Shown here: piece by piece, positions 1 through 64,000 of the stretch
How the letters are laid out: each line of letters starts with the position of its first letter
How positions within the stretch are numbered: position 1 is the first letter of the stretch
Source of the DNA: Candidatus Collierbacteria bacterium GW2011_GWB2_45_17
Lineage (GTDB): Bacteria; Patescibacteriota; Microgenomatia; UBA1400; MFAQ01
DNA length: 64,000 bases
Assembly (NCBI GenBank): GCA_001001485.1
Contig: LCKO01000002.1
Location: forward strand, 47,567 to 111,566
Direction of reading: 5' to 3'
Translations under genes and position numbers: made by a program
The notes under the pieces: model-generated
The model's input: only the letters and a program-made list of their open reading frames with translations
Told to the model about the DNA's origin: nothing
Database searches by the model: none

Positions 1-2
1 TA

Positions 3-182
3 GCTACAAAAGGTCACATGGATACGAGTAATTTTATGCACAATGTGAATGTACCTCCGGCGGGTGTGTTGGCAGGTGGTCCTGAACAGTCAGATAAGGT
101 TATACAAGATGGTGATGAAATTGTAATTGAATCAAAATCAGACACGTCTTATCTGATGGGATACAGAATTGCGTACAAATAA
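3..182 (+). CDS. 3' end of an upstream gene (partial), product unknown
   Basis: Open frame from window edge to TAA at 180-182 (..GYRIAYK*); no recognisable motif. Confidence 0.3.
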   Translation, partial: ATKGHMDTSNFMHNVNVPPAGVLAGGPEQSDKVIQDGDEIVIESKSDTSYLMGYRIAYK

Positions 183-194
183 TAGTCGTTTAGT

Positions 195-500
195 CTACTC
201 CTTGGGTTCGATTAAACTTTCCGCTAAAGGCTCAATAATTTTTTCTAATATTTCCTGATCTGAGAATGTTGATGCTAACGATTGAAGAATAGAAGTTCTT
301 TGTTCTTCATCTGTTTCTTCCCATGGATTAAATTTTAAATGTTTCTCAAGTTCTGTTATGGGGTCTATCTCTTTATGTTTTAAGTCTACATTTATGCATT
401 TCACATCGATAGCTCTTTCTTTTCCGATGAATGGTATGTCATCTTTGTTGACCACAAGGACTTCGTCTCCTAATTTTGCTACTGGATAAAGTTCGTTCAT
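195..500 (-). CDS. hypothetical small acidic protein (101 aa)
   Basis: ORF track; immediately downstream of the 387-aa ORF on same strand (3-bp gap); AT-rich by eye. Confidence 0.4.
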   Translation of the reverse strand: MNELYPVAKLGDEVLVVNKDDIPFIGKERAIDVKCINVDLKHKEIDPITELEKHLKFNPWEETDEEQRTSILQSLASTFSDQEILEKIIEPLAESLIEPKE

Positions 501-502
501 TT

Positions 503-1666
503 TTAATATTCAATTAATTTAATATCTGAGTCCGGATGTGCCTCTTTAAACTTATTATATATCCTTCGCACATCTTCGACCCCATCACGATCCAATCCGT
601 TTTTAGTAGATATGTATATAGCTTCGATGTCATCAATTCTCAGTTGCCCATGAAACTGGGCTTCAGTATAACTTGATCCCCAATTTGTTTTGCTTGTTCT
701 TTCAATTTTTTCTAAAACTCCATCCACAGAATAATCTTTGATTCGCATACTTACAAAGTGAGGTTTGGAAGCTGGTGTTGGAGGCCAGTTCATTTGTCCA
801 AGGCTATCTTGGAAGGTGAGTGTTGTTTTTTGCATGGCTCGTTCCCTCTTAACTTTAACAGTCACTTCACCATATTGAGTAACATCGTTACTTGGAGGAA
901 TAGTTCCTTCATCGTTTATAGCTCCGAATTCGTTATCGGAAAAATAGCCATAAATTGGTCTAAATTCATTACTGTTTTTAACAGCTTCCTCTGGAATATC
1001 TTCTTCACGATAAATTGAAGAATGATCAAAGCCATCTGGTTCGTTAAATCCAAACATTTGCATCTCTGCTTGTGCTCTATATCTTTGGTTAAGACATCCA
1101 TTGCTTCTATTTGTTTCAAACTGGCTTTTATATCTGCCGCTATCGTTTAGCACCTTATCAAGCACATCAACATGGGTTGCTCTAAAAAAATTAGACTCTC
1201 TTACAACTTGTTCTACTTTCTCTTGTAACTTTTGTTTAAAGAGTTCTACTGTAAGTCCTGCTGATTCCGCAGCTTGTTCATATATTTCTTGATGCTCTTT
1301 TTCTGAGTCAAGAATGTTTTTTCTCATTTTGGCTTTGATTTCTGGATTAGCCTCGATATTCAGTGCTTCCCATTCACGAAAATATTTTTCTGTTGCAGCC
1401 GAAGGGAACTCATTTTTGTCGTATGAGACTTCTGCGAAGGCTGTGGGTTCTTGTATTGTGGCTTCAGTTGTTTCAAATGCTTCGGCTTCTCCTGGTTCGG
1501 AAAGTGGTTTAGTTGTTGGTAGTTCTAAATCAACAGCACTTGAACTAGCCCCCCCCAATCTTGTTCGGAATCTGGAGAGAATATCAGCACCTACTTCTTT
1601 TATAGTTTTCTTTTTTGCTTCGAACCCTGGTGACATATCCATAAATGTTTCTGCCATACACCCCAT
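503..1666 (-). CDS. hypothetical protein (387 aa), no recognisable domain
   Basis: Long ORF with even codon usage; AT-rich by eye relative to neighbours. Confidence 0.45.
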   Translation of the reverse strand: MGCMAETFMDMSPGFEAKKKTIKEVGADILSRFRTRLGGASSSAVDLELPTTKPLSEPGEAEAFETTEATIQEPTAFAEVSYDKNEFPSAATEKYFREWEALNIEANPEIKAKMRKNILDSEKEHQEIYEQAAESAGLTVELFKQKLQEKVEQVVRESNFFRATHVDVLDKVLNDSGRYKSQFETNRSNGCLNQRYRAQAEMQMFGFNEPDGFDHSSIYREEDIPEEAVKNSNEFRPIYGYFSDNEFGAINDEGTIPPSNDVTQYGEVTVKVKRERAMQKTTLTFQDSLGQMNWPPTPASKPHFVSMRIKDYSVDGVLEKIERTSKTNWGSSYTEAQFHGQLRIDDIEAIYISTKNGLDRDGVEDVRRIYNKFKEAHPDSDIKLIEY

Positions 1667-1704
1667 TATTGCGGTGATTTAGACAAGAGTCAATAACCGT
1701 AACC

Positions 1705-2790
1705 TTATACTACTCCCAGGCTCGGTTCCGGCCTCAAATCCAATTCTGAGCCTTCCGGCCGCAATATTGCCGCCGCACCTACCATGGCGGCATTATCTCC
1801 ACAATACTTTAATTCCGGAACGTAGAACTTTAAACCAGCATTTTCAACAGCAACTTTCAACAGCTCTCTCAGCATTTTATTCGCCGCCACTCCTCCAGCC
1901 AAAATTACATCTTTTGGCTTAAACTTCTCGACCGCGGCCATTGTTTTTTTGACCAATACTTCCGTCACCGCCTCGCTAAATTCCCTCGCCACCAAATTTG
2001 TATAACTAACAACTGTCATCTGAGAACTGTTATCTAAAATCTGAGATCTATTTTCCACCATTCTAGCCACCGCCGCCTTGATACCCGAGAAACTCATCTC
2101 CAATCCTGGATCATGAAGCAACGGTCTGGGTAACTTAAATTTGTTTTTATTTAGATTCCACTCTTCCTCGGTCACCTTACTCGCTGCTTTATCTACTTCT
2201 GGTCCACCAGGGTAGGGAAGACCAAGTAGTCGAGCTGTCTTGTCAAATGCTTCACCGGCCGCATCATCTCTCGTCCCTCCAATCCATGTCCATTTCAAAA
2301 GACTTTCCAAAAGAATCAAATCGGTGTGTCCACCACTTACCACCAGTCCCACCGCCGGCAGATGGGGAATATCGTAGAAATTTTCAATATCTTGAGTTCT
2401 TGAGTTCTTGAGTTCTTGAGTTTTTTCTCCAACTATCCAATTCGCCATCACATGTGCCGCCATGTGATTTACCTTAAGTAGTGGTTTTTTCCACGCCCAA
2501 GCCAGTACCTTGGCCGTCTCCACGCCTATCAGCAAACTTCCCATCAACCCCGGTCCGTAACTTACTGCCACCGCGTCTATTTCCTCGCCCTTGATAGCTT
2601 CGGTAATCACCGGAATGATACTTTTTATCTGCTCCCTCGCCGCCACCTCCGGAACGATACCACCATATTTCTTTTGCATCTCCACCGAACTGGCTACAAC
2701 ATTGCTGATCACTCTCACTCCGCCACCAAAACTCTCTACCACCGCCGCGGCCGTCTCGTCACATGTCGATTCAATAGCCAGTACCTTCAT
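1705..2790 (-). CDS. tsaD: tRNA N6-adenosine threonylcarbamoyltransferase TsaD (Kae1/Gcp family)
   Basis: N-term MKVLAIESTCDETAAAVV, His pair HMAAHV, VSGGHTDL motif; 361 aa; carries in-frame CTTGAGTT x4 insert. Confidence 0.9.
   Translation of the reverse strand: MKVLAIESTCDETAAAVVESFGGGVRVISNVVASSVEMQKKYGGIVPEVAAREQIKSIIPVITEAIKGEEIDAVAVSYGPGLMGSLLIGVETAKVLAWAWKKPLLKVNHMAAHVMANWIVGEKTQELKNSRTQDIENFYDIPHLPAVGLVVSGGHTDLILLESLLKWTWIGGTRDDAAGEAFDKTARLLGLPYPGGPEVDKAASKVTEEEWNLNKNKFKLPRPLLHDPGLEMSFSGIKAAVARMVENRSQILDNSSQMTVVSYTNLVAREFSEAVTEVLVKKTMAAVEKFKPKDVILAGGVAANKMLRELLKVAVENAGLKFYVPELKYCGDNAAMVGAAAILRPEGSELDLRPEPSLGVV
2391..2422 (+). repeat. Family B repeat copy B1: perfect 4x tandem octamer CTTGAGTT, in-frame inside tsaD (encodes KTQELKNSRTQD)
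   Basis: Read directly: cttgagtt x4 followed by ttttt; related copies at 20741 and 45925. Confidence 0.9.
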
Positions 2791-4506
2791 CTAGTTTCCG
2801 GTACCCTTCAAATAAACCGCCTGCCAGGGTTGGTAGTTACTCACAAAAGTTTTTTCGTAAATACTTTCCCCATTTCTCTCTACTTTATAATCGAAAGCGA
2901 CCTTTGCCCCAAAGGCTGACCAATCTATCTGTTTGGTAGTTCCCGTCGGTAGCGTTGGGTCATCCACATATAGCATTGCCGGCGGGGAACTTTGATTTGA
3001 AATTCTCGATTTGGATATCGTTGAACTTCTTCCATCACTTGTTCCATAAATATTTACCTTCATTGACATCTTCTTCGTATCAACTTCTTCTTGAATCAGA
3101 ATATAGTTTCCTGTATCGTTCAAAAATTTCAGATCCGCAGTTGGATAAAAAACTGTGGCATCAATTCCTGGAGGACTATCTTGCTCGTAATAGCCCACTC
3201 TATACGAATGGGCTTTTCTCTCGGTGATTGGCAGTCCGGCATCCAGAGCAGCTCGGAAAGTAGTCGTCGATACCTGACAAACTCCTCCACCGTCACCCAA
3301 AACTGTCCGCCCTTGACTAATGACGTAGGCCGTCTGATAACCCGTTGTCCTCGTAATATCTCCCACAGACTTGACAAAGGAAAACTCTTCTCCCGGGGCA
3401 ACCAAAGTTCCGTTCACTCGCGAAGCCGCTAAATTAACATTAAAAACTCTACCGGGGATAGAGTGGAGGAAGGTCGATTTACCACTTCCGATCAACTCCT
3501 TAATTCCCAAATTATTAATATCTTCTGTTTTGATCTTGGGGTAAGTTAGAATCACCGGCACCTCTAGGTCTTTTTTTTCACCGGCCAACAAATACTCGGC
3601 CAGCTTCCGGTTAAACGCAGGAATGTCAATTCTGGCCCCTATCACCTCCGGTCTAAATTCATTCACCTTATTATTTTCAAAAACAAAGATCGCGTCTTTA
3701 GGCTCCGTTTCGATAAAAGGCTTAATCTCCTCAATCAGACTTTCTAAACTATTTTTTTCTAATACGTCACTAGCTAGACCAAAAAGACTCAGCATCTCCT
3801 CTTGTTTCAGAGTCCTGACGAACTCTCCAAAACGGAGAGTCAAATTATTCTGTCCCCATTTTTCCAAAGCCAACTTTGCCATAGTCAACCTGTCGCTATT
3901 TACGCTGACATCAATCGTGCTGATCGGGACAGTAATTTCATGTTTCCCGGGGAGGGACAAACCGGTCAATATCTCTCTGATCAAGTCATCTTTCTTGATC
4001 TCAACCCCATTTACTCCCTCAGATACAACTATTTTATTATCTGCCCTTGTAAGTCTAGGCCAGACCGGTTTCTGCTCTATTTTTTCTGAGATTTGCCCAA
4101 CGAGGTCGTTTAACTCACCGACATCCAGCTTTACGGGGATCTTAATTTCCGCGCCCTTAATCAAAGTTCTGATCTGCTCCGCCATCTGTGTCAGAATGTT
4201 TCCATTTCTACCCACACTCAACGCCTGATCCACGGCCCATACCGGATCTTGCTCAACCTTCAAACCCTCCAGCTTAGACACCTCTGTTCCCTCAGTCACC
4301 AATATAACCAAACTTGGGTTAGTCTCAAAATAAGTCTTCACCAATCTGAGGGCAGACTCTTTGTTCATACCGGTCACTTCGATGTTGGCAATTTTCACTC
4401 TTGGATAAACCAGTTTCCGAAAGGCCAATCTATAACTAGTGACGACCGCTAAAGCGAACAGAAACAGAAAAACGGAAAAACCCAGGATGTATTTAAATTT
4501 TGTCAT
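2791..4506 (-). CDS. VanW family protein (N-terminal membrane anchor)
   Basis: C-terminal VanW-like block (PGEEFSF..GYQTAYVI..GGGVCQVSTT..YPTADLKF); 571 aa. Confidence 0.7.
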   Translation of the reverse strand: MTKFKYILGFSVFLFLFALAVVTSYRLAFRKLVYPRVKIANIEVTGMNKESALRLVKTYFETNPSLVILVTEGTEVSKLEGLKVEQDPVWAVDQALSVGRNGNILTQMAEQIRTLIKGAEIKIPVKLDVGELNDLVGQISEKIEQKPVWPRLTRADNKIVVSEGVNGVEIKKDDLIREILTGLSLPGKHEITVPISTIDVSVNSDRLTMAKLALEKWGQNNLTLRFGEFVRTLKQEEMLSLFGLASDVLEKNSLESLIEEIKPFIETEPKDAIFVFENNKVNEFRPEVIGARIDIPAFNRKLAEYLLAGEKKDLEVPVILTYPKIKTEDINNLGIKELIGSGKSTFLHSIPGRVFNVNLAASRVNGTLVAPGEEFSFVKSVGDITRTTGYQTAYVISQGRTVLGDGGGVCQVSTTTFRAALDAGLPITERKAHSYRVGYYEQDSPPGIDATVFYPTADLKFLNDTGNYILIQEEVDTKKMSMKVNIYGTSDGRSSTISKSRISNQSSPPAMLYVDDPTLPTGTTKQIDWSAFGAKVAFDYKVERNGESIYEKTFVSNYQPWQAVYLKGTGN

Positions 4507-6026
4507 TCTTGATATACTTTATCTGTAAACCTATGGATAATCAATTTTCTTTGCCTGGCCCAATACCTAACGTTCCGGAACCGGCTCTGATGCCCAAACC
4601 AGCTCCTCTGTCAAGTCCGGAAGAAGCCGCTCCTCCTCCGCCAGGATACCAACCTCCGGCCTCCGCCCCCCCGATAATCAAAAGCTCACTCAGAAAACTG
4701 CTCCTTCCGATTGGCATTGGCCTACTCGTAGTCGGCTTGGTCTCTTATCTTCTGTTTCGTTTGTTTGTCGGCAACAAAGCCGCTCCTCCTCAATCGGCTG
4801 TGCCTTCCAAACCGGTTACTCTGATTTACTATGGTTTATGGGAGCCTAGTTCGGTTATGAAACCGGTCATTGACGCCTTTGAGGCTAAAAATCCCAAAAT
4901 TAAAATTGATTATCAACTCCAGGCACCTCAAGATTACCAAGATCGTGTTAAAACAGCTTTAGAAAGCCCAGGTTCCCCGGACGTAATTCGTTTACACACT
5001 ACCTGGTTGCCTCTTTTTGCCGCCAACCTTCTTCCGGCTCCACCCAACACTCTTTCCGTCACCGAGCTAACCACTAATTTTTATCCCATCGTTAGCAAGT
5101 TGCTGGTCGCCAACAACCAAGTTTACGGCGCCCCCATGACGGCCGAAAGTCTTGGTTTATATATCAACTCAGCCATGCTTCAACAAAAACAACTCCAACC
5201 ACCCAAAACCTGGGAGGACCTGTTGACTGTTGCTAAAGCCATCAAAGAAGCAGATCCATTGACGGGTAAATTAACTCGCGCCGGAGTGGCTCTTGGAAAC
5301 ACCACCAATGTCGAGTACTGGCCGGACATTGTCTCGATGATGCTACTCCAATCCGGTGTTTCCTTGACCGATATTCAAGGTAAGGAAGTGGCTATTACTC
5401 TTACTTACTACACCGACTTTATCACCAAACATGCTGTTTGGGATCAAACCATGCCTCCATCAGTTGTTGCCTTTGCCAATGAAAAAGTGGCCATGATCAT
5501 CGCTCCAAGCTGGATTGCCAAAGACATCAAAGCCATCAACCCCTCACTTTCTTGGCAAGTTGTTGCTGTTCCTCAGTTACCCGACATTGATCCGGTAAAC
5601 TGGGCCTCTATTTGGTTCGAGGGTGTATCCAAAACCAGTAAATATCCCTTAGAATCATGGAAATTTGTCAGCTTCCTTGCTTCTGCAGAGGCTCAGCAAA
5701 TACTTTTCGATGCCGCCTCCATAGACCGAGGTTTTCCTCAACCCCCGGCCAACAAAGCGGTTGCCCAGACCGCAAGCAAAAATGCCGTTCTGGCTCCTTT
5801 TATTGCTGGACTCTCCACTGCCAAGAGTTTTTATACCGCCTCCATGACCCAAGACTCCAAAACGGCTCTGAACTACCGTCTCATAAAATACTTGGAAGAT
5901 GCTATCAACGGGATTATTTCCCGACAAGAAACTCCCAAAGTGGTTGAAGCTCTTCGTAATGGTTTCACTCAAGTTCTTTCTCAGTACGGACTGGTGGCGG
6001 CACCCACCCCCACACCCACTCCTTAA
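4500..6026 (+). CDS. Extracellular solute-binding protein (ABC transporter SBP family 1-like) with Pro-rich N-terminus and TM anchor
   Basis: MalE-like SBP region (LIYYGLWEPS..FEAKNPKIKIDYQ..); Pro-rich leader, TM, TPTPTP tail; true start may be the internal Met at 4533. Confidence 0.5.
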   Translation: MSFLIYFICKPMDNQFSLPGPIPNVPEPALMPKPAPLSSPEEAAPPPPGYQPPASAPPIIKSSLRKLLLPIGIGLLVVGLVSYLLFRLFVGNKAAPPQSAVPSKPVTLIYYGLWEPSSVMKPVIDAFEAKNPKIKIDYQLQAPQDYQDRVKTALESPGSPDVIRLHTTWLPLFAANLLPAPPNTLSVTELTTNFYPIVSKLLVANNQVYGAPMTAESLGLYINSAMLQQKQLQPPKTWEDLLTVAKAIKEADPLTGKLTRAGVALGNTTNVEYWPDIVSMMLLQSGVSLTDIQGKEVAITLTYYTDFITKHAVWDQTMPPSVVAFANEKVAMIIAPSWIAKDIKAINPSLSWQVVAVPQLPDIDPVNWASIWFEGVSKTSKYPLESWKFVSFLASAEAQQILFDAASIDRGFPQPPANKAVAQTASKNAVLAPFIAGLSTAKSFYTASMTQDSKTALNYRLIKYLEDAINGIISRQETPKVVEALRNGFTQVLSQYGLVAAPTPTPTP

Positions 6027-6028
6027 AT

Positions 6029-6868
6029 ATGGATCTGGCTCGAGCGGTGTCTGCTACCATTTCCTACGCCAACTACTTTAACTTTCCTCTCTTCCCTAAA
6101 GAAATACATCACTGGTTAATTCACTCTCGTCCCGTGTCTAAGAATGTACTCAAACCATATCTGACAGAAAAAATGTCAGTCGTTAATCGTCGTTACCGTT
6201 TACAAACCAACAAGTTCGCCAAACAAAAAATTCTTCACGCCCAAAAATTAATCGGCTTATTAAAACATTTTCCAGGACTGAGACTCATAGCTCTCACCGG
6301 CTCGGTTGCGGCCAGAAACGCTAAAAAAGATGATGACATCGACCTATTTTTCATTACCACCCCCCACGCACTTTGGCTGGTTCGACCTTTGGTGATCTGT
6401 ATCCTCACCATTTTTTTTCGCCGGCGTCATCCCTTGGAAGATCCTGCTCACGCTCCCAATGCCTTCTGCCCCAATTTCTGGCTCGATACTCTATCTCTTA
6501 CTATCGATGACTCGAAACAATCTCTTTTTACCGCTCACGAAGTTCTGCAAATAATACCTTTACTGGATAGGGGAGATACCTATCAATCTTTTTTGAAAGC
6601 CAACGCCTGGACCAAAAAATACCTCGCCAACGCTTACCTCGCATCTATATCAATCTCTTCTGTAGGGGCGAATCATGATTCGCCCGCAACTATCCCCGTT
6701 TCCCTCCTCCTCGCCCCCCTTAACTTGATTTTTTTCCTTTTTCAGTTTTTGTATATGCTCCCCAAAAAAACCACCGAAACTGTCAATCTTCATGTCGCTC
6801 ATCTCCACACCACCGACTATTCGAGTCAACTAGACGCTTATCTGATCCGGGATCCATCCGGAAACTAG
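6029..6868 (+). CDS. Nucleotidyltransferase-fold protein (Pol-beta-like NTase motif)
   Basis: GSVAARNAKKDDDIDLFF matches the GS-x(9-13)-DxD NTase signature. Confidence 0.4.
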   Translation: MDLARAVSATISYANYFNFPLFPKEIHHWLIHSRPVSKNVLKPYLTEKMSVVNRRYRLQTNKFAKQKILHAQKLIGLLKHFPGLRLIALTGSVAARNAKKDDDIDLFFITTPHALWLVRPLVICILTIFFRRRHPLEDPAHAPNAFCPNFWLDTLSLTIDDSKQSLFTAHEVLQIIPLLDRGDTYQSFLKANAWTKKYLANAYLASISISSVGANHDSPATIPVSLLLAPLNLIFFLFQFLYMLPKKTTETVNLHVAHLHTTDYSSQLDAYLIRDPSGN

Positions 6869-6886
6869 CTATATAATCAATTATCC

Positions 6887-7600
6887 ATGGATTTTTTTAC
6901 TCTCTACATTTACCAACCCTTTTTTAATATCTTAGTTGGACTTTACTGGTTGGTCGGACAAGTACTCGCTCGTCCCGACATGGGCATTGCTGTCATCCTC
7001 TTCGCCGTTGCCATTCGGATTATTCTTCTCCCGTTTGACCTCATTGGTGAACAGTCTGACGAAGACAAATTCCAGGTTTCTCAAAAAGTCAAACAAATCA
7101 AAAAAGAGTTTTCGGCCGACCCTGTCCGCCAAAAAGAAGCCATTCGCAGTCTCATGCGCCAAAGTCCCAAGGCTATCTTTTCCGAGGTCTTCACTATTAC
7201 CATTCAAGTTTTAATTATTTTGATCCTTTATCGCATTTTTACCACCGGCCTGGAAGGCGCCGACATGCATCTACTTTATCCGTTTATGCCATCGGTTCGT
7301 CAGCCGATCAGTCTCATTTTCATGGGGAAGTACGATCTCTCACACACCAACAGCACTCTTAACCTAATTCAATCTCTGATGATCGCCTTAGGCGAGATTG
7401 TTCATCTTTATTTTGCTCCGGTTAAGCCCACCAAAAAAGATTTGGTTTCCTTGGTAATTTTTCTACCTGTATTCAGCTTTCTAATCTTCATGTTCCTACC
7501 GGCCGGAAAAAAGGTTTTTATTATCACCTCCATCGCTTTCGGTATCGTTCTTAAGATCATTAAGCAAATTCATTATCTAACCTACGAAAAGAGGATATAA
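6887..7600 (+). CDS. yidC: Membrane protein insertase YidC/Oxa1 family (short form)
   Basis: YidC-like core: hydrophobic segments, charged KQIKKEF..RQKEAIRSLMRQS loop, 237 aa. Confidence 0.55.
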   Translation: MDFFTLYIYQPFFNILVGLYWLVGQVLARPDMGIAVILFAVAIRIILLPFDLIGEQSDEDKFQVSQKVKQIKKEFSADPVRQKEAIRSLMRQSPKAIFSEVFTITIQVLIILILYRIFTTGLEGADMHLLYPFMPSVRQPISLIFMGKYDLSHTNSTLNLIQSLMIALGEIVHLYFAPVKPTKKDLVSLVIFLPVFSFLIFMFLPAGKKVFIITSIAFGIVLKIIKQIHYLTYEKRI

Positions 7601-7611
7601 TAACCCAAGCT

Positions 7612-8169
7612 ATGGCTGATTTTGATAAATTGGTAGTTTCCTTTCTCGTCGATGAAGTCGTTGGAGGCTTCTTTATCTCCGTCCCACCCGGACACGTTGC
7701 CTGTGTCTATGATCGTGGAGCAGGCGTCCTTAAACGCGTTTGGGGTCCAGGTCTCCATCTCAAAATTCCTTTTTGGCAGATAGCCAAGTTGTTCAACGCT
7801 CAAGTTCTGGAATACACCATCAGGCACGGATTTGATCTTTCTATCAAAGAAGTTCTTGGAGACGAACCGGTTATTGCCACCACCAAAGACAACCAGACCG
7901 TTTCTATCGAAGGTTCCATCCTTTTCCGACTTGACAAAGCCAACGCCCCTCTTCTTTGGGAGAACATCGGTGACAACTTCATCTCCAAAGTTATCCGTCC
8001 TTACTCCAGAAGTCGGATCGCCTCGGCTTTTAGCCAGTTTGACTCCAAAGAAATCGGCGTCGAGCGTTCTAAAATTGAAACTTTCCTCAAGAACGAACTC
8101 AACGAACTTTTCCGGGACAAAGCTCTGATTATCGAGAATGTGCTTTTTTCGGAAGTAAAAAAGGTTTAG
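7612..8169 (+). CDS. SPFH/Band-7 (prohibitin/HflK-like) domain protein
   Basis: N-terminal anchor then SPFH-like core (VPPGHVACVYDRGAGVLKRVWGPGLHLKIPF..ATTKDNQTVSIEGSILFR). Confidence 0.55.
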   Translation: MADFDKLVVSFLVDEVVGGFFISVPPGHVACVYDRGAGVLKRVWGPGLHLKIPFWQIAKLFNAQVLEYTIRHGFDLSIKEVLGDEPVIATTKDNQTVSIEGSILFRLDKANAPLLWENIGDNFISKVIRPYSRSRIASAFSQFDSKEIGVERSKIETFLKNELNELFRDKALIIENVLFSEVKKV

Positions 8170-8189
8170 TTTTTTTATATACTTAATCT

Positions 8190-11100
8190 ATGGCTGCCCC
8201 CAAATACTCTGTTTTACAGATTCGTCCCGCCAAAGACTCTCTTACCGGTCAGGCCGCCTTTATTGAATTTCTATCTTCCCTCAGAACTGCCCTAAAAGCC
8301 GGTTTTGTGGATCGACTTCTGGGGACTTTCGACACTATCTGTCTGGAAATAGTTAACCTAAACCAAACCACCTACTACATTCTTTCCTGTCCTGAACGTT
8401 TGGAACATCTGGTCCGTGCCCAAATCGCGGCTCAGTACCCAACGGCTTTGATCACGCCCATGACCGATTATCTATCCGACTGGCTGAGTCACGGACAGAC
8501 TTCTTTGGGTCAACTGGTTCTTACCGGACCATCTCATCTTTCCTTGAACAACACTTTGGACGACAAGGTCGACCAGATGGCTTCGATTCTAGGCAGTCTC
8601 GCTCGAATTCCGGCTGGACAAGCCGGAATTATCCAAATCTGTCTTTTTGCCGGACCCAAGAACTGGCAAAAAGCTGTCCGTTCTAGCCTTGAAATTGTTA
8701 CTCCGGCTACGGCTACCGATCCGGCCAAAAGTAAACCCAGTCCCTATAAAGCCATTATCGAAAAGAAACTAGCCTACCCTGCCTACGCTTGTGATATCCG
8801 CTTGGCCGCTATCACTCCAAATTTACACACCTCCATCCAGCTTTTGACACAGCTTGCCGCCGCTTTTGGCACCTATGCTCTTTCGGAAGGGAACAGTCTT
8901 GCTTTAAAAATTCCCAAATCTGCCGGATCTCTCGAAAAACTTCGTCGCATGATGATCGATCGTTCAGCCAAATACTCAAACCAATATCAGTACTTAAACT
9001 ATGGCGAGATAACCGCCATGTTTCACTTACCCGGTGTTTTATTGGCTCCCATCAAGGGAATTGCTTGGGGTAAGACCCTCAAGGGCGAAGCCCCGACCAA
9101 CTTGCCGGTCAACGAGGGTATCACGGCGAGCGAACAAAAACTTTATAATTTTTTCGCCGTCACCGAATACAAAAATCACTTAGCCGTCTTTGGTATGAAG
9201 AAGGGGATTGATCGTTTGCGACATACCTACATTCTAGGAAAGTCAGGTACCGGTAAATCTACCTTAATTGGCCATATGGCTATTAATGACATCCAACATG
9301 GAGAAGGGGTGGCTTTTGTAGATCCACACGGCGATGCCGCCGAAATTCTCTTAGACTATATTCCTGAAAGTCGTATTAATGATGTTGCTTATCTCGACCC
9401 GTCAGTTCCAGGAAAATCATTCTGGATGAATCCGCTTTTTGTCAAAACTCCGGCCCATGGGGAGATGGTCGCCTCGAGCATTGTTTCTATTTTTAGCAAA
9501 CTTTATGGTAATTCCTGGGGACCCCGTCTGGAATACATTCTCAGAAATACTTTATTGACCTTAGTTTACAAACCGGAAACCACCCTCGCCGATGTTCCCC
9601 GCATTCTTACCAATAAAGATTTTCGGGAGAAAGAATGCCTCATTCACGTCACCGATCCTGTCCTCATTAATTTCTGGCGGGATGAATACGACAAATACTC
9701 GGAAAAATTCCAGACCGAAGCTATCGCTCCTATTCTAAACAAAGTTGGTCAGTTTATTACCTCTCCGACTATCCGAGACATTATTAATCATCCCAAGAGT
9801 ACTGTCGATTTTGAGGCAATGATGAACGCCGGGAAAATTATTATTCTCAACCTTCCTCAAGGTAAAATCGGCGAAGACAACGCCGCCTTGCTTGGTGCTA
9901 TGTTCATTTCTCAAATTCAAATCGCGGCCATGAACCGAGCCAACATCAAAGAAGAAGATCGTCGTGAGTTTTTTCTCTATGTTGATGAATTTCAAAACTT
10001 TGCCACCAGCTCCTTTGTCAAAATTCTGTCCGAGGCTCGTAAATACAAACTTGGCTTAATTCTCGCCAATCAATATATTGCCCAACTGCCGGAAGACATC
10101 CAAAACGCGATTTTTGGTAACGTTGGTACCGTCATGAGTTACGTTATCGGGGCCTCCGACGCCGACCGCATCGTGAAGGAATTAAACAATCTCTATACCG
10201 CCGACGACCTTGTTGGACTGGCTAAGTACCAATTGGCTATGAAAATGTCTGTCGATTCCCAAGTCACCCAACCTTTCTCTGCCAACGCACTACCTCTGCC
10301 GGATACCTACATGCACACCAAGGAAAGGGTCTTAGAGGCGACTTACGCCAAATATTATCGCGAAACCAAACCGATGGACATGTCTCAAATCACTGCCCTA
10401 ATGACACCCCCTGCCAAGCGCTTCACCGAGCCGGCCTACGCCCCCAAAGCACTGAGGGAACCTTCAGCGATTGTTTCTCTTGAGGGCCAGGCCTTAGAGA
10501 ATCCTCAATCTGCAAGGCCTGGCCCTGCAGGTAAATCATCATTTCCGTCAAAGGCACCTTACGTGCCTCAGCTTCCCCCAATCATCCCCCGCACCCAACC
10601 CAACCCCTTCAAAATTCCTCCCTCCGGTAAATCTGTCATTCCGAGCAGAGTCGAGAGCGAAGCGCGGCAATCTATTCCCCAGGGCCAGGCCTTAGAGAAT
10701 CCTCAATCTGCAAGGCCTGGCCCTGCAGGTCTCTCTGACCCCTCCCTCGCCGACCTCGATGCTCTTCGCAAAGAAGGTCTCCGCCCCAGTATTGTCGGCT
10801 GTTTTCTAAACGATAAAAAAATTCTTCTGGCCTATCAAAAGTCTTTCAATCAATGGCTTTTGCCTCAGGGGGGAGTGGAAAACAAACAGAATATTAAAGA
10901 TGCCTTTTTTAAGGAACTTGCCGAAGAAGTCACCGACGACTTTCTCAAAACCTGCGACACCGACATTCAATTGGTCGCAGTTGATAAAATCGAATTTCCT
11001 CCCAGCAAGCAAGGTCTTCGCGACATGTCCACCGATTCGGGTGAACCCGTGGTGATGAAAGGCAAGTACTATTATTTTTTTGTGGCCAACTCCAAAAAAA

Positions 11101-11435
11101 CTGAAATTACTCTTGGTGCCACCGAATTTGATGACCTAAAGTGGCTAAACTTCGACGAAGCGTATAAACTAATAAAAGAGACCAATACCGGAGGAAGATT
11201 GAGGATGATCGCCAACCTCCTCCACGTTCTTAAGGACAAAAATCTCTTATCTACCAATCAACCAGAAATTCATGGACCCAAACCCACAACCCAACCTGAA
11301 AGATCAAGAGGAAGTCAGCTACACCCCTCCTCAGTCGTGGGGAACCAATCAGACGACCACGCCCCCTCCATCCTCCTCGACGACCCTCTTGCCAACCTCC
11401 TTGGCAACCCTCGAACCAGCAAACCCGCAAATTAA
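8190..11435 (+). CDS. Multidomain protein: unknown N-domain + TraD/TraG/VirD4-like coupling ATPase (AAA_10 + TraG-D_C-like) + repeat-built linker + C-terminal Nudix hydrolase-like domain
   Basis: Walker A GKSGTGKST, VDPHGD, Walker B/TraG-D_C-like FFLYVDEFQNF..LGLILANQYIAQL; Nudix box-like GGVENKQNIKDAFFKELAEEV; three repeats in-frame in linker. Confidence 0.6.
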   Translation: MAAPKYSVLQIRPAKDSLTGQAAFIEFLSSLRTALKAGFVDRLLGTFDTICLEIVNLNQTTYYILSCPERLEHLVRAQIAAQYPTALITPMTDYLSDWLSHGQTSLGQLVLTGPSHLSLNNTLDDKVDQMASILGSLARIPAGQAGIIQICLFAGPKNWQKAVRSSLEIVTPATATDPAKSKPSPYKAIIEKKLAYPAYACDIRLAAITPNLHTSIQLLTQLAAAFGTYALSEGNSLALKIPKSAGSLEKLRRMMIDRSAKYSNQYQYLNYGEITAMFHLPGVLLAPIKGIAWGKTLKGEAPTNLPVNEGITASEQKLYNFFAVTEYKNHLAVFGMKKGIDRLRHTYILGKSGTGKSTLIGHMAINDIQHGEGVAFVDPHGDAAEILLDYIPESRINDVAYLDPSVPGKSFWMNPLFVKTPAHGEMVASSIVSIFSKLYGNSWGPRLEYILRNTLLTLVYKPETTLADVPRILTNKDFREKECLIHVTDPVLINFWRDEYDKYSEKFQTEAIAPILNKVGQFITSPTIRDIINHPKSTVDFEAMMNAGKIIILNLPQGKIGEDNAALLGAMFISQIQIAAMNRANIKEEDRREFFLYVDEFQNFATSSFVKILSEARKYKLGLILANQYIAQLPEDIQNAIFGNVGTVMSYVIGASDADRIVKELNNLYTADDLVGLAKYQLAMKMSVDSQVTQPFSANALPLPDTYMHTKERVLEATYAKYYRETKPMDMSQITALMTPPAKRFTEPAYAPKALREPSAIVSLEGQALENPQSARPGPAGKSSFPSKAPYVPQLPPIIPRTQPNPFKIPPSGKSVIPSRVESEARQSIPQGQALENPQSARPGPAGLSDPSLADLDALRKEGLRPSIVGCFLNDKKILLAYQKSFNQWLLPQGGVENKQNIKDAFFKELAEEVTDDFLKTCDTDIQLVAVDKIEFPPSKQGLRDMSTDSGEPVVMKGKYYYFFVANSKKTEITLGATEFDDLKWLNFDEAYKLIKETNTGGRLRMIANLLHVLKDKNLLSTNQPEIHGPKPTTQPERSRGSQLHPSSVVGNQSDDHAPSILLDDPLANLLGNPRTSKPAN
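10484..10531 (+). repeat. Family C palindromic repeat copy C1 (GGGCCAGGCCTT-agagaatcctcaatctgc-AAGGCCTGGCCC-tgcagg), in-frame (GQALENPQSARPGPAG)
   Basis: 11-bp perfect inverted repeat arms read directly; identical copy at 10682. Confidence 0.9.
10635..10678 (+). repeat. Family A GTCAT mini-element copy A10 (gtcattccgagcagagtcgagagcgaagcgcggcaatc), in-frame (VIPSRVESEARQSIP)
   Basis: Shares GTCATTCC..GGCAATC termini with copies at 25134 and 51705. Confidence 0.8.
10682..10729 (+). repeat. Family C palindromic repeat copy C2, identical to C1, in-frame
   Basis: Exact 48-nt duplicate of 10484-10531. Confidence 0.9.
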
Positions 11436-12324
11436 ACCAGCCACATCTTTCGGAAGACCCTTGTTGGTCTCGTTAGCTCTAATTCTTTTTGGTATCTTAT
11501 TGGGTGTCCTGGCCGCCCGTTTTCTACCCACACCTAAAACCACAACTACATCTACTCTTCCTGAATCAACTCCCACATCCGAACCAACTGCCACTTGGAA
11601 AACATACACCAATCAAAAGTTGGGGCTCGAATTCATGTATCCGAATAGCTGGCTCGATCCCAAAGAATCGTCATCGTCTGCTATCACAACCTTAAATTTT
11701 GACGATAAATTAATAATCCTAAAAGGAACTTTCAGTGATATATCATCTCTTAGACCCTTCACTTTTGATGAATATGTAATTCGAAGCTACGGCGATGAAA
11801 CGCCCAGATACGACTACAATGAAATCGTCGGTTTCGTTGGAAAAAGAGGACTAGAAAAATCGGTTACGGGTTACAGTGATCTTGTTATTCTTGCCAAGGA
11901 CAACAACTCCACAGAAATTACCTCCATACTTTACCGGTTCAACCTCCAAGACGAAGACGGCAAATTATTCGACCAGATCCTTTCAACCTTAAAATTTACA
12001 GTTGAAGGATCGTCACAAGAAATACTTGGAATACAATTAACACGGTGTTGTTCTTGCCCGACAATAATTGATTCTTCACAAATCGGGGAAAATGGATGGA
12101 TTCTTTATGAACAGGGAAAAGATTATTCCGCTCTGCGGCCAAAAATATGTTCATCTCCAAATATCGGAGTGTGTGCTCCCTGTCCACCGCTCGAGACAAA
12201 ATCATTAGACTGTCAATATAATGGCAAAACCTATAAAAATGGAGAAACGGTTTCCGTCGATAAGTGCAATTCCTGCTCCTGCGACAATGGACAAGTTGCC
12301 TGCACTCTCATGGCCTGTGAATAG
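11272..12324 (+). CDS. Secreted/membrane-anchored protein with Pro/Thr-rich linker and C-terminal VWC-like (von Willebrand type C / chordin-like) cysteine-rich domain
   Basis: TM segment LLVSLALILFGILLGVLAA; C-terminus CQYNGKTYKNGETVSVDKCNSCSCDNGQVACTLMAC fits VWC spacing Cx2CxCx6Cx4C; 5' 164 nt overlap previous ORF so true start may be downstream non-ATG. Confidence 0.5.
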   Translation: MDPNPQPNLKDQEEVSYTPPQSWGTNQTTTPPPSSSTTLLPTSLATLEPANPQIKPATSFGRPLLVSLALILFGILLGVLAARFLPTPKTTTTSTLPESTPTSEPTATWKTYTNQKLGLEFMYPNSWLDPKESSSSAITTLNFDDKLIILKGTFSDISSLRPFTFDEYVIRSYGDETPRYDYNEIVGFVGKRGLEKSVTGYSDLVILAKDNNSTEITSILYRFNLQDEDGKLFDQILSTLKFTVEGSSQEILGIQLTRCCSCPTIIDSSQIGENGWILYEQGKDYSALRPKICSSPNIGVCAPCPPLETKSLDCQYNGKTYKNGETVSVDKCNSCSCDNGQVACTLMACE

Positions 12325-12339
12325 CCAGCAAAAAACTAC

Positions 12340-12368
12340 TTGACAGAACTTCCCATCTTCGCTATAAA
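12340..12368 (+). promoter_or_regulatory. Sigma70-like promoter upstream of groES (TTGACA-17 nt-TATAAA)
   Basis: ttgaca 12340-12345, 17-nt spacer, tataaa 12363-12368, about 75 nt upstream of groES ATG; no CIRCE seen. Confidence 0.4.
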
Positions 12369-12441
12369 ATAGCAATCGAGATGGTAGACTGCTACCTTTC
12401 TGCTATACTCAAACAGCTAGATTATCAATTTATATCTAACT

Positions 12442-12750
12442 ATGGTCAACACCTTAACCGTCAAAAAATTACAACCCGCCCCCGGCTTTCTTCTAGTCGA
12501 ACCGGCCAAACAAGAAAAGAAAACCGCTTCCGGTCTTTATCTTCCCGATAGTCATTCCGAAAAACCTCAGTACGGTACTGCTCTCGCCGTTGGTGGCAAA
12601 TTAATTAACGATCGTGGTGTCGAAATCGGCTCTCCCGCCAAAGTAGGGGACACCGTTCTCTATAAAAAATGGGGTGGCAACGAAGTCATGATCGGTGACA
12701 TCGAATACCAGTTCCTCAAGTTCGACGACATCCTCGCCGTAGTCAAGTAA
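12442..12750 (+). CDS. groES: Co-chaperonin GroES
   Basis: 102 aa; LQPAPGFLLVEP, mobile loop, directly precedes groEL. Confidence 0.95.
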   Translation: MVNTLTVKKLQPAPGFLLVEPAKQEKKTASGLYLPDSHSEKPQYGTALAVGGKLINDRGVEIGSPAKVGDTVLYKKWGGNEVMIGDIEYQFLKFDDILAVVK

Positions 12751-12764
12751 CCAATAACTAATAA

Positions 12765-14399
<1,635 letters not shown>

Positions 14400-14406
14400 C
14401 GTACTC

Positions 14407-14451
14407 GTCATCCTGAGCGAGCCTTCGCGAGCCGAAGGATCACACTCCACC
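14407..14451 (+). repeat. Family A mini-element copy A1 (gtcatcctgagcga..ccgaaggatcacactccacc), 7 nt after groEL stop
   Basis: GTCATCCTGAGCGA start and CACTCCACC end shared with copies at 52375 and 26854/27349/62870. Confidence 0.8.
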
Positions 14452-14464
14452 AAAACATCGTACA

Positions 14465-14496
14465 AAAAAGACCCCGCAGACGCAGGGTCTTTTTTG
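14465..14496 (+). terminator. Rho-independent terminator after groEL (hairpin gaccccgcagacgcagggtc + T6)
   Basis: Interrupted-palindrome stem gaccc-tgcg/cgca-gggtc (4-nt centre cgca-gacg non-complementary) flanked by A6 and T6, so potentially bidirectional. Confidence 0.65.
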
Positions 14497-14542
14497 TCCC
14501 GTGTTATACTATCACTCAGCTCGCACCTTAAAGGAGGAACCC

Positions 14543-14824
14543 ATGAAAAATCGTTTTTACGGAGCTTTGTATGTACTTCTTGGTCGTGACAAAGAAACAC
14601 TGGAGGATCGTGCCTTCCGCCACGAACGCGAACGAGGACTGCTTTCCTTAGCTCTCTATGCCTTCGCAGGTATTTGTGTTGCCCTCGCTCTCTCGATAAT
14701 CGTTACCGGGACAATTGTCTGGCTACCGCAAATTCTGCTTTATAGCATCATCGCCGAGATCCTCATTCTCTTTTTGTACAATGCCTTTTTCAAGTGGCAC
14801 CAAAATAAATACGGCGGAGACTAA
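14543..14824 (+). CDS. Small membrane protein (about 94 aa)
   Basis: aaaggagg RBS 7 nt upstream of ATG 14543; two hydrophobic segments; longer 14501 start lacks RBS. Confidence 0.35.
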   Translation: MKNRFYGALYVLLGRDKETLEDRAFRHERERGLLSLALYAFAGICVALALSIIVTGTIVWLPQILLYSIIAEILILFLYNAFFKWHQNKYGGD

Positions 14825-14846
14825 ACAAATGGCAATGGTAACAAAT

Positions 14847-14872
14847 AAGCCCCCTCTGGTAGGGGGCTTTTA
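14847..14872 (+). terminator. Hairpin terminator between convergent genes (aagccccct-ctggt-agggggctt + TTTT)
   Basis: Perfect 9-bp stem read directly followed by ttttatt. Confidence 0.5.
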
Positions 14873-14968
14873 TTACTCCAAACTATTATCCCCAAAAAAA
14901 TCTAGTTATACACACGAGACGAAGGATTGATAAATCAATCTAAAATACATACAAATCTGTTGAAATCT

Positions 14969-15607
14969 TTATTTAGCCTTGGCTATTCGACCGTTGGACA
15001 AATCCAAATAAGGTCTAGGGTTTACCGTGCGATTCTTTTTTATTACTTCCAAGTGAAGATGTGGCCCGGTTGTCTTTCCGGTAATGCCCACTTCTCCCAC
15101 CGGCATGGCGGGAGTAACCCTTTCTCCTTCTTCGACAAAAATCTTTCCCATGTGGGCATAGCGGGTTTGCAAGCCGTTTCCGTGATCAAGTACCACGCTA
15201 CGACCGTATCCGGTTTTGGTAACACTCATCAAAACGACCACTCCCTCTTTTAGAGGATATATTTTTGATCCTAGCGAGGCAGTGATATCAGTCCCTGAGT
15301 GGCCAAGGTGAAACTCTTGAGATACACCGGTATTATCCGGTAAGACACTTATCAGGCTCCTCTTTGTTTCTATTACCACTTCTTGGTCAAAAGGTTGGAG
15401 GTTGGCTAACGCCACAGTAGACTGATCTCCAGGTAACATAAACATTCCCGAAGCTAAGGTGGTCATAGAAATGAATCCACCAAAGACGGCTTTAATATTT
15501 TTCTTTTCGAACACCGGTCTGAAGAGCTTGGAGAGGGGATGCGATGTTCTGGTTTTAGGTAGTATTCGTCTCATAGTTGCGGGCGAAAGCCCGCGTAATG
15601 GGTACAA
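14969..15607 (-). CDS. Peptidase M23 family (murein endopeptidase-like)
   Basis: HxxxD and HxH context: GHSGTDI..YGRSVVLDHGNGLQTRYAHM..GITGKTTGPHLHLEV. Confidence 0.8.
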   Translation of the reverse strand: MYPLRGLSPATMRRILPKTRTSHPLSKLFRPVFEKKNIKAVFGGFISMTTLASGMFMLPGDQSTVALANLQPFDQEVVIETKRSLISVLPDNTGVSQEFHLGHSGTDITASLGSKIYPLKEGVVVLMSVTKTGYGRSVVLDHGNGLQTRYAHMGKIFVEEGERVTPAMPVGEVGITGKTTGPHLHLEVIKKNRTVNPRPYLDLSNGRIAKAK

Positions 15608-15685
15608 AAAATGCTTGAATCTCTCAAGCGAACGGTATCATACCATATCAACCCCTCCAAAGTCAAGCCGTGATACACTAAAATT

Positions 15686-16657
15686 ATGCTTACAGCCACC
15701 GATATTCAGGGCAAAAACGTCCTTCTCCGGGCCGATCTGGACGTGCCTGTCAAAGACAGTAGGGTGGAGAACCGTTTCCGCCTCCAAGCCCTTCTTCCCA
15801 CCCTAAAACTCTGTCTCGAAAATGCCCGCCGTACTTGCCTGATAGGGCATCTCGGTCGACCGGAGAGTAACAATCCTGCTTTTAGCCTCGCTCCGGTACT
15901 AGAAGAGCTAAAAAGACTGCTAAATCAAGACATATTCTTTGTTACTTCGGGTTTTTCTCCAGGGGAGTGCTGGACAGGAGAATCTCCTCTCGCCTTGATA
16001 GAAAACTTACGTTTTGATCCTCGTGAAGAAAGACTAGACAGGGGATTCGCCGAAGTTTTGTCCCAAGATGCCGAGATTTATGTTTACGAGGCTTTTGCCA
16101 ACTACCGTCCTTCCACCAGTCTCCAAACTATTCCCGAACTCCTACCCACCCGTACTGGTATTCAGTTTGACAAGGAAATAGCCACCCTCAACCAAGTTCT
16201 CCAAAACCCTGCCCACCCCACTCTTCTTATAGCCTCAGGAGCCAAGATGGACAAGCTTGAAATCCTTAAAGGCGTTATGCCCAAGTTCGACCGCACTCTA
16301 CTGGGTGGTAAATTTGCTTCTCCCGACCATCTTACTTCCGATGGGCTGGATCTTAATCAAGAGACTACTTCCCTATTCCTCCAGGTTATTTCCCAGGCAC
16401 AAACCATCGTCCTTAATGGTCCACTCGGCTATTACGAGGACGGCATCCATGCCACAGCCACTAAGGCTATTTTTCAGGCACTCAAGGACAGCTCGGCTCT
16501 GACCATCCTGGGCGGAGGCGACACTATCGCCGCCATTCCTACTCTAGGCTTCAAATACTCGGACTTTGGCTTCGTCAGCACCGGCGGCGGCGCCATGCTC
16601 GACTTTCTGGCCATAGGCACCCACCCCCTCCTAGAAATTCTCGCTCGCAAAGCCTAG
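15686..16657 (+). CDS. pgk: Phosphoglycerate kinase (compact, 323 aa)
   Basis: VLLRADLDVP, GHLGRPE, LIENLRFDPREE, GGGDTIAA, STGGGAMLDFLA. Confidence 0.85.
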   Translation: MLTATDIQGKNVLLRADLDVPVKDSRVENRFRLQALLPTLKLCLENARRTCLIGHLGRPESNNPAFSLAPVLEELKRLLNQDIFFVTSGFSPGECWTGESPLALIENLRFDPREERLDRGFAEVLSQDAEIYVYEAFANYRPSTSLQTIPELLPTRTGIQFDKEIATLNQVLQNPAHPTLLIASGAKMDKLEILKGVMPKFDRTLLGGKFASPDHLTSDGLDLNQETTSLFLQVISQAQTIVLNGPLGYYEDGIHATATKAIFQALKDSSALTILGGGDTIAAIPTLGFKYSDFGFVSTGGGAMLDFLAIGTHPLLEILARKA

Positions 16658-16731
16658 TCACTCCTTTTGTGCTATCATTTCCCAAACTGATCCTTAAAAC
16701 CCCGGTAGTTTATTTAACAAAGAGGTGAAAA

Positions 16732-16914
16732 ATGTTATTCTCTGTAGCCTTGATACTGATTGCTTTCATCGCTTGTCTCCGGATATTGATATTCCCCATT
16801 TTCTTACCGTGGATTATCGGTATCATCGCAGCAGTCCCCGTGGCAAATTCCGCCTCAATTACGATTTTTTTAACAGTCATAGTCGCCACTGTACTATTCT
16901 TCCGTCGACCCTAA
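16732..16914 (+). CDS. Small hydrophobic protein (60 aa)
   Basis: Two predicted TM segments; weak hairpin downstream; low support. Confidence 0.25.
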   Translation: MLFSVALILIAFIACLRILIFPIFLPWIIGIIAAVPVANSASITIFLTVIVATVLFFRRP

Positions 16915-17220
16915 TCGTTGCCAGCCTCACCCTTCCGGTAGGGCTTTTTCCTAGTCGGCACCAGCAATTTCTAGATAGTGTCTGCCGGATTCTTTTCTTT
17001 GACTCTAAATATCATTACTGAATCTGTGAAGGGTCGTAATTTGCTTGGTTTTTTTCTATCTCCAATTCTGGCAACTCCTGGAACAAAATCAATTTTTCCC
17101 CATTGCCACTCAACGGATTCTATAAATTCTAGACCCAAGCTTTCTCCAATTTTTTTCCATTCAGATAATGTATGGTTGCTGTGAGGATTTGTATCGTCAC
17201 TTTGTGAGTTCCATGTGTTA

Positions 17221-17733
17221 TCAAAGCTGTGTAATTTTTCCTTTTTTTTGATCTGTCCAGCTGTCACCGAGCAAATTTTCCAATAAAACTATGTATCCAT
17301 TTTGCTTGGTAGTTCTTATCCCTTCTAGCAATAATTCTTCTGGCATTTTAGTATGGTGAAGCATGTCTATAAACAAAGTCGTGTCAAAAGTAGATGCCTC
17401 AAAAGGTAATTTCTCTCCTTCTGCAAGCGAATAACCATTCTTTAAACTATCTTCCATTAGAACGTCGCCCAAATCAATAGAAAAAATATTTTTCTGATTC
17501 AAGTGGAGCTTTTCAGAAAAAGTTTTTGTTGTTTGTCCCAACCCTACTCCCACATCTAGTATTTTTTGATCAGGTCGAATGTATTTATTAAGAACTTCTC
17601 TGGTGTTTCTCCACATATCTTCTGCTCGCAATTCACCAAATATCTTTATAATTTTGTGAACAGGTTGTAATTTATTCAACTTATCTGTAACTCTACTGAT
17701 TTCATATCCTTGTTGTTCTGTCACTTCAGTCAT
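17221..17733 (-). CDS. Class I SAM-dependent methyltransferase (probably frameshifted; downstream ORF 16971..17267 likely its C-terminal continuation)
   Basis: Motif I ILDVGVGLGQTT; ORF ends in A8/T8 homopolymer (17241-17250) where a second frame continues. Confidence 0.65.
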   Translation of the reverse strand: MTEVTEQQGYEISRVTDKLNKLQPVHKIIKIFGELRAEDMWRNTREVLNKYIRPDQKILDVGVGLGQTTKTFSEKLHLNQKNIFSIDLGDVLMEDSLKNGYSLAEGEKLPFEASTFDTTLFIDMLHHTKMPEELLLEGIRTTKQNGYIVLLENLLGDSWTDQKKGKITQL

Positions 17734-17793
17734 ATTTGAGATGATTTTACACCTTCTGTGCTAAAGTTTAAGTAGTTACATATTTCTGCCCAC

Positions 17794-18885
17794 ATGACAA
17801 ACTTCAGCATCAATGGTTTCGGCCGCATTGGACGTTCTGCCACCAGAGTCTGGCTAGCCAGCCACCTCGATGACTTCAATCTTTGCGCTATCAACACTTC
17901 CGGCTCTCAAGACGTCTCCGGCTGGGCCTACCTGCTCAAGTACGATACCGCCTACGGCCCCCTGCCTTACCCCATTACCTCCGAAGAACTTCAAAAGCCC
18001 GATCAAGTCACCGATGAAAATCCTCTTTTGGGCTACATTACGGTTGAACATCCAAAAAGAGCCGTAAAAATCCCCATTCTGGCTCAAAGAGACCCGGCCA
18101 AGATCCCGTGGAGCCAATTTGGAGCCGAAGTCGTTATCGAGTGTACGGGAGCCTTCACTTCTCTCGAGAAAGCCACTCTCCATCTCCAAGGCGGAGCCAA
18201 AATGGTGGTTCTTTCCGCTCCTCCGAATGGCGAAGGTGTTCCGACAGCTCTACTTGGTGTCAACGAGCAGGAAGTTATCGGCAAAGACAAAGTAAATACC
18301 ATTTCCGTCATTAGTAATGCCTCTTGTACCACCAATAGTATCGCCCCCGTAGCCGACCTGCTTCATGAAAAGCTTGGAATTCTCAAAGCCATGTTGACCA
18401 CGGTCCACGGCTACACCGACGATCAAAATCTTCAGGACAACTCTCACCGTGATCTCCGCCGGGGCCGAGCCGCCGCCGCCAACATCATTCCCACCAGTAC
18501 CGGCGCCGCCATCGCCGCTACCCAAGCCATTCCCGAGCTCAAAGGTCTCTTTGATGGTATCGCCCTCCGTGTTCCTGTCATTACTGGTTCCATTACCGAC
18601 TTCACCTTTATTACCCAAAGAGCCACTTCGGTGGAAGAAGTTAATCAAATCTTTATCGATGCGGCTAATACCCCCAGATACAAAAACATTCTGGCTGTTA
18701 CCGATGAGCCCATGGTCTCTTCCGACGTCATTGGTCGTTCAGAGTCCAGCGTGGTGGATTTGAAGATGACCAGGGTCGTCGACGGTACCATGGTCAAAGT
18801 TCTGGCTTGGTACGACAACGAATGGGGCTATGCCAACCGTCTTATCGAAGAAACCATCAAAGTCAGCCAGTCTCTAGAACCCTAA
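17794..18885 (+). CDS. gap: Glyceraldehyde-3-phosphate dehydrogenase, type I
   Basis: INGFGRIGR, SNASCTTN active-site Cys, WYDNEWGY. Confidence 0.95.
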   Translation: MTNFSINGFGRIGRSATRVWLASHLDDFNLCAINTSGSQDVSGWAYLLKYDTAYGPLPYPITSEELQKPDQVTDENPLLGYITVEHPKRAVKIPILAQRDPAKIPWSQFGAEVVIECTGAFTSLEKATLHLQGGAKMVVLSAPPNGEGVPTALLGVNEQEVIGKDKVNTISVISNASCTTNSIAPVADLLHEKLGILKAMLTTVHGYTDDQNLQDNSHRDLRRGRAAAANIIPTSTGAAIAATQAIPELKGLFDGIALRVPVITGSITDFTFITQRATSVEEVNQIFIDAANTPRYKNILAVTDEPMVSSDVIGRSESSVVDLKMTRVVDGTMVKVLAWYDNEWGYANRLIEETIKVSQSLEP

Positions 18886-18937
18886 CAGCTGGAACCGAAG
18901 CAAATTGCATGATGAATCTCAAGTAAAATAAGTATTA

Positions 18938-19654
18938 ATGATTATTTCGTCTCCAACACTAGAACAGATTTTGGTCTTGGCTAAAAAGCACAGAATCATC
19001 GCCATGGGTGAAATGCATGGAGTTAGAGAGAACCCAGAAATAGTACAGAAAGTTATCGACTACCTAAAGAAACAATACTCAATCATAGTTGGTTTTGAGT
19101 ATCCACAATTACTTCTAGACTGGCTAGACAAGCCATTTGAAGAACTGAAAAACACTTCGCCGGCAAACTTCCTTATCCAAGATGGAAGATTTTCCATTTA
19201 TCACTATGACCTTCTTAAGAACCTGGTTAATACAGATGTACCAGTGTTTGGGTTCGACCTCAACACCAATGAACAAAACAAACAAATGGCAAACACCTTG
19301 GACTGGAGAGACTCTATTATGGCGAGGAATATCAACCAAATATTATCAAATATACCGGAAAATCAAAAAGTCTTGCTTGTGACAGGTGATATGCATTTTC
19401 AGACCAAAACTCAAAATGTAATGTATCCAGATAATACGGGAACCCTTCGGCCAGTGAAATACATACCCACAGGAGAGCAAATCAATGTAGATTCAATTCT
19501 GGCCCTGCATTTAAGATATCTCTCTGGAGAGTTTTACAATAAAAAGCTTAAACCAATGCCAAAAATAACCATGGTTAAAGAAAGCTCGTTTCGTGATAAA
19601 GACGATTTACTGGAAATAGATATTGAATCTGCCCATACCACAATAACCAATTAG
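18938..19654 (+). CDS. ChaN/Tiki/TraB-superfamily-like protein (GExHxxxxN motif)
   Basis: IIAMGEMHGVRENPEIVQ..IIVGFEYP and later VTGDMHF resemble ChaN-family core; AT-rich by eye. Confidence 0.4.
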   Translation: MIISSPTLEQILVLAKKHRIIAMGEMHGVRENPEIVQKVIDYLKKQYSIIVGFEYPQLLLDWLDKPFEELKNTSPANFLIQDGRFSIYHYDLLKNLVNTDVPVFGFDLNTNEQNKQMANTLDWRDSIMARNINQILSNIPENQKVLLVTGDMHFQTKTQNVMYPDNTGTLRPVKYIPTGEQINVDSILALHLRYLSGEFYNKKLKPMPKITMVKESSFRDKDDLLEIDIESAHTTITN

Positions 19655-19671
19655 GAGAAAAATCCAAATCT

Positions 19672-19744
19672 GAGGCCGGAGCGGGAATTGAACCCGCGCA
19701 TAGAGGTTTTGCAGACCACCGCGTTACCACTTCGCCATCCGGCC
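19672..19744 (-). tRNA. tRNA-Cys (anticodon GCA)
   Basis: Reverse complement folds as cloverleaf: acceptor GGCCGGA/TCCGGCC, T-arm GCGGG-TTCAATT-CCCGC, anticodon loop CTGCAAA; short D-arm; one T.T mismatch in anticodon stem. Confidence 0.8.
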
Positions 19745-19791
19745 GTAACTAACACGCACTATTTTAACATTTTCTGATACACTAGGATATT

Positions 19792-20682
19792 ATGAGGACT
19801 AGACTTCTACGTACACTGCCCATTCTATTATTTTCTATCTTCCTTGCTGGCTGTCAGCTCAACCCTTTTGCCAAAAAAGCCGGCATCCAAATTACCTCTC
19901 AGCCCGACGCTAACGTAGTCATCAACGGTAAATCTGTGGGTAAAACCCCCTACTACGTCGAGAATGCCGACGCCGGTAATGCCAGCATTCAGATGACTGC
20001 CATCGGCTCCGGCCAATCCTGGGAAGGCAAGGTTAACTTGGTTAGCGGTACACTCACCACTGTTCATCGTGATTTTGGCGTTACTCCGGACAAATCTCAA
20101 AGCTACACTCTCTCTTTCGAAAAGCTCGCCAACAACAAAGATTCATCGATAAGTATTATCAGTCTTCCGGCCAGCGCCACCGTCAGTATTGATGGTAAAC
20201 CTGCCGGATTTACTCCCATTACCAATGACATTTCTGCCGGCCCTCACGTCTTTTCTTTCACCGCCCCGGGCTATCAAGACAAGATCGTCAACGCTGCTGT
20301 TCAAGAGGGTTATCGTCTAGTTCTGAATCTCACTATGGCAACAATGGATGTTGTTCCCACCCCCACCCCAACTCCGGTAGCTACTTCTTCAGCCACCATT
20401 ACTCCCAAGCCTACCGCCACGGTCGCCATCACCCCACTTCCCAAACAGGCCTCATCTTCTGCCGCCATGGCCAAGCCCTATGTCGAAATTCTCGCTACTC
20501 CTACCAATTTTCTAAGAGTCCGTGAAACTGCCTCGGTCAACGGTACCGAACTGGCTAAGGTTAACCCGGGTGACAAATTCGCCTACAAAGAGTTGGAATC
20601 TACCACTACCTGGTACTCCATCGAATACATCAAGGGCTCCTGGGGATTCGTCTCCTCTCAATACGCCAAACTAGTTAAATAA
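19792..20682 (+). CDS. Lipoprotein with two PEGA domains and C-terminal SH3b-like domain
   Basis: Lipobox LAGC; PEGA-like ANVVINGKSVGKTPY and ATVSIDGKPAGFTP; TPTPTP linker; C-terminal bacterial SH3-like block. Confidence 0.5.
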   Translation: MRTRLLRTLPILLFSIFLAGCQLNPFAKKAGIQITSQPDANVVINGKSVGKTPYYVENADAGNASIQMTAIGSGQSWEGKVNLVSGTLTTVHRDFGVTPDKSQSYTLSFEKLANNKDSSISIISLPASATVSIDGKPAGFTPITNDISAGPHVFSFTAPGYQDKIVNAAVQEGYRLVLNLTMATMDVVPTPTPTPVATSSATITPKPTATVAITPLPKQASSSAAMAKPYVEILATPTNFLRVRETASVNGTELAKVNPGDKFAYKELESTTTWYSIEYIKGSWGFVSSQYAKLVK

Positions 20683-20687
20683 GTCAC

Positions 20688-20722
20688 GTCATTGCGAAGT
20701 CGCTTAAGCGACCGCGGCAATC
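20688..20722 (+). repeat. Family A mini-element copy A2 (gtcattgcgaag-TCGCTTAAGCGA-ccgcggcaatc), 6 nt after stop of upstream gene
   Basis: Internal 12-nt perfect palindrome; same architecture as 25169 copy. Confidence 0.8.
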
Positions 20723-20740
20723 TATACAGATTTTCCTAAA

Positions 20741-20776
20741 CTTGAGTTCTTGATTCCTAGAGTTCTAGAGTTCTTT
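20741..20776 (+). repeat. Family B repeat copy B2 (cttgagtt cttgattc ctagagtt ctagagtt cttttt), intergenic, adjacent to A2
   Basis: Four degenerate 8-mers read directly. Confidence 0.8.
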
Positions 20777-20777
20777 T

Positions 20778-21707
20778 TTACCCCACGTAATACAACACCC
20801 CGATCACCATTACCCCCCACGAAATTACCGTGGCCATCAGCGGTTTGTCGGACAGCAGAATTCTCTCCGGACTTTCACCCTCATTTCTTTCGTAAATCAG
20901 TTGTAGATATCTCATAATGCCGTAAACCACAAAGGGAATGGTGACCATCAGCCATTTTTCCGAGATCAGTGTTCTCGGTAGTATGGAAATAATATCCAGA
21001 GCTCTACCGTCCGGAATAATTCTCGGGTGATTGAAAGTAAACAAAGCGTAGGTAATCCAAGTTCCGGTCGCGAACATGGCGGTATAAATATCTAAAAGAT
21101 GTTCGGTGTATCTTTTAAGTGTCGCTCTTGTCTCTGCCTCTTTGTAGTTAAGGAGCAGGGTCATCTCGCTTCTTCTTTTTCCTACGGCCAGAAAGAGCGA
21201 GGCCGCGATCACCGTCATTAGAAACCACACATCCATATGCGCCGATATCGTAAAAGCGCCGGCGTAAACTCGGATCAAGTATCCGGAAGCGATCACAATC
21301 ACGTCCACAATCGGGACATTCTTCAAATAAGAGGTGTAAAAAATCTGCAGTATCAAGTAAGCCAGTCCGCTTATAAACAAGTAGTAGTTTATCTGCATGG
21401 CCCATGAAAGTCCCACCACTACCCCTACCACCAAAGAAAAAATGGCCATCGGTATCGGTAATCCCCCCGAAGCAATTGGTCTTGATTTTTTATACGGATG
21501 TTTCCGGTCTGCCTCGACGTCGACTAGATCGTTAAAGATATAAGTGATACTGCTAAAAATCGTAAAAACCAAAAACGCCTGAAAGACTAAGCTAAACGCC
21601 CCTTCTTGAAAAAGAAGACCCGAAAAAACCAAAGCCGCAAAAAGAGCGAAGTTTTTTACCCATTGTCTGGGGCGGACCGTTTTGAATAGCGCCAGGAGTA
21701 TTGCCAT
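20778..21707 (-). CDS. UbiA-family prenyltransferase (decaprenyl-phosphate phosphoribosyltransferase-like)
   Basis: NDLVDVEADRKHPYKKSRPIASG Asp-rich motif; 8-9 TM helices. Confidence 0.7.
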   Translation of the reverse strand: MAILLALFKTVRPRQWVKNFALFAALVFSGLLFQEGAFSLVFQAFLVFTIFSSITYIFNDLVDVEADRKHPYKKSRPIASGGLPIPMAIFSLVVGVVVGLSWAMQINYYLFISGLAYLILQIFYTSYLKNVPIVDVIVIASGYLIRVYAGAFTISAHMDVWFLMTVIAASLFLAVGKRRSEMTLLLNYKEAETRATLKRYTEHLLDIYTAMFATGTWITYALFTFNHPRIIPDGRALDIISILPRTLISEKWLMVTIPFVVYGIMRYLQLIYERNEGESPERILLSDKPLMATVISWGVMVIGVLYYVG

Positions 21708-22741
21708 AGTACGAAAACCAACATTAGTATAACCAATCCTATCATGATGAAGAGCTTACTTCTAGCCTCAAACTTCACTGCCGCTACTCCCAAGATAGCC
21801 GTCACCAGCCAATAAAATAAAGCCACTCTCCTCTTTCCCCAGCCCATCTCCAGTAATTTATGATGCAGGTGCCCCTTGTCTCCCCAGACCGGAGACTTTC
21901 CGGAAGCCACTCTCTTGATCGTTAGATAAATAAAGTCGATCAAAGGTACTCCCAATACTACCAGCACAGTGCCCACTTTTGCCGTGGCTAAAATTGAGAT
22001 CACTCCCAAAAGCAAACCGGCCAATGACGTCGCCGAGTACCCGGGCATAATTTTCTGCGGATAGAAGTGAAATACGGTTAGTCCTGCAAAAGCTCCGGCT
22101 AGAGCGAAAGCCAGCGTCGCCACCGGCCATTGGGTAATATCGGCGCTGTAAGTCAGAGATATTATTCCCACGATCAAAGCGGCGATCATTACCACCCCGC
22201 TAATTTGGCCATCGACTCCGGAGGACCAGTTTATCGCGTTCATCAAAATTGGGATCCACAACAGCGCAAACAGGTCGGCCAAAATCCAGATCTCATGATG
22301 TCTACCCAGCAGGTCGAAACCAATTCTTGGTTGAGATAGATCAATAATTCCGCCAAAGGGATTGGAAATAAAAGCGATACCAATCCCCGAAGCCACGATA
22401 ATTCCCACCGCCAAAAAATTAACGGCTAACCTTAGATATGGATTCATTCCTCGGACATCATCGATGAGGCCGGCCACTACGGTGATACCGGCCGCCAAAG
22501 CAATCGCAATTAAATGTTTATCCAGCTTCAAAAGAAGAGCCATGGTCACAAATACTGCCAAGAAAATTGCCAAACCACCGCCCTTAGGCACCGGCACATT
22601 ATGAATATGAGCCGGATGGGGGCTTTTCTTAGGGTCGATGACAAAACCCATTTTTGTAAAAAACCAAATAGTTAAAGGTGTAACCATCAGACTAAGTAGT
22701 AAGGAAATAAAGAAGGGCAAAAAAGTAATTAATGGATTCAT
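21656..22741 (-). CDS. Glycosyltransferase family 4, MraY/WecA-like polyprenyl-phosphate sugar-1-phosphate transferase
   Basis: MraY/WecA-like multi-TM topology with cytoplasmic DD..R (LIDDVRG) motif. Confidence 0.7.
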   Translation of the reverse strand: MNPLITFLPFFISLLLSLMVTPLTIWFFTKMGFVIDPKKSPHPAHIHNVPVPKGGGLAIFLAVFVTMALLLKLDKHLIAIALAAGITVVAGLIDDVRGMNPYLRLAVNFLAVGIIVASGIGIAFISNPFGGIIDLSQPRIGFDLLGRHHEIWILADLFALLWIPILMNAINWSSGVDGQISGVVMIAALIVGIISLTYSADITQWPVATLAFALAGAFAGLTVFHFYPQKIMPGYSATSLAGLLLGVISILATAKVGTVLVVLGVPLIDFIYLTIKRVASGKSPVWGDKGHLHHKLLEMGWGKRRVALFYWLVTAILGVAAVKFEARSKLFIMIGLVILMLVFVLWQYSWRYSKRSAPDNG

Positions 22742-23073
22742 AGACCAATAATTATCTGTATAACTCTGAAAAAACTAGCCGCCGCCAAGATTACGGCCAC
22801 CAGCCCTCCCGTCATGATGGCAATCTCCACCGGAACATCCTCTTTGCTGGCCCATCGGGCAATCGCTCGAGTCATATAAAGCGAAGCAACCAAGCCTATT
22901 ATCACTCCAATCAGAGTTAATTTACCCACCAACTGTTGTTCACCTGAAGGCAAAGAGTAAAACCAGGGAACTTGTGGGGGGAGAGCTTTCCAAAACCAGG
23001 CCAAGGTCAGTCCCATGAGAACAATGACTATCTCACCAGTCAAAAAAATTTTCTTCACGGTCTTATTTTTCAT
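22738..23073 (-). CDS. Small membrane protein (DUF2304-like, often paired with GT2)
   Basis: 111 aa, 3 TM segments, 4-nt overlaps with flanking GT genes suggest operon. Confidence 0.35.
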   Translation of the reverse strand: MKNKTVKKIFLTGEIVIVLMGLTLAWFWKALPPQVPWFYSLPSGEQQLVGKLTLIGVIIGLVASLYMTRAIARWASKEDVPVEIAIMTGGLVAVILAAASFFRVIQIIIGL

Positions 23074-24578
23074 TAAACTTTTTTAGTTGTTACTCTGTAC
23101 TCCATATATCTTCCCATCATCAGACGGGTATGGGCATCGAGACCCGGCAGAGCCGAAAAGAAAAAGCCCACCACCGGTAGCAGAATAAATTCAAAGGGTG
23201 CTAATATTTTTCTCCATACAGGTAAGTTCGTTACTTTTGGTCTGGTTTTTAAATCTATCAATATCATTGCCATCAAGCTGATTAAAGACATGGTCAGGAT
23301 AGCCGAAGATACCTGAGGCAGGGTTTTCCCGATCACGGTTCTGGAAAAAGTCGGATTCAAAAGTGGCGGCATATTCGCTCCTACTGTAATGATGAACCAG
23401 TGAACCGGCCACATAAAATGGTCCTCCATTACCTTAAAAACTCTGATTGTCTTGTCCCAAAAAGGCGCTTCATCATCCAAGATATATCTCTTGATAATGT
23501 AAGCATCATCGCTCGCCCCCCACGCCCATCTTTTTACTTGTTCATAGGTATTGGTGTAAGTGCTCCAGAATCCATTGGCTTCCGCCGCATCGGCCGAAAC
23601 CGAAATAAAGAGCGGCTCTACCTCTACCTCCCCCTTGGTCGCAAAATAGGTTTTAAAGAAAATCCGGTAATCTTCGGGGATGACATCGGTATCCCAGTAG
23701 TCAATCTCATTCATCAATCTCAAACTCAAGGTATAAGTGGAAAAATTTATCAATCTATCGGGTCTCGATAGCTGAGCCATATAAATGACACTACTCATCC
23801 TATTAAATACTCTCATCGGCCAAGGAATTCTTTCAATATTGTTATAAAAAACAATCGCTCCCTGCCAAATCTTCTTGTATCTGTTTGGATCATCGAGGAA
23901 AGAATAGGTCAGCGCCGCCAAATGATTAGGATGCAGAGCCACATCGCAGTCCACCGAAGAGATGGTTAGCTTGTCTATATTCCAATCTCTGTGTTTGTTC
24001 AGTTCTTTCCGGAACTCTTTGCCTACCCATGAGGCATTGCTGGACTTACCCACCACTTCCCCCTCCAGATTGGCTGGATGATAGGTAAAAAATAAACTGG
24101 CAAATGTATCCTTAAATTTTTCTTTGAGCAACTTTTCTCTTTCCGAGTTTATCTCTGCCCCGGCTCTCTCTTCAAAACCTATTATTGGAATAATTTGTTT
24201 GGGACCAATCGTTTGTTTCTTTAACGCCTCCAAGGTTCTTTGTAGAATCTCCCCCGGTTCTTTGAAGGTCGGTAAGACAATCACGTGTTTTACCTCTTTC
24301 CAGTCCGCAAAGCCAAAGACATCTCCCATCCAGTCATACTTTTCCCAAGCCTTTATCCGGTAATAAGACATTACCCCCGCCCAGGCCAAAGACGCCGATC
24401 GGTAAAGCCAGTAGACGTTGAAGGCGATAATGAAGTAGGCGACGCCAATCGGCCAGAAAATCGACCCCCAGATGGGGAACAAAATAAATGTCCAGCTGGT
24501 TAGTCCGGGCAGAATCTCCAAAGCTCTTTGGCTCCCGTTTGGATATCTTTTGATTAAATATCTAAGGAATATAAACAT
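23073..24578 (-). CDS. Membrane-bound glycosyltransferase family 2-like protein
   Basis: N-terminal TMs, GT-A-like core (VLPTFKEP..DCDVALHPNHL), C-terminal TMs. Confidence 0.55.
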   Translation of the reverse strand: MFIFLRYLIKRYPNGSQRALEILPGLTSWTFILFPIWGSIFWPIGVAYFIIAFNVYWLYRSASLAWAGVMSYYRIKAWEKYDWMGDVFGFADWKEVKHVIVLPTFKEPGEILQRTLEALKKQTIGPKQIIPIIGFEERAGAEINSEREKLLKEKFKDTFASLFFTYHPANLEGEVVGKSSNASWVGKEFRKELNKHRDWNIDKLTISSVDCDVALHPNHLAALTYSFLDDPNRYKKIWQGAIVFYNNIERIPWPMRVFNRMSSVIYMAQLSRPDRLINFSTYTLSLRLMNEIDYWDTDVIPEDYRIFFKTYFATKGEVEVEPLFISVSADAAEANGFWSTYTNTYEQVKRWAWGASDDAYIIKRYILDDEAPFWDKTIRVFKVMEDHFMWPVHWFIITVGANMPPLLNPTFSRTVIGKTLPQVSSAILTMSLISLMAMILIDLKTRPKVTNLPVWRKILAPFEFILLPVVGFFFSALPGLDAHTRLMMGRYMEYRVTTKKV

Positions 24579-25411
24579 TTTGTATTTTGGCTAGTGATTT
24601 CTGCCAATTTAGGCAGGTCTAAGTTGAGTTCGGTAGCGACAAACTCAGCTATTATTTTAACATTCGCGGGTATGTTCACCGTCCCACGAAGCGGTTCTGG
24701 CGCTAAATATGGGCTATCCGTCTCCAGCAGTAACCTGTCCAAAGGCACCCTCCTCAGTAGTTCTCTCAGGTTCCCGGCCGTTTTGTAGGTAATGTTTCCA
24801 CAAAAACTGACGTAAAAACCTCGCTCCAGTATCATTTCCAAAAATTCCTCACTCCCGGCAAAACAATGAAATTGCCCCCGTAGGGGCGCATCGCGATGCG
24901 CCCGCCTAAAATTATCCAATTCATCCCTCATCTCCTCCTCCGCCTCCCGCATATGGATCGCCACCGGCAGATTATTCTCCACCGCGAGCTCCATTTGCCT
25001 CCTAAAAAGCTCTATCTGTTTTTCTTTCGTCTTTTTCTCTTTATCGTAGAAAAAATCCAGCCCTATCTCTCCAATTCCCACTACCCTCTTCGAACTTTTT
25101 ATTATTTCCTCTAATTCACCAATTACAACATCTGTCATTCCGGCCAGCGAGCCGGAATCCATCCCATCGTCATTGCGAGGTCGCCTAGGCGACCGTGACA
25201 ATCCATATAAATCTTCAACATTTTCCGGGTGAATCCCCACCAGGCAATACTGCTGATATTTCTCAGCAATCTCCACCGCCAGTTTGGCATCTTCTACACT
25301 GGTCGAGGGAAAGATCACTCTCTCCACTCCGGCTTCTTGGGCCCGCTTCAGCACCTCCCCAATGTCCGAGAATCTCCTGTCCGTCAGATGACAATGCGTA
25401 TCGATTAACAT
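24554..25411 (-). CDS. tatD: TatD-family metal-dependent DNase/hydrolase with in-frame tandem mini-element insertion
   Basis: MLIDTHCHL start, GIHPEN, GEIGLDFFY, ETDSPYL; 25-aa insert LSRSPRRPRNDDGMDSGSLAGMTD encoded by two family-A elements. Confidence 0.85.
   Translation of the reverse strand: MLIDTHCHLTDRRFSDIGEVLKRAQEAGVERVIFPSTSVEDAKLAVEIAEKYQQYCLVGIHPENVEDLYGLSRSPRRPRNDDGMDSGSLAGMTDVVIGELEEIIKSSKRVVGIGEIGLDFFYDKEKKTKEKQIELFRRQMELAVENNLPVAIHMREAEEEMRDELDNFRRAHRDAPLRGQFHCFAGSEEFLEMILERGFYVSFCGNITYKTAGNLRELLRRVPLDRLLLETDSPYLAPEPLRGTVNIPANVKIIAEFVATELNLDLPKLAEITSQNTKCLYSLDI
25134..25159 (+). repeat. Family A mini-element copy A3a (gtcATTCCGGccagcgagCCGGAATc), in-frame in tatD
   Basis: 8-bp inverted arms read directly. 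Confidence 0.8.
25169..25203 (+). repeat. Family A mini-element copy A3b (gtcattgcgagg-TCGCCTAGGCGA-ccgtgacaatc), in-frame in tatD, tandem with A3a
   Basis: Internal 12-nt perfect palindrome; near-twin of 20688 copy. Confidence 0.8.
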
Positions 25412-26827
25412 TTATTTCTCAATTCTCTGGAAAAGGTTTTCCCCTCGTTTAATTTCTTCTTTACCAAATTGCGCCATCAGCTTCTCGGCCGTCTCCGGCA
25501 TAAAAGGCACCATATCTGCCGCAATTTGCCGAATAATTCTCACGAGGTCCGTCAAGACAAACTCTTGATCTTCCCCCGTCAGTTTCCAAACTTCTCTCTG
25601 ATTAATTAAAGAGTCCGCCTTCTTCACGTCTTCCCAGATAAATTTCAAGGCTTCGTCAAATCTAAAGATCTTTAATTTATCCACCACTTCCTGGCTGATC
25701 TCCATTTTTTGTTCGGGCACCTTCAAACTGATCTTCTCGGCCATAGTCGCCACTCTCGCCGCCAAATTTCCGATACCATTGGCGAGATTCGTTTGGTACG
25801 CCTCTTCAAATCTATCAACAGTCACATCCGAATCTTCAAAAACACTCACTTCGGACAAGAGAAAATATCTCAAGGCATCCGCCCCATACTTCTCCGCCCA
25901 CTCCAGCGGATTAATCGTATTTCCAAGGCTCTTGCTAATTTTTTGCCCACCGGAAGTCAAAAACCCTCCTACCAAAACTTGCTTTGAAGTGGGCAGATCG
26001 GCCGACATCAGCATCGCTTGCCACATGGCTGTTTGTTGCCGGAGATTATCTTTGCCGCACACTTGCACCCCCGGCCAAAATTCCTTAAACCTTTTCGTAT
26101 TTTCTGGCCAGCCAAGGCATGAGATATAGTTCACCAGAGCATCAAACCACACGTAGATTATTTGTGTTGGGTCTCCGTGCACTTCTATTCCCCAGGGCAT
26201 TTTAGATTTGAGTCTCGATATCGAAAAATCCTGCAGACCTCCCTCTATAAAGATTCTCATCTCATTCTGTCGGAAATCGGGCATGACGAAATCGGGCTGT
26301 GCTTGGTAAAGACCCAGCAGTTTCTGTTGATAATTCGAAAATCTAAAGAAATAATTTTCCTCCTCGATATTTTGGAGTTTCTGAGTCGGATGTAGAGGAC
26401 ACTTCCCCTCCTCCAGCTCGGAATCGGTTTTTTCCAGCTCGCACCCCACGCAGTATTTTACTTTGTAAGTTTTTTTATAAATATCTCCCTTAGCTTCACA
26501 CAGTTTCCAAAACTCCTGCGCCGCTTGAATATGGTGCTCATCGGTTGTTCTGACAAAGTTGTCATATGACAAATTTAGCCCGGTTTTTAGTTGGCCAAAC
26601 TTGGCCGCATTCTCATCACAGTAGGCCTTTGGCTCTTGCCCCGCCTCCACTGCCATTTGATAAATCTTCTGCCCATGCTCATCCGTGCCGGTATTAAAGA
26701 AAACTTCGTCCCCCAAAGCTCGATGCATTCTGGCCAGAACGTCGGCTCTGATTATCTCCATCGCAAAACCAATATGCGGTTCGGCATTTACGTAGGGTAA
26801 GGTGGTGGTGATATAAAACTTTCCCAT
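25412..26827 (-). CDS. metG: Methionyl-tRNA synthetase (short form)
   Basis: PYVNAEPHIGF (HIGH region), KISKSLGN (KMSKS), 471 aa. Confidence 0.9.
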   Translation of the reverse strand: MGKFYITTTLPYVNAEPHIGFAMEIIRADVLARMHRALGDEVFFNTGTDEHGQKIYQMAVEAGQEPKAYCDENAAKFGQLKTGLNLSYDNFVRTTDEHHIQAAQEFWKLCEAKGDIYKKTYKVKYCVGCELEKTDSELEEGKCPLHPTQKLQNIEEENYFFRFSNYQQKLLGLYQAQPDFVMPDFRQNEMRIFIEGGLQDFSISRLKSKMPWGIEVHGDPTQIIYVWFDALVNYISCLGWPENTKRFKEFWPGVQVCGKDNLRQQTAMWQAMLMSADLPTSKQVLVGGFLTSGGQKISKSLGNTINPLEWAEKYGADALRYFLLSEVSVFEDSDVTVDRFEEAYQTNLANGIGNLAARVATMAEKISLKVPEQKMEISQEVVDKLKIFRFDEALKFIWEDVKKADSLINQREVWKLTGEDQEFVLTDLVRIIRQIAADMVPFMPETAEKLMAQFGKEEIKRGENLFQRIEK

Positions 26828-26853
26828 TTCCCCATTTTACCCCAATAAACCCC

Positions 26854-26898
26854 GTCATTGCGAATCTCGTACTCGAGCTGTGGCAATCTCACTCCACC
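26854..26898 (+). repeat. Family A mini-element copy A4 (gtcattgcgaatctcgtactcgagctgtggcaatctcactccacc), fills metG / trpR-like intergenic gap and abuts stop codon at 26898-26900
   Basis: Shares both termini with 27349 and 62870 copies. Confidence 0.85.
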
Positions 26899-27260
26899 TA
26901 TCTGAATATCTTCTTTATCCCCCCTGTTATCTTCTCCGTCCAGTCACTGGCCCACTCTTCAGCCTTTATTCTCCTGATCATCTCTTGCCAGCCTGAGTTC
27001 CCCAAATTTTCCGCTACCGTGGCGATGGTGGCTGAGCTAACCTTAATATTATTTTTGATGTCTTCGTAGTTTCGGCCTTTATCAAGATAAAGTGCTATTC
27101 CCAGCCTTTTTATTACCGCCGTTCTCTCCCCCTCAGTTAGGACGTCACAGAGAACAGTCTTCAAGTCCTCCGGCGAGTCAATCTCTGCCAGTACCTGGTA
27201 AAACATCTGGTCTAACTGCTTCTCCAACGTCTTGTTAATTGGATTTTGTGAAACTTGCAT
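26898..27260 (-). CDS. TrpR-like (YerC/YecD family) small HTH protein
   Basis: 120 aa; HTH-like segment resembling Trp-repressor-like family; moderate. Confidence 0.4.
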   Translation of the reverse strand: MQVSQNPINKTLEKQLDQMFYQVLAEIDSPEDLKTVLCDVLTEGERTAVIKRLGIALYLDKGRNYEDIKNNIKVSSATIATVAENLGNSGWQEMIRRIKAEEWASDWTEKITGGIKKIFR

Positions 27261-27269
27261 ATTTCTGTC

Positions 27270-27319
27270 CTAAATAATAACCCTGCCTGCCGGTTTACCC
27301 GCCGTGGTGGGCAGGCAGG
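27270..27319 (-). terminator. Hairpin (cctgcctgcc-N18-ggcaggcagg) downstream of minus-strand membrane-protein gene, possible terminator
   Basis: 10-bp perfect stem read directly; U-rich-ish tract follows on minus strand. Confidence 0.35.
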
Positions 27320-27348
27320 TCTTTAATTAATTAAACCACACCTACATC

Positions 27349-27391
27349 GTCATTGCGAGGAGGTATTCCGACGTGGCAATCTCACTCCACC
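27349..27391 (+). repeat. Family A mini-element copy A5 (gtcattgcgaggaggtattccgacgtggcaatctcactccacc); 3' end supplies last codons and stop of gene 27382..27744
   Basis: 41/43 nt identical to lepA-internal copy at 62870. Confidence 0.85.
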
Positions 27392-27744
27392 TCTTTTTTC
27401 GGCCTTGTCTTCATCAAATATATTTCCAAAGAAATCAAGAGCCCCAGTATCAGCACCCCATTCATCACCGACCCTAGTCCCAAAACTCTCATTTGTAGAA
27501 ATGCCGTTATCCCAAGAGTCCATCGCAATGCTGCTTGAGCCGACATCAGCAAGATAGACAACAGCCAAAAAATGCCTCCCATCACGAGCATCATCATCGG
27601 AAAATAACTTCCGGGAATAATCATATTTTTCATTGTCTCCGGATCCACTTTCCAAACGACGAAGCCAATCACCAACCAATTCAACACCGCAAAAAACACC
27701 AACCATCCATATCTCTTCTTCTGTCGGTGTTTGTTTACTTCCAT
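27382..27744 (-). CDS. Small multi-TM membrane protein (120 aa)
   Basis: 3 hydrophobic helices; preferred over overlapping alternative frame 27350..27706. Confidence 0.4.
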   Translation of the reverse strand: MEVNKHRQKKRYGWLVFFAVLNWLVIGFVVWKVDPETMKNMIIPGSYFPMMMLVMGGIFWLLSILLMSAQAALRWTLGITAFLQMRVLGLGSVMNGVLILGLLISLEIYLMKTRPKKEVE

Positions 27745-27776
27745 CTACTCAATTTAACCACACTATATAATGAACT

Positions 27777-28760
27777 ATGTCTTCCGATACCCTGATCATT
27801 GTTTCCTTCCTCGCCATCGGCCTGCTTTTAGTTTACCTTCTTCTCAAACAGAAGCTCGAAGCTCAGAAAACCGATCCGACTCTCAACGCTTGGCTCAAGT
27901 CCCTCCAGCAGTCTTTCGACACGACGAACCGTACCACCAACGCCTCTCTTCAGCAAAACTACCGCGAGCTCTTCGCCCGTCTCGATCAGGCTACCGCCGT
28001 CATTAGTGACCTCAAGAAAGAAGCCGGCGCCTTCGGCGAGGTCAGCCGCTCCATGAAAGATCTCCAAGATTACTTGAAGTCTCCCAAACTGAGGGGCAAC
28101 ATCGGTGAACAAGTCCTCAAAGACCTCATCGGCCAGATGTTCCCCAAAAATAGTTTTCATCTTCAATATCATTTTAAGGATGGCTCCATCGTCGATGCCG
28201 CCATCAAAACTCAAGCCGGCATCCTTCCGATCGACTCCAAGTTTCCCATGGAAAACTTCCAAAAAATCTACTCGGCAACTTCGGCTACCGACAAAGCCGC
28301 CGCTCGCAATGCCTTCATTCGCGATGTCAAAAAACACATCAAAGATATCTCCGGCAAGTACATTCTGCCGGAAGAAGGCACTCTCGACTTTGCACTTATG
28401 TACATTCCCTCAGAAACCATTTTTTACGAGATAGTCAACGAACAAGAGCTTATGGATCTGGCCCGCGACTCCCGTGTCTATCCTGTCTCGCCCACCACTC
28501 TCTATGCCCACCTTCAGACCATTCTTCTGTCTCTCGAAGGCCAGAAAATCGCCGGCAAAACCTCCGAAGTTTTTACTCTCCTAAGAGCCGTTCAAAAAGA
28601 CTACGAAAAGCTCAACGAAAACTTTGTTCTCATGGGTAAACACCTAACCAACGCCTACAACTCTTTAGGTAGTACCTCCCAAACCATGAACCAGATCGGC
28701 ACCAAGCTCGACTCCGCTCGCCAGCTCAAAACCGGCCTCCTAGAGGATACAGAGATATAA
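27777..28760 (+). CDS. rmuC: DNA recombination protein RmuC
   Basis: N-terminal TM, long coiled-coil, C-terminal RmuC block (ILPIDSKFP..LMYIPSETIFYEI). Confidence 0.8.
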   Translation: MSSDTLIIVSFLAIGLLLVYLLLKQKLEAQKTDPTLNAWLKSLQQSFDTTNRTTNASLQQNYRELFARLDQATAVISDLKKEAGAFGEVSRSMKDLQDYLKSPKLRGNIGEQVLKDLIGQMFPKNSFHLQYHFKDGSIVDAAIKTQAGILPIDSKFPMENFQKIYSATSATDKAAARNAFIRDVKKHIKDISGKYILPEEGTLDFALMYIPSETIFYEIVNEQELMDLARDSRVYPVSPTTLYAHLQTILLSLEGQKIAGKTSEVFTLLRAVQKDYEKLNENFVLMGKHLTNAYNSLGSTSQTMNQIGTKLDSARQLKTGLLEDTEI

Positions 28761-28769
28761 TATATAGAA

Positions 28770-29609
28770 ATGGTCAAAATACTATCAAAGGTTGAAGCAA
28801 TCAAATTATTGGGATTAGACGACAAAACATTTGAAAATTACTTCAAGAACGCAAGAGAATTTTTCTGTCTTCCTAGAAAAGGGAAAGAAAGATTTCGATT
28901 CGACGAGGACGAGTTAAAGCACTGGAAGAAGGACTTAATATGGCGTACTATAAATCTCAACTTTGAAGACTACGCCACTTGCCTAGATTTTGCTTTAGCT
29001 CAACATTTTCGAAAATATGTTGGTTCTGACTGGGGAACATCTAGACAAAGAGAATTTGGCCAAAAAATCACAAATTGGGTTAAGGGTCAATTGGGCGAAA
29101 TTGCCGTACAAAAATTTTTCAATAGGGAATTTGGAAAAGAAATTGAACTTGATTTCGATATTCACCCAAAGATAGTTCCCCAAGATATTATTGGAGTTTT
29201 AGAAAATCGTAAAATGAGAAAACCAAAAATAGGTGTTGGTATTAAATCTTCAAAACCAAAAAGTGCCTTTCTTGTTCTTGGAGACAAAGAGATTAAACTT
29301 AAGGAGAGGAGGTCGGATATCTATATTTATTGCCGACCAGATATCCCAGATGACCACCTTCTAAGATTGACAAAGGATTTGATCGTCAAAGCGGTAAAAG
29401 ACAAGCCACTATTCTCGAAATATAAGGACCTGCTTCCTGATTTTAATGATATTCCTTGTGAAGTAGTTGGTTGGTGTAGATACAAGGAGCTAGAAGAAGT
29501 ATCTTCCATTCCTGGGCAGGCTTTTGATAATGGAACAAGGTTTGTAAAAAAATCTGGTGAACTACACAAGAGTAAATCAGATTGGAAAAAACTTATCCAG
29601 CAACTATAG
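28770..29609 (+). CDS. Hypothetical protein; candidate restriction endonuclease partner of adjacent C5-MTase (by position only)
   Basis: Convergent with and 17-nt overlapping the 3' end of the m5C MTase gene; AT-rich by eye; no motif confidently recognised. Confidence 0.3.
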   Translation: MVKILSKVEAIKLLGLDDKTFENYFKNAREFFCLPRKGKERFRFDEDELKHWKKDLIWRTINLNFEDYATCLDFALAQHFRKYVGSDWGTSRQREFGQKITNWVKGQLGEIAVQKFFNREFGKEIELDFDIHPKIVPQDIIGVLENRKMRKPKIGVGIKSSKPKSAFLVLGDKEIKLKERRSDIYIYCRPDIPDDHLLRLTKDLIVKAVKDKPLFSKYKDLLPDFNDIPCEVVGWCRYKELEEVSSIPGQAFDNGTRFVKKSGELHKSKSDWKKLIQQL

Positions 29610-30876
29610 CTGGCTGAAAAACAAACATCTCTTCTTGATTCGATGAAACCTTTTCATTTTTACGTTTGTCTGTGATGTTCGCATAAACCCAATCATAATT
29701 TACCCCGGCAAATGTTTTTAATACTGCCTCCGAAATAATTTTAGCGGCTTTTGGCGGTACAGCCATTCCAATTTGTTTTCTTACGCTTTCTTTTGAACCT
29801 TCAAACACGAAATTGTCGGGAAAGGTTTGAATCCTTGCTCTTTCTCTGTTTGTTAAGGCTCTGTTTTCACTCCAATGATATCCGTGCGTTCCCCCACCTC
29901 CACTTCCAGTAATTGTATATGACGGTTTATCTTGGTGGAGCCTTTTATAGATTTGGCTTAATTTTGCCCCTTTTACATTCAGCTGTAGATATTTAGGAAT
30001 TGCTGAGTACCAAGCATTTTCACCTGGAGGTATATACTTTAATCTTTCTTCGACAATTTTTGATTGTGCGGTCATTTCGTTATTGGGAGCGTCTCTTTCA
30101 ATCGGAGGATTTTCTATGGCGTACTTAGCTGAAATATATTTGTTTGCGGATATGGGCGCTGGAACTCTAAATTCCAACCCCAAATCTTTTCTAATTCCTA
30201 TTATTACCACTCTGTGACGAGTTTGTGGTACCCCGTACTCTTCGAATTTATATTGATGTGCCGTAATTCTGTATCCTTCTCCAGCGTCTTCTAGATCCTC
30301 CAATATTTTTTCAAAGGCCCTACCACCATTGGCACTCTGCAGGCCACTAACATTTTCAGCCATAAACCACTTTGGATTATGTATATTTATGGCTTTGACA
30401 CCAAAGTTATACAAGGGGCCAAATTTTCCATTGAAGCCTTTTTGCTCGCCTACAACACTAAAATCATTGCATGGAAACCCAAAAGCCAAAACATCAAACG
30501 ACGGAACTTTTCTGAAATCAATTGTTTCGACCGGAGCACAAACTACTTTTGACATGTCACCGTGATGGATATTTTTTGCGTATGTTTTACACGTATTCTC
30601 ATCTATGTCATTCGCCCAAACAGGCTCAATTTCGTATATACTACCCGTTGAGTCAACAATCCTCGATGATTTTGCTCCAAAGGATAATCCTCCGGGGCCA
30701 CAAAATAGTTCAGCAAGTCTAAACTTTGTCGAATTGTTTTTTTGAATTCTATCAGCTTTCACAAGATTAAACATTCGTATAATATTTGGATATATATTAA
30801 GTAAAGCAGAATAGAAATCACGTGTCAAGCGGCACGCCGTTTGGCCAGCAGTGATTTTTGAATTCGCAAGTGGCAC
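29593..30876 (-). CDS. DNA (cytosine-5)-methyltransferase
   Basis: Motif I FCGPGG, motif IV GFPCNDFS, ENV motif FMAENVSGL; real start possibly internal Met (MFNLVK) removing overlap with upstream helicase. Confidence 0.85.
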   Translation of the reverse strand: MPLANSKITAGQTACRLTRDFYSALLNIYPNIIRMFNLVKADRIQKNNSTKFRLAELFCGPGGLSFGAKSSRIVDSTGSIYEIEPVWANDIDENTCKTYAKNIHHGDMSKVVCAPVETIDFRKVPSFDVLAFGFPCNDFSVVGEQKGFNGKFGPLYNFGVKAINIHNPKWFMAENVSGLQSANGGRAFEKILEDLEDAGEGYRITAHQYKFEEYGVPQTRHRVVIIGIRKDLGLEFRVPAPISANKYISAKYAIENPPIERDAPNNEMTAQSKIVEERLKYIPPGENAWYSAIPKYLQLNVKGAKLSQIYKRLHQDKPSYTITGSGGGGTHGYHWSENRALTNRERARIQTFPDNFVFEGSKESVRKQIGMAVPPKAAKIISEAVLKTFAGVNYDWVYANITDKRKNEKVSSNQEEMFVFQPAIVAG

Positions 30877-33800
30877 AGGTGGTGTAGACTGTAGTCCGGT
30901 CGAACTTTAGCTTCCGAATATCGGCCACCGAAGCTTTGATCACTTCTTTCAGCTCGCCCACTTCCTCCTCCGTGATATTAAAGTGTTCCCTTTTGAAAAC
31001 TCCTCCCTTATCCGGCTCGATAAAGTCGATCACTGACTGGACCACTTTGTATTTGAAGGATTTGTCCAAGTCAGCCAGTATGGTATAGAAAACCAGCTGA
31101 CGCTTGTAATCCCCATCGGAATTTTTGGTATTCCCCTCTATCTCATTCCTACTTTTGGGAGCCCCTGTCTTGTAGTCCGTAAATCGAACGTGTTTATCCT
31201 CCTTACTCGTCAGATCTATCCTATCCGCCTTTCCCGACAGGGGAATATCACCGAGCATTACTGAAGAAGATAGCGAGTCTCCAAATTTCTTCTCGGTAAA
31301 TAGACTCGGCTCAAACTCTTTCTCGTATCGATCATAGTATGCCGATAATATTTCTCTCCCGTGTTCCAATCGTGTCTTGTACTCTGCTTCCGTCAGCACT
31401 TCTCTCGCGAGAGCCACTTCAAAGTCCCGCAGGAAATCTTTTTTGGATTCCAGCTTCTCACCGTTATTCAGCCCCAAATATAGTCGTTCCAGAGCAAAGT
31501 GAACCGCTGTTCCAAAACACATGGGCGGTGCCTTCGCTCGCGGAATCTTGTAGAGGTTATCCAGCTTAAATTTATACGGACACTTGAGAAACGTATTTAA
31601 AGCCGTCGGGCTAAGCTTAAAGTCTTTGATGATTTGCAGTAGATACTCTTTCTCACCCTCGTGAATGGTCGGAGCTATTGGTACTTGCATTAGAGAGGCC
31701 AGAATCTTGGCCGCTTTTTTCTCCAGTCCTAACGTTTTAATTTTCTTTATTGTTTCTTTTGGCAGGTCTGAGAGAAACAGGGATGGATACACCATCTTTA
31801 CCGAAGAGCTGTACTTGGTAGAGCCTACTATATATAGCTCCTGCTTCGCCCGCGTCATGGCGACATAAAAAAGTCTTCGCTCCTCCGCATTCTTATCCTC
31901 CTTACTCACATCCTGCTCGTTGATGATTCCCGGTGGCAATTTGATCATCTGGCGCCTGCTGGTATTTCCCCAGTGAGTATCGGCGAAGCGATAAATGTAA
32001 ACCAGTTTCCACTCCAAGCCCTTGGCCTTGTGCGCCGTTGTCAGGGTTACGGCTTTGGTATCCGACACTAGTGTTTGCTCCGGCAGTTTCAGCCCGTTCT
32101 CTTCCATAATTCCAAGGTTAAAAACATAGCCAAAAATATCTAGACCAGAAGTTGCCGCCGCTTGTGCCTTAACATCTTCATAGAGAGTGCCAAAACGATT
32201 TAACTCGATGATCGGCTGGGGGAGAGCCAGAACATAATCAAGGAGCCCCGATTCTTGAAAAATAATCTGAAACATCTCCGGCAGAGTGTGAGAGGCCGAG
32301 CGCGAGTTCCACGACACCAGCAGATTAAACTTCTCTATCAATTCTCTATCAATCTCCGGATGAGCGTCTTGCAGGCTGTCCACCAACGTCTTTCTATTCT
32401 CGTGTGCATATCTGGCTGCTCTTAAAATAGGTAGTGGCTTGAGACCTAAATACGGATAATTCAAAATAGTAAAGAGGTCAATATCATCTACCGGACCCTG
32501 TAAACCGGTCACTACTTTGAGAATCTTCAGAAACTGGCCGACCAAAGGTGTTCTCAGCACATCCGTGCCCCCTTCCAAACGATACGGAATATTTTTTTGT
32601 TTGAAGATATTTATCAGATTATCGATATCTCTGTTTTCTTTGACGATGACCGCCATCTCTTCCGGCGGGATACCTTTCTTTATCTTTTGTTTTATCGACC
32701 GGCAAACAAATTCATCTTCCAGTACGGACGAGCTAAATTTGGCCGTCTTCACCAGCACGTCCCGATATTTCACTTTGGGGTTTAAGGGTGTTTCTCCCAT
32801 AAGGGCGGCGGAAGACTGCAGTAGACTCGGCGTCGAGCGGTAGTTATCTACCAGCTTGACCGAGGTGTGTCCCGGAAATCTTTTTTCAAAGGCCAACAAG
32901 TTTTCTTTACTGGCTCCCTGAAAACGGAAGATGGAATTATGAACGACAATGCCATTGGCTATAAAATTGTGAGAGGGGGTGACTTCGAGGTCAAAAACGG
33001 TTTTCACCTTGATTTCTTCAGTTCTGGAAATTATTTTTTCATATTTAATTTCAAACCCATTTAATACTGGTAAATAATTTCCTATGAGCAGGTTGCCCAT
33101 TTGCATGACTCTTGCAGATCTATGTTGAATTGAATTAGTTCCAATGCTTGACTTTATATCGATAAAGCCAGGCAACTCTCTTTCAAGGTTTTCTGCGATA
33201 CTGAACAATTGTTTTATATCTGTTGAGGTAATCCTAAAACCCTTGCCAATATTTTTGTTTTTCAATTTGAATCCTAATTTAGATAGCTTATCTAACACTT
33301 TTTTATTTGATGTTTGGATATTAATTTCGTGAAGAACCTCTGGGTGTTCAAGAAGACCGACCTTGGCATATTTAGTCCTGTAGCTTCTAGAGCACATCAT
33401 AAAGTTAATCTTCACCCTCCCTTTTCCAAGTGTGGTGGCCTCTCTTGAGTAGTGAGGCTCCATGAGATTTATTCCCAAATCATCGGCCAGTCTTTTTGCA
33501 TTCGAAAGTGTATCAAATTCTGCAAAAATTACCTTTATGTATTCCTGAGAAACTTTACCTCCTCGCGGTTGAAACACTATGGTAGGAATCTGATATTTTA
33601 GAGAATAGATTGTTTCTGCACAGCGAGCTTCCCATTCAGTATTATGTGAGGCGATTCCAACGATTTTATCTGCACCAGATTCCGTTTTAAGTCTAATCGA
33701 CAGACCCCTGGTAATTCCCAAACGCCAACCAACTCCTTCCTTGAACATCAGATAGTTGTACCAATAGCTGGTTTCTTCTCTCGGTGGAATGTAACAGAAC

Positions 33801-34906
33801 ATCTTGTGGTTATCGGTAGCGGTAACAGTTTTACCAGATTCTGTTGTTAGGGTGATTAGTCTTACCTTTTTGGTTTGGGAAAAAACGTTTGTAACCTTAA
33901 TGTATGAGGTATATCCTTTTCCGACGGCAGACAATACAGATTCCCCAATTTGTATATCCTTAATATTTTTTTCTCCTCCTGCTGTATTTATCTTCGTGTC
34001 GCCAGGAAGGCATTGATTGTTGTCTCCCACACAAAAAATATTTGACCTTTCTCCCCAGAAAGACGACAGAGCAAACACCAATCTATTTTGTGCCGAGTTC
34101 GTATCCTGATACTCGTCTACCAGAATGTACTGAAAATTTTCTTCGTATTGTTGTAAAAAATCCGCATCATTTTCAAACGCCTCTACCACCCAATTGATCA
34201 TGTCCTCGAAATCCAGTCTCCCCAATGCTTTTAATTTCTCCTGATATTTTTCGTAGATAAAAAGGAGATCAATATTCTTATTTACCAGCGTTTCCCTTTC
34301 GGTTCTCGCCGTCTTGCTCATTCCCCCTTTCTCTATCTCAAACTCGTCTTTGAGTATCGACACCAGCTCGGAAAACTTCTTCAAAGTAATTCCTTCTCTC
34401 TTGAGGATTGAGATACTGCCGATAATATCCTTGACATACATCAGGGGTGCATTGACGGGCTTCAAGAGTTTAAAAGAATTTTTTTCCAGAACTTCGGAAA
34501 TGAGATTGACTCTTTCCAGCTCTGTCACGTTCTGCATTCCCGCCGGCCTAGCAAACCTGTCCGGATTGTCGGCAATGATCTCATTACACAGTGCATGAAA
34601 GGTGCCGATCTTCACATAGTACCCGTCCTGACCGATAAGGCTGATGAGACGTTCCTTCATTTCTCTTGCCGCCGCATCGGTGTAGGTTAGGGCAAGAATT
34701 GAGGATGGTTCGGTATCGGTTTCTTTGAGAATATTGGCAATTCGTACCGTCAGTACTTGCGTTTTCCCGGTACCCGGACCGGCCAGCACCAGTACCGGCC
34801 CTTCGATACTATCGACGGCTTTTTTCTGAGTCGGATTTAATTTTCGATAAGCGGATTCAAAGGCAACCGTTACAGGCATGCCTAATTGTATATCGAAAAA
34901 AGTCAT
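30818..34906 (-). CDS. UvrD-family helicase fused to C-terminal PD-(D/E)XK / Cas4-like Fe-S nuclease, interrupted by an intein (1362 aa precursor)
   Basis: Walker A AGPGTGKT, motif II LVDEYQDTN, motif III split VGDNNQ|intein|SIFRFQGA; C-terminal Cys4 (C..CATCEFKNHC). Confidence 0.85.
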   Translation of the reverse strand: MTFFDIQLGMPVTVAFESAYRKLNPTQKKAVDSIEGPVLVLAGPGTGKTQVLTVRIANILKETDTEPSSILALTYTDAAAREMKERLISLIGQDGYYVKIGTFHALCNEIIADNPDRFARPAGMQNVTELERVNLISEVLEKNSFKLLKPVNAPLMYVKDIIGSISILKREGITLKKFSELVSILKDEFEIEKGGMSKTARTERETLVNKNIDLLFIYEKYQEKLKALGRLDFEDMINWVVEAFENDADFLQQYEENFQYILVDEYQDTNSAQNRLVFALSSFWGERSNIFCVGDNNQCLPGDTKINTAGGEKNIKDIQIGESVLSAVGKGYTSYIKVTNVFSQTKKVRLITLTTESGKTVTATDNHKMFCYIPPREETSYWYNYLMFKEGVGWRLGITRGLSIRLKTESGADKIVGIASHNTEWEARCAETIYSLKYQIPTIVFQPRGGKVSQEYIKVIFAEFDTLSNAKRLADDLGINLMEPHYSREATTLGKGRVKINFMMCSRSYRTKYAKVGLLEHPEVLHEINIQTSNKKVLDKLSKLGFKLKNKNIGKGFRITSTDIKQLFSIAENLERELPGFIDIKSSIGTNSIQHRSARVMQMGNLLIGNYLPVLNGFEIKYEKIISRTEEIKVKTVFDLEVTPSHNFIANGIVVHNSIFRFQGASKENLLAFEKRFPGHTSVKLVDNYRSTPSLLQSSAALMGETPLNPKVKYRDVLVKTAKFSSSVLEDEFVCRSIKQKIKKGIPPEEMAVIVKENRDIDNLINIFKQKNIPYRLEGGTDVLRTPLVGQFLKILKVVTGLQGPVDDIDLFTILNYPYLGLKPLPILRAARYAHENRKTLVDSLQDAHPEIDRELIEKFNLLVSWNSRSASHTLPEMFQIIFQESGLLDYVLALPQPIIELNRFGTLYEDVKAQAAATSGLDIFGYVFNLGIMEENGLKLPEQTLVSDTKAVTLTTAHKAKGLEWKLVYIYRFADTHWGNTSRRQMIKLPPGIINEQDVSKEDKNAEERRLFYVAMTRAKQELYIVGSTKYSSSVKMVYPSLFLSDLPKETIKKIKTLGLEKKAAKILASLMQVPIAPTIHEGEKEYLLQIIKDFKLSPTALNTFLKCPYKFKLDNLYKIPRAKAPPMCFGTAVHFALERLYLGLNNGEKLESKKDFLRDFEVALAREVLTEAEYKTRLEHGREILSAYYDRYEKEFEPSLFTEKKFGDSLSSSVMLGDIPLSGKADRIDLTSKEDKHVRFTDYKTGAPKSRNEIEGNTKNSDGDYKRQLVFYTILADLDKSFKYKVVQSVIDFIEPDKGGVFKREHFNITEEEVGELKEVIKASVADIRKLKFDRTTVYTTCATCEFKNHCWPNGVPLDT
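32936..34012 (-). mobile_element. Intein (359 aa) inserted in helicase motif III
   Basis: Starts CLPGDTKI right after VGDNNQ, block B TATDNH, ends NGIVVHN followed by S; excision restores VGDNNQSIFRFQGA. Confidence 0.8.
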
Positions 34907-34980
34907 TCCTTATTATTTATTTACCGTACCCCCCCCCCACAGTGCTTGTCAAGCTATTATTGATATAAAATATCTACACA

Positions 34981-36441
34981 GTGAAACAACAAGAACTAGG
35001 CGAATTACTGGAATATTTACTCTCACAACCAGGGGAATCTGAATGGATCGAATTCAAACATAATAATTATTCCCCAGATGATCTCGGAGAATATATCTCA
35101 GCCTTATCCAATTCAGCCTGTTTACTCGATAAACCGCGGAGCTATCTGATTTTCGGAATTGAAGACAAAACGAAAAAAGTTGTGGGAACAAATTTCAATC
35201 CAAATAAAGAAAAAGTAAGGAATCAAGAGTTATTGAATTGGCTGGATACTCAACTCCGTCCAAGCATACAGTTTACATTTAGCGTATTCTCAGAGCAAAA
35301 AACAGGATACCAAATTGTAATAATTGAAATTCACCCTGCCCCTGGTAGCCCAATTAAGTTCAAAACCGAAAGTTACATTAGAGTTGGAACATATAAAAAG
35401 AAATTAAGAGACCACGCGGGGTTAGAGAGAAGATTGTGGGAAAAATTGAACCGAAAAGATTTTGAATCACAATTAGCAACAGAGAACATTTCTTCAAGCG
35501 ACGTGCTCCGTATAATTGATTATCCAAGTTTCTTTGACATGTTAAATATACCCTTACCAGCAGACAGGGAGAGCATTCTATCTAAATTAGAAGAGGAGAG
35601 AATGATAGCTCGGAGAGGGAAATCATGCGATATTACAAATTTAGGAGCAATTCTATACGCCAAGAAACTAAGTTATTTCGAACATTTGGATAGAAAATCA
35701 ATTAGAGTAATAATATACAAAGGAGGAAACAGAAATGAATCAGCAAAGGAGCAAATTGGATTAAAGGGATATGCTACAGGCTTTGAGGGTCTTATAAGTT
35801 ATATTAACGATCAGATTCCTGCAAACGAACTAATTGGTCAGGCCATAAGAGTCAACACAAAAATGTATCCCGAGATTGCCATCAGGGAATTGGTTGCAAA
35901 CACATTGATTCACCAAGACCTTTCAATTAAAGGATCGTCCCCATTAATTGAAATATTCAACGATAGGATAGAATTCTCAAACCCAGGGAAACCCTTAATT
36001 GACACACTTCGTTTTCTAGATCATGCACCTCAAAGCAGAAATGAAAAAATCGCAAAAATGATGAGACGGGTTGGTATATGTGAAGAAAGAGGAAGTGGAA
36101 TTGACAAGGTTATTATCCAAACAGAACTCTATCAACTTCCTGCTCCAGAATTTGAAGTTGGAGATAGTTTCACAAGAGTAATTTTATTCGCTCATAAAAC
36201 ATTTTCGGAGATGGGGAAAAAGGATAGAATTCGTGCCGCATACCAACATTCATGTTTGAGATATGTTTCGAATCAACAAATGACAAACGAAAGTTTACGT
36301 AAGAGGTTCAATATTAGTGACAAGAATTATCCAATAGCCTCAAGAATTATTAACGAAGCTGTAGACGCTAAACTCGTAAAACCATTTGACCTTGAGTCAA
36401 AATCTAGGAAATACGCACGATATATACCTTTTTGGGCTTGA
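34981..36441 (+). CDS. AlbA_2 (divergent AAA / Schlafen-like DNA-binding) + HATPase_c_4 domain protein, RecG-C-terminal-like putative regulator
   Basis: N-term SEWIEFKHNNYSP..ISALSNSACLL..YLIFGIEDKTKKVVGT typical of AlbA_2; C-terminal HATPase_c_4-like region; AT-rich by eye. Confidence 0.6.
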   Translation: MKQQELGELLEYLLSQPGESEWIEFKHNNYSPDDLGEYISALSNSACLLDKPRSYLIFGIEDKTKKVVGTNFNPNKEKVRNQELLNWLDTQLRPSIQFTFSVFSEQKTGYQIVIIEIHPAPGSPIKFKTESYIRVGTYKKKLRDHAGLERRLWEKLNRKDFESQLATENISSSDVLRIIDYPSFFDMLNIPLPADRESILSKLEEERMIARRGKSCDITNLGAILYAKKLSYFEHLDRKSIRVIIYKGGNRNESAKEQIGLKGYATGFEGLISYINDQIPANELIGQAIRVNTKMYPEIAIRELVANTLIHQDLSIKGSSPLIEIFNDRIEFSNPGKPLIDTLRFLDHAPQSRNEKIAKMMRRVGICEERGSGIDKVIIQTELYQLPAPEFEVGDSFTRVILFAHKTFSEMGKKDRIRAAYQHSCLRYVSNQQMTNESLRKRFNISDKNYPIASRIINEAVDAKLVKPFDLESKSRKYARYIPFWA

Positions 36442-36445
36442 GAAC

Positions 36446-36539
36446 TCTTATGTAATCAGATATGTGAAGAATGCAAGCCATTATAATTTTAGATTGACTT
36501 ATCAATCAAATCTTATGTAACAGATATGTAACCAGATAT
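36446..36539 (+). repeat. Imperfect direct repeats (tcttatgtaa[t]cagatatgt[g/a]a) 65 bp apart plus third partial cagatat copy, intergenic
   Basis: Read directly at 36446-36470 and 36511-36533; third cagatat at 36533. Confidence 0.5.
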
Positions 36540-36570
36540 ATCTCTCCTCGACCAACCATCGCAGTCAACC

Positions 36571-36960
36571 CTATTTCTCTTTCTTGAAAACCTTCATCAT
36601 TCCCTTGCTTTGAACAAAACCAAAGGCAACCGCCAGAAGTAGGCCTACCCACCAGCCGGAAATACCCAGTCCAAACTGTTCCGAGAATCTGGTAATCACC
36701 CACACTCCCACAAAATTTATTGCCAAGTAGCCGATCATCCATTCCTTGGTCGTGAGTGCTCTACCCAGCATTTTTTGTTTCCACTCAAACAGGGGTACAG
36801 CCAAGGTCCCGATCAAAGTCAACATCACCATACTGTGGAAGACAGCCCACCACAAATTTGAGTTGGCGTTCCCCAACACTACTTGGGCCGGAAAGAGGGC
36901 ATTGGCAATCAGAATTACTAAACTATTAAGGACCAATGAGACAAAAAAAGTAGGTGTCAT
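36571..36960 (-). CDS. Small 4-TM membrane protein (129 aa)
   Basis: ORF track; hydrophobic helices; no family assigned. Confidence 0.3.
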   Translation of the reverse strand: MTPTFFVSLVLNSLVILIANALFPAQVVLGNANSNLWWAVFHSMVMLTLIGTLAVPLFEWKQKMLGRALTTKEWMIGYLAINFVGVWVITRFSEQFGLGISGWWVGLLLAVAFGFVQSKGMMKVFKKEK

Positions 36961-37028
36961 TTGTCGTAAAAATTACTAATAATTCAGTCTAGCACAACCA
37001 AACCAAAGTCTTTTGCTATATTTAATCA

Positions 37029-37943
37029 ATGCTGGAATTTGAAAGAAAGAAATTAATTGAAACCGAAATTTATGAAAAACCCCTACCTTTCTTTAACCCA
37101 GAGGTTTACGAAACTCACCTTGGTCTCTCTTATCTCCGGGAGCCAGGTGTCGCCATTATTTCCATTCCTTATGTCGATCTCAGAGGTGCGCAGGGTTTCT
37201 TAGATGGTTTTCCCCGAGAATTGGAATTTTTTAAGTATCTTGAAGACCCCACTCCCATCCCGTCTTCCGAAGCCCTCTGTAAGTTTGCCGGCCAACTTTG
37301 CTTTTTGAGTCATGGCCCTCAGCGGACTATGAACAAAGATGCTCAGAAATATTTTCAAAACATCAAAGAATCTGGTCATGGATCCGTCCTGGAACACGCC
37401 AACATTTCCATTCTGCTTTGGGGAGTTTCGCGGAGCCTCACTCACGAACTGGTCCGCCATCGGGCCGGTTTTGGTTTTTCTCAAGTTTCTCAGCGGTACG
37501 TCGGAGGTCGCACTCTTCGCTTCATCGAGCGACCGGAATATGTCGACGACGCTTTTCTCCATGAACTTTTTGAAGATCGAATTGAAAGGACTCAGCGAGA
37601 ATACGAAGGTATTACCGATTATTTACTGGAAAAACAAAAAGCCGGTTCTGAAATCCTCAGTGCCGACCGTAAAACCGATCTCCGTAAAAAAGTCCGCCAG
37701 GCGGCAAGGTCTCTCTTGCCCAATGAAACCGAAGCCCCGATCGTCGTCACCGGGAATGCCCGAGCCTGGAGACATTTTCTGAACATGCGGGGTAGTGAAC
37801 ATGCCGAAATCGAGATTCGTCGTGCCGCTTTCGAAACCTACCGCTGTCTCTCTCAAGTGGCTCCGCTTCTCTTCGAGGACTTCGGCGTGGCTCACTTGCC
37901 GGACGGCACCCACGGGCTCACCACCCACTTCCCCAAAGTTTAG
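37029..37943 (+). CDS. thyX: FAD-dependent thymidylate synthase ThyX
   Basis: ThyX signature HELVRHRAGFGFSQVSQRY (RHRx7-8S..SQRY). Confidence 0.85.
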   Translation: MLEFERKKLIETEIYEKPLPFFNPEVYETHLGLSYLREPGVAIISIPYVDLRGAQGFLDGFPRELEFFKYLEDPTPIPSSEALCKFAGQLCFLSHGPQRTMNKDAQKYFQNIKESGHGSVLEHANISILLWGVSRSLTHELVRHRAGFGFSQVSQRYVGGRTLRFIERPEYVDDAFLHELFEDRIERTQREYEGITDYLLEKQKAGSEILSADRKTDLRKKVRQAARSLLPNETEAPIVVTGNARAWRHFLNMRGSEHAEIEIRRAAFETYRCLSQVAPLLFEDFGVAHLPDGTHGLTTHFPKV

Positions 37944-39013
37944 CTCTTATTTCCAAACGCCGGGGAAACTGCAAAAGGAATTTCTTCCCAGTCCTTTGAT
38001 TTTCTTACCTTTAGGTTTTTCGCCCAAACCGCGTCCAGAATTTTGGTATCTACTCCCTTGCCCCTTGCCATAGCCCTCAGAGCCAGCAGATCTTTCGGGA
38101 AACACTTCCCTCCAAATCCCTTCAGGGTGGTAATGTCCAAGTGACCGTCAAGAATTCTTTTATCCGCCACCACCATTTTCTTCACCTCTTCGTACTTTAT
38201 CCCCAGCTTTTCACAAATCTCCGCCATCTCATTGGCAAAAATAACTTTAGTCGCCAGAAAACAGTTGGCCATGTACTTCACCATCTCGGCCGAAGTCGGA
38301 TCTGTTTGGTATATCGGGGCCAGCGGTAGCACCGCCTGGTACATCGCCGACACTCTTCGGGATACCTGATCGTTGCTCGCTCCTATTACAATCCTGTCCG
38401 CATTGACAAAGTCTTGTAGAAATGAAGCTTCCCTCAGAAACTCGGGGTTAAAACAAAACAAACTCTCCGGATACTTCCTGATGTAGCCCGCCGTCGTTCC
38501 AGGAACTACTGTCGACTTGATAATGATGATTTTATCGGTACCCTTAGTCAGTTTAGCCAGGATCTTCATATTTTCATCCATAATCGATAGATCTATTCCC
38601 GACTCGTCTTCCCTAATGGGGGTTGGTAAGCAAACGAAAATATAATCGGACTTATCTACCACCTCTGCTAAAGACTCAAAATCTTTATATTTATCGTAAA
38701 CATGGATCTCGTGATTGGAAAAGCCATACTCCACCGCCTGCCCCACAAAGCCGTAGCCAATAATCCCAATTCGGAACTTTCTCTTAGTACTAAAATTTCC
38801 GCTTTGAATCACCGGCATCACCCCTCTGGCACCACCACTGTTTTGCTGTAATCTTCCCTTATCAATCAAAGTTTTTACATACTGGTGAATGGTGGGGACG
38901 CTTCTTTTAAACTTCTTGGCAATTTCCTCCAAGGTTGGCGAAAACTGATTTGCTTGATAATATTCTTCGATGAAATCAAGAATCTGCTTTTGTTTGGGGG
39001 TTATACCTAACAT
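37940..39013 (-). CDS. Fusion of LexA-type winged-HTH DNA-binding domain with UDP-glucose/GDP-mannose dehydrogenase-family NAD-binding and central domains (no obvious C-terminal UDP-binding domain)
   Basis: N-term LGITPKQKQILDFIEEYYQANQFSPTLEEIAKKF..TIHQYVKTLIDKG resembles LexA N-domain; then Rossmann IGIIGYGFVGQA and UDPG-DH central-domain-like region. Confidence 0.55.
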   Translation of the reverse strand: MLGITPKQKQILDFIEEYYQANQFSPTLEEIAKKFKRSVPTIHQYVKTLIDKGRLQQNSGGARGVMPVIQSGNFSTKRKFRIGIIGYGFVGQAVEYGFSNHEIHVYDKYKDFESLAEVVDKSDYIFVCLPTPIREDESGIDLSIMDENMKILAKLTKGTDKIIIIKSTVVPGTTAGYIRKYPESLFCFNPEFLREASFLQDFVNADRIVIGASNDQVSRRVSAMYQAVLPLAPIYQTDPTSAEMVKYMANCFLATKVIFANEMAEICEKLGIKYEEVKKMVVADKRILDGHLDITTLKGFGGKCFPKDLLALRAMARGKGVDTKILDAVWAKNLKVRKSKDWEEIPFAVSPAFGNKS

Positions 39014-39077
39014 ATTACTTATAATTTACTAATATTATTCATATTAATCCTATATTTTCACTCTGTCAAACAATTTT

Positions 39078-39926
39078 TTACCGAAATGGACCACGCAGAT
39101 TTTCCGGTAAATACTTCGCTATCTCAAACATCGCTTCCGTGGACGCCAAACTTGCCTTCTCGGTCGTAATAAAAAAGGGTTTCCCTACTACCATTTCAAC
39201 TTCCTTTGGTATTTCGGCCCAAACCGCCACCGGCACCGTCGGAATTCCCATTTTGCTCGCCAGAATGGCGAGTTTCCCCGATCCTTCATGATAAGTTTCT
39301 GTCGGCGAGATCTCTCCACCCTTTTCGATGTGTCCTTCCGGAGACATAAGGACTATATTTTTTTCTTTTAATGCTCGCATCATTTTCCTAACCGCGCTTG
39401 TCCTGCCGCCTAGAAAATCTTTCCTGTCTTCTGCTGTCGGCACGGAAATAATATTCTCCGAATACATGCGGTGGAATCTTTCCAGTAGCTGTACCGAGCC
39501 TGGTAGGGTAGTTTTTCCATTAAAATTGCTGGTTGTCAAGGATATTTCCGAAGCCATAGCTAGTTTTACTTGTTGGCCATTTACGTCATAAATCTGGACA
39601 AATAATTTCAACATGGCCGGCAAAAGCACATCCATGTTTGGATGGTTAAAAACAATCAGACAGCCGGTGTCTTTCGGAATATTTTCCAAGCCACTAAAAT
39701 TCACTTTGGTTTTTGTTTCCAATTCCCAAAGCAATTTTCTCGCATCTTCTACCAAACTTCTTCCCGTCTCCTCTTTAATCATTCCTGTCACCAGTTCATT
39801 CAAGAGCCCCGCTCTATAAAACGAAGCGGCAATTCCAGGCAGTCTTCTGAGTTCTGGCGACAGAGGCATGGCATATAAGATAACATAAACTTTATAGATA
39901 TGGATATCACTGCCGCCCACCGACAC
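39078..39926 (-). CDS. Lysophospholipid acyltransferase (PlsC-like)
   Basis: HxxxxD motif FNHPNMD plus EGHIEKGG-type block. Confidence 0.5.
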   Translation of the reverse strand: MSVGGSDIHIYKVYVILYAMPLSPELRRLPGIAASFYRAGLLNELVTGMIKEETGRSLVEDARKLLWELETKTKVNFSGLENIPKDTGCLIVFNHPNMDVLLPAMLKLFVQIYDVNGQQVKLAMASEISLTTSNFNGKTTLPGSVQLLERFHRMYSENIISVPTAEDRKDFLGGRTSAVRKMMRALKEKNIVLMSPEGHIEKGGEISPTETYHEGSGKLAILASKMGIPTVPVAVWAEIPKEVEMVVGKPFFITTEKASLASTEAMFEIAKYLPENLRGPFR

Positions 39927-40499
39927 TTAAAAAAAGACTCACGGCTTGCCCCGCTACTGTCCAAGTACTCCCTATCTCTGTCAAAGATTTCCACCGATCT
40001 CTTCCGTGACCTTCTCGAGTCGATCATTGGTCAGCAACTCTCGGTCAAAGCCGCATCGACTATCATTAAACGCTTTGTTGCTCTTTTCCCCGATCCTAAA
40101 AACATCAAGCCGAAAGATATCCTGGCCCAAAACGCGGACACTCTCCGGTCCGTCGGTCTTTCCCGTCAAAAAATCTCTTACCTCCAGTCTCTTTCCGAAT
40201 TCATACTTTCCGAAAAATTAGTTCTGGCTTCCCTTAAGGACTTGTCAGATGAAGCGGTCATCGAGAACTTGATTCAGGTCAAAGGTATCGGTCGCTGGAC
40301 CGCCGAAATGATATTAATTTTTTCTCTAGGTCGAGAAGATGTTTTTTCTGTTGGAGATCTTGGTTTGCGGACTGCCGTTTCCAAAATTTATGGCGTCGAT
40401 CGTGAAGATAAAATAAAAATCGAAAATATTGCTAAGAAATGGAGCCCTTACCGCTCTTTAGCCAGCCTCTATCTCTGGCAGAGTTTGGACAATAAATAG
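39900..40499 (+). CDS. HhH-GPD family DNA glycosylase (AlkA / 3-methyladenine glycosylase II-like)
   Basis: GQQLSVKAASTI, helix-hairpin-helix VKGIGRWTAEM, catalytic Asp region VGDLGLR. Confidence 0.75.
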   Translation: MDITAAHRHLKKDSRLAPLLSKYSLSLSKISTDLFRDLLESIIGQQLSVKAASTIIKRFVALFPDPKNIKPKDILAQNADTLRSVGLSRQKISYLQSLSEFILSEKLVLASLKDLSDEAVIENLIQVKGIGRWTAEMILIFSLGREDVFSVGDLGLRTAVSKIYGVDREDKIKIENIAKKWSPYRSLASLYLWQSLDNK

Positions 40500-40541
40500 T
40501 TGCTATAAAAAACCGGGTGCTCATGACACCCGGTATCCAAA

Positions 40542-41186
40542 TTATGGGAAAACGACTTCTTTCTTCGCTATTTCCAAAGTTTCAGCGGCTCTTTCCACCC
40601 CTGCCCGATATTTTTCAGGGATCCCGTTCCGGTAAAACAAACTTACCGCGTTTGGCCGGAACCAAATCAAATGATAGGTATCCAACCATTCTCCACCCCG
40701 ATAGTCGTCTACCGGTTCTTCACCCCAGACGGTATAACCTACCCTCTCCAGAGCCTTACGAGAAGCTTCGTTTACCACCCGCACCGTGCTCCGGATCGTA
40801 AAACGGTTAAGAAAATTGGCTGCGAACATAGTTCTACCTAAATGAGCTGCGGATGCCACTCCTTTTCCCCACCATGCCGGATCCCAAATAATGATTCCCG
40901 AATAGCAGGAATTTTCTCTGTTACTTAGTTCATGAATCCCCGATACCCCAATAGGCACGTCAGACCCCTTGGGTTGTATCGCCCACAGGCAGCAGCTAGG
41001 ATCAACTCTTCTCTTTTCATACCACTCGGTTTCGTTTTCCAGGGTCTGAGCAAACATCCCCTTGGTATGCATGTGAACCTTCATTGACGAAAAATTCTTC
41101 ACCAATATCGGAAGGTCATCCTTAGAAAACGCTCTCAAGACCACTTCTTGTTCCTTGTGTGAAACTACCATAGTTACTCCAAACAT
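40542..41186 (-). CDS. GNAT family N-acetyltransferase (RimL/Acetyltransf_3-like)
   Basis: 214 aa; GNAT motif A-like VRVVNEASRKALERVGY. Confidence 0.6.
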   Translation of the reverse strand: MFGVTMVVSHKEQEVVLRAFSKDDLPILVKNFSSMKVHMHTKGMFAQTLENETEWYEKRRVDPSCCLWAIQPKGSDVPIGVSGIHELSNRENSCYSGIIIWDPAWWGKGVASAAHLGRTMFAANFLNRFTIRSTVRVVNEASRKALERVGYTVWGEEPVDDYRGGEWLDTYHLIWFRPNAVSLFYRNGIPEKYRAGVERAAETLEIAKKEVVFP

Positions 41187-41280
41187 TTATGCCTCCTTTT
41201 TTAGTGTGCCAGCCACGTAAGCTACTCATGAGATAGCTTTGTTTGGCCGGTTAAAACTCCAAAAAGAGGAAAAAACGAAA

Positions 41281-41305
41281 AAAGCCTCCATTTGGAGGCT
41301 TAAAC
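41281..41305. promoter_or_regulatory. Perfect hairpin (agcctcca-ttt-ggaggct) in 284-bp intergenic region; on minus strand followed by U-run (terminator/attenuator-like) upstream of GNAT gene
   Basis: Read directly; GGAGGC also recurs at the GNAT RBS and once more upstream, allowing alternative pairings. Confidence 0.3.
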
Positions 41306-41470
41306 AGTAAACTAAGTTTGCTCTTATGCCTCCATATAGGTATCACAAAGGACACCCATAGAATGGGTTTCTTTATAGGCATTAGGATGCATGCTTCTTA
41401 TCATGCGCATATTATAACACATTATAAGACAGATTCGTTCTCCGCTTTAACTTTGGGATATATTTAAAGT

Positions 41471-41875
41471 ATGAACCAATCCTCTACCTACCTCTGGTAC
41501 CAAACCCTGATAAAACCCTCTTGGGCGCCTCCATCCTGGCTCTTTGGACCCGTCTGGACAGTTCTCTACGTTCTCATCGCCTTTTCATTCGGAACCGTTT
41601 TTTACCGCATCTACCGGAAAAAGCTCAAGCCACGACTCGCTCTGCCCTTTGTTCTTAATCTGATTTTTAATTTTATTTTTACTCCCATTCAGTTCCGTTT
41701 ACAAAATAACCTTCTGGCGGCTCTGGATATTCTTCTCGTTCTTACCACCTTGATCTGGGCTATCAGAATAATTTATAAGAAAATCCGTTGGGTAGCCCTT
41801 ATTAATCTTCCATATCTGGCTTGGGTTTCCTTTGCCACCATCCTTCAGTTCACCGTCACTTATCTAAATCGATAA
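41471..41875 (+). CDS. tspO: TspO/MBR family tryptophan-rich sensory protein
   Basis: KPSWAPPSWLFGPVWTVLYVLIA, 5 TM helices, 134 aa. Confidence 0.8.
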   Translation: MNQSSTYLWYQTLIKPSWAPPSWLFGPVWTVLYVLIAFSFGTVFYRIYRKKLKPRLALPFVLNLIFNFIFTPIQFRLQNNLLAALDILLVLTTLIWAIRIIYKKIRWVALINLPYLAWVSFATILQFTVTYLNR

Positions 41876-41889
41876 ACTAAAATAACTGC

Positions 41890-42552
41890 ATGGAAGTCCG
41901 CTTGGAACAATCATGGAAGAGCCTCCTCAAAGATGAGCTCGAAAAGCTTTATTTTAAGGAGTTAACTGACTTTGTCAGAAAAGAATACCAAACCACCACC
42001 GTCTACCCCCCTCCCAAGTTTATTTTTAACGCCCTTGATAGCCTCTCCGTGGATAAAGTCAAAGTCGTCATTCTCGGCCAGGATCCTTATCACGGTCCCG
42101 GCCAGGCCCACGGTCTCTCCTTTTCGGTACCGGAAGGAATCGCCATACCTCCATCTCTGCAAAATATCTATAAAGAAATTGAAACTGATTTGGGGAACCC
42201 TCGCCACGCTTCCGGCAATCTGGAGCGTTGGGTCAAACAGGGAGTCCTGCTTCTAAATGCCACTCTCACCGTCCGGGCAAATCAAGCCGGTTCACACCAA
42301 AATAAAGGCTGGGAAACTTTTACCTCTGCCATCATCCACCATCTAGCCGAAAAAAAAGACCACCTCGTCTTCATCCTCTGGGGAAACTATGCCCAAAGAA
42401 AAGGCTCTTTTATCGATGAAAAGAATCATCTGGTTCTCCGCTCGCCCCACCCCTCTCCGCTTTCGGCTTACAGCGGCTTCTTTGGCAGCCGCCCCTTTAG
42501 CCAAACCAACAAATACTTGGTCAAAAACGGCCAAATACCTATTGACTGGTAA
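41890..42552 (+). CDS. ung: Uracil-DNA glycosylase (family 1)
   Basis: GQDPYHGPGQAHGLSFSV, HPSPLS motifs. Confidence 0.9.
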   Translation: MEVRLEQSWKSLLKDELEKLYFKELTDFVRKEYQTTTVYPPPKFIFNALDSLSVDKVKVVILGQDPYHGPGQAHGLSFSVPEGIAIPPSLQNIYKEIETDLGNPRHASGNLERWVKQGVLLLNATLTVRANQAGSHQNKGWETFTSAIIHHLAEKKDHLVFILWGNYAQRKGSFIDEKNHLVLRSPHPSPLSAYSGFFGSRPFSQTNKYLVKNGQIPIDW

Positions 42553-42554
42553 CC

Positions 42555-43133
42555 TTATCTTGCGTTCAAACCCGGTTGTAACTTTGGTGTCGGGGTTTTT
42601 ATCGTTCTGGTCACGATTGGTTTGGTCGTAGGTGTTGGGCAGACAAGAATCTTTTCACAAGGAGCCTGGATACACTGTACTTCTTGATAATAACAGCCCT
42701 TTCCTAACTTTGGTGTGGGTGTCGAAATAGGTAATATTTTATATAATTTCTTCAAGCGATCGTAAAGTGTCGTAATTTGAGCGCACCTTACTTTAATAAC
42801 TTTCTCAATCGATGCCAGTTCTCTGGTGCCGGTCTTATCTTCACTCCATTTCCCATCCTTGAAATTGTCGCCCGCCACAATGTCATCATCAGTCGTTTTT
42901 TCTATTTGTATTTGAGGTCCGGAAAATCGATCACAAGCAGATTTCATTGTACTAAGTATGCTGGCGATAGCCTCATACCGATTTCCTGGAGCAATATCCG
43001 TCGTTACTGCCTTTACCTGACCCTTACTAAACAGAGCGTCAAATGGCCAGAAAGACGAAGCCGAAGAAGCAAACACCACCGAGCCGGCTATCATCGCCGA
43101 CAAAAAGCCGATTATTATAGTTTTTTTATTCAT
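42555..43133 (-). CDS. Secreted Cys-containing hypothetical protein
   Basis: Signal/anchor segment, TPTPK linkers, several Cys; no family. Confidence 0.35.
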   Translation of the reverse strand: MNKKTIIIGFLSAMIAGSVVFASSASSFWPFDALFSKGQVKAVTTDIAPGNRYEAIASILSTMKSACDRFSGPQIQIEKTTDDDIVAGDNFKDGKWSEDKTGTRELASIEKVIKVRCAQITTLYDRLKKLYKILPISTPTPKLGKGCYYQEVQCIQAPCEKILVCPTPTTKPIVTRTIKTPTPKLQPGLNAR

Positions 43134-43197
43134 ACGACAGCTAGACTTATTAATACTTCATTATATACACAAATAAAAACCAGATACAATACAACCC

Positions 43198-43488
43198 ATG
43201 GAAATTCAAAAAAGGTTCAATCGTGAACGTTTTTCCTTTTCCGGTCAGGGAGAGGTCTATTCCTTTACCATCATTTACGACGCTCCCAGAGGCTTTACCC
43301 AATTTGCTCCTTACCCAATCGCCTTGGTTAAGCTCAAAGAAGGCAACCTGATCACCGCTCAGCTAACCGACGTTGACCTAGACGATATCTATATCGGTAT
43401 GCCGGTCGAAATGGTCACCAGAAAACAATCGGAAGATGGCGAGCGTGGCTTGATCACTTACGGCTACAAATTCCGTCCAAGAATGTAG
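43198..43488 (+). CDS. Small OB-fold protein (DUF35-like)
   Basis: 96 aa; weak resemblance to DUF35 OB-fold family. Confidence 0.3.
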   Translation: MEIQKRFNRERFSFSGQGEVYSFTIIYDAPRGFTQFAPYPIALVKLKEGNLITAQLTDVDLDDIYIGMPVEMVTRKQSEDGERGLITYGYKFRPRM

Positions 43489-43492
43489 AAAT

Positions 43493-44314
43493 CTAGAGCC
43501 AGCGGAAAAAACTACCCGGGAAAGCCACTTCGTCACCCCCGAAACGTCGTTTGAACTCCGTAAAACCAAGCCATCTTTTTTGGGGCCAGCGTTCGTCATA
43601 AATTCCCTCCAGGTCAAAAAACTTGAGTCCTTCTTTTTTTGCCCTCAGAATCTCTTCCCAAACCAATTTGTAATGGGCTCCGGAAGCTCGTCCTTCACCA
43701 CTCGTCCACGTCTGATAGTAATTCGCTGTGTCACTTGAGTACATCACCAGCAATCCGGAGTGATAAACCTCACCGGATCTGCTAACGATCAGCTTGGCTT
43801 TTCCTCGGAAATGTTTTTTAATACTTTTTAATTCTTTAATACTCATAGTCCAAACCTTACTACTTTTCTTCCATAGTTGGTGAAACTTCTCCACCTCGAC
43901 CTCCTCGATCATTACTTTTTTGTTTTTTACTATCTGCCGTCTGGCGTTCTCCGACAAGTTTTTCCATAACCGTTCTTCCGTCTGGGTGAGGTCCGTGATG
44001 TAAGTTTTGGTGGCGAGATAGGGGAAGCGGGTAAGGTGGTACCCCGCCATTTGATAACCCAGACGATCCTGCACTCTAATTGGTTCAATCACGGAACTAA
44101 CCACCCTATACTTTCTTTTTACTTTTTTAAGTTCGTTCCAGTTTGGGTCATACGAGGATCTCTGTAACTTCATCATCTTCAAACCAAAAATTCCCAGGGG
44201 AATGATAAAGGCTCTCATGCTGTGCTGTTTGTCTTCCGACCCAATGCTCACCACTTTCCATCTCTTGTCGGTCAAGTAACCTTTCCAGCCCAAAGTCTGC
44301 CTTAGATCCTCCAT
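43493..44314 (-). CDS. FemAB-family peptidoglycan bridge-forming aminoacyltransferase-like protein (paralog 2)
   Basis: Paralogous to upstream ORF; FemAB-like C-terminal region (LKFFDLEGI..FKRRFGG). Confidence 0.5.
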   Translation of the reverse strand: MEDLRQTLGWKGYLTDKRWKVVSIGSEDKQHSMRAFIIPLGIFGLKMMKLQRSSYDPNWNELKKVKRKYRVVSSVIEPIRVQDRLGYQMAGYHLTRFPYLATKTYITDLTQTEERLWKNLSENARRQIVKNKKVMIEEVEVEKFHQLWKKSSKVWTMSIKELKSIKKHFRGKAKLIVSRSGEVYHSGLLVMYSSDTANYYQTWTSGEGRASGAHYKLVWEEILRAKKEGLKFFDLEGIYDERWPQKRWLGFTEFKRRFGGDEVAFPGSFFRWL

Positions 44315-45334
44315 TTATTTTCTTATTTTAGCTACCAGTTTGAGGACTACCCATCTCAGCTTTTCCGCCCAGTTGTAAATTAAATACTCAAAGTTGTTAA
44401 TTACCAGATCATATGTTCCTACAAACTCAATCAGTTCCGCCCCATAGCCTTGTTTAAATCGGTGAAAGCCGTACCATGGGTCCGTGGTGTCCGGTTCCGG
44501 CCCCAGGCTCCCCCAAAGGTCAAACAATTTACATCCTTGTTTTTTTCCAAACTTGATTGCCTCCCACATCATTAGATTATTAGCCATCACTTCTCGATGA
44601 GTATTACTCGATGCTCCGTATGGATAATACAAAACCCCATTCAACTCAAACAATACCCAAGTAGTCAGAGTCTCTCCCCGATAAACGGCCTTAAACAGGT
44701 GCCCGCTTCCCGATTCAACCATTGTTTTCCACATCTGTTGGTGGTAATTCTTTGAGTGGGCAAAAAACCCTTGCCGTTTGGTAGTCTCCTCCATCAGTTT
44801 CCAGTACTCTTCAAAACCTTGTTCCGAGTTATCTTCTACAATCTTCACTCCTTTTTTCTCCGCCAAGCGAAAGTTATATTTGGTCTTCGGGTGCATTTTC
44901 TTCAACAGCTCCTCCTCGCTCACCGAGATATCCAGCTGGAACGAGTACTTAGTAAACAACGGTTTCCCCTTTACCAATTTAAAGTCCAGGCTGAGATTTT
45001 TTATTCTTTCCAGCTCGGCAACTCCGGCTTTTTCATTTGGTTCAAACTTCACCACCAAGGCTCTCATTTTTTTGGCTATCTCCGCTATTGCCTCCAGCGC
45101 TTCCCGATCCGGAATCGCCGATTTGGGGCAATACCCAATATATCTATTTATCTTGGGAATTTTGTGCCAGGTAATCTGATAGACCTCCTTCTTCGCCTCG
45201 CCGAAGTCTTGACGAAGGCGGGTTACCCTTACCCCAGTTTGCTTCCGAAACTCTCCCCACTGCCACGATTGCAACGGATGCCTCGCCGCTTCGTTAAAAT
45301 TTTTCTTATCAGAATCTGTTACCTCTCTTATCAC
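44315..45334 (-). CDS. FemAB-family peptidoglycan bridge-forming aminoacyltransferase-like protein (paralog 1)
   Basis: N-term HPLQSWQWGEFRK..; C-term FDLWGSLGPEP..FKQGYGAE pattern of FemX/FemAB. Confidence 0.55.
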   Translation of the reverse strand: MIREVTDSDKKNFNEAARHPLQSWQWGEFRKQTGVRVTRLRQDFGEAKKEVYQITWHKIPKINRYIGYCPKSAIPDREALEAIAEIAKKMRALVVKFEPNEKAGVAELERIKNLSLDFKLVKGKPLFTKYSFQLDISVSEEELLKKMHPKTKYNFRLAEKKGVKIVEDNSEQGFEEYWKLMEETTKRQGFFAHSKNYHQQMWKTMVESGSGHLFKAVYRGETLTTWVLFELNGVLYYPYGASSNTHREVMANNLMMWEAIKFGKKQGCKLFDLWGSLGPEPDTTDPWYGFHRFKQGYGAELIEFVGTYDLVINNFEYLIYNWAEKLRWVVLKLVAKIRK

Positions 45335-45362
45335 AATCTATTCTAAACTACAGTTCCCGATA

Positions 45363-45722
45363 TTATATCCCCTCCACTGGTTCTGGAAGAGCTTCATCCA
45401 GTATAATTTGATCTTCTGTCGGTTCAAATAGAGTCTCGTCAACCACACTTTGATCCTCCACCGGTACTTCTTGATCAACCTCTTCGGTCGTAAAGATTTC
45501 TTCGGTTATTGGTTCAAATGCCTTGGGAGAACTTTCTGGGGCTGTCGGTGCTACCGGAGTTTTACTGGCAACTTTTGCCGAAATAATTAAAGTGGCGAAC
45601 ACTGCTGTAACTACTAGAAGTAAAGTCACCAGTCCCCAAACAATCATTCCGCCTTTTTTCTTCGGAAGAATAACCTCACCGTTTAAATTGTTTGAGTTCA
45701 GGGGAATATTTATGTCATCCAT
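45363..45722 (-). CDS. Membrane-anchored acidic protein with PVAPTAPESSP motif
   Basis: TM anchor then motif shared with ORFs at 53056 and 54615; acidic C-terminus. Confidence 0.35.
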   Translation of the reverse strand: MDDINIPLNSNNLNGEVILPKKKGGMIVWGLVTLLLVVTAVFATLIISAKVASKTPVAPTAPESSPKAFEPITEEIFTTEEVDQEVPVEDQSVVDETLFEPTEDQIILDEALPEPVEGI

Positions 45723-45766
45723 AGCAATTCGTTATTTAATGTTAATTCCAATATAACATAATCAGG

Positions 45767-47740
45767 TCACCAGCTGTCAATATCTTCAAAATCGTCTTTA
45801 ACCGCCTCCTCAATCTCCCAATCCTGCACAATAATCCTCTTTTTTTCCCCAAATTCATCAAAACCGTCATTGCGAGACGTAGGGGTTTGATTTATCAAAC
45901 CCGTTCGGCGTGGCAATCCAGTGTCTTGAGTTCTTGGGTTCTTGATTTCTTGAGTTCTTTGGATGTTCTCATCCGATATCTCGGATAAAAACCTTGACGG
46001 TATCGATTGATGCCTCCCCCCAAAACTAAGTCTTGATCTGGCCCACGAAAGGGTCAGATTCTCTTTTGCCCTGGTCATGGCCACGTACATGAGTCTCCTT
46101 TCTTCCTCGATCTCTTCTTTACCGCCCTCAAACATCGAGCGGGAGTGGGGGAAAAGCCCCTCTTCCAAGCCCACTACAAAAATCTCGGGAAACTCCAGCC
46201 CCTTAGCCGCGTGCACTGTCATCAAAGTCAGCTTTGCGTTTGATCGGTGTTGTTTAATCTCCGACTCCGAAAGAGCCGCGCTTTCCAAAAATAGCGCTAC
46301 ACTTTCGTACTCTCCGGCCACTGCCAACAGCTCGTTTATATTTTCGATTCTTGCCACATCTTCCTCATCCCTCTCATCAAATCTTTCCATGTAATTAATC
46401 AAATTAATTATTTCCTCCAATAGAGGTCCCGGTCGCCCTTCACTCCTTCTCTTATCAGAAAGTCTCCCGAACCATTCATCAAAAATGGCGGCTTTTCTTT
46501 TTCCGATTTTTTCAATTCTCTGCCGGCTGATTTCCTCACCCGGGTTGTGAATTAGTCGTAAATAGGCGATCAAGTCTTTTACCTCCGCTCGATTATAAAA
46601 CCGCAGTCCGCCAATCAACTTGTAGGGAATATCCCGTCTTAACAGTTCATCTTCAAACGCACGGGACTGGGCATTTGTTCGATAAAGAACTGCTACTTCC
46701 TCCCCCCGGTCACCGATTTTTTTAGATTGATCCACCACATATCTTGCTTCGTCTCTTTCATCCAGGGCTTCAAATAAATTAACTTTTTGACCCATCTCTC
46801 TGGTTGCCGAAAGTTTTAAAGTCGGATGATTAGTATTATTGCTCACCACCCCATAAGCCGCGTCCAAGATATACTGGGTGCTCCGATAATTCTTAGGCAG
46901 TCCGACCGTGGTTAGTTCGGGGTAAGTTTCTTCCAGCAGTCTCAAATTTCTATAATCTGCCCCTCTAAAAGAGTAGATGGCTTGGGCGGCGTCTCCCACC
47001 GCCGTAATATTTCGTTTTTCTCCGGCCAGCAACTTTGTCAGTTCAAACTGAGCTTTGTTGGTGTCTTGATACTCATCCACCAGTATCCACTCAAGTCGGT
47101 CGTTTACCTCTTTTCTAATCCTGTCGATTTCTAACACTTTCACCGCCTTAACCAGCAAATCATCAAAGTCCACCGCGTTGTTCCGAACCAGTCTACTCTG
47201 GTACTCACTCCAAACTTTATTAATCTGCCGGTGAAAATAATCTCTCGACACGTTTTCGGCCTCTTTTAAAGTTACCAAATCGTTTTTCATCTTACTGATC
47301 ATGGCCAAAAACATCCCCGGTTTGTTTTGCTTCGGGTCAATAGAGAGATCTTTAAGCACCTTTTTCATCACGGACTCGGAGTCTTGACTATCAAAAATTA
47401 CAAAATGGGGGCTCACTCCGACCTCCACTCCGTAGTTTCTCAGCAGTTTGGCGCAAAAAGTATGAAAAGTACCGGAAAATCCCAGATCAATCTTTTTGCC
47501 CGCCGAATTGGATGGTTTTGTGCCGATCTTTTTGATTCTTTCTTTCATCTCACCGGCCGCTTTATTGGTGAAAGTTAACAAGGCTATTTTCGTTGGGTCG
47601 ACATTTTTTTCTTTGATCAACCATGCCACTCGGTGGATCAGCACTCTTGTTTTTCCCGAACCTGCTCCGGCCAGAACCAAAAGAGGACCTTCTCCATGAG
47701 TTACCGCCACCAGCTGTTCTTTATTGAGAATATCTACCAC
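45767..47740 (-). CDS. ATP-dependent DNA helicase PcrA/UvrD/Rep family (C-terminal tail carries in-frame A+B repeats)
   Basis: AGAGSGKT Walker A, LVDEYQDTN, VGDAAQAIYSFRGA motif III intact, 657 aa. Confidence 0.9.
   Translation of the reverse strand: MVDILNKEQLVAVTHGEGPLLVLAGAGSGKTRVLIHRVAWLIKEKNVDPTKIALLTFTNKAAGEMKERIKKIGTKPSNSAGKKIDLGFSGTFHTFCAKLLRNYGVEVGVSPHFVIFDSQDSESVMKKVLKDLSIDPKQNKPGMFLAMISKMKNDLVTLKEAENVSRDYFHRQINKVWSEYQSRLVRNNAVDFDDLLVKAVKVLEIDRIRKEVNDRLEWILVDEYQDTNKAQFELTKLLAGEKRNITAVGDAAQAIYSFRGADYRNLRLLEETYPELTTVGLPKNYRSTQYILDAAYGVVSNNTNHPTLKLSATREMGQKVNLFEALDERDEARYVVDQSKKIGDRGEEVAVLYRTNAQSRAFEDELLRRDIPYKLIGGLRFYNRAEVKDLIAYLRLIHNPGEEISRQRIEKIGKRKAAIFDEWFGRLSDKRRSEGRPGPLLEEIINLINYMERFDERDEEDVARIENINELLAVAGEYESVALFLESAALSESEIKQHRSNAKLTLMTVHAAKGLEFPEIFVVGLEEGLFPHSRSMFEGGKEEIEEERRLMYVAMTRAKENLTLSWARSRLSFGGRHQSIPSRFLSEISDENIQRTQEIKNPRTQDTGLPRRTGLINQTPTSRNDGFDEFGEKKRIIVQDWEIEEAVKDDFEDIDSW
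45866..45919 (+). repeat. Family A mini-element copy A6 (gtcattgcgagacgtaggggtttgatttatcaaacccgttcggcgtggcaatcc), in-frame in helicase tail
   Basis: GTCATTGCGAG..TGGCAATC termini with internal hairpin gggtttgat-ttatcaaaccc. Confidence 0.75.
45925..45960 (+). repeat. Family B repeat copy B3 (cttgagtt cttgggtt cttgattt cttgagtt cttt), in-frame (RTQEIKNPRTQD), adjacent to A6
   Basis: Read directly; same frame usage as tsaD copy. Confidence 0.85.
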
Positions 47741-47904
47741 TCAAACATTGTAAGTCATTTGCGATGGTCTAAGTGGTGCAGAAGTATAGCCAAACAACCG
47801 CACGGACCATGTACATGCGAGCCGAAGGGTACTGCTGCGAGACAGTAACGCGGGAGTACGGTTTTTGGCGGACTTCGAACCACAGCCGCTGTATAATTAA
47901 AAAA

Positions 47905-48597
47905 GTGAAATACGTTATTGGCAACTGGAAAAGCAATCAAAATATCAGCCAATCTCTTATTTGGCTGGATGGTTTGTCCGCTCTCCACCCCAAGTTCTCT
48001 CCCGAAGTTACCGTTATTCTCTGCCTGCCTTTTACGGACATCGCCTCCTTCAATCACAAAATTTCCGACCTGAACTTACCCATTATCTCCGGCTCTCAGA
48101 ACGTCTCTCATCTGGCCCCCGGTAAACATACCGGCGAAATCACCGCCAACATGCTTTCCGAACTGGTGAACTACTGTATCGTCGGTCACTCAGAACGCCG
48201 TCAGGAATTTTCTGAAACCTCTGAAATAGTCGCCCAAAAAGCCCGCCTCTTACTCGAAAGCTCCATCACCCCCATTATTTGTTTGGACACTCCCTATCTC
48301 GATGAACAGATAAAAGCTCTTTTTACTTGCGATGTGGACGTCTCTCGTTGTTTCTTTGTTTATGAACCTATCTCAGCCATCGGTATCGGGAAACCTATCG
48401 ATTCTGTCTCAGCCAATCACATCGCTAACCAAATCGCCTTTTTAACAGACAACGCCGCCCCGATTCTTTACGGTGGCTCGGTTAGCTCGGACAACGCCGC
48501 CTCTTTCGTTCGGGAAAACTGTATCGATGGCGTCCTGGTGGGTACCGACAGTCTCGAACCCACTTTATTTGCCGGTATTATTACTAGTCTTTCTTGA
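47905..48597 (+). CDS. tpiA: Triosephosphate isomerase (start placed at in-frame GTG; longer ORF from 47773 overlaps divergent helicase start)
   Basis: VIGNWKSNQ, CIVGHSERR, YEPISAIGIGKP; tataat at 47892-47897 just upstream. Confidence 0.8.
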   Translation: MKYVIGNWKSNQNISQSLIWLDGLSALHPKFSPEVTVILCLPFTDIASFNHKISDLNLPIISGSQNVSHLAPGKHTGEITANMLSELVNYCIVGHSERRQEFSETSEIVAQKARLLLESSITPIICLDTPYLDEQIKALFTCDVDVSRCFFVYEPISAIGIGKPIDSVSANHIANQIAFLTDNAAPILYGGSVSSDNAASFVRENCIDGVLVGTDSLEPTLFAGIITSLS

Positions 48598-49667
48598 GTC
48601 TCATGAAACTTAGCCATGTCAGACCCATGCGCCTTCTCGTCAAATTCCTGTCCGGAATTAAAAATCATCTTTGGTTAATATTTATTGTTTTTGCCGCTTC
48701 CATCCTTGTCGCCCTGGGTGTCGTTGGCTATGGTTATTTATTAAAATTAAATGTCCGCCCCCAAAATCTGCTTAATTTTTTTGGCACTCCAAAAGATAAT
48801 CTGGAAAGCACCGGTGGTATCACCAATTTTTTAGTTTTGGGTATTCGTGGTGAGGGGTCGGAGTCTCCCGATCTTTCGGACACCCTCATTCTGGCGTCGT
48901 ATAACCACGAAAACAATACTACTTCTCTGATCAGTATTCCTCGGGATCTCTGGGTTCCTTCTCTAAAAGCCAAAATTAATACCGCTTATTACTACGGTGA
49001 GCAAGCCAGCCCCGGAGCCGGTATCAATTTTGCCCAAGCCTCCGTTCTGGAAGATCTGGGTCAACCCATCCACTATACCGCCATCGTCAACTTTACTCTC
49101 TTTACTCAGGCTATTGATCTGGTTGGTGGTGTCGACATTGAAGTTAATCCCGGTTTTTCGGACACCCAGTTTCCCATCCCGGGTAAAGAAAAGGCCTTGC
49201 CAATTTCTTCCCGTTACGAAAAAATTTCTTTTTCAGGAGGCATAAATCACCTAGACGGCCAAACAGCTCTCAAATTTGTCCGGTCACGTCACTCGGTCGG
49301 TGATGAAGGCACCGACTTTGCTCGAACGAATCGCCAACAACAGGTAATTTATGCCCTTCGTCAAAAAATTATCAACCCAGGTTTCCTCCTCGATCAAAAA
49401 AAGGTGGACGCTCTGCTTAACATTATCGGAAAAAATCTCAAATCAAACATTGATGGGGATCTCTATCCAACACTGGCCAAACTCGCCTTGGATACTAGAG
49501 ATAAACCTATCCGCACCATCTCCCTCACCGACACCCCCGACAAAAATGGCGTCACTATTCTCGAAAATCCTCCTATATCAAAATATAACGGTGAATGGGT
49601 CCTTATTCCCAAAGATAACAACTGGAACGCTCTCAAGCAATATCTCAAAAACGCCCTCTCCCAATAG
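48594..49667 (+). CDS. LytR-CpsA-Psr (LCP) family cell-wall polymer transferase
   Basis: N-terminal TM; LGIRGEG..DTLILASYN..LISIPRDLWV..DLVGGVDIEV. Confidence 0.8.
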   Translation: MSLMKLSHVRPMRLLVKFLSGIKNHLWLIFIVFAASILVALGVVGYGYLLKLNVRPQNLLNFFGTPKDNLESTGGITNFLVLGIRGEGSESPDLSDTLILASYNHENNTTSLISIPRDLWVPSLKAKINTAYYYGEQASPGAGINFAQASVLEDLGQPIHYTAIVNFTLFTQAIDLVGGVDIEVNPGFSDTQFPIPGKEKALPISSRYEKISFSGGINHLDGQTALKFVRSRHSVGDEGTDFARTNRQQQVIYALRQKIINPGFLLDQKKVDALLNIIGKNLKSNIDGDLYPTLAKLALDTRDKPIRTISLTDTPDKNGVTILENPPISKYNGEWVLIPKDNNWNALKQYLKNALSQ

Positions 49668-49713
49668 GGCCAGGCCTTAAAGGGCACCAATCTGCAAGGC
49701 CTGGCCCTGCAGG
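49667..49713 (+). repeat. Family C palindromic repeat copy C3 (same GGGCCAGGCCTT / AAGGCCTGGCCC arms, variant loop), overlapping stop codon of LCP gene
   Basis: Arms identical to 10484/10682 copies; loop aaagggcaccaatctgc. Confidence 0.85.
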
Positions 49714-49727
49714 ATCGCGATGACAAA

Positions 49728-51680
49728 TTACTTTACCTTCACCAAGTAAGTCTCCCCATTTTCATAAACCATCTCACCTAATTCTTTTATCTGTTCCTCA
49801 TTCACCTCATACATTCCTCTTTCATCGGCTCCCACCAATATCCAACCGATATTATATTTTTTTAAGAGCAAGCTTCTTGCACCTTGGTCTTTCGTTTCAT
49901 AAATCGTTCTTACCTCGACCTCTCGTGCGGCCACTACCTCAAAACCACCTCGCCACAGCCACTCATGCACTCTCCAGCCCTCTATCGTCGGCACTCCCGA
50001 AAAAACCGACACCGCATTAAAATCTGTATAACTGTCTCCCACTGCCTCCACCATATTTTTTTCACCCTTATTTTTTTGTAGATACTTAATCGCCTCGTAT
50101 TTTTCCGGCATCTCTGTTTTTATCCAAGTTTCCCCGTTCAGTCCTTGGTAATTTTTAAAATTATTGTAGAAGTTTGGAAAGGACACTGTCGGGAATATCA
50201 TCGTTCCTAAAAAAATCACTCCGGCCACCGATATCCCCAGCCATCTCAATGGCCAAAGAATTTTTCTATCCGAATCAAACAGTTTTCCCCAAAGAGCTCC
50301 GGCCAGTAGCCCAATCATTATCGAAGCCTGATAAGTTAGTTTAAACATGGTATTGGCTCTCGGGTGATCCGGATAAATATCCTTGGCATAAACCAGTTCA
50401 GGAATGATTATCAAAAGAATCAGTGTCAGGGTAAGTGTCCGTATCATCACCTTCTTTTCGCTTCTTCCCTCGATCAAAACCGCCAGAAGTGAAACCGCCG
50501 CCCCTCCCGCCCAAAGGACGGCCAACTGCCACAAGGGTGACCGTTCCGTCACCATTTTGATGCCGTTTGAGATCGGCTCAAAGGTCGCGAGCCACGGCAA
50601 GGCCGCCAGTATCATGAACAGCCCCATCACTCCTGCCGATCTCATCAAACGTAAAAAGCTTTTTGGTTCCCCGATGACTATCTGTAACCCGGCCACCACC
50701 ATTAGTAATCCGTAAACCGCCACATCCCAAGTATTCGTCATCATCATCACCCCAAAGAGAATGCCCATCAAGACTTCAAACATTATTTTTCGATTCTCCA
50801 GCCAAAGTAAAAAAACCAGTATCAAAAGCAACACCGCGGGTAATCCCAAAACATGGCCATGGAGATCGGCCACCACAAAACTGTATCCGGGAAACTCGTG
50901 AATGGTGTTGTGAATAAATCTAGTGGCGTCAGCATACCAGTAATTGGCTAGACCGCGATTGGAAATAAAGTACCAAATAATCTGACTATTACCGGCGATC
51001 ACCGTAGTCATTGCCCCAATGAGTCCGGCTATCATCCCGGCCAATGGTTTCTTCGCTCCGGCCAAAAAATGCGCAATTCCAAAAGCTATTGACATCGACA
51101 GCCCGGCAATAAATCCCAGCACCAAGTTGTATCCCACCGCCGCCTCCACCATAAACAATCTGATTAAGCCACTAGCCCAGAAGTGGCCAAAAGAATAATA
51201 GTTTATCGATTTTCCGGCTTGCCACATGTCCATGGCCGGCAAAGTGGAGGAGACCAGGTATCTATTGATAAAGCCAAAGTCCATAAACTTCTCCAAGCTG
51301 TCGATGTTTGGTAAAAAACCTCTGATTAAAGTAATTCCCAGTAGTCCCACGAAGAACAAGTACTCTTCCATCACCATAATTTTTATACTTTCTTTCGTTA
51401 GTCTGTTTTCCGGTTTTTTTGTCATCCACCACCAAACATTAAACAAGGCCAGTCCGGACAAGACGGCCACCAAGCCAACATTGGTATTGACCGGCAAACC
51501 CAGGTGAGACAGTTCCCAAATAATTAGACTCGCCGCCAGTGTTGTGATCAGTCGCGAAACCGGCCAGCCTTTGTCGGTGAGTTTGCTAAAAAACGATCTG
51601 GTTACCGGCCAGCAGACTAGCTGTAGAACTAAACTTATCAGATAAACTTTCCCGATGGTGATTAAATCTGTGTATATCAT
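49728..51680 (-). CDS. Large polytopic membrane protein, possibly GT-C-type glycosyltransferase (PMT/ArnT/DUF2298-like) with C-terminal soluble domain
   Basis: About 12-14 TM helices over 500 aa then soluble tail; family assignment tentative. Confidence 0.35.
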   Translation of the reverse strand: MIYTDLITIGKVYLISLVLQLVCWPVTRSFFSKLTDKGWPVSRLITTLAASLIIWELSHLGLPVNTNVGLVAVLSGLALFNVWWWMTKKPENRLTKESIKIMVMEEYLFFVGLLGITLIRGFLPNIDSLEKFMDFGFINRYLVSSTLPAMDMWQAGKSINYYSFGHFWASGLIRLFMVEAAVGYNLVLGFIAGLSMSIAFGIAHFLAGAKKPLAGMIAGLIGAMTTVIAGNSQIIWYFISNRGLANYWYADATRFIHNTIHEFPGYSFVVADLHGHVLGLPAVLLLILVFLLWLENRKIMFEVLMGILFGVMMMTNTWDVAVYGLLMVVAGLQIVIGEPKSFLRLMRSAGVMGLFMILAALPWLATFEPISNGIKMVTERSPLWQLAVLWAGGAAVSLLAVLIEGRSEKKVMIRTLTLTLILLIIIPELVYAKDIYPDHPRANTMFKLTYQASIMIGLLAGALWGKLFDSDRKILWPLRWLGISVAGVIFLGTMIFPTVSFPNFYNNFKNYQGLNGETWIKTEMPEKYEAIKYLQKNKGEKNMVEAVGDSYTDFNAVSVFSGVPTIEGWRVHEWLWRGGFEVVAAREVEVRTIYETKDQGARSLLLKKYNIGWILVGADERGMYEVNEEQIKELGEMVYENGETYLVKVK

Positions 51681-51704
51681 AAAGAAGTGTATAATCCCTT
51701 CCTT

Positions 51705-51729
51705 GTCATTCCCGACCTGATCGGGAATC
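51705..51729 (+). repeat. Family A mini-element copy A9a (gtcATTCCCGAcctgaTCGGGAATc), intergenic
   Basis: Perfect 8-bp arms. Confidence 0.8.
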
Positions 51730-51754
51730 TATATAAATAATCCATATTTGGGAT

Positions 51755-51779
51755 GGATCCCCGCATTCGCGAGGATGAC
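51755..51779 (-). repeat. Family A mini-element copy A9b in opposite orientation (rc: gtcatcctcgcgaatgcggggatcc), intergenic
   Basis: Read as reverse complement; forms inverted pair with A9a 25 bp away. Confidence 0.7.
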
Positions 51780-51792
51780 AAATCGTGTATTG

Positions 51793-53052
51793 TCATCTAT
51801 TTTTCATATCTTCTATAACTGCTTTTGCCACCTCATTCCCCATTTTGACCGCGTAGTTGGTTCCCCTGTCAAACGGATAAACCATACTCATATTAGCGAG
51901 GTATACTCCCGCAATCGACGTCCTCATGTCTGGAAGCCTTGAAGAGTAGTTTATCGGAAAGACCGGCTGGGCAAAAGGCTCTCGAAAGAGGTAACTGCCT
52001 TTAACTTGATTTTTCTTGAAACCATGATTTATTTTTTTTAAAAAAGGAGAATAAATTTTTAACAGCTCTTCCTTAGTCATCTCTAGCTGTTCGTCACCTT
52101 CCGGCAGATAGTTCCCGAGATACACCAGGACGTTTCCTCCATAATATTTTTTGTCAATCATGTTGGTATGTTCCACCACCACCAGAAAGGGCCATTTATC
52201 CTCCAGTATGTTTAGCCAATAACCCCGAATAAGTTTTTTAGAAAGTTCCAAAATTAACGTTTGTCCCCACAGATAATCTAATTTCGGAAAATCGATTCTC
52301 GGAACCATCTTCTTAATGATCGGCGCCGGTACAGTCATCACCACCACCTCAAACCTCTCCCCATTCACCAACATGTCATCCTGAGCGAAGTCGAAGGATC
52401 TCACTTCACTATTCACTCTCACCTTTCCCCCTTTCCTTTCTATACTCTCCACCATTTTCTCCACCAAACCACCAAACCCTCCCTCAAAATATCCCAATCT
52501 TTGTGTTCTTTTGGCCACTCGGCTCCAAAACCACGCCATGTTAACCTGCTTTACAAACGGTCCAAACTTAGCGGTTAACAATTTTTTCCAAATCGTTTCG
52601 TAACCGCCTCTGCCCAAAAGTTTCGGAAGAAAATCCACCACTTGATACTTTTCTAGAAATAAGCCATCGGGAATTATTTTTAGCACTGTCAAACCCAAAC
52701 CCATCCGAACTCTCTCCCCCAAACTTATTCCCGAAAATCTCAACAAAGACAGTGGAGAGTCTAGCTGGATTTCTTGGTTGTCAATATAACTACTGGTTAC
52801 CGGACTATTTATCTGCACTGGACAGTTCACCTTCTCGGCTAACTGGATAATCTCCTTATCGTTTGTAAAAACATGATGATAAAAGCTCTCCAAACTCCAC
52901 TTCCATTTAAAGTTTCCCAAAAACCCCGCCGCCAGCCCTCCACACTTATCACTAGCTTCGAAAATCGTCACTTGAAATCCTTGATCCACCAAACTTAGTG
53001 CACAAGCGAGACCGGTAAAACCTCCACCAATAATAGCGATCTTTTTCCTCAC
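51793..53052 (-). CDS. FAD/NAD(P)-binding amine-oxidase-like oxidoreductase (protoporphyrinogen/phytoene-desaturase-like fold)
   Basis: N-terminal Rossmann KIAIIGGGFTGLACAL..EASDKCGG; carries in-frame A8 insert (RSFDFAQDDM). Confidence 0.65.
   Translation of the reverse strand: MRKKIAIIGGGFTGLACALSLVDQGFQVTIFEASDKCGGLAAGFLGNFKWKWSLESFYHHVFTNDKEIIQLAEKVNCPVQINSPVTSSYIDNQEIQLDSPLSLLRFSGISLGERVRMGLGLTVLKIIPDGLFLEKYQVVDFLPKLLGRGGYETIWKKLLTAKFGPFVKQVNMAWFWSRVAKRTQRLGYFEGGFGGLVEKMVESIERKGGKVRVNSEVRSFDFAQDDMLVNGERFEVVVMTVPAPIIKKMVPRIDFPKLDYLWGQTLILELSKKLIRGYWLNILEDKWPFLVVVEHTNMIDKKYYGGNVLVYLGNYLPEGDEQLEMTKEELLKIYSPFLKKINHGFKKNQVKGSYLFREPFAQPVFPINYSSRLPDMRTSIAGVYLANMSMVYPFDRGTNYAVKMGNEVAKAVIEDMKNR
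52375..52404 (+). repeat. Family A mini-element copy A8 (gtcatcctgagcgaagtcgaaggatctcac), in-frame in oxidoreductase
   Basis: Same head as 14407 copy. Confidence 0.8.
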
Positions 53053-53055
53053 CTC

Positions 53056-54609
53056 TTACAAGGCTAACAGTATTCCAATGATAGCGAGCATCAGACCACC
53101 TCCAAAAGCGGCCACTCCCGGGAAGTCCAGAATGCCGGCTTCGGGAAGCGCTGTGGGTTCAACTGCGGCCACCGGTCTCTCGGTGGGTAGAGGAGCTTCG
53201 GTCACCACCACCTCACCGACCACTCTGGTTGGTGCCGGTGTTCTGATCGAAGTCGGTCTTGCTGCCATCGGTGCGGAACAAGTATCAGATCCCAAATTTG
53301 TAGCCAGTCTACACTTACTTGATCCGGTGTCACAAACCAATCCAGTATTGCACTCCGAATCTCCGGTGCAGGTATGGTCGCATCCTACCACCGTACTAAT
53401 AGTTAGTTCGTTTGCGGCATTGATGTCCGTTCCAACCGCATTTACTATCGCCACATTTTTTATAATGTCACCGTTGACCGCGCCACCAGCCACCTTCACC
53501 TTGAAAGCGTATACCCCCTTCTCGCCGGCTTTTACCGTCAGTCCGTCGCACTTCACTCTCCGGTCGGAAGCTGAATAAGTACAGCCACTCTTGGCGTCTA
53601 CAAAGGTTAGTTGGTCTTGCTTTTCCCCGTTAAGAGTATCGGTGATGTTTACATCGGTAACATCGACCTCTCCAAAGTTTTCTATGGTTATAGCGTAGAT
53701 AAAGGTTTGGTTTTTGGCCACAGTGTCAATTTCCGTCGTGTAGGCGTAGGTTCCACCGACATATTTATAAGCCTTTTTAGTCACCTCAAGATCATCGGTA
53801 CAAGCCGTTGTGGCAGCGCAAATGTCAGTCGCCACTCTTCCACACGCATTACTACATAAAACCAAGTCTTTTGTTGCCTCTTTAAACTTGTCTAGGTTGT
53901 ACCAGACTTGCGCCTTGTTTTCTATTTTTTTACCGACTACTGCATCATCACTTGCCTTCACCCTAAAAGCAAAGACTTTCTCTTGTCCCGGGTTCAGCTT
54001 GATATCGTCACAAATTACAGTTCCCATGGTATCGGTATTCTGAACATATCTACAAGCTGAGGTGGTGTCTAAGAATGTCAAGAAATTAACATCCTTCTCG
54101 ACGGAGTCTTTGATATAAACACCTTTGGTAACTGCCACCGAGGTAGTATTCTTCAAATATATGGCGTACACGATTGTTTGCCCCGGAGTTGCGGAGCTAA
54201 TTTCAGTTTTTAGATCATATGATCCTGCTTTGTTTGTGCTCTCATTTTTAAAAGCTTTCTTTACAATGGTGATGTCTGCACAAGCCGAAGTTGCCGGACA
54301 GGCTTTGGTCGTCGCTATTCCGCAGGAGTTTTTACATGTCGAAATCGTCGAAGCCGCAGTTCCGCACGCCGTCGGACAGTCCGGATTGCAAGTAATTACG
54401 TCGGAAGCGACACACAAACTGGTGGCGGTCACAGTACACGCCGCCGACCCAACCCATTTGACCTCAGCCGCCTGCGGCTCGCTTTCCGGTGCTGTAGGGG
54501 CTATCGCCTGTTCTTGACTTACCTTGGATGAGATAAATATCGTCGCCACCCCAATCAGTAATATGACTAGAATTAAGAAAATCGATAGTATGGCTTTGTT
54601 TTTTTTCAT
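53056..54609 (-). CDS. Cell-surface protein with DUF11-type repeat domains, N-terminal anchor + APTAPESEP motif, C-terminal LPEAG + hydrophobic tail (sortase-like signal?)
   Basis: Repeated ..TKKA[FY]K..YAI[YT][IL][KE]N.. DUF11-like units, Cys pairs, C-term ALPEAGILDFPGVAAFGGGLMLAIIGILLAL. Confidence 0.45.
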   Translation of the reverse strand: MKKNKAILSIFLILVILLIGVATIFISSKVSQEQAIAPTAPESEPQAAEVKWVGSAACTVTATSLCVASDVITCNPDCPTACGTAASTISTCKNSCGIATTKACPATSACADITIVKKAFKNESTNKAGSYDLKTEISSATPGQTIVYAIYLKNTTSVAVTKGVYIKDSVEKDVNFLTFLDTTSACRYVQNTDTMGTVICDDIKLNPGQEKVFAFRVKASDDAVVGKKIENKAQVWYNLDKFKEATKDLVLCSNACGRVATDICAATTACTDDLEVTKKAYKYVGGTYAYTTEIDTVAKNQTFIYAITIENFGEVDVTDVNITDTLNGEKQDQLTFVDAKSGCTYSASDRRVKCDGLTVKAGEKGVYAFKVKVAGGAVNGDIIKNVAIVNAVGTDINAANELTISTVVGCDHTCTGDSECNTGLVCDTGSSKCRLATNLGSDTCSAPMAARPTSIRTPAPTRVVGEVVVTEAPLPTERPVAAVEPTALPEAGILDFPGVAAFGGGLMLAIIGILLAL

Positions 54610-54614
54610 TTTGT

Positions 54615-56207
54615 CTATGGTTCGGTTGTAACCTGTCCCTCAAACTTATAACTACCCGATTTCTTAATTTCGTAGTCGCTATACCACATTGTTTTCTTAT
54701 CGGCTCCTGAATATCCTTGGCCCAGTTTCCACACGGGAGTTTCCACTACACCGTCTATAAAAACTCTAAATCTAGCTTTCAAGTTTGCTTTGTTACCGGT
54801 GATGGCAATTCGAATCTTGTCACCAACGTGTAATTTGGCTCTCTGAGCCGCGGTCATTGGGGTCGTTTGATATCCCTCCGCCAGACAAGTCACTCCACCC
54901 GGAGTACCCGGTTGACAAATTTTGGCATACAAGGCCACTTCCATACACGCTCCAACTCCCGGTGTCGGAGTAAGTGTCGGTGTTATTGCTGTTGTTGTAA
55001 AAGACACTGTTGGTGCTTCCTGATCACACCCAGATTGTTTCCACATTATCAGTCTCCAATAGTATTTTGTGTTTGGCTTCATCCCCGTTACCTTATAAGT
55101 ACTCGGAACCGCCTTAAGGTAATAATCGGTGTTTTCATTTGCCACACACACAGCATCAGTCTTTCGAGACGGAAGTCTGCCACAATCGTCAGTTGGGTTT
55201 CCTTTTGGATTGGAACTTACCCATAATTTTATATAATTACCACCGGTTCCCGGTGTCCACGAAAGAGTCGCACTCGTTCCGGTAATATTGGTAATTTTTA
55301 GACCTTTTGGTGGGGTTATTTTACAAGCTCCTCCACCACACTTCTTCATATCGGTCGTCCAGGCTCCTCCGGCCGAGGGACAGCAGTATGGCTTATTTCC
55401 ACAGCTCTCCACTCTCCCGGCCGTATCACAATTACTATCTCTGCTAGATCCATCATCTTCAGGTGGAGTACAGCTTCTCAGCACCCCATCACTACCCGGA
55501 CACTGCTCCTTACAAGATCCTCCACCAGGCTTCTTCGTCGGCTTTGTCGTCGGCACGACGGTGGGGCAGGATTGTTTAGGACATATCATGGTACCATCGG
55601 CACAAACTTTCGTCTTCTCGCAGGCAGCCGTCGTCGGCGTAGTACCACATTCCGAATCTGAAGAACACTCTCCCACTGATAATCTATCACCGGTACAACG
55701 AACACATTTATTACTAGAACAATATTCACACTTACCTCCTTCAGTCGGCGTCTTCGTCGGTGTTATCGGCGGCTTCGTCGGTATTGTGGGCGAAACGCAA
55801 GCATCGCCTTCGTCCACCCATGATCCATTTTCACAAGTTTGCCGCCGATTATTACTACACCTAGTCGCGCCATCAAAACATTTCCATGCCAGGGGTTCGC
55901 TTTCCGGCGCGGTCGGGGCCACTGCCTGCCTGCCCGAAATCCTATTTGACACAAAATAAGCCGCCGTGGCCACTCCGACGACTAGAATAATCGCGGCGAT
56001 ACCACCCAGTATCTGAGGCATTTTACTTTTTGGTTTTGACCCTGGCCATTCGGGTTCCGGGGGAGCACTCGGGGCTGGTGGAGCTGTTACGGGCAAAGGT
56101 TGAATCGGGGCGATGGGTGGAACAACAGGGTTTAGTCCCTCTGGCATTGGAGGAGTCAATGGAAGAACCACCGGAGTTACGGGCGCTAAATTATTTTGAT
56201 CGTCCAT
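54615..56207 (-). CDS. Cys-rich secreted/surface protein with Pro-rich N-terminus, APTAPESEP motif and FN3 domain
   Basis: Signal anchor; more than 30 Cys; FN3-like PKGLKITNITGTSATLSWTPG..YYLKAV. Confidence 0.45.
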   Translation of the reverse strand: MDDQNNLAPVTPVVLPLTPPMPEGLNPVVPPIAPIQPLPVTAPPAPSAPPEPEWPGSKPKSKMPQILGGIAAIILVVGVATAAYFVSNRISGRQAVAPTAPESEPLAWKCFDGATRCSNNRRQTCENGSWVDEGDACVSPTIPTKPPITPTKTPTEGGKCEYCSSNKCVRCTGDRLSVGECSSDSECGTTPTTAACEKTKVCADGTMICPKQSCPTVVPTTKPTKKPGGGSCKEQCPGSDGVLRSCTPPEDDGSSRDSNCDTAGRVESCGNKPYCCPSAGGAWTTDMKKCGGGACKITPPKGLKITNITGTSATLSWTPGTGGNYIKLWVSSNPKGNPTDDCGRLPSRKTDAVCVANENTDYYLKAVPSTYKVTGMKPNTKYYWRLIMWKQSGCDQEAPTVSFTTTAITPTLTPTPGVGACMEVALYAKICQPGTPGGVTCLAEGYQTTPMTAAQRAKLHVGDKIRIAITGNKANLKARFRVFIDGVVETPVWKLGQGYSGADKKTMWYSDYEIKKSGSYKFEGQVTTEP

Positions 56208-56266
56208 CTGTATTTAACTATACTATTTGTTTAATCACTGTCAACAAGCAGTCCTTTTTGTAGTTG

Positions 56267-57445
56267 TCAGGTGATAGATCCTCCCCAAAAATAATCTTCA
56301 AACCGTGGTGATGGATGACGAGACACCAGTCTGAAATCTTTAATACCCGCAGTGGCTGACAGTCGAGATAAAGTTGCCAAATCACCATCTGTAGGAGTCT
56401 CTTTAGCTTCTATGGCTATTTTTCCATCTAAGACGAAGTCTATTTCATTTCCACTCTTCAAAGCATAGTACTGTATAGATCCATGTTTTGACAGTTGATT
56501 GTAGAGCGTGTTTTCAAACTGCGATCCACTGGAAATATCAGTCAGTGTATTGGCAAGTCCTGTATCACAGAAATATAATTTTCTCGACTTGACGATTTCT
56601 CTACTTGAATTTTTAGTAAAAACAGGCACTGTATGGATGAGATAAGTTTTTTCGAAAAAAGTGATGTAATTGGTTACGGTCGGTCTGGATATCCCCGTTA
56701 GCTTAGAGATGGTGTTGTACTCTGTTCGGCTTCCCACTCTGTTGGCTAATAATTTGGCCAGTGAAAAGAGGTTCCTTTCGTCGGAAAAATCTGCCAACGA
56801 GCGAATGTCTATATTTATATACGAAGACATGATGTCGAGTAGGATATCTTTCTTGGTTTCTTCCGACTCTGCTAGAACAACCTGGGGAAAGCCTCCAAAA
56901 CGGATGAATTCTTCGTAATAAGATGTCAGCCGATTGTATTCATTTTTATCAAACGTTTTCTCTCTCCAGGCGGTATTAGCGTGGTTTATGCCTTTGAATG
57001 TCAAAAACTCTCCGAAGTCCAAAGGAAACAGTTCGAATACTTTTTTCCTTCCGGCCAGAGATTCTGTAAATAGATTTTTTAGATAATAAGAACTAGACCC
57101 TGTGACTATGAACTTAATTTTTTTGTGGTCAGAAAGATATTTAATGACACCAGGACTATCTGGTGCCAGCTGGATCTCATCTAGGGCAACCACCATGTCT
57201 TGATCCTTGGATAGTCCTCTTTTGACAAAAGCCTCGTAAATTCCATCGTAATTTTTTTGATGGAAGAGCTCTCTATTATCTGGACGTTGAAGGTCAAGGT
57301 ATAAAGAATTTCTATTTGGGATATCCTCCAAGAGTTGAATGACCAGGGTGGTTTTTCCGGTTCGCCTCATCCCTGTAAGGACCGTTACCAAAGGGGATCG
57401 GGTATGAGATAAAAGGTCTTGATATATTTTACGTTTGTATACCAT
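56267..57445 (-). CDS. AAA ATPase (AAA_14 + DUF4143 family)
   Basis: Walker A GMRRTGKTT, Walker B VALDEIQ, C-terminal DUF4143-like region. Confidence 0.7.
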   Translation of the reverse strand: MVYKRKIYQDLLSHTRSPLVTVLTGMRRTGKTTLVIQLLEDIPNRNSLYLDLQRPDNRELFHQKNYDGIYEAFVKRGLSKDQDMVVALDEIQLAPDSPGVIKYLSDHKKIKFIVTGSSSYYLKNLFTESLAGRKKVFELFPLDFGEFLTFKGINHANTAWREKTFDKNEYNRLTSYYEEFIRFGGFPQVVLAESEETKKDILLDIMSSYINIDIRSLADFSDERNLFSLAKLLANRVGSRTEYNTISKLTGISRPTVTNYITFFEKTYLIHTVPVFTKNSSREIVKSRKLYFCDTGLANTLTDISSGSQFENTLYNQLSKHGSIQYYALKSGNEIDFVLDGKIAIEAKETPTDGDLATLSRLSATAGIKDFRLVSRHPSPRFEDYFWGGSIT

Positions 57446-57492
57446 ATGTTAACCATACTTTACAAAAAGTATCACTATTTGTCAAGTTCTGT

Positions 57493-58836
57493 CTAGTCTC
57501 GGTTTTCACCCAGCCTCTTTTTAGTCACCTTTCCGAAAACCAGCAGACCAATACCTAGCATTGCCAGTATCAAAGAAGTCATCAAACCACCGGCATCCTC
57601 CAATTCTTCGGAAGTCGTTGGTGGCATGGTGGTTGCTGACGTGGGTGTGGGGGTTAGGGATATGGTTGCCGATGGAGTAGCCGTGAAGGCGGGCAGTCCA
57701 CTGCCGGCCAGGACGGTAAATGTTCTGGTAATTGTTTGCAGTTTGTTGGCCCCATCGGTAAACTCGGCCGTTAACACATGACCGCCCTGACCGAGTTTTT
57801 GTGGCGGTGTCCAAGTCCAGTTGCCATCGATATTCGCCGTTACCACTTGAGTCAATTGATTCGGAGTATCCACGGTTAGTTTCACCGTCGATCCGGTCGG
57901 AGCCTTACCTCTAAACTCCGGCAAGTCCGTCGCAATGATTTCTCCGTTTACGGCCGGATTTAAGATTTTTACCGCACTGGTTGCTTCCAACTGTTCCGAT
58001 AAAGACAGTTGAGCCTCTACCAGCTGAAAACCGGCCCCTGTAACCGATCCGGAATCGGAGACGACGAGACCGGAAACGAGGGAACCGGCCTCGATAAAGC
58101 TCTGATTTTTCCCTAAAATGATGTCCGGCACCGGCGAGCGCTTGCTGGTATCCGTGATGGCTGTAGCCGTACCGGCGCTACCAGCCTGGACAAAGATAGA
58201 GAGCAAGGTGGTTTGGGGATCATAGGTCAAGACCTTACCGCTTTTGTCGCGCGCGTTGGCCAGGTTAAGTCTCCAAGTTCCATCTGTTTTCGTCATCGTC
58301 GCCAAAGATTCACCTCCTTCGGCTTCCACGAATACGATTGCCCCGTTCACCGCCTCACCACTGGCACCGACCACTTTACCAAAAATCACCTCTTCCGGAG
58401 GAGAAATTACCTGAGCCGGTGTTCTTACTTGAAATGGTTTGCTGTTGTCGTTATAACTTGCCGATCCGGACACGATTAAAAAGTAATAAGTTTTATTCGC
58501 TCCCAAACCGGTCACGTTTACCAAATGGTTGGTGTAACCCTGTGATGTTCCGGAAATTTGGTCTCGTACATCTCCCGCCGGAGTATTAATTTTCGCCGGA
58601 TCTTCGGAATACTTTATTAGTCCGGTCAGTGGCACATCGGTCGTCCAACTGGCGCTAAAGGTTGTCGAACCCAAGTTGGAAACCTTCACATTTTTCGGAC
58701 TTTCGGTTGGACCGGCCTTGGTTCCCAAACCCTGTCTCATATTTACCAAAATTACGCCGGCCACCAAGCCTCCGATAAGTATCAAGATACCCAATAAAGT
58801 CGGAATTCGTTTGTTCATTAATCCTGATTTTGCCAT
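57493..58836 (-). CDS. Surface protein with N-terminal anchor, FN3-like domain and C-terminal TM + basic tail
   Basis: PKNVKVSNLGSTTFSASWTT..YYFLIV FN3-like; C-term ..EELEDAGGLMTSLILAMLGIGLLVFGKVTKKRLGENRD. Confidence 0.4.
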   Translation of the reverse strand: MAKSGLMNKRIPTLLGILILIGGLVAGVILVNMRQGLGTKAGPTESPKNVKVSNLGSTTFSASWTTDVPLTGLIKYSEDPAKINTPAGDVRDQISGTSQGYTNHLVNVTGLGANKTYYFLIVSGSASYNDNSKPFQVRTPAQVISPPEEVIFGKVVGASGEAVNGAIVFVEAEGGESLATMTKTDGTWRLNLANARDKSGKVLTYDPQTTLLSIFVQAGSAGTATAITDTSKRSPVPDIILGKNQSFIEAGSLVSGLVVSDSGSVTGAGFQLVEAQLSLSEQLEATSAVKILNPAVNGEIIATDLPEFRGKAPTGSTVKLTVDTPNQLTQVVTANIDGNWTWTPPQKLGQGGHVLTAEFTDGANKLQTITRTFTVLAGSGLPAFTATPSATISLTPTPTSATTMPPTTSEELEDAGGLMTSLILAMLGIGLLVFGKVTKKRLGENRD

Positions 58837-58837
58837 A

Positions 58838-59146
58838 TTATTGTATTGGTGCGTCTGATGGTACCGCCGACGGCGTGGCCTGCCCGCCTAACTGTTCCAC
58901 TGTTGGCGTGGGGATCAAAACCGATCCAAGTTCCGCCTCGGTAATAACATCTCTTTTTACTAAATTATCCACCACCGTTTGAACAATAGTTCCATCTATC
59001 GGCTTTACCGCTTCTTTCTGAGCTGCTGTCAGTTGACTTTTGACAGAGGCAGAAAAAATCTGGAACGCCAAAACTCCTCCCACAATAGATAGTCCCATCA
59101 CTCCTATTAATAATACATAAATCGACAGTGTCTTTCTAGGTTTCAT
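58838..59146 (-). CDS. Small membrane-anchored protein (possible pilus assembly accessory)
   Basis: N-terminal TM; co-oriented with 1-nt spacing to PilO/PilN-like genes. Confidence 0.3.
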   Translation of the reverse strand: MKPRKTLSIYVLLIGVMGLSIVGGVLAFQIFSASVKSQLTAAQKEAVKPIDGTIVQTVVDNLVKRDVITEAELGSVLIPTPTVEQLGGQATPSAVPSDAPIQ

Positions 59147-59798
59147 TTTCTAAGTAGAAATAAAAGGATACTTGTCCGGTCGCTTTGATACTCGATGTCT
59201 TACCTGCCTGACCCGTTTCTGTCGTCATCACAATACTTTCCAGCAAGGTTGCTCTGTCCAGGTTTTCTAAATTCCCCAGAAACTCTCTTACCTTTTTTGG
59301 ATCTCCTGACACCGCAAATGACACGCTGGATCTAACAATGTTCGAAGCGCTCTTGGTCAGGAGCTTTGAAGCCCACCCCCCATTACCCTTTCCGGTTCCA
59401 AACAGCCTTATACCGGGCATACTAATGGTTTGTATAGTTAGTCCACTTTTTCTGGCCAACACTTCGATTCTCCCGGCCATTCCTTGATATGAAAATTTAT
59501 CCGGCACCGCTTCGTCAAAAAGTTTCAGTTTGTCTTGAAAGACACTGAGCTGGTTTTGTGAGTCAAAAACTTGGGCAATCTTCAAGTCCGCCTTTTTATT
59601 AAATGAGTTGAGATCCTCAATTCTTTTTTGCAGCGCGGCTATATTGGTTACTGTCGGTCTGATAGCGAAAAATATCAATCCGGTCACCATAAATACTGAA
59701 AGAACTATCTCCAGCGAAGCTTTTACCTCTGGTCTTTGGTAAATTAAACTAATTTGTTGATAGTAGAGCGAGTACTTTTCGTTGTTAATTAAGGCCAT
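59136..59798 (-). CDS. Type IV pilus assembly protein PilO-like
   Basis: TM + coiled coil + C-terminal domain arrangement; 1-nt overlap with upstream PilN-like gene. Confidence 0.4.
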   Translation of the reverse strand: MALINNEKYSLYYQQISLIYQRPEVKASLEIVLSVFMVTGLIFFAIRPTVTNIAALQKRIEDLNSFNKKADLKIAQVFDSQNQLSVFQDKLKLFDEAVPDKFSYQGMAGRIEVLARKSGLTIQTISMPGIRLFGTGKGNGGWASKLLTKSASNIVRSSVSFAVSGDPKKVREFLGNLENLDRATLLESIVMTTETGQAGKTSSIKATGQVSFYFYLENET

Positions 59799-60343
59799 TA
59801 TTTAAAAGTTGCCTGAATATTAAATTTTACCGCCCCCGAAGTTTGGTCGAAATTGGTGTCTTTCATTGAAAGATTGGCAATCCCCTCCATTTTCTTCAAA
59901 CTTCTCAGTAGCTGGGCAAATCCCAGCTCCGACACCGATTCACCGGCCATTCCGACACCGCTATCGTCGATAGTCAGCTTCTCTAGGTGAACTCCGGAAG
60001 GAATCAGCTTGGAAAGGCTATCGTATCGTCCACCAAAAGAAATGTTCTCCGCCAAGTAGTTGCTTATGGGGGCTTGCTTGGCCAAAATCTTCCTCATTTG
60101 TTTTTCCGTTTCGGCAAATGACTCAATCTGAACCTGTTTCTGGTCCACCTCTTCTGACAAGTCATTGATTTTTTTATCAAAGTAAAATCTTGATCCGAAA
60201 GCGAGTAACACCACAAACTCGGTCAGAACCACCAAAACTCTTCCGGTCGTCGTCGCCCACGACAAAAACTTTCCCAAACCGGAAAACTCAAAACTATCTT
60301 TCGGTATTAAATTGATCTGAAAAACACCTTGCTGAGTAGCCAC
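59798..60343 (-). CDS. Type IV pilus assembly protein PilN-like
   Basis: N-terminal QINLIPKD (PilN INLLP motif), TM, coiled coil. Confidence 0.45.
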   Translation of the reverse strand: MATQQGVFQINLIPKDSFEFSGLGKFLSWATTTGRVLVVLTEFVVLLAFGSRFYFDKKINDLSEEVDQKQVQIESFAETEKQMRKILAKQAPISNYLAENISFGGRYDSLSKLIPSGVHLEKLTIDDSGVGMAGESVSELGFAQLLRSLKKMEGIANLSMKDTNFDQTSGAVKFNIQATFK

Positions 60344-60386
60344 ACTTTCAGTTTATCAAATGGATCTCTCAAACACAAAGAAACCT

Positions 60387-60620
60387 TTACTTAACCTTCT
60401 TCGACAACCGCGCCTTGATCCTATCTGCCTTGCCCTTTTTGATAACACCTTTTTTTGCCGCTCGGTCTACCGCGGAAAAAGCCTTACCGAGAGACTCCAG
60501 TGTCAGCAAACCTTTAAAGGTCTCGATCGCCGACTTCGCTTTGGTTCTGGTGGCTTTATTAAAAATAGCCTTCTTCTTGTCGGCTCTGAATTTTTTGATG
60601 GCTGATTTAGTTATAGGCAT
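60387..60620 (-). CDS. rpsT: 30S ribosomal protein S20
   Basis: 77 aa, Lys-rich, MPITKSAIKKFRADKKK.. Confidence 0.85.
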   Translation of the reverse strand: MPITKSAIKKFRADKKKAIFNKATRTKAKSAIETFKGLLTLESLGKAFSAVDRAAKKGVIKKGKADRIKARLSKKVK

Positions 60621-60684
60621 GGCCTTATTTTAACACGCCCATTCGCCTCTGGCACAAGTGTGTCTCTTGAATTAAAATTGATAG

Positions 60685-62334
60685 GTGGTAAACAGGATTA
60701 TTTCCAGCTCTCAAGAGTTTTTCAATCGTAAAAGCAGTAGCATTCTTTCTGCCGCGGCTATCATCGGTATTTCTTATCTCGGTTCAGCTATTTTGGGGCT
60801 CATCCGCAATCACCTTTTGGCCGCCCGTTTTTTTGGCGGCCTGGAAGCCGACCTTGACGTTTATTTTGCCGCCTTTGTCATCCCCGACACGGTTTTCCAG
60901 CTTCTTGTCGTCGGCGCCGTTTCCGCCGCTTTTATTCCCGTTTATCAAGAATATTTTGAAAAATCCGCCGAAGAAGCTCATGACTTGGCCAACGCCGCCC
61001 TGACTTCAGTTGGTTTCTTCTTAGTTATCCTTTCCATCGTCATTGCTATTTTTGCTCGGCCATTAGCCGGCCTTTTGGCTCATTTTCCTCCCGAAAAACT
61101 CGACTTAATGGCAAATCTCATCAGATTTATGTCGGTAGCTCAGATTCTTTTTGCCGTCTCCGCTTTCCTTACCGGAGTGCTCCAGTCCCAGCGACGTTTT
61201 TTAATCCCCGCCCTGGCTCCTCTTTTCTACAATCTGGGCACCATTTCCGGTATTTTCTTCCTTTCGTCTCGTTTTGGAATTTACTCGGCCGCCATAGGCG
61301 TTGTTCTGGGGGCTCTGCTTCATATGGCCATCCAGTTACCTACTGCCCGCTCCGTCGGTTTTTGGCCAAAAATTAATTGGCAACCAAAACACCCCGGAGT
61401 TCTGTCCATGATTCATCTGATGCCTCCCAGAGCTTTGGCCCTTGGCTTAGACCAAATAGAGCGTTGGGTGGCGGTCAATCTTAGTTCTCTCATGGCCGCC
61501 GGATCTCTTTCGATCTTCAATTTTGCCCGCCAACTTTACGTCCTCCCAATTTTGCTTTTTGGAGTTTCTCTAAGCCAAGCCTCTTTTCCTTCTCTAGCGA
61601 AAGAAGCCCTGATCGAAGACAAAACTCGGTTCAAGTCCACTTTATCAAAGTCTATTTTACAAATTTTCTTTTTTGCTCTCCCTGCCAGTGTCATCATTCT
61701 AGTTCTTCGCATACCCCTCGTCCGTCTGGCTTTTGGAGCCAAAAACTTTCCCTGGGAAGCCACTCTACTCACCGGTAAAGCTCTGGCCTTCTTTAGTTTG
61801 TCTATTGCTCCACAAGCAGTCACCAACACTCTTACCCGCGCCCTTCACGCCTTGAAAGATACCAAGACACCTTTGATCATAGGCTTTATTACCATGGTTG
61901 TTTTTGTTAGCTTGGCTTATTTTCTTGGTCTGATCACCGAAAAAAATGTGGCCGGTATTACCCTGGCTTTGACCCTAGGTAATTTACTCGACTTTGTTCT
62001 CTCTTACTGGGCCGTCCGCCGGAAAGTCGGCTCTCTGGGCATCTCCGTCAGAATGATAAAAATGTTTATTGTCAGCCTTCTTACCGGCGTTTCTCTCTGG
62101 CTCCCTCTACGCCTTCTTGATCAACTAATCTTCGACACCACCAGAACCGTTCCACTTATCATCCTTACCTTAATAGTCGGCTCTGTAGGTTTCAGTGTTT
62201 ATCTCTTTTTCTGTTGGCTGTTTGAAATTGAAGAACTACAGGATGTCGTTAATATCGTGAAAAAGGTTGGTAACTGGCGTAAAATACTGGCGAGTAGTGA
62301 CGAAGTCCTTGAGACCACTCCCACTAGTAACTAA
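60685..62334 (+). CDS. murJ: Lipid II flippase MurJ (MviN)
   Basis: 14-TM profile; IRNHLLAARFFGGLEADLDVYFAAFVIPD N-terminus typical of MurJ. Confidence 0.85.
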   Translation: MVNRIISSSQEFFNRKSSSILSAAAIIGISYLGSAILGLIRNHLLAARFFGGLEADLDVYFAAFVIPDTVFQLLVVGAVSAAFIPVYQEYFEKSAEEAHDLANAALTSVGFFLVILSIVIAIFARPLAGLLAHFPPEKLDLMANLIRFMSVAQILFAVSAFLTGVLQSQRRFLIPALAPLFYNLGTISGIFFLSSRFGIYSAAIGVVLGALLHMAIQLPTARSVGFWPKINWQPKHPGVLSMIHLMPPRALALGLDQIERWVAVNLSSLMAAGSLSIFNFARQLYVLPILLFGVSLSQASFPSLAKEALIEDKTRFKSTLSKSILQIFFFALPASVIILVLRIPLVRLAFGAKNFPWEATLLTGKALAFFSLSIAPQAVTNTLTRALHALKDTKTPLIIGFITMVVFVSLAYFLGLITEKNVAGITLALTLGNLLDFVLSYWAVRRKVGSLGISVRMIKMFIVSLLTGVSLWLPLRLLDQLIFDTTRTVPLIILTLIVGSVGFSVYLFFCWLFEIEELQDVVNIVKKVGNWRKILASSDEVLETTPTSN

Positions 62335-62336
62335 GT

Positions 62337-64000
62337 ATGTCCAACTCAACTCGAAACTTCTCTATTATTGCTCATATTGATGCCGGCAAATCTACTTTGG
62401 CAGATCGTATGTTGGAAATCACCGGTACTGTTCAGGCGGACAAAATAACCCCCCAACTTCTGGATAGCAACCCTATCGAGCGCGAACGGGGAATCACCAT
62501 CAAACTAGCCCCAGTAGCCATGAGCCACAAGGGTTATACTCTCAATCTCATTGATACTCCAGGCCATGTAGATTTTAATTATGAAGTTGAGCGTGCTCTC
62601 CAGGCCTGCGAAGGCGCCCTACTACTAGTAGATGCCACCAAAGGGGTTCAGGCTCAAACTGTCGCCAATCTCCGTCTAGCCAAGAATCTTGGCCTTACCA
62701 TTATTCCGGTCGTCAACAAAATCGACGCCCCCCTAGCCAACACCTCTGCCGCTATTCGTCAGTTAAAACAACTTTTAAATATCGATATCGAACCATTTCT
62801 GGTTTCCGCCAAAACCGGAGAGGGAGTCAAAAATCTATTAGACCACATCATCTCCGACCTCCCTAGTCCGTCATTGCGAGGAGGTACACCGACGTGGCAA
62901 TCTCACTCCACCCACCCCTTCCAGGCCCTCGTCTTCAACTCCACCTTCGATATCCATCTGGGAGTCATTGCCTTTGTCAAAATCGTTTCCGGAGACCTTC
63001 ATCATGGCGATAAACTGGAGTTTCTAAACTCCGGCCAGTCGCTGACTGCTTCCGAAATTGGCATTTTTTCGCCCGGAAGAACCGAAAAAAAGATCATTGC
63101 CTCCGGTAATGTCGGCTATATCATCACCGGCTTGAAAGATATTCGCCGAGTTTTGGTCGGGGACACCCTCTGTCTTTCCACCCAGATAAAACAGGTCAGC
63201 CCCATACCCGGCTTCCGAAAAATTCACCCCAACGTTTTTTTGGATCTCTACCCGGCCGAGGGTTCACAGTACCGGGATCTGGTCGATGCTTTGGAAAAAT
63301 TAAAACTTAATGATTCTTCCCTCACCACTCAAGGCATCAACTCTCCCATTCTCGGCCAAGGTGTCAAGGTGGGTTTCCTGGGGATGCTTCACGCCGAGGT
63401 GGTGGGTGAGCGACTGGAAAGAGAGTTTGGTCTGCCGGTCATCTCCGTTTCTCCTTCGGTAGAGTACAAAGTTCAGCTCCGTTCCGGTGAAGAAAAATGT
63501 TTTAGTTCTCCGACCGACTTTCCAGATCCGGCTGTAATTACCAAGAGTTACGAACCCATGGCCGCGGTCAACATCGTGGTGACCTCACCCTACGTCGGTG
63601 CCGTCATGGAACTCTGTCAGGATCTGCGAGGCAGTCTGGTCAACGTTTCCTACCTTGATGAGTTAGTCGAGATCGATTATTTCCTACCCCTAATCGAAGT
63701 TATCACCACTCTTCATGACAGCCTCAAAAGTGTTTCTCAAGGCTTTGCTTCCATGGACTACGAACTTTCCGGTTGGCAGGAGGCCGAATTAGTTAAACTT
63801 GATGTCCTCCTCAATCACGAACTCTTCACCCCCATGAGTGTTATAACGGTGAAAGAAAAAGCTTACTACAAAGGCAAAAGAATTTCCGAAAAACTTAAAG
63901 AAGCTATTCCTCGTCAGCAGTTTGAGATCCCTATTCAGGTGGCTATTGGTGGCCAGATCATCGCTCGAGAAACTATCAAGGCTTACCGTAAAGATGTCGA
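62337..64000 (+). CDS. lepA: Elongation factor 4 (LepA), runs off the window end; contains in-frame family-A insertion
   Basis: NFSIIAHIDAGKSTLADR G1 motif, DTPGHVDF, NKID; insert SLRGGTPTWQSHST at 62870-62912. Confidence 0.9.
   Translation, partial: MSNSTRNFSIIAHIDAGKSTLADRMLEITGTVQADKITPQLLDSNPIERERGITIKLAPVAMSHKGYTLNLIDTPGHVDFNYEVERALQACEGALLLVDATKGVQAQTVANLRLAKNLGLTIIPVVNKIDAPLANTSAAIRQLKQLLNIDIEPFLVSAKTGEGVKNLLDHIISDLPSPSLRGGTPTWQSHSTHPFQALVFNSTFDIHLGVIAFVKIVSGDLHHGDKLEFLNSGQSLTASEIGIFSPGRTEKKIIASGNVGYIITGLKDIRRVLVGDTLCLSTQIKQVSPIPGFRKIHPNVFLDLYPAEGSQYRDLVDALEKLKLNDSSLTTQGINSPILGQGVKVGFLGMLHAEVVGERLEREFGLPVISVSPSVEYKVQLRSGEEKCFSSPTDFPDPAVITKSYEPMAAVNIVVTSPYVGAVMELCQDLRGSLVNVSYLDELVEIDYFLPLIEVITTLHDSLKSVSQGFASMDYELSGWQEAELVKLDVLLNHELFTPMSVITVKEKAYYKGKRISEKLKEAIPRQQFEIPIQVAIGGQIIARETIKAYRKDV
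62870..62912 (+). repeat. Family A mini-element copy A7 (gtcattgcgaggaggtacaccgacgtggcaatctcactccacc), in-frame in lepA
   Basis: 41/43 identical to intergenic copy at 27349. Confidence 0.9.

Follow-up and report, generated by a model that had tools for sequence, protein, structure and literature searches.

The twelve short palindromic elements in the 64-kb stretch of Collierbacteria DNA analysed here (64,000 nucleotides, hereafter the window) are very probably members of the CGTC-tagged REP superfamily, in identity and in behaviour taken together, and place that superfamily in the Candidate Phyla Radiation (CPR). We consider likely the full statement, in which identity and behaviour are joined by movement through single-stranded DNA; that mechanism taken by itself, argued by analogy, is offered tentatively. 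New here are the CPR host, the extended tails and the strand polarity of the copies. The original prediction was of at least 12 palindromic mini-elements starting with GTCAT, and all 12 were located, with starts at 10635, 14407, 20688, 25134, 25169, 26854, 27349, 45866, 51705, 51755 (reverse strand), 52375 and 62870. The elements are 25-55 bases long and occur at a density of about 12 copies per 64 kb (Table 1).

Table 1. Elements in the window, with tag, stem and tail where distinctive, and their gene context.
Position	Strand	Element	Context and reading
10634..10678	+	T4CP-NUDIX linker copy; tag TGTC	Sense in ORF 8190-11435 (T4CP-like ATPase / NUDIX); reads VIPSRVESEARQS
14406..14451	+	groEL copy; tag CGTC; stem ATCCT/AGGAT; tail CACACTCCACC	7 nt past groEL stop
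20687..20735	+	Tag CGTC; stem ATTGC/GCAAT; inner palindrome GTCGCTTAAGCGAC; tail CTATACAGATTTTC	5 nt past stop of ORF 19792-20682
25133..25168	+	tatD copy 1, simple; tag TGTC; 8-bp stem ATTCCGGC/GCCGGAAT; 6-nt loop; tail CCA...	Antisense to tatD; reads DSGSLAGMT
25168..25216	+	tatD copy 2; tag CGTC; inner palindrome GGTCGCCTAGGCGACC; degenerate 3' arm GACAAT; tail CCATATAAATCTTC	Reads EDLYGLSRSPRRPRND
26853..26898	+	Tail CTCACTCCACC	Between Trp-repressor-like gene (stop overlaps tail) and metG
27348..27391	+		Tail gives last codons and TGA stop of ORF 27382-27744 (minus)
45865..45924	+	Longest copy; 53-nt core; inner hairpin GGGGTTTGAT/ATCAAACCC; tail CCA	PcrA/UvrD C-terminal tail, antisense; reads GLPRRTGLINQTPTSRND; octamer repeats follow
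51704..51742	+	Simple, dRS3-like, ATTCCC(N9)GGGAAT; tail CTATATAAATAATC	Left half of inverted dimer, tags outward
51741..51780	-	Tag TGTC; 8-bp stem ATCCTCGC/GCGGGGAT; 4-nt loop; tail CCA	Right half of dimer; 13 nt past amine-oxidase/FAD stop
52374..52409	+	Short; tag TGTC; stem ATCCT/AGGAT; tail CTCACTTCAC	In amine-oxidase/FAD gene 51793-53052 (minus); reads RSFDFAQDD
62869..62912	+	lepA copy	Sense; reads SLRGGTPTWQSHST; 90% identical to 27348-27391

All 12 copies share the general form (C/T)GTC + AT-xyz ... z'y'x'-AT + C-tail. Seven of them carry the tag CGTC and five TGTC, and the tag never falls within the predicted stem; among 78 distinct metagenomic copies listed, GTC is preceded by C in 59, by T in 18 and by A in one. 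Stem pairs 1 and 2 are A-T and T-A in every window copy, all of which read GTC-AT...AT-C, and pairs 3-5 make up ATTGC/GCAAT, ATTCC/GGAAT or ATCCT/AGGAT. Several sub-families occur side by side, as predicted. Three copies are short hairpins of 8 bp (25134, 51705 and 51755, with loops of 6, 5 and 4 nt), and the other nine combine an outer stem of 5 bp with a GAG/GYG mismatch region and an inner hairpin that is variable. An unpaired C follows the stem in 12 of 12, and the tail starts with CCA (four copies), CTC (four), CTA (three) or CAC (one). One tail, CTCACTCCACC or a near variant, follows five copies, and a second, C(T/C)ATAYARATYTTC, absent from the original prediction, follows three; tails in the clade run to 11-14 nt (CTCACTCCACC or CTATAYAGATTTTC).

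The stems covary. Of the 78 distinct copies listed, 74 are complementary at all three variable outer pairs, with five pair types, where a search pattern that carries no pairing requirement would lead one to expect about 1 in 8; the count is not circular. Comparison of copies shows ATTGC/GCAAT replaced by ATCGC/GCGAT around the same interior, and 36% of the copies listed, vs 5% of shuffles, have an inner stem of 5 bp or more. Of the two strands, the one with GTCAT folds better and carries 76 C-GNA-G triloops vs nine. It is also open in all three frames, and its complement carries TGA in one frame, or in two frames with the first tail. No match to Rfam was found at the elements at gathering or permissive thresholds, and searches of the literature for literal 11-13-mers of the elements returned primers only.

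Short GTCAT-anchored hairpins do arise by chance, with about 4 relaxed matches expected per 64 kb. The motif GTCATYSC nevertheless occurs 18 times in the window vs 7.1 +/- 3.3 times in shuffles, and 18 or more in none of 100 shuffles. The pattern of GTCAT followed by a 5-bp arm and the complement of that arm matches 23 times across both strands of the window, vs a mean of 9.5 and a maximum of 17 in shuffles of both strands, an excess that arises because recognisable copies are present. This pattern picks up nine of the 12 copies, every one from the + strand; outside it are 10635 and 25169, with imperfect arms, and 51755, with a 4-bp match. There is next to no chance that the elements are coincidental matches, or that the peptides they encode are ancestral parts of the proteins: the copies share tag, covarying stems and tails, at least thousands of related copies occur elsewhere among the matches listed, and both ideas are refuted by close orthologues that lack the segments and by the filled and empty sites described below.

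The superfamily to which we assign the elements was defined by Di Nocera, De Gregorio & Rocco (2013, BMC Genomics 14:522; PMC3733652). It comprises families CGTC-1 to CGTC-4 and covers the Neisseria dRS3 (= CGTC-1), RPE-4 of R. conorii (= CGTC-4) and RPE-6 (= CGTC-1). It is defined there by a terminal unpaired CGTC, with TGTC or CCTC tolerated, a stem that begins A-T, T-A and a 3' tail CCA; CGTC-1 to CGTC-4 have stems of 8-9 bp and loops of 4-5 nt (Table 1 of that paper) and occur mostly as inverted (HH) dimers, and the authors considered that further, bulged classes had probably escaped detection (PMC3733652). That paper already describes in-frame intragenic CGTC REPs and reports no transposase dedicated to the superfamily (PMC3733652). 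The window elements share the CGTC/TGTC tag, the A-T/T-A start of the stem and a short unpaired tail (CCA in four of the 12); they too lie mostly after coding regions, include in-frame units that encode short peptides and an inverted dimer (51704-51780), and have no linked transposase.

They differ from the published families in several respects. The host is a CPR bacterium, and none of the five phyla named in the paper is CPR; nine of the 12 copies, composite inside, exceed the stems of 8-9 bp and loops of 4-5 nt in the published families. Tails here extend to 11-14 nt, and singletons and head-to-tail tandems prevail here rather than inverted dimers, with one inverted dimer (51704-51780), one head-to-tail tandem (in tatD) and eight singletons in the window. 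Inverted dimers are a descriptive trait of the published CGTC families and form no part of the superfamily definition; the layout of 51704-51780 also occurs in Micavibrio, Sphingopyxis, Mucilaginibacter and Berkelbacteria loci. The remaining difference is strong single-strand polarity; orientation is not treated in the paper.

The original prediction likened the elements to the Rickettsia palindromic elements (RPEs) in their in-frame insertion, a likeness that was right but understated, because the elements fit the superfamily that includes RPE-4 and RPE-6. It also held that the sequences differ from any recognised RPE, implying novelty; that part does not stand, since they match the published definition of CGTC-tagged REPs (PMC3733652). 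With RPE-4 and RPE-6 the elements share small palindromes lying in frame in conserved genes and adding short surface peptides, a likeness drawn through the equation of both with CGTC families in PMC3733652. Three Rickettsiales loci (L202, L207 and L233) carry the same GTCATTGCGAG...GGCAATC core. RPE-1, at about 100-150 nt, is much longer and is unrelated in sequence.

The Neisseria dRS3 is ATTCCC(N8)GGGAAT, and window copy 51705 reads GTC-ATTCCC(N9)GGGAAT-C; in one locus (L020), canonical dRS3 and TTGC-type units occur together, in the same GTCAT...ATC frame and orientation. Unlike the window elements, dRS3 forms large intergenic mosaic arrays and is an integration target of Nf prophages, in particular Nf1 (PMC3898611); nothing comparable occurs in the window. 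The GTAG REPs/REPINs, with their RAYT (TnpA-REP, HUH/Y1), and the ends of IS200/IS605 share with the window elements a small hairpin whose foot carries an unpaired, guide-like tetranucleotide. GTAG REPs also share the lack of target duplication and known in-frame intragenic copies, but their tag is GT[AG]G vs (C/T)GTC here. Neither a RAYT/Y1_Tnp-like ORF nor a REPtron was found in the 64-kb window, and a search for a REPtron-like layout around opposite-oriented copies in L320 and L281 found only ribosomal-protein and housekeeping genes. The cyanobacterial small dispersed repeats (SDR), on which Elhai and colleagues reported in 2008, are said to be 21-27 nt long, to share a hairpin with compensatory changes, to undergo nested self-insertion and to be associated with short tandem repeats. 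Their sequences and hosts are different, and we claim a likeness in behaviour only.

Among the matches listed, the pattern derived from the window finds the hairpin core in most bacterial phyla and on viral contigs. These loci, from scans of the collection, are the matches listed and not a random sample, and their gene strands come from an ORF heuristic. They include Micavibrio, Sphingobium, Sphingopyxis, Novosphingobium and Rickettsiales, the groups in which CGTC REPs were defined, and in Micavibrio, Sphingopyxis and Rickettsiales the composite-interior type is accompanied by short units. A little-studied and apparently pan-bacterial repeat family is thus extended to the CPR.

Six copies lie within ORFs, as predicted, without disrupting the frame: open frames were seen for the tatD pair, lepA, the PcrA tail, the amine-oxidase/FAD gene and the T4CP-NUDIX linker. 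The tandem pair in tatD (24554-25411, minus) reads GLSRSPRRPRNDDGMDSGSLAGMTD in frame, and predicted peptides across the insert junctions read ...VEDLYGLSR and ...SLAGMTDVVIGELEEIIK in TatD and ...GGTPTWQSHSTHPFQALVFNSTFDIHLGVIAFVK in LepA. In the structural model of TatD the insert is a predicted disordered loop (residues 73-88, pLDDT <50), and the rest is modelled with confidence. The insert is missing from TatD orthologues of 256-260 aa, a TatD tree shows two loops to be occupied patchily, and LepA is nine residues longer at the insert site than Thermus EF4, for which a structure is solved. Because relatives without the insert exist, these comparisons show the TatD and LepA segments to be lineage-specific. 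Copies in genes persist only where the frame is kept in disordered loops, linkers or tails. The repeats reshape loops of essential proteins (TatD, LepA, PcrA, and repeats adjacent to TsaD) in otherwise extremely streamlined genomes, and recurrent insert peptides (…RVKPGMT, …PRNDD, …LAGMT, SLRGG…WQS) lead to excess "hypothetical protein" calls and interfere with the alignment of CPR marker genes.

Ongoing proliferation had been suggested, and recent turnover is seen, with copies gained and lost between genomes about 87% identical. Filled and empty sites were found for 26854, the tatD-metG junction and lepA. An identical copy of 25133..25168 occupies the same tatD site in L333, where the element at 26853..26898 is missing from the orthologous site and the counterpart of 27348..27391 carries an exact 24-nt nested insertion with no target duplication; the lepA element is missing from an 86%-identical lepA in L258. 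The same inner palindrome lies at different tatD sites in two genomes, and orthologous copies of the second tatD element differ only in their interior. The groEL copy also occurs in the related genome L280, and the core of 51704..51742 is identical in L320. The L327 orthologue of 10634..10678 is the canonical GTCATTGCGAGCGAAGCGCGGCAATC, to which the window copy adds 12 nt, thus accounting for its "hybrid" arms. A classical MITE mobilised by a DDE transposase was considered and rejected: there is no duplicated flank at the filled and empty sites or at the 24-nt nested insertion, and the ends are asymmetric (tag vs tail).

Copies also pile up beside or within one another, a hot-spot behaviour that the original prediction did not mention. 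Together with the frequency of the family on viral contigs and the role of dRS3 as a prophage target noted above, this could suggest that a site-specific recombinase (of IS110/Piv type or other) or a phage uses the elements for recombination or as targets, with clusters as scars of integration and excision. We regard this as very improbable, as neither recombinase nor prophage is present in the window, filled sites hold elements alone, and hundreds of tagged and tailed copies reaching new sites in housekeeping genes would be left unexplained.

Outside genes, the elements sit close to stop codons. The remaining copies had been placed 0-10 nt after stops, which applies to 14407 (7 nt), 20688 (5 nt) and 26854/27349 (whose tails overlap or supply the stop) but not to 51755 (13 nt), and all six intergenic copies in the window have a stop codon within 13 nt. 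They could therefore be functional RNA hairpins that act after stops, whether by stabilising mRNA 3' ends, by marking where processing occurs or by attenuating translation, much as has been put forward for E. coli REPs; selection for this role would then have spread them. The copies in L320 do lie in sense orientation between ribosomal-protein genes, and REPs are reported mostly downstream of coding regions, with effects on mRNA stability and translation. Spacers in the genome are so short, however, that closeness to a stop is nearly unavoidable for an intergenic copy, six window copies lie within ORFs, four of them antisense to the host gene, and most copies after minus-strand genes are antisense too. 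The groEL copy has a strong terminator of its own behind it (14462-14497), separate from the element, and no element scores as a terminator: T runs are lacking at the elements, and within 14000-27600 none of the terminator-like sites falls on one. With orientation set by DNA strand rather than transcription, and with the lack of an Rfam match, RNA function as the primary explanation is improbable. On the reading of the elements as mobile DNA, an RNA-hairpin effect just past stop codons would be secondary at most.

The copies are strongly polarised, a feature that the original prediction did not mention. Eleven of the 12 window copies share the + strand, although their host genes are divided between the two strands. 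Of the Collierbacteria-type loci listed, 85 of 87 have their majority orientation on the C-rich strand, which carries 300 of the 328 copies; this holds whether coding is on the same, the opposite or both strands, and a 790-kb contig carries 46 copies in one orientation vs four in the other. No link between orientation and GC skew was found across all phyla; as 52% of copies are on the C-rich strand in the other-phyla loci listed, where inverted dimers are many, we limit the polarity claim to the Collierbacteria-type set. Genome-wide strand asymmetry has already been reported for Collierbacteria, with the skew of the clade left unexplained (PMC7143001). GTCAT almost always lies on the C-rich strand, regardless of gene direction, and the elements are thus tied to that asymmetry. 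By the usual skew rule the lagging strand would carry GTCAT; the finding that this C-rich strand also bears groESL and the ribosomal-protein operon contradicts the rule. The polarity could reflect selective survival instead of oriented insertion.

How the elements move is approached by analogy. No transposase, HUH protein, IS110, integrase or recombinase was identified by Pfam among the ORFs of the 64-kb window, and in the published description of the superfamily, too, no transposase is linked to CGTC REPs (PMC3733652). With no transposase found, we infer a mobilising enzyme that would be supplied in trans. The element would be a non-autonomous DNA hairpin, recognised and moved in single-stranded form by this enzyme, in parallel with the HUH/Y1 transposases that handle GTAG REPs and IS200/IS605 ends. 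Insertion or survival may be coupled to the asymmetric replication of the clade; a replication-linked orientation bias is documented for IS200/IS608 (PMC3971601).

The same lack of a transposase, in the window and in the literature, would also be expected if no dedicated enzyme were involved and the elements arose by template switching or hairpin-primed synthesis with gene conversion, during an unusual and possibly unidirectional replication, the polarity then marking the strand that tolerates hairpins. Hypervariable interiors point the same way (orthologues differ only inside, as in the second tatD element and the 12 nt at 10635), as does the extreme strand asymmetry of the clade. Against this, different stems come with the same conserved unpaired tag, internal GAG/GYG mismatch motif and 11-14 nt tails, also where the sites are unrelated or the hosts belong to different phyla, and copies are shared between non-homologous sites (the identical core of 51705 in L320; 27349 and 62870, 90% identical). 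We therefore regard an enzyme-free origin as quite improbable and retain mobilisation in trans as the candidate mechanism.

A more specific proposal is that CGTC REPs of Collierbacteria-type CPR are currently mobile single-stranded hairpins, their orientation written by a largely unidirectional replication of the chromosome. We consider it doubtful in this full form. If it were true, the CGTC REP enzyme would be among the few host or phage proteins of genomes that have about 800-1,000 genes, none of them recognisable as a mobile-element gene, and phyletic profiling could identify it; repeat orientation would also provide an independent test of the unidirectional-replication hypothesis. The search for the mobiliser is narrowed by tiny CPR proteomes with many recently moved copies. 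For the question of why one strand is C-rich chromosome-wide in Collierbacteria, Beckwithbacteria and Ch65, repeat orientation (85 of the 87 loci listed) is an independent marker.

Two other sequence features were considered in relation to the elements. Relative to NCBI LCIM01000006.1, the window has three indels (46, 70 and 58 nt); as mobile copies these were rejected, none of the three being an element. Degenerate CTTGAGTT octamers follow the copy at 20687..20735. As a general part of the element these octamers were rejected, as none of 21 exact arrays in other loci adjoins a copy; in the window, two of the three arrays do.

The predicted family of palindromic elements is real and was well described: the tandem pair and the ten other copies proposed in the window were all found where the original prediction had placed them. 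The pair is arranged head-to-tail, with GTCATTCCGGCCAGCGAGCCGGAATC followed after nine bases by GTCATTGCGAGGTCGCCTAGGCGACCGTGACAATC. GTCATYSC occurs 18 times in the window, versus 7.1 +/- 3.3 in shuffles. When GTCAT followed by a 5-bp arm and a complementary arm was searched for, nine of the named copies were recovered, on the + strand; the other matches look like background. All 12 copies share one plan: an unpaired tag (CGTC in seven, TGTC in five), a stem starting A-T, T-A, an interior, and an unpaired C that opens the tail. The next three stem pairs vary with complementarity kept (TGC/GCA, TCC/GGA, CCT/AGG). In copies 25134, 51705 and 51755 (named by their start positions), the hairpin is simply an 8-bp stem closed by a loop of 4-6 nt; the others combine an outer stem of 5 bp with a conserved GAG / G(T/C)G mismatch region and a further, variable hairpin. 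The tail CTCACTCCACC or a near variant (tail 1) follows 14407, 26854, 27349, 52375 and 62870. A second, C(T/C)ATAYAGATTTTC-like tail (tail 2), absent from the original prediction, follows 20688, 25169 and 51705.

These elements are an addition from the Candidate Phyla Radiation (CPR) to a known family, not a new kind. Small palindromic repeats (REPs) fall into two superfamilies set by an unpaired tag, GTAG or CGTC, with TGTC also allowed in the latter, whose stems have almost invariably complementary A-T residues at the first two positions and whose short, unpaired tail is CCA (Di Nocera, De Gregorio & Rocco, 2013, PMC3733652). CGTC REPs lie mostly after coding regions and have no associated transposase; in-frame intragenic units are known chiefly from Rickettsia conorii, where they are RPE-4 and RPE-6, and Neisseria dRS3 is CGTC-1 (PMC3733652). 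Judged by this published description, the window elements share the tag, stem start, tail, position and intragenic units of CGTC REPs. Thus, the proposed likeness to Rickettsia palindromic elements was right in kind, since RPE-4 and RPE-6 are themselves CGTC REPs, but the family is not new and had already been named (PMC3733652). dRS3 reads ATTCCC(N8)GGGAAT and window copy 51705 reads ATTCCC(N9)GGGAAT; in one viral contig, canonical dRS3 units adjoin TTGC-type units. A window-derived search pattern (GTCATTGCGAG...GYGGCAATC) was run on viral contigs and representative genomes. The matches listed come from Alpha-, Beta-, Gamma- and Deltaproteobacteria, Bacteroidota, Firmicutes, Chloroflexi, Planctomycetes, Nitrospirota, Armatimonadota, Zixibacteria, Melainabacteria and many CPR lineages; some belong to genera that served in the original definition of CGTC REPs (Micavibrio, Sphingobium, Sphingopyxis, Novosphingobium and Rickettsiales). 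Our literature search found no report of REPs in CPR, and thus CPR appear to be a new host group for CGTC REPs.

The metagenome search pattern left the pairing of the three variable outer positions free. These positions are nevertheless complementary in 74 of the 78 distinct copies among the matches listed, with five pair types, where about one in eight would be expected. Near-identical copies show double changes, for example from ATTGC/GCAAT to ATCGC/GCGAT. Inner stems of at least 5 bp are present in 36% of copies among the matches listed versus 5% of shuffled interiors. With DNA parameters, the better predicted fold falls on the strand reading from tag into stem (the GTCAT strand) rather than its complement in 143 versus 58 cases in the CPR set, 263 versus 31 in the genome set and 231 versus 35 in the viral set (all among the matches listed). 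C-GNA-G triloops, which form unusually stable DNA mini-hairpins, number 76 on the GTCAT strand and 9 on the other, among the matches listed. Covariation, inner stems and the asymmetries of fold and triloop together argue for a strand-specific folded form, a hairpin from which the tag is left unpaired.

Eleven of the 12 window copies lie on the + strand, and the host genes lie on both. The + strand is C-rich, with negative GC skew in 31 of 32 consecutive 2-kb blocks irrespective of gene strand. Searching metagenome contigs for the tail-1 subfamily gave at least 110 loci. Among the matches listed, 87 loci of at least 3 kb have a majority orientation, and in 85 of these it is on the C-rich strand, as are 300 of 328 copies. 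This polarity is unchanged by coding side (same strand in 39 loci, opposite in 16, mixed in 32, among the matches listed and with gene strands assigned by an ORF heuristic); orientation follows the DNA strand rather than transcription. A function at the RNA level after stop codons may contribute, but leaves part of the data unexplained. On a 790-kb Collierbacteria contig, ten loci hold 46 copies in one orientation and 4 in the other. Loci of other phyla among the matches listed did not show the polarity; inverted dimers are frequent in them. The uniform skew of the window is a known clade trait, because in Collierbacteria, Beckwithbacteria and their relative Ch65 one strand is C-rich over the entire chromosome and carries the rRNA genes, and largely unidirectional replication has been proposed (Kadnikov et al., 2020, PMC7143001). 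As far as we found, the link between repeat orientation and the C-rich strand is new. The leading strand usually has more G than C, a rule that would put GTCAT on the lagging strand. groESL lies on the C-rich strand, as does the spc/alpha ribosomal-protein operon of the related locus L320, a placement that normally points to the leading strand.

Within genes, copies survive only where they preserve the frame, in loops, linkers and tails. All three frames of the GTCAT strand are free of stop codons; on the complementary strand, ATGAC introduces a TGA in one frame and, where tail 1 is present, GTGAG introduces one in a second. The tail of 27349 supplies the stop codon of the upstream gene. Alignment of orthologs bore out the claim of in-frame, lineage-specific inserts: TatD relatives without the insert have 256-260 aa, and the window TatD has 25 extra residues between a helix ending at 68 and one starting at 90. 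The AlphaFold model (mean pLDDT 87) gives residues 73-88 values below 50, so the insert is predicted to form a disordered loop on a TIM barrel that is otherwise modeled with confidence. Many other TatD orthologs have differing inserts at this loop and at a second loop, with peptides (RVKPGMT, PRNDD, LAGMT, PRFARNDE, ENLYRF) that are the translated element family and tail 2. In a TatD tree built from conserved columns, filled and empty states alternate among sister sequences; six or more gains or losses are needed to explain site 1, and three or more clades have site 2 filled. At the element, LepA exceeds Thermus EF4 by 9 residues; in PcrA the copy is located past the final conserved helicase block, and 10635 lies in the linker joining ATPase and NUDIX domains. 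Copy 52375, in an amine-oxidase gene, sits in an open frame.

Movement was assessed by comparing orthologous sites between the window and related Collierbacteria sequence, mainly a syntenic contig of 790,768 bp with ~86-89% identity. The groEL copy is common to both, 26854 is absent from the relative, and a lepA of 86% identity lacks the lepA copy. Between tatD and metG the window has no element, and the relative has two, each with its tail. At the tatD hot spot, the window carries two elements (the first identical in the relative, the second with a different interior there) and the relative three, the third of which has the shared tail 2 and is apparently the founder. The inner palindrome GGTCGCCTAGGCGACC occupies tatD site 1 in the window and site 2 in the relative. 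Copy 27349 has, in the relative, an exact 24-nt nested insertion with flanks not duplicated; 10635 is the canonical GTCATTGCGAGCGAAGCGCGGCAATC in the relative, and the window version has 12 more bases. Elements are gained and lost without target duplication and pile up at occupied sites. These filled and empty sites show that copies appear and vanish on a short time scale, new ones tending to insert beside or within existing copies. Enzyme-free generation through template switching could contribute, as could a role as recombinase target sites, yet each leaves part of the data unexplained.

We tentatively favor a model, rated slightly below even chances, in which a trans-acting enzyme mobilizes the hairpin as single-stranded DNA. 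The step would be analogous to RAYT acting on GTAG REPs, and to IS200/IS608, whose biased orientation has been ascribed to the single-stranded DNA of the fork. No mobilizing enzyme for CGTC-type elements was found in the 64-kb window or the literature, and no transposase, integrase or HUH protein was detected in the window. The value of the system lies in family breadth, clear-cut filled and empty sites, hot spots within essential proteins, and a strand polarity that joins two questions: what moves CGTC REPs, and what causes the Collierbacteria chromosome asymmetry.

The window encodes housekeeping functions (groES/EL, metG, tatD, gap, pgk, tpiA, pcrA, lepA, tsaD, cell-envelope proteins) and a T4CP-like ATPase that carries a fused NUDIX domain. 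It is identical to a groundwater metagenome contig and, save for three unrelated indels, to LCIM01000006.1 (Candidatus Collierbacteria bacterium GW2011_GWB1_45_35). Over the 20 kb compared, the indels are the sole length differences and the sequences are otherwise almost identical, with one substitution. None of the three indels contains a repeat element, two alter ORF lengths, and they may be strain variants or assembly errors. The UvrD-type protein probably contains an intein. The methylase segment, replaced by only ~330 nt in the syntenic 790-kb contig, may be a restriction-modification islet, and the LexA-type ORF is either an unusual fusion or has its start codon called too early.

Coordinates of repeats and other features in the window
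Feature	Position	Strand	Remark
Tandem element pair	25134-25203		
Possible minimal or decayed copy	49714-49725	-	GTCATCGCGATC, tag plus loop-less palindrome; adjoins third AGGGCCAGGCC palindrome
Possible minimal or decayed copy	2015-2048		GTCATCTGAGA...TCTGAGATC, inside tsaD
Second palindromic family	10483-10532	+	AGGGCCAGGCCTT...AAGGCCTGGCCCT, 13-bp stem
Second palindromic family	10681-10730	+	as above
Second palindromic family	49665-49714	+	as above; between convergent genes
Third palindrome	27282-27319		CCTGCCTGCC...GGCAGGCAGG, loop GGTTTACCCGCCGTGGTG
Tandem octamer array	2391-2422	+	CTTGAGTT, 3-4 units; inside tsaD
Tandem octamer array	20740-20775	+	as above
Tandem octamer array	45925-45958	+	as above; translated in PcrA tail
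UvrD-type helicase / PD-(D/E)XK nuclease	30818-34906	-	1362 aa; Hint and Intein_splicing hits
Methylase segment	28760-30830		~2 kb; 279-aa ORF without Pfam hits, DNA (cytosine) methylase
LexA-type ORF	37940-39013	-	N-terminal LexA-type DNA-binding, UDP-glucose/GDP-mannose dehydrogenase domains
Indel	23099-23144		46 nt
Indel	17651-17720		70 nt
Indel	15357-15414		58 nt

Second-family copies 10483 and 10681 are 100% identical, 198 nt apart and both encode part of the T4CP-NUDIX linker (GQALENPQSARPGPAG, twice). The third palindrome is missing at the orthologous site in the 790-kb contig; similar motifs, GCCTGCC...GGCAGGC and CCCGCC...GGCGGG, are nested within CGTC elements of other loci (L260, L270, L276). 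The octamer array in tsaD is in frame (…EKTQELKNSRTQDIENFYDI…) and adjoins an apparent tail-2 remnant. A CGTC element adjoins the octamer array in two of three window cases and at none of 21 exact arrays in other loci. Within 13 kb of L037, an IMG/VR contig of 13,155 nt, 17 CGTC-type units all point the same way and form head-to-tail arrays that repeat about every 40 nt and lie between minus-strand genes; locus L014 has three units with an exact 54-nt period. In viral contigs L065 and L075, a second TGCGAG...CGTGGCA unit is nested in the loop of the first, a self-nesting reminiscent of cyanobacterial small dispersed repeats.

Follow-up and report, generated by a model that had tools for sequence, protein, structure and literature searches.

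A core helicase-nuclease gene of a Candidatus Collierbacteria genome, probably flanked and interrupted by three separate elements: a predicted TseI/ApeKI-type restriction-modification cassette, a Schlafen-ATPase-HTH gene and an intein

A four-gene region of a Candidatus Collierbacteria genome very probably consists of a core repair helicase-nuclease gene and three separate elements, namely a TseI/ApeKI-type restriction-modification (R-M) cassette, a gene encoding a Schlafen-ATPase-HTH protein, and an intein.

Results

Composition and synteny of the locus

The window analysed comprises 64,000 nt of Candidatus Collierbacteria bacterium GW2011_GWB2_45_17 (CPR), with the region of interest at 28770-36441. 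Re-checking the sequence showed that the coordinates and gene calls of the four genes in the preliminary description were correct, and its domain assignments were all recovered with Pfam. The convergent 17-nt overlap that it reported between the 3′ ends of an ORF of 279 codons (ORF279) and an m5C methyltransferase (MTase) gene is present at 29593-29609. The four genes had further been regarded, by eye, as a candidate AT-rich islet. The GC content of the window is 0.448, with a mean GC3 of 0.468 (sd 0.078, 56 gene-like ORFs). ORF279 (GC 0.358, GC3 0.311), the MTase gene (0.391 and 0.308) and the AlbA_2 gene (0.365 and 0.306) deviate from these values and rank fourth to sixth from lowest in GC3 among the 56 ORFs (z ~ −2.0 to −2.1), whereas the helicase exteins are host-like (GC3 0.50 and 0.54). 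Only the intein at 32936-34012 (GC 0.380, GC3 0.358) is AT-rich within the helicase gene. The computed composition thus yields three separate AT-rich patches and no four-gene block; it bears out the AT-richness of ORF279, MTase and AlbA_2 gene but not that of the helicase-nuclease. Instead of a single islet, the locus presents a core gene with two independent flanking insertions and an interrupting mobile intein. The divergent helicase and AlbA_2 starts are 74 nt apart, and this interval contains a poly-C(10) tract (34929..34938), which could be slippage-prone or an assembly artefact.

The helicase-nuclease (30818..34906, minus strand) combines a UvrD/PcrA-type helicase with a C-terminal Cas4/AddB-like PD-(D/E)XK nuclease (Pfam UvrD-helicase, UvrD_C and PDDEXK_1). 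Orthologues with 59-87% identity over the C-terminal two-thirds were detected in 21 related genomes, where they keep rmuC/metG or thyX as neighbours wherever the contig reaches that far. Neither the ORF279/MTase pair nor the AlbA_2 gene was found at any of these 21 helicase loci. The helicase-nuclease is a core gene outside the R-M system, and the proposal that it acts as partner or accessory of the MTase fails, since 21 related genomes carry it without the pair. The suspected foreign origin of the R-M pair and the AlbA_2 gene, on the other hand, is supported both by their deviant composition and by their absence from relatives.

The helicase gene is interrupted in motif III, between VGDxNQ and SIFRFQGA, by an intein of 359 aa (32936..34012, minus strand). 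The features of a class 1 intein were read from the sequence, with Cys1 (C299), block B TDNH and a terminal VVHN followed by Ser+1, and matches were obtained to Pfam Intein_splicing and Hint as well as to the NCBIfam N- and C-terminal intein models. Within the ~220 residues between the splicing blocks no homing endonuclease domain was detected (no LAGLIDADG, HNH or other Pfam match at E <= 10). Only one of the 21 orthologues (L024) carries an intein, in the same codon, the other 20 being free of it; the L024 intein is 78% identical to that of the window, the exteins 67-72%. The intein, a mobile element, appears to have landed in helicase motif III.

The restriction-modification pair and its predicted target

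The MTase ORF as called (29593-30876, reaching a GTG at 30876) is probably over-extended. Since homologues begin ~8-10 residues ahead of FCGPGG, the likely start is the ATG at 30774, giving a C5-cytosine DNA MTase of 393 aa (29593..30774, minus strand) that is separated from the helicase stop at 30818 by a 43-nt gap and does not overlap it. The m5C identity, originally read from FCGPGG, PCNDFS and ENV, is confirmed by matches to PF00145 (5e-71), TIGR00675 (1.2e-54) and PADLOC MTase_II (4.5e-115), and the full catalytic set of motifs is present (I FCGPGG, IV PCNDFS, VI ENV, VIII QTRHR, X GMAVP). The MTase was compared with the enzyme encoded next to a Thermus TseI homologue; its target recognition domain (TRD) and C-terminal part are 47% identical, the catalytic N-domain 23%.

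ORF279 (28770..29609, plus strand) appears to encode a compact TseI/ApeKI-family Type II restriction endonuclease of 279 aa. It matches the PADLOC REase_II model PDLC03411 (5.2e-20). This model gives 2.4e-132 for a protein of Pyrobaculum and 1.7e-36 for one encoded on a Thermus plasmid, the latter being 47% identical to characterised TseI over 99% of its length. BLASTP against TseI itself (P0422, UniProt G3JXD0) gave 31% identity over 144 aa (E 2e-11). As a second line of evidence, hhalign of the ORF279 family profile against the TseI family yielded a probability of 99.8% (E 2.5e-28, 257 columns), the alignment spanning ORF279 residues 9-279 and TseI 34-370, that is, nearly the full length, with the C-terminal third aligned through large gaps. 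The CPR branch to which ORF279 belongs runs to hundreds of proteins, every one of them annotated as hypothetical, and is ~100 residues short in the C-terminal half relative to TseI; one homologue has a precomputed PF12728 match and another is named 'AlpA-like' in one source.

The target of the pair is probably GCWGC. Among 128 palindromic words, none is as strongly depleted in the window: 20 occurrences were observed against 64.1 expected (ratio 0.31), and a third-order Markov simulation gave 59.5 +/- 7.5 (minimum 38). In four unrelated carrier loci GCWGC again ranks as the most depleted word (22 versus 58.3 expected, ratio 0.38). Its depletion is mild (0.75) in nine cassette-free Collierbacteria loci; the signal may in part stem from the history of the lineage or from other systems with GCWGC specificity. 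GCSGC was not depleted (0.92-1.13). The deamination product GCWGT/ACWGC is slightly in excess, 1.14-1.15 in carriers versus 1.04 in non-carriers, which is weak evidence. The un-ameliorated GC3 of the cassette suggests a recent arrival, with which the strong GCWGC depletion fits awkwardly.

Restriction endonuclease specificity changes frequently among homologues. The pair might thus be a genuine Type II system with a specificity other than GCWGC, its CPR subfamily having diverged from TseI/ApeKI in target recognition. Identity to the TseI core is only 31%; ORF279 is ~100 aa shorter and its C-terminal third is gapped, so its specificity could differ from that of TseI. GGCC and GGNCC are depleted in the window as well. 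Nevertheless, GGCC is equally depleted in non-carrier relatives (ratio 0.69) and this depletion is thus a property of the lineage, whereas GCWGC ranks first in carriers only, in two independent sets. Moreover, the recognition domain is the part of the MTase best conserved relative to the Thermus TseI-linked enzyme. We consider a different specificity unlikely and retain GCWGC as the predicted target.

The AlbA_2 gene and its direct repeats

The AlbA_2 gene (34981..36441, plus strand) encodes an SLFN_AlbA_2 domain (PF04326, 1.3e-19), a GHKL ATPase domain (HATPase_c_4, PF13749, 4e-23) and a C-terminal winged HTH. The HTH has no Pfam match and was recognised in the AF2 model (pLDDT 85) as a helix-helix-helix-wing arrangement at 413-480, with helices at 413-429, 436-443 and 447-462 followed by the wing. 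Foldseek retrieved DIP2311 (3lmm, 6e-18) and the Schlafen N-domains of SLFN13/14/5 (1e-5 to 4e-4); histidine-kinase/PDK GHKL domains were weaker (E about 6e-3 and above). Homologues number more than 7,900 across many phyla, the closest non-self one being 64% identical. By its domains the product is a 'Schlatpase'-HTH protein and, judged from composition and synteny, its gene is a separate, horizontal acquisition. The stand-alone Schlatpase-HTH proteins form a family of >60,000 members without assigned function.

The family, previously described as frequent in defence neighbourhoods, does occur in them: one member is embedded in an island that combines type I R-M with pAgo (L030), and in many homologues the N-terminus of the next gene product is hsdS/hsdR-like. 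The window copy is stand-alone, with no defence gene downstream.

Could the AlbA_2 gene be functionally coupled to the helicase-nuclease, for instance by regulating its divergent promoter, and not be an unrelated insertion? In L028, which harbours the closest AlbA_2 homologue (64%), the gene is likewise divergent, with a 73-nt spacer, beside an orthologous helicase (31-48% identical), and L028 is a distant CPR genome with different outer flanks. Pure independence of the two genes leaves this arrangement unexplained. Against coupling, the AlbA_2 gene is missing from all 21 related helicase loci, a UvrD-like gene lies near only 2 of 80 metagenomic AlbA_2 homologue loci and in other arrangements, in either genome its AT content exceeds that of the host, and the conserved repeats described below lie 3′ of it, outside the shared promoter region. 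Coupling is accordingly rated improbable, and the AlbA_2 gene is best regarded as an insertion of its own, which would have entered the interval separating the helicase promoter region from the upstream membrane-protein gene.

Directly behind its stop codon the gene is followed by an operator-like element (36446..36536, plus strand) of two pairs of 11-nt-phased direct repeats, ATGTAAT at 36449 with ATGTGAA at 36460 and ATGTAAC at both 36515 and 36526. The same layout recurs in homologue loci: of 55 distinct loci, 50 have 11-nt-phased repeats just past the stop codon, versus 3.9% of control segments, and 62% have two pairs, versus 0.15%. These repeats occur on the same strand and are almost confined to positions downstream of AlbA_2-family genes. 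Their word co-varies with one amino acid of the recognition (third) helix, the one following a conserved Asn where the helix begins: ATGT(A/G)A accompanies Tyr, ATTTGA Ser or Ala, and GTTTGA Thr, whereas Arg is found with either GTTTGA or GCTT(C/G)A. A single recognition-helix residue thus appears to set the repeat word, and we infer that the repeats are binding sites of the C-terminal winged helix.

The AlbA_2 gene appears to have brought a cis element of its own. Elsewhere the module of gene and repeats directly precedes genes resembling those of type I restriction; the window copy is an orphan. We tentatively propose, at somewhat less than even confidence, that stand-alone Schlatpase-HTH proteins act as ATP switches which bind DNA sequence-specifically and take their operator along when they move, that binding gates read-through or initiation downstream, and that the window copy is an orphan with intact sites. 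As genes with an hsdS/hsdR-like N-terminus are often located downstream in the loci surveyed, such a protein would be a 'controller' of type I restriction. The repeat element may be new. Conserved, co-varying 3′ direct repeats were not encountered in the searched passages of the Schlatpase preprint (bioRxiv 10.64898/2026.05.29.728809).

Linkage and insertion of the cassette

The cassette fills the whole space from the rmuC stop to the helicase stop (28761..30817). At the corresponding site locus L009 is empty, the 3′ ends of helicase and rmuC being only about 40-50 nt apart and the junctions tight on both sides, and homology to L009 and L012 ends at the two stop codons. The GC3 of the cassette is ~0.31 versus 0.48-0.61 in the flanks. 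In five of five unrelated CPR flanks, ORF279 homologues converge on a PF00145 MTase gene and overlap it by 14-17 nt, and on Thermus plasmids a distant ORF279 homologue adjoins a cytosine MTase gene. The five contexts with their unrelated flanks indicate that the R and M genes are inherited and moved together. A Vsr repair gene, present in three of the five homologous cassettes, was not found beside the window cassette.

This linkage also bears on the nature of ORF279, which might be a DNA-binding regulator and no nuclease, leaving the MTase as an orphan or regulatory methylase. ORF279 has no Pfam or NCBIfam match apart from a weak HTH_17 hit at the N-terminus (E 0.074), the PF12728 match and AlpA name among homologues point in the same direction, and Foldseek with the AF2 model (pLDDT 90.3) found no significant PDB neighbour (best E 0.31), the matches of MerR/excisionase-like and PD-(D/E)XK-like type being weak. 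However, the near-full-length homology to the restriction enzyme TseI (PMC3643589), the strict MTase linkage and the restriction-type signature of GCWGC depletion in carriers make a regulator very improbable. The same three lines of evidence support ORF279 as the cognate restriction endonuclease of the m5C MTase, as had been surmised, and the locus would hence be a Type II R-M system. Of the alternatives offered earlier, a Type II R-M with accessory nuclease or a novel helicase-nuclease-plus-MTase system, the Type II pair stands and the role of the helicase falls.

That all four genes, or at least helicase-nuclease and MTase, form one defence system of the DISARM, Druantia or Gabija kind, with the helicase-nuclease as effector and the MTase providing the self-mark, is scarcely credible and already largely refuted by synteny: the two genes are adjacent on the same strand, the helicase strongly matches the PADLOC models of GajB and the DRT-associated UvrD helicase, and L021 has a different convergent ORF and m5C MTase just 3′ of its orthologous helicase, but the PADLOC matches are generic to UvrD domains, 21 relatives have the helicase without this MTase and L009 only about 40-50 nt at the cassette site, five other flanks contain the pair but lack a helicase of this type nearby, and the helicase exteins are of host composition where the MTase is deviant. 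Partners of the OLD/GajA, DrmA/B or DruA-E type were not found among the four genes with Pfam and PADLOC.

Proposed course of events

A housekeeping recombination/repair gene, a UvrD-type helicase with a Cas4-like nuclease, would thus have been hit by three unrelated selfish or accessory elements. The putative Type IIP cassette lies between the 3′ ends of rmuC and helicase. Its MTase would methylate a cytosine at C5 wherever a short palindromic site, most probably GCWGC, occurs in the host's own DNA, and ORF279, probably as a homodimer, would cleave unmethylated copies of the site in incoming DNA. As the convergent layout is kept in every homologous cassette seen, transcription of R and M is probably coupled through collision or antisense.

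Comparison with known systems

The nearest known kin of ORF279 are TseI (Thermus sp. 93170; G3JXD0, 378 aa) and its close relative ApeKI (Aeropyrum pernix), Type IIP enzymes specific for G^CWGC. TseI has been purified and is in commercial use (PMC3643589). ORF279 and TseI share the motifs D(W/F)GxSRQRxFGQ, GxLGEIAxQKF, DI(I/V)xV, IK(S/T)(S/T)K and SD(I/V)Y, homology over almost the full length, and an m5C MTase as partner. In contrast to TseI, ORF279 has only 279 aa, with big deletions in its C-terminal half, its core identity to TseI is only ~31%, and the ORF279 and MTase genes are convergent and overlapping, whereas the TseI homologue and its MTase on the Thermus plasmid are co-directional. 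The MTase, whose sequence similarity was measured against the enzyme beside the Thermus TseI homologue, resembles M.ApeKI in being a C5-cytosine MTase with all conserved motifs and a TseI/ApeKI-family nuclease as partner; M.ApeKI makes m5C in GCWGC, on the second C (PMC8557920). The R-M pair is an ordinary addition to the already known TseI/ApeKI-type systems.

The helicase-nuclease resembles AddA/AdnAB-type enzymes in its order of UvrD-helicase, UvrD_C, PDDEXK_1 and a C-terminal Cys cluster, and in its context, as it adjoins rmuC and a UvrD-like paralogue lies 11 kb off at 45767-47740. It differs in scoring far below the AddA, RecB and PcrA equivalog cut-offs and in carrying an intein.

The Schlatpase supradomain described in the preprint (bioRxiv 10.64898/2026.05.29.728809), for example the N-terminal module of the SLFN-pAgo RzAgo, has the same pair of SLFN_AlbA_2 and GHKL ATPase domains as the AlbA_2 protein, whose short C-terminal HTH corresponds to the majority Schlatpase class. 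Relatives of the AlbA_2 protein are tied to type I R-M and pAgo loci, as Schlatpase proteins are there. Unlike RzAgo, the AlbA_2 protein has no Argonaute or other effector domain. The four half-sites in the two pairs of 11-nt-phased repeats, taken as its operator, would match the ATP-driven tetramer reported for the RzAgo Schlatpase module.

Results and Discussion

The window derives from a Candidatus Collierbacteria-like genome (CPR/Microgenomates), its nearest matches being metagenome-assembled genomes of Collierbacteria. The preliminary description had proposed one AT-rich defence islet of four adjacent genes, and its coordinates and domain calls for all four ORFs were confirmed. These are ORF279 (28770-29609, plus strand), a C5-cytosine methyltransferase (MTase; 29593-30876, minus strand), a helicase-nuclease of 1362 aa with UvrD-helicase, UvrD_C and PDDEXK_1 domains and an intein (30818-34906, minus strand), and a protein with SLFN_AlbA_2 and HATPase_c_4 domains, here called AlbA_2 (34981-36441, plus strand). 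ORF279 and the MTase gene are convergent and share 17 nt, as proposed. Homologues of the MTase begin immediately before the FCGPGG motif; the ORF is probably over-extended, with ATG 30774, located 43 nt past the helicase stop codon, as the likely start. The 74-nt region separating the divergent start codons of helicase and AlbA_2 contains a run of ten C residues (34929-34938), which could be prone to slippage or could have arisen as an artefact of the assembly.

The GC content of the window is 0.448, and the mean GC3 of its 56 gene-like ORFs is 0.468 (sd 0.078). With GC3 values of 0.311, 0.308 and 0.306, respectively, ORF279, the MTase and AlbA_2 rank 4th to 6th lowest among these 56 (z ~ -2), and the intein is likewise low (GC3 0.358, GC 0.380), whereas the helicase exteins, with 0.50 and 0.54, lie above the window mean. 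The AT-richness suspected by eye was thus found for three of the genes but not for the helicase itself, and the low GC3 of these three genes and the intein next to host-like exteins therefore indicates three separate AT-rich patches rather than one islet. Three genes with still lower GC3 (0.26-0.28) are located at 195-1666 (minus strand) and 17221-17733 (minus strand). They encode a 387-aa protein with a weak DUF3626 match, a 101-aa ORF product and a 170-aa class I SAM methyltransferase, the last approximately 2 kb from a tRNA gene (19673-19744), and are probably further foreign insertions.

The intein (32936-34012, minus strand) starts with Cys1, contains a TDNH motif and ends with HN followed by Ser+1. 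In the window and in one orthologue (L024) it sits between Q and S of helicase motif III, across which intein-less orthologues read VGDPNQ/SIFRFQGA (the slash marks the insertion point). The two inteins are 78% identical, their exteins 67-72%, and both are AT-richer than their own exteins. The insert of ~220 residues between the splicing blocks (intein residues ~75-340) matched no homing-endonuclease family, even at E <= 10.

A synteny scan using one genome per species yielded 21 loci in which the helicase-nuclease has an orthologue; over the C-terminal 703 residues, identity is 59-87%. Where the contig reaches, the neighbours are rmuC with the metG block, thyX, or both; several short contigs show one side or neither. 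ORF279 and the AlbA_2 gene were found in none of the 21 loci, and matches to the MTase were weaker, belonged to a different family and occurred only in L020 and L021. This synteny refutes the suggestion that helicase-nuclease and MTase form one novel system; judged by gene order, the helicase is a core gene with plastic flanks. In L009, thyX, helicase and rmuC follow one another with gaps of ~25 nt and ~40-50 nt, and by sequence comparison this locus is the empty site for both insertions, cassette and AlbA_2. The window is homologous to L009 and L012 only as far as the rmuC and helicase stop codons; the restriction-modification (R-M) cassette of ORF279 and MTase thus comprises 28761-30817.

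Other relatives carry assorted genes between helicase and rmuC, in a stretch of 0.6-7 kb whose GC content is near that of the host; in L006, L008, L010 and L025 the junction DNA is within ~0.01 of the locus mean, with single ORFs ranging from 0.36 to 0.50. A dedicated defence hot spot was rejected because of this assorted, host-like content, which characterises a plastic junction. In L021 (11861-13415), a 202-aa ORF without PADLOC or Pfam match converges with a 317-aa PF00145 MTase just 3' of the helicase, overlapping it by 8 nt; the pair probably represents another Type II R-M system, unrelated to the ORF279 cassette, at this junction.

A UvrD-like paralogue of 657 aa (45767-47740, minus strand) is 28-33% identical to the helicase, and several relatives have a similar paralogue at a distance of 8-10 kb from their helicase. 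The two proteins may form an AdnA/AdnB-like pair, and the nearby paralogue together with the adjoining rmuC fits a housekeeping recombination role for the helicase. The window also encodes (37940-39013, minus strand) a 357-aa protein in which an N-terminal LexA-type DNA-binding domain (TIGR00498, residues 2-86) is fused to a nucleotide-sugar dehydrogenase; this fusion is 86-90% identical in seven related loci.

Searches with ORF279 of Pfam, NCBIfam and the PDB, the last with both single sequence and profile, gave no useful match. The PADLOC-style HMM check, by comparison, returned the restriction endonuclease profile REase_II PDLC03411 at 5.2e-20, a profile centred on a thermophile group (Pyrobaculum 2.4e-132, Thermus 1.7e-36). 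The 90%-identity collection contains 619 homologues of ORF279, and an exhaustive search of the 50%-identity library gave 183 clusters. The closest homologues are mostly from Patescibacteria/CPR: among the matches listed, 120 homologues are 65-100% identical; organism names, where present, are all Patescibacteria/CPR or unclassified "bacterium", and protein names, where present, are "hypothetical" save for one "AlpA" label. Distant family members, all named "hypothetical" in the source, occur in Thermoprotei and on Thermus plasmids, there directly upstream of a "DNA cytosine methyltransferase".

The link to a characterised enzyme emerged solely from a search with the Thermus plasmid homologue, which retrieved TseI (UniProt G3JXD0, 378 aa) at 47% identity and 99% coverage. 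ORF279 itself is 31% identical to TseI over 144 residues (E 2e-11), and the profiles of the two families align over 257 columns with 99.8% probability (E 2.5e-28). TseI has been purified as a homodimeric enzyme cutting G^CWGC, and ApeKI has been described as closely similar to it, with its fold unsolved (PMC3643589). The invariant residues E132, D165 and K185 of the TseI family align with E110, D139 and K159 of ORF279, which are invariant across the CPR branch. The G/S-I-K pattern presumably recalls the S-x-K variant of the Cfr10I/NgoMIV group. An AF2 model of ORF279 (pLDDT 90.3, pTM 0.89) had no significant structural neighbour in the PDB; weak matches were to the PD-(D/E)XK nucleases Hjc, BglI, lambda exonuclease and SPARDA nuclease and, for the N-terminus, to HTH domains of the MerR/excisionase type. 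The earlier proposal that ORF279 is the nuclease of a Type II R-M system gains strong support from the TseI homology, which places ORF279 as a predicted member of the TseI/ApeKI family.

In five contexts with unrelated flanks, an ORF279 homologue converges with a PF00145 MTase, overlapping it by 14-17 nt. A LexA-like gene (LexA_DNA_bind and Peptidase_S24) shares the strand of the MTase and lies upstream of it in four of these five cassettes (L001, 10058-11130; L113, 6950-8007; L112, 6998-7624; and a contig of JGI 3300041966), and in three of the five a Vsr gene stands between the two. Either the cassette could bring this LexA-like gene along as its regulator, or it could prefer insertion beside lexA. 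Neither Vsr nor a cassette-associated LexA-like gene was found in the window.

For the target site, 128 palindromic words (all 4-mers, all 6-mers, and 5-mers with W, S or N centre) were compared with their maximal-order Markov expectation. GCWGC was the most depleted word both in the window (20 observed, 64.1 expected, ratio 0.31, z -5.5) and in four unrelated loci carrying an ORF279-type cassette (22 observed, 58.3 expected, ratio 0.38, z -4.75). In nine Collierbacteria loci lacking the cassette, 156 sites were observed and 206.7 expected (ratio 0.75, z -3.5), and the word was outside the ten most depleted. GCSGC was not depleted (ratios of 1.13, 0.92 and 1.00 for window, carriers and non-carriers, respectively), and 300 third-order Markov simulations of the window gave 59.5 +/- 7.5 GCWGC sites with a minimum of 38. 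The ORF279, MTase and AlbA_2 genes contain no GCWGC site. The signal was seen only once the 5-mers were included; a first scan limited to 4- and 6-mers had detected just GGCC/GATC depletion, a lineage trait and not a cassette signal. M.ApeKI makes m5C at the second C of GCWGC (PMC8557920); GCWGT/ACWGC, the deamination product of this C, reached ratios of 1.14-1.15 in carriers versus 1.04, alone not significant. The window MTase is 47% identical to the Thermus TseI-linked MTase in the recognition and C-terminal part versus 23% in the catalytic domain. Because of the site depletion and the similarity of the MTase recognition part taken together, we regard GCWGC as the likely target of the ORF279/MTase pair. 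GGCC, GATC, TGCA and GTAC are depleted (0.69-0.81) in the window as well as in non-carrier Collierbacteria loci (L008-L020), which suggests that the lineage was long exposed to other restriction systems with 4-base sites.

The AlbA_2 gene is inserted between the helicase start and a membrane-protein gene (36571-36960), which are separated by ~30 nt in L008. Its family is very large and promiscuous, with more than 7,900 clusters from Bacteroidota, Firmicutes, Acidobacteriota and CPR, and the best non-self match is only 64% identical. According to a preprint of May 2026 (bioRxiv 10.64898/2026.05.29.728809), the pair of SLFN_AlbA_2 and GHKL ATPase domains forms a "Schlatpase" supradomain carried by 60,692 proteins, most of them small and with no further domain or a short C-terminal HTH, and the module is exchanged with type I R-M systems. 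The AF2 model of AlbA_2 (pLDDT 85) contains an N-terminal Schlafen-like domain, a GHKL fold and a C-terminal winged HTH; its structural neighbours are 3lmm and SLFN5/13/14 and, more weakly, histidine-kinase and PDK ATPase domains. In L030, a homologue lies within an island of type I R-M and pAgo genes. The closest homologue (64% identical; L028, GCA_034680565.1, JAXOUH010030347.1, 2919-7455), from a distant CPR genome, is placed as in the window: it is divergent from an orthologous UvrD-PDDEXK helicase gene and lies 73 nt upstream of it. There the gene is again AT-rich (GC3 0.33 versus ~0.45), the helicases are only 31-48% identical and the outer flanks differ. A general linkage of AlbA_2 with UvrD-PDDEXK helicases was rejected, as none was found in 80 other metagenomic homologue loci, and the shared adjacency could be a chance event or result from site preference or from an old insertion common to both.

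The AlbA_2 stop codon is immediately followed by an element (36446-36536) that carries two pairs of direct repeats in 11-nt phase, ATGTAAT (36449) with ATGTGAA (36460) and ATGTAAC (36515) with ATGTAAC (36526). We surveyed the 150 nt past the stop codon at 55 distinct loci encoding homologues with 44-64% protein identity from gut, soil, groundwater and CPR, with 2,038 segments as controls. One or more 11-nt-phased pairs were present at 50 of the 55 loci (91%) versus 3.9% of the control segments, and at least two pairs at 62% versus 0.15%. The locus-specific repeat word occurred 135 times on the coding strand of the 250 nt downstream and never on the opposite strand; it was also found 16 times inside the genes and 11 times upstream, mostly at two loci, one of which (L062) has a second AlbA_2-like gene following.

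The repeat word varies by lineage and tracks the residue after a conserved Asn (N449-Y450 in the window), which the model places at the start of the third (recognition) helix. In counts uncorrected for phylogeny, N-Y goes with ATGT(A/G)A (17 of 17 classified), N-S or N-A with ATTTGA (12 of 14), N-T with GTTTGA (4 of 4) and N-R with GTTTGA or GCTT(C/G)A (4 of 4). On the simplest reading, the protein would bind the repeats with its own winged helix, a tetramer occupying the four half-sites. Where a co-oriented gene is present downstream, its N-terminal sequence often resembles a type I specificity (hsdS) or restriction (hsdR) subunit, and at the loci examined it starts roughly 15-25 nt past the second repeat pair. 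The window copy of the module is followed by a convergent host gene and hence is an orphan. No RNA family was found in Rfam at the 3' repeats, and promoter and terminator scans gave counts not above those of shuffles. A conserved promoter in the spacer between the pairs was also rejected, as some loci have a TGAtAATcA-like word and others a terminator hairpin, in no consistent layout. No description of the element was found in the literature searched, including the passages of the Schlatpase preprint examined.

Conclusions

For annotation, the locus cautions that adjacency does not make a system, as a core repair gene serves here as a mere landing zone. Very small CPR genomes, too, exchange compact R-M cassettes, and this cassette family offers a way to predict methylation marks for metagenome binning or host-linking. 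A predicted function and a likely target, GCWGC, can now be assigned to a family without any Pfam or NCBIfam model, and the ORF279 family is linked to TseI/ApeKI, enzymes whose fold has stood as an open question since 2013. The repeat element provides a direct and cheap experimental handle on the very large, uncharacterised Schlatpase-HTH family. Compared with known systems, the R-M system is an ordinary addition to a known type; the conserved, co-varying repeats behind Schlatpase-HTH genes are more interesting and are the part worth following up.

Follow-up and report, generated by a model that had tools for sequence, protein, structure and literature searches.

The window (the whole 64,000-nucleotide stretch of DNA analyzed) contains, on its minus strand, a helicase-nuclease gene whose helicase motif III is interrupted by an intein. 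The features of the locus are as follows.

30818 to 34906, minus strand: host gene, a 1362-aa precursor comprising a UvrD/PcrA-type SF1 helicase and a C-terminal PD-(D/E)XK nuclease (from the list of open reading frames, Pfam, and NCBIfam).
34013 to 34906, minus strand: N-extein (aa 1 to 298), ending in ...FCVGDNNQ, the first half of motif III; the PF00580 match ends here.
32936 to 34012, minus strand: intein of 359 aa, with the Cys1 codon at 34010 to 34012 and, in the terminal His358-Asn359, the Asn codon at 32936 to 32938.
33788 to 34012, minus strand: N-terminal part of the Hint domain (intein aa 1 to 75; blocks A and B), matched by TIGR01445 over aa 1 to 72 and aligned with gp41-1 over aa 5 to 70.
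33563 to 33775, minus strand: GIY-YIG-like putative nuclease unit (intein aa 80 to 150), from conservation, AF2, Pfam, PHROG, Foldseek, and T4 tests.
33113 to 33562, minus strand: two-helix linker and alpha/beta domain (intein aa 151 to 300), from AF2 secondary structure; presumed DNA-recognition module.
32936 to 33112, minus strand: C-terminal part of the Hint domain (intein aa 301 to 359; blocks F and G, ...VFDLEVTPSHNFIANGIVVHN), from TIGR01443 and the DnaB and gp41-1 alignments.
30818 to 32935, minus strand: C-extein, beginning with Ser+1 (codon 32933 to 32935) and IFRFQGA, the second half of motif III, and containing UvrD_C and the PD-(D/E)XK domain.
30848 to 31618, minus strand: PD-(D/E)XK nuclease (precursor aa 1097 to 1353), within the C-extein.

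The host protein was matched in Pfam by UvrD-helicase PF00580 (E 7.7e-62), UvrD_C PF13361 (E 2.7e-32), and PDDEXK_1 (E 4.3e-27). A Walker A motif (GPGTGKT), a motif III that reads VGDNNQSIFRFQGA once spliced, and UvrD_C were all found, as in the SF1A helicases UvrD, PcrA, and Rep. NCBIfam gave partial matches to pcrA, uvrD, and addA, with scores so far below the PcrA, UvrD, and AddA equivalog cut-offs that the protein is not an equivalog of these. The C terminus contains a CxxCx5C cysteine motif resembling that of Cas4 and AddB. Translation probably starts at Met10 (34879), which matches the start of the window's own database sequence (P0003) and of its closest orthologue (P0004); MPVTV is the start of the homologues.

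Translation of positions 32936 to 34012 yielded 359 stop-free codons, running from CLPGDTKI through TATDNH to NGIVVHN. The segment was matched by the Intein_splicing model PF14890 with an E value of 4.2e-16 (59.6 bits against a cut-off of 35.8), by TIGR01445 for the intein N terminus (37.8 bits, cut-off 24.5), and by TIGR01443 for the C terminus (28.4 bits, cut-off 15.6), and its PDB sequence matches were the gp41-1 and DnaB inteins (E 2e-7 to 1e-6). The nucleophile at position 1 is the Cys of CLPGDTKI, a Cys also being found in 117 of 119 members of the family described below. Block B is TATDNH (aa 64 to 69), with T66-D-N-H69 as the TxxH motif and the His present in 119/119. At the C terminus, H358 and N359 are invariant and followed by Ser, the +1 residue being Ser, Cys, or Thr family-wide. 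At residue 299, the match to PF00580 ends at profile position 251, and at residue 657, the match to the DNA helicase II model NF008743 continues from profile position 251 onward; therefore, excision of the insert would restore the helicase. The first-pass annotation had described, from the sequence by eye, a UvrD helicase with a Cas4-like nuclease and, within it, a canonical intein N terminus, block B, and C terminus, with motif III recreated on removal. Pfam upheld the helicase and nuclease, with Cas4 models scoring below their cut-offs only; the intein proved to occupy exactly codons 299 to 657, between VGDNNQ and SIFRFQGA; the profile search that it had proposed detected the blocks above curated cut-offs; and the helicase profiles were continuous across the junction. 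Judged by its sequence, the 359-aa segment is a class 1 intein in UvrD motif III, and we infer that it is spliced out.

The insertion is polymorphic. Among the 120 best extein homologues, the insert was carried by 6, namely the window's own sequence and five others. The closest orthologue (P0004, 94% amino acid identity) reads ...VGDPNQSIFRFQGA... uninterrupted at both the protein and DNA levels at a syntenic locus (L004); at the predicted junction, ...GATCCGAACCAG is followed directly by TCTATCTTCCGT..., with exteins 94% identical in amino acids and 86.7% in nucleotides. The intein-less allele that the first-pass annotation had suggested looking for in relatives therefore exists, in the same gene neighborhood, and its counter-hypothesis of a constant insertion domain common to all homologues fails, as 114 of the 120 have no insert. 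The same annotation had judged the region AT-rich, and the GC content of the intein was indeed 37.9% against 45.6% for the exteins, with GC3 at 35.7% against 52.5%, a base composition foreign in this genome. Between insert-bearing alleles, intein and host protein identities were 78 and 68%, 76 and 61%, 76 and 61.5%, and 66 and 56%, respectively. This better conservation of the intein supports mobility, although selection could also account for it in place of a recent transfer. Homologous inteins of full length were found at this site in Patescibacteria, Rokubacteria (70% GC), and Gammaproteobacteria MAGs.

Intein-borne homing endonucleases have been described as LAGLIDADG or, more rarely, HNH enzymes. 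The middle ∼230 aa of the present intein, nested in the Hint domain, are of endonuclease size, in line with the earlier estimate that the middle was large enough for such an enzyme, and gave no meaningful match to Pfam, NCBIfam, or PDB sequences. The earlier remark that no LAGLIDADG was obvious was likewise borne out, since neither the window intein nor the full middle domains of 35 relatives matched any LAGLIDADG or HNH family at E <= 1. A phmmer search of 1.84 billion representatives (E <= 1e-3) found 294 proteins (clusters at 50% identity) matching the middle domain. Both junctions, D..Q/C...HN/[STC], were parsed at the same UvrD-like motif III site in 119 of 150 among the matches listed. 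Collierbacteria-type alleles, beside the 119, were likewise parsed at motif III. In the 119 inteins, Y87, M89, R97, G99, R107, and E133 were invariant or nearly so, and the window copy has every one of them. The N-terminal unit of the middle domain containing these residues was the most conserved region of the intein (76.6% between close relatives, 41% between distant ones), compared with 68 to 76% and 34% for the Hint parts; conserved positions in the C-terminal half were DT, PH, R199, and H228. From these alignments, the middle domain appears both conserved and faithful to one insertion site throughout the family.

In the AF2 model of the intein (pLDDT 88, pTM 0.81), the N-terminal unit was predicted as beta-beta-alpha-beta-alpha. 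Y87 falls in strand 1 and W96-R97-L98-G99 in strand 2; helix 1 contains R107 and E111, and the helix following strand 3 contains E133. The invariant Tyr, Arg-x-Gly, Arg, and Glu of the model thus look as if they sit at the canonical positions of a GIY-YIG nuclease. The counterpart of the "GIY" Tyr would be Y87 (x-Y-L-M), conserved in 118/119. The second-strand motif, G-[WYF]-R-[ILV]-G-x-T, aligned with VYIGKT of T4 EndoII; it has the invariant Gly and an aromatic residue and is noncanonical relative to YIG in its extra invariant Arg. R107, present in 119/119, aligned with the Arg of NLRKR in EndoII. The candidate metal-binding Glu, E133 (118/119), fell in the HMM alignment on the ...EEA..YE(E) helix of SegE and I-TevII. 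A conserved C-terminal GIY-YIG Asn was not found after E133 in the family alignment, where the segment reads Y-G-I-P-T..F.

Four independent lines, each weak, converged on the same assignment. In Pfam, 14 of 102 relatives matched GIY-YIG PF01541 (best E 0.002, none shown at the gathering cut-off) and 17 matched the GIY-YIG clan in all, including 2 to T5orf172 and 1 to MUG113, with the next most common family found in 4; the window copy itself gave no GIY-YIG match in Pfam. The most common PHROG matches among relatives were phrog_1111 (best E 2.1e-5, in one relative) and phrog_314, verified as the T4 endonuclease II family and the T4 I-TevI/Seg family, respectively. The tail of the Foldseek matches in BFVD (viral) was rich in GIY-YIG and group I intron endonucleases, with probabilities up to 0.99 and individual E values to GIY-YIG proteins of 0.01 to 0.15. 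Finally, when the family HMM was run on 286 T4 ORFs, SegE ranked first, I-TevII second, and EndoII fifth (hypergeometric P of about 2e-4), and the alignments kept the YIG/Arg and Glu motifs in register. Comparison by hhalign with I-TevI, EndoII, and a T4 Seg/I-Tev alignment gave no significant match. The PDB, searched by sequence profile or Foldseek, gave none for the middle domain (best E 0.2, the nominal top matches being LAGLIDADG enzymes at an rmsd of 17 Å), and the linker and alpha/beta domain gave no significant fold or sequence match. On sequence and model together, the middle domain seems closer to GIY-YIG enzymes than to those of the LAGLIDADG or HNH type.

Set beside canonical bifunctional class 1 inteins (PI-SceI, the Mtu RecA intein PI-MtuI, and DnaB inteins), the window intein shares Cys1, TxxH, the terminal His-Asn, the +1 nucleophile, a nested domain of endonuclease size (between blocks B and F), a DNA repair or replication ATPase motif as its site, and a sporadic distribution with intein-less alleles. 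It differs in the nested domain, which has neither a LAGLIDADG or HNH signature nor a Pfam model and whose core looks GIY-YIG-like. That core resembles I-TevI, I-TevII, SegA to SegG, and T4 endonuclease II in the order and spacing of the strand 1 Tyr, the strand 2 x-x-Gly, the helix 1 Arg about 10 residues on, and the Glu in the helix after strand 3, and also in having an N-terminal catalytic unit followed by a linker and a separate, here putative, DNA-binding part. Unlike these phage enzymes, the middle domain is embedded in an intein rather than intron-borne or free-standing, has [WYF]-R-x-G in place of Y-I-G, and has no conserved Asn, and it resembles them too distantly to reach the Pfam gathering threshold or to be matched significantly by hhalign. 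At the Arg+4 position, the residue is Glu, whereas in I-TevI it is His. No NUMOD or zinc finger DNA-binding modules were detected in the middle domain.

We consider it probable that the locus encodes a mobile class 1 bifunctional intein, inserted between the Gln and Ser of GDxxQ/SIYxFRGA and carrying a divergent GIY-YIG homing endonuclease. The 1362-aa precursor would be translated with motif III split and, for that reason, the helicase is presumably inactive. Splicing would follow the standard route, with an N-S acyl shift at Cys1, transesterification to Ser+1, cyclization of Asn359 assisted by His358, and an O-N shift, giving the free intein of 359 aa and a helicase-nuclease of 1003 aa in which motif III is whole. 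The nested domain would act as a site-specific homing endonuclease with Y87, R97-x-G99, R107, E111, and E133 as catalytic residues. Its nuclease unit, two-helix linker, and alpha/beta DNA-recognition domain would form a bipartite enzyme as in I-TevI. Intein-less alleles would be cut in or close to the sequence coding for motif III, and recombinational repair would copy the intein in.

It is unlikely, though a reading of some weight, that the middle domain of a genuine intein has lost nuclease function, or never had it, and instead serves DNA binding, structure, or regulation, the intein being kept by vertical descent or by conditional splicing that regulates the helicase. The window copy indeed has no significant match to any nuclease model, inteins in ATPase motifs have been proposed as posttranslational regulators (PMC4760082), and in the other genomes the GC content of the intein equals that of its flanks, suggesting long residence. 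Against this, the putative catalytic residues do not vary among 119 divergent inteins of several phyla and have been kept here, the unit that holds them is the best-conserved part of the intein, relatives match verified GIY-YIG nuclease families, and the intein is sporadic among close relatives and of foreign composition in this genome. Rather improbable is a homing endonuclease of another or new catalytic type, with its active site in the C-terminal alpha/beta domain or a LAGLIDADG-like saddle, and with the GIY-YIG likeness convergent or noncatalytic. The failure of the profile-profile comparisons with the T4 enzymes and the conserved His and Arg of the C-terminal half (PH, R199, and H228) would fit such an enzyme, as would the Foldseek PDB list, headed by I-OnuI-type LAGLIDADG enzymes and the MotA DNA-binding domain; however, those matches are not significant (E >= 0.2, TM about 0.2, rmsd about 17 Å), the 35 full middle domains gave no LAGLIDADG or HNH profile match, the invariant residues cluster in the N-terminal unit at GIY-YIG positions, and the four converging lines favor GIY-YIG. 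An ordinary lineage-specific helicase insertion domain that is not removed would explain the in-frame position but hardly deserves credence given the intein blocks above curated cut-offs, the split catalytic motif III, and the 114/120 closest homologues without insert, including the syntenic 94%-identical orthologue.

Since 16 UvrD/PcrA inteins had already been counted (Novikova et al. 2016, PMC4760082), in the same host family of SF1 UvrD/PcrA/Rep helicases, the mere presence of an intein in UvrD is no novelty. Helicase inteins were placed in the P-loop in a review (PMC5874633), unlike the motif III site here. Two helicases (P0176 and P0214) contain two inteins, one in the P-loop with LAGLIDADG_3 and Hom_end and the other in motif III with the new domain. 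GIY-YIG enzymes were stated to be absent from inteins in 2006 (PMC1564403) and 2009 (PMC2677866). The latter study (Dassa et al. 2009) described "fractured genes," in which a free-standing GIY-YIG or Vsr-like endonuclease gene lies between the halves of a split intein, and proposed them as a route by which inteins gain new endonuclease domains. In the present locus, too, a DNA metabolism gene brings together the splicing halves of an intein and an endonuclease apparently of the GIY-YIG type, but the gene is contiguous and the endonuclease domain is fused in frame inside the Hint domain. We give about even chances to the broader proposal that these inteins form a large undescribed contiguous class, combining a GIY-YIG-type endonuclease with a DNA-recognition domain of novel fold, dedicated to UvrD-like motif III across distant bacterial phyla and phages, and representing both the first GIY-YIG family in inteins and the "fused" end state of the fractured-gene model.

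The apparent GIY-YIG-like identity of the middle domain is of more interest than a UvrD intein as such. If it is correct, a GIY-YIG-like endonuclease in a widespread intein family would be a third catalytic class for intein mobility and a concrete case in which an intein took up an endonuclease that was once free-standing. Such an enzyme, compact and with the coding sequence of motif III as its long, conserved natural target, would also be a candidate for engineering. About 300 protein clusters are flagged as containing a 230-aa domain for which Pfam and NCBIfam have no family model. For the organism, because the intein splits motif III at its Gln, a repair helicase-nuclease would depend on splicing, a dependence that matters in a small, Collierbacteria-like CPR genome.

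The host gene and the insert lie in the window at the following positions.

30818 to 34906, minus strand: host helicase-nuclease ORF, 1,362 aa
32936 to 34012, minus strand: intein, codons 299 to 657 of the host ORF, 359 aa, stop-free in translation

The insert begins with CLPGDTKI, carries TATDNH at residues 64 to 69, ends in NGIVVHN, and is flanked by VGDNNQ before and SIFRFQGA after; the blocks and flanks read from the sequence in the first-pass annotation were found to be exact by translation and profiles. Pfam Intein_splicing matched it with an E value of 4.2e-16 and 59.6 bits (gathering score, 35.8), the NCBIfam models of both intein termini scored above their cut-offs, and both ends aligned in sequence with the solved gp41-1 and DnaB inteins. 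The host was identified as a UvrD/PcrA-type SF1 helicase (PF00580, E 7.7e-62; UvrD_C, E 2.7e-32) with a C-terminal PD-(D/E)XK nuclease (PDDEXK_1, E 4.3e-27) containing a C...CxxCx5C cysteine pattern. Cas4 models gave only below-threshold scores on this protein, and the earlier label "Cas4-like nuclease" is therefore fair with respect to the nuclease class and cysteines but loose with respect to Cas4 itself. The helicase profiles stopped and restarted at the same profile position across the insert, as expected if it splits motif III and its removal restores the host. The AT richness judged by eye was borne out, with a GC content of 37.9% in the intein versus 45.6% in the exteins (GC3, 35.7% versus 52.5%). 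From the blocks, profile scores, profile break, and GC gap, every element of the original observation was confirmed, the reading of an intein at this helicase site is supported, and the insert is almost certainly an intein. The listed ORF opens with an ATG at 34906 (MTFFDIQLGMPVTV...); since both the window's own database protein (P0003) and its closest intein-less orthologue (P0004) begin at the Met of MPVTV, the true start is probably 34879.

Homologues were searched with the spliced 1,003-aa extein, and the matches included proteins source-named Candidatus Collierbacteria, which marks the genome as CPR/Patescibacteria-like. Among the 120 best matches, the insert was absent from 114, these 114 being ∼1,000 aa long. 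The closest intein-less protein, P0004, was 94% identical, and its junction reads VGDPNQSIFRFQGA. Its gene sits on a 681-kb contig (locus L004) among neighbors common to the window.

Upstream in both: 128-aa ORF, ThyX, LexA-domain/UDP-glucose-dehydrogenase gene
Downstream in both: RmuC

The exteins of the window and L004 were 86.7% identical at the DNA level, and the L004 DNA was unbroken exactly at the intein position, with ...GATCCGAACCAG running directly into TCTATCTTCCGT... and, around the junction, ...GGGGATCCGAACCAG into TCTATCTTCCGTTTCCAGGGAGCC.... A related genome therefore holds the intein-less allele in the same neighborhood. A plain insertion, such as an ordinary helicase insertion domain, is a very improbable account of the segment, given the homologues lacking it and the uninterrupted syntenic P0004. 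A 359-aa intein was found at the same site in five other Collierbacteria-type alleles. Relative to the window protein, extein identity was 54 to 67% by BLAST (56 to 68% by global alignment), and intein identity to the window copy was 66 to 78%, exceeding extein identity in every case. A mobile intein would be expected to show what is seen here at the sequence level, namely patchy occurrence, stronger conservation than the host protein, and a foreign base composition; current activity does not follow from these signs.

Other genes were noted near the helicase gene, some of them missing from L004.

27777 to 28760: RmuC
Within 28770 to 30876, plus strand: 279-aa ORF between RmuC and the helicase, no Pfam match
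29593 to 30876, minus strand: C5 cytosine DNA methyltransferase between RmuC and the helicase (PF00145, E 5e-71)
34981 to 36441, plus strand: 486-aa Schlafen/AlbA_2 plus HATPase_c_4 ORF directly upstream of the helicase, ∼36% GC
37940 to 39013, minus strand: 357-aa ORF

The 279-aa ORF and the methyltransferase, whose ORF shares 59 nt with the 3' end of the helicase gene, were both missing at L004 and are probably an inserted restriction-modification cassette. The Schlafen/AlbA_2 ORF was also absent from this position in L004 and is likely a second insertion next to the helicase gene. In L004, the counterpart of the 357-aa ORF joins UDP-glucose/GDP-mannose dehydrogenase domains to a LexA DNA-binding domain, an unusual fusion.

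Between the Hint splicing halves lies a middle domain (intein residues about 76 to 305), whose window copy had no match in Pfam, NCBIfam, or PHROGs; a family profile of it gave only chance matches against PDB sequences (e.g., EDS1, E 0.08). A word-indexed search with the intein returned two proteins only, and the family emerged when phmmer was run exhaustively over 1.84 billion representative proteins, yielding 294 proteins at an E value of ≤1e-3 and 60 at ≤1e-10. Nine members were scanned; each was a UvrD-like helicase, or a fragment of one, in which Hint signatures flanked the match. Junctions were parsed in 119 proteins, comprising the matches listed and the Collierbacteria-type alleles. 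All had D-x-x-Q followed by C at the start and H-N followed by [S/C/T]-[ILVM] (usually I)-[Y/F]-x-[F/W]-R-G-A at the end, mostly with inteins of 340 to 370 aa. On this uniformity, the domain belongs to a large family of inteins that keep to a single target, helicase motif III. Two UvrD-like members (P0176 and P0214) each carried two inteins, a LAGLIDADG type near the P-loop and the GIY-YIG-like type at motif III. A single-protein query of GTDB species genomes recovered full-length homologues at the same site, with 40 to 47% identity, in several Patescibacteria (27 to 44% GC), Rokubacteria (70% GC), and gammaproteobacterial MAGs. At these loci (L005 to L016), intein GC equaled flank GC, whereas the window intein was 8 points below its host (17 points in GC3), which suggests that it is a comparatively recent arrival.

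Phage proteins with the middle domain were also present in BFVD. One, A0A8S5TZY8, a 782-aa protein whose annotation is adenine-specific DNA methyltransferase, matched ∼124 model residues (rmsd, 2.4 Å; 27% identity), so that the domain, in whole or in part, may also occur outside helicases. Five stand-alone proteins of ∼350 to 380 aa (P0152, P0154, P0199, P0218, and P0271) had Hint-like ends and the middle domain but neither Cys1 nor the final His-Asn pair. These may be derivatives of the intein that stand alone and no longer splice, or else gene-calling fragments.

An AlphaFold2 model of the middle domain, built from a 35-sequence alignment (model residue n = intein residue n + 73), had a pLDDT of 88 and a pTM of 0.81 and comprised three parts.

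N-terminal unit (within intein residues 80 to 150): strand 84-91, strand 95-101, helix 104-110, strand 116-123, helix 126-140
Second part: two helices, 156-179
Third part: alpha/beta domain, about 200-301

Invariant or near-invariant family residues fell almost entirely in the N-terminal unit.

Strand 1: Y87
Strand 2: G95-[WYF]-R97-x-G99-x-T
Helix 1: R107 and E111
Second helix: E133

In order, spacing, and secondary-structure placement, these match the GIY, YIG, Arg, and Glu elements of GIY-YIG nucleases (PMC1564403). When 102 N-terminal units were each scanned singly against Pfam, GIY-YIG was matched by 14 (best E, 0.002), T5orf172 by 2, and MUG113 by 1, with the next family at 4. These three families we take to form one clan. 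The PHROG families matched most were phrog_1111 (best E, 2.1e-5) and phrog_314, which scans of authentic T4 proteins identified as the families of T4 endonuclease II, a named GIY-YIG member (PMC1564403), and of I-TevI/I-TevII/Seg, respectively. In BFVD, the Foldseek matches following three true homologues were mostly "group I intron endonuclease," "GIY-YIG nuclease," "MUG113," and "UvrC" entries, with probabilities up to 0.99 but E values of only 0.01 to 0.15. Among 286 phage T4 ORFs, 9 of them GIY-YIG, an HMM of the unit placed SegE and I-TevII in the top two ranks, in that order, and endonuclease II in the fifth (hypergeometric P, ∼2e-4 for at least three GIY-YIG ORFs in the top five). The alignments mapped to the strand-3/Glu helix and YIGKT...R, and endonuclease II aligned with family members across VIYAI...VYIGKTKNLRKR. 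The Pfam, PHROG, Foldseek, and T4 tests agree on GIY-YIG, each being weak singly.

Several results count against the GIY-YIG assignment. The YIG motif is noncanonical, no counterpart of the conserved GIY-YIG Asn was seen, and the window copy itself had no Pfam GIY-YIG match. With hhalign, the family profile gave no significant match to I-TevI, T4 EndoII, or a 12-sequence T4 Seg/I-Tev alignment, only in-register local pieces. Foldseek against the PDB found nothing significant, its nominal top matches being LAGLIDADG enzymes at an rmsd of ∼17 Å. The catalytic domain of I-TevI, used as a word-indexed query, brought up only 9 near-identical proteins and gave no broad GIY-YIG profile. Two rival readings of the middle domain are held improbable: a non-nuclease or regulatory domain, against which stand the invariant residues at putative catalytic positions, and, less probable still, another catalytic type. 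Both LAGLIDADG and HNH were rejected in feature-by-feature membership tests. A GIY-YIG-like nuclease is considered probable, and the layout of bipartite GIY-YIG homing enzymes suggests a DNA-recognition role for the alpha/beta domain.

Conservation of intein segments (mean pairwise identity among five Collierbacteria-type inteins; window copy versus distant family members)
GIY-YIG-like unit: 76.6%; 41%
Hint N-terminal part: 67.9%; 34%
Hint C-terminal part: 75.9%; 34%

The GIY-YIG-like unit was the best-conserved segment, and all family-invariant residues were kept in the window copy; at the sequence level, this speaks against a decaying endonuclease.

Class-1 splicing chemistry is established for inteins and is extended here to this one. 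The precursor, with motif III split at Gln-Ser, would presumably be inactive as a helicase. Splicing via Cys1, T66xxH69, H358-N359, and Ser+1 would join VGDNNQ to SIFRFQGA and free the intein. The freed intein, or the precursor, could then recognize an uninterrupted motif III coding sequence and cut it through the GIY-YIG-like site, and repair from the intein-bearing allele would copy the element in. The probable reading is a class-1 intein that is mobile and whose homing endonuclease is of a divergent GIY-YIG type, and the balance tilts modestly toward homing that may still be active.

Sixteen UvrD/PcrA inteins have been counted in bacteria (PMC4760082), and helicase inteins were placed in the P-loop by a review (PMC5874633). 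According to PMC1564403, inteins had yielded no GIY-YIG enzymes as of 2006, and a 2009 paper (PMC2677866) says the same; in a 2025 preprint, which cites these older works, GIY-YIG is listed with the "intein-associated" endonucleases. A full-text literature search of incomplete coverage found no description of a GIY-YIG domain within a contiguous intein and no paper on CPR inteins, and because of that coverage, a prior description may exist. The intein as such is ordinary; what is notable is the endonuclease class inside it and the size of its uncatalogued family.
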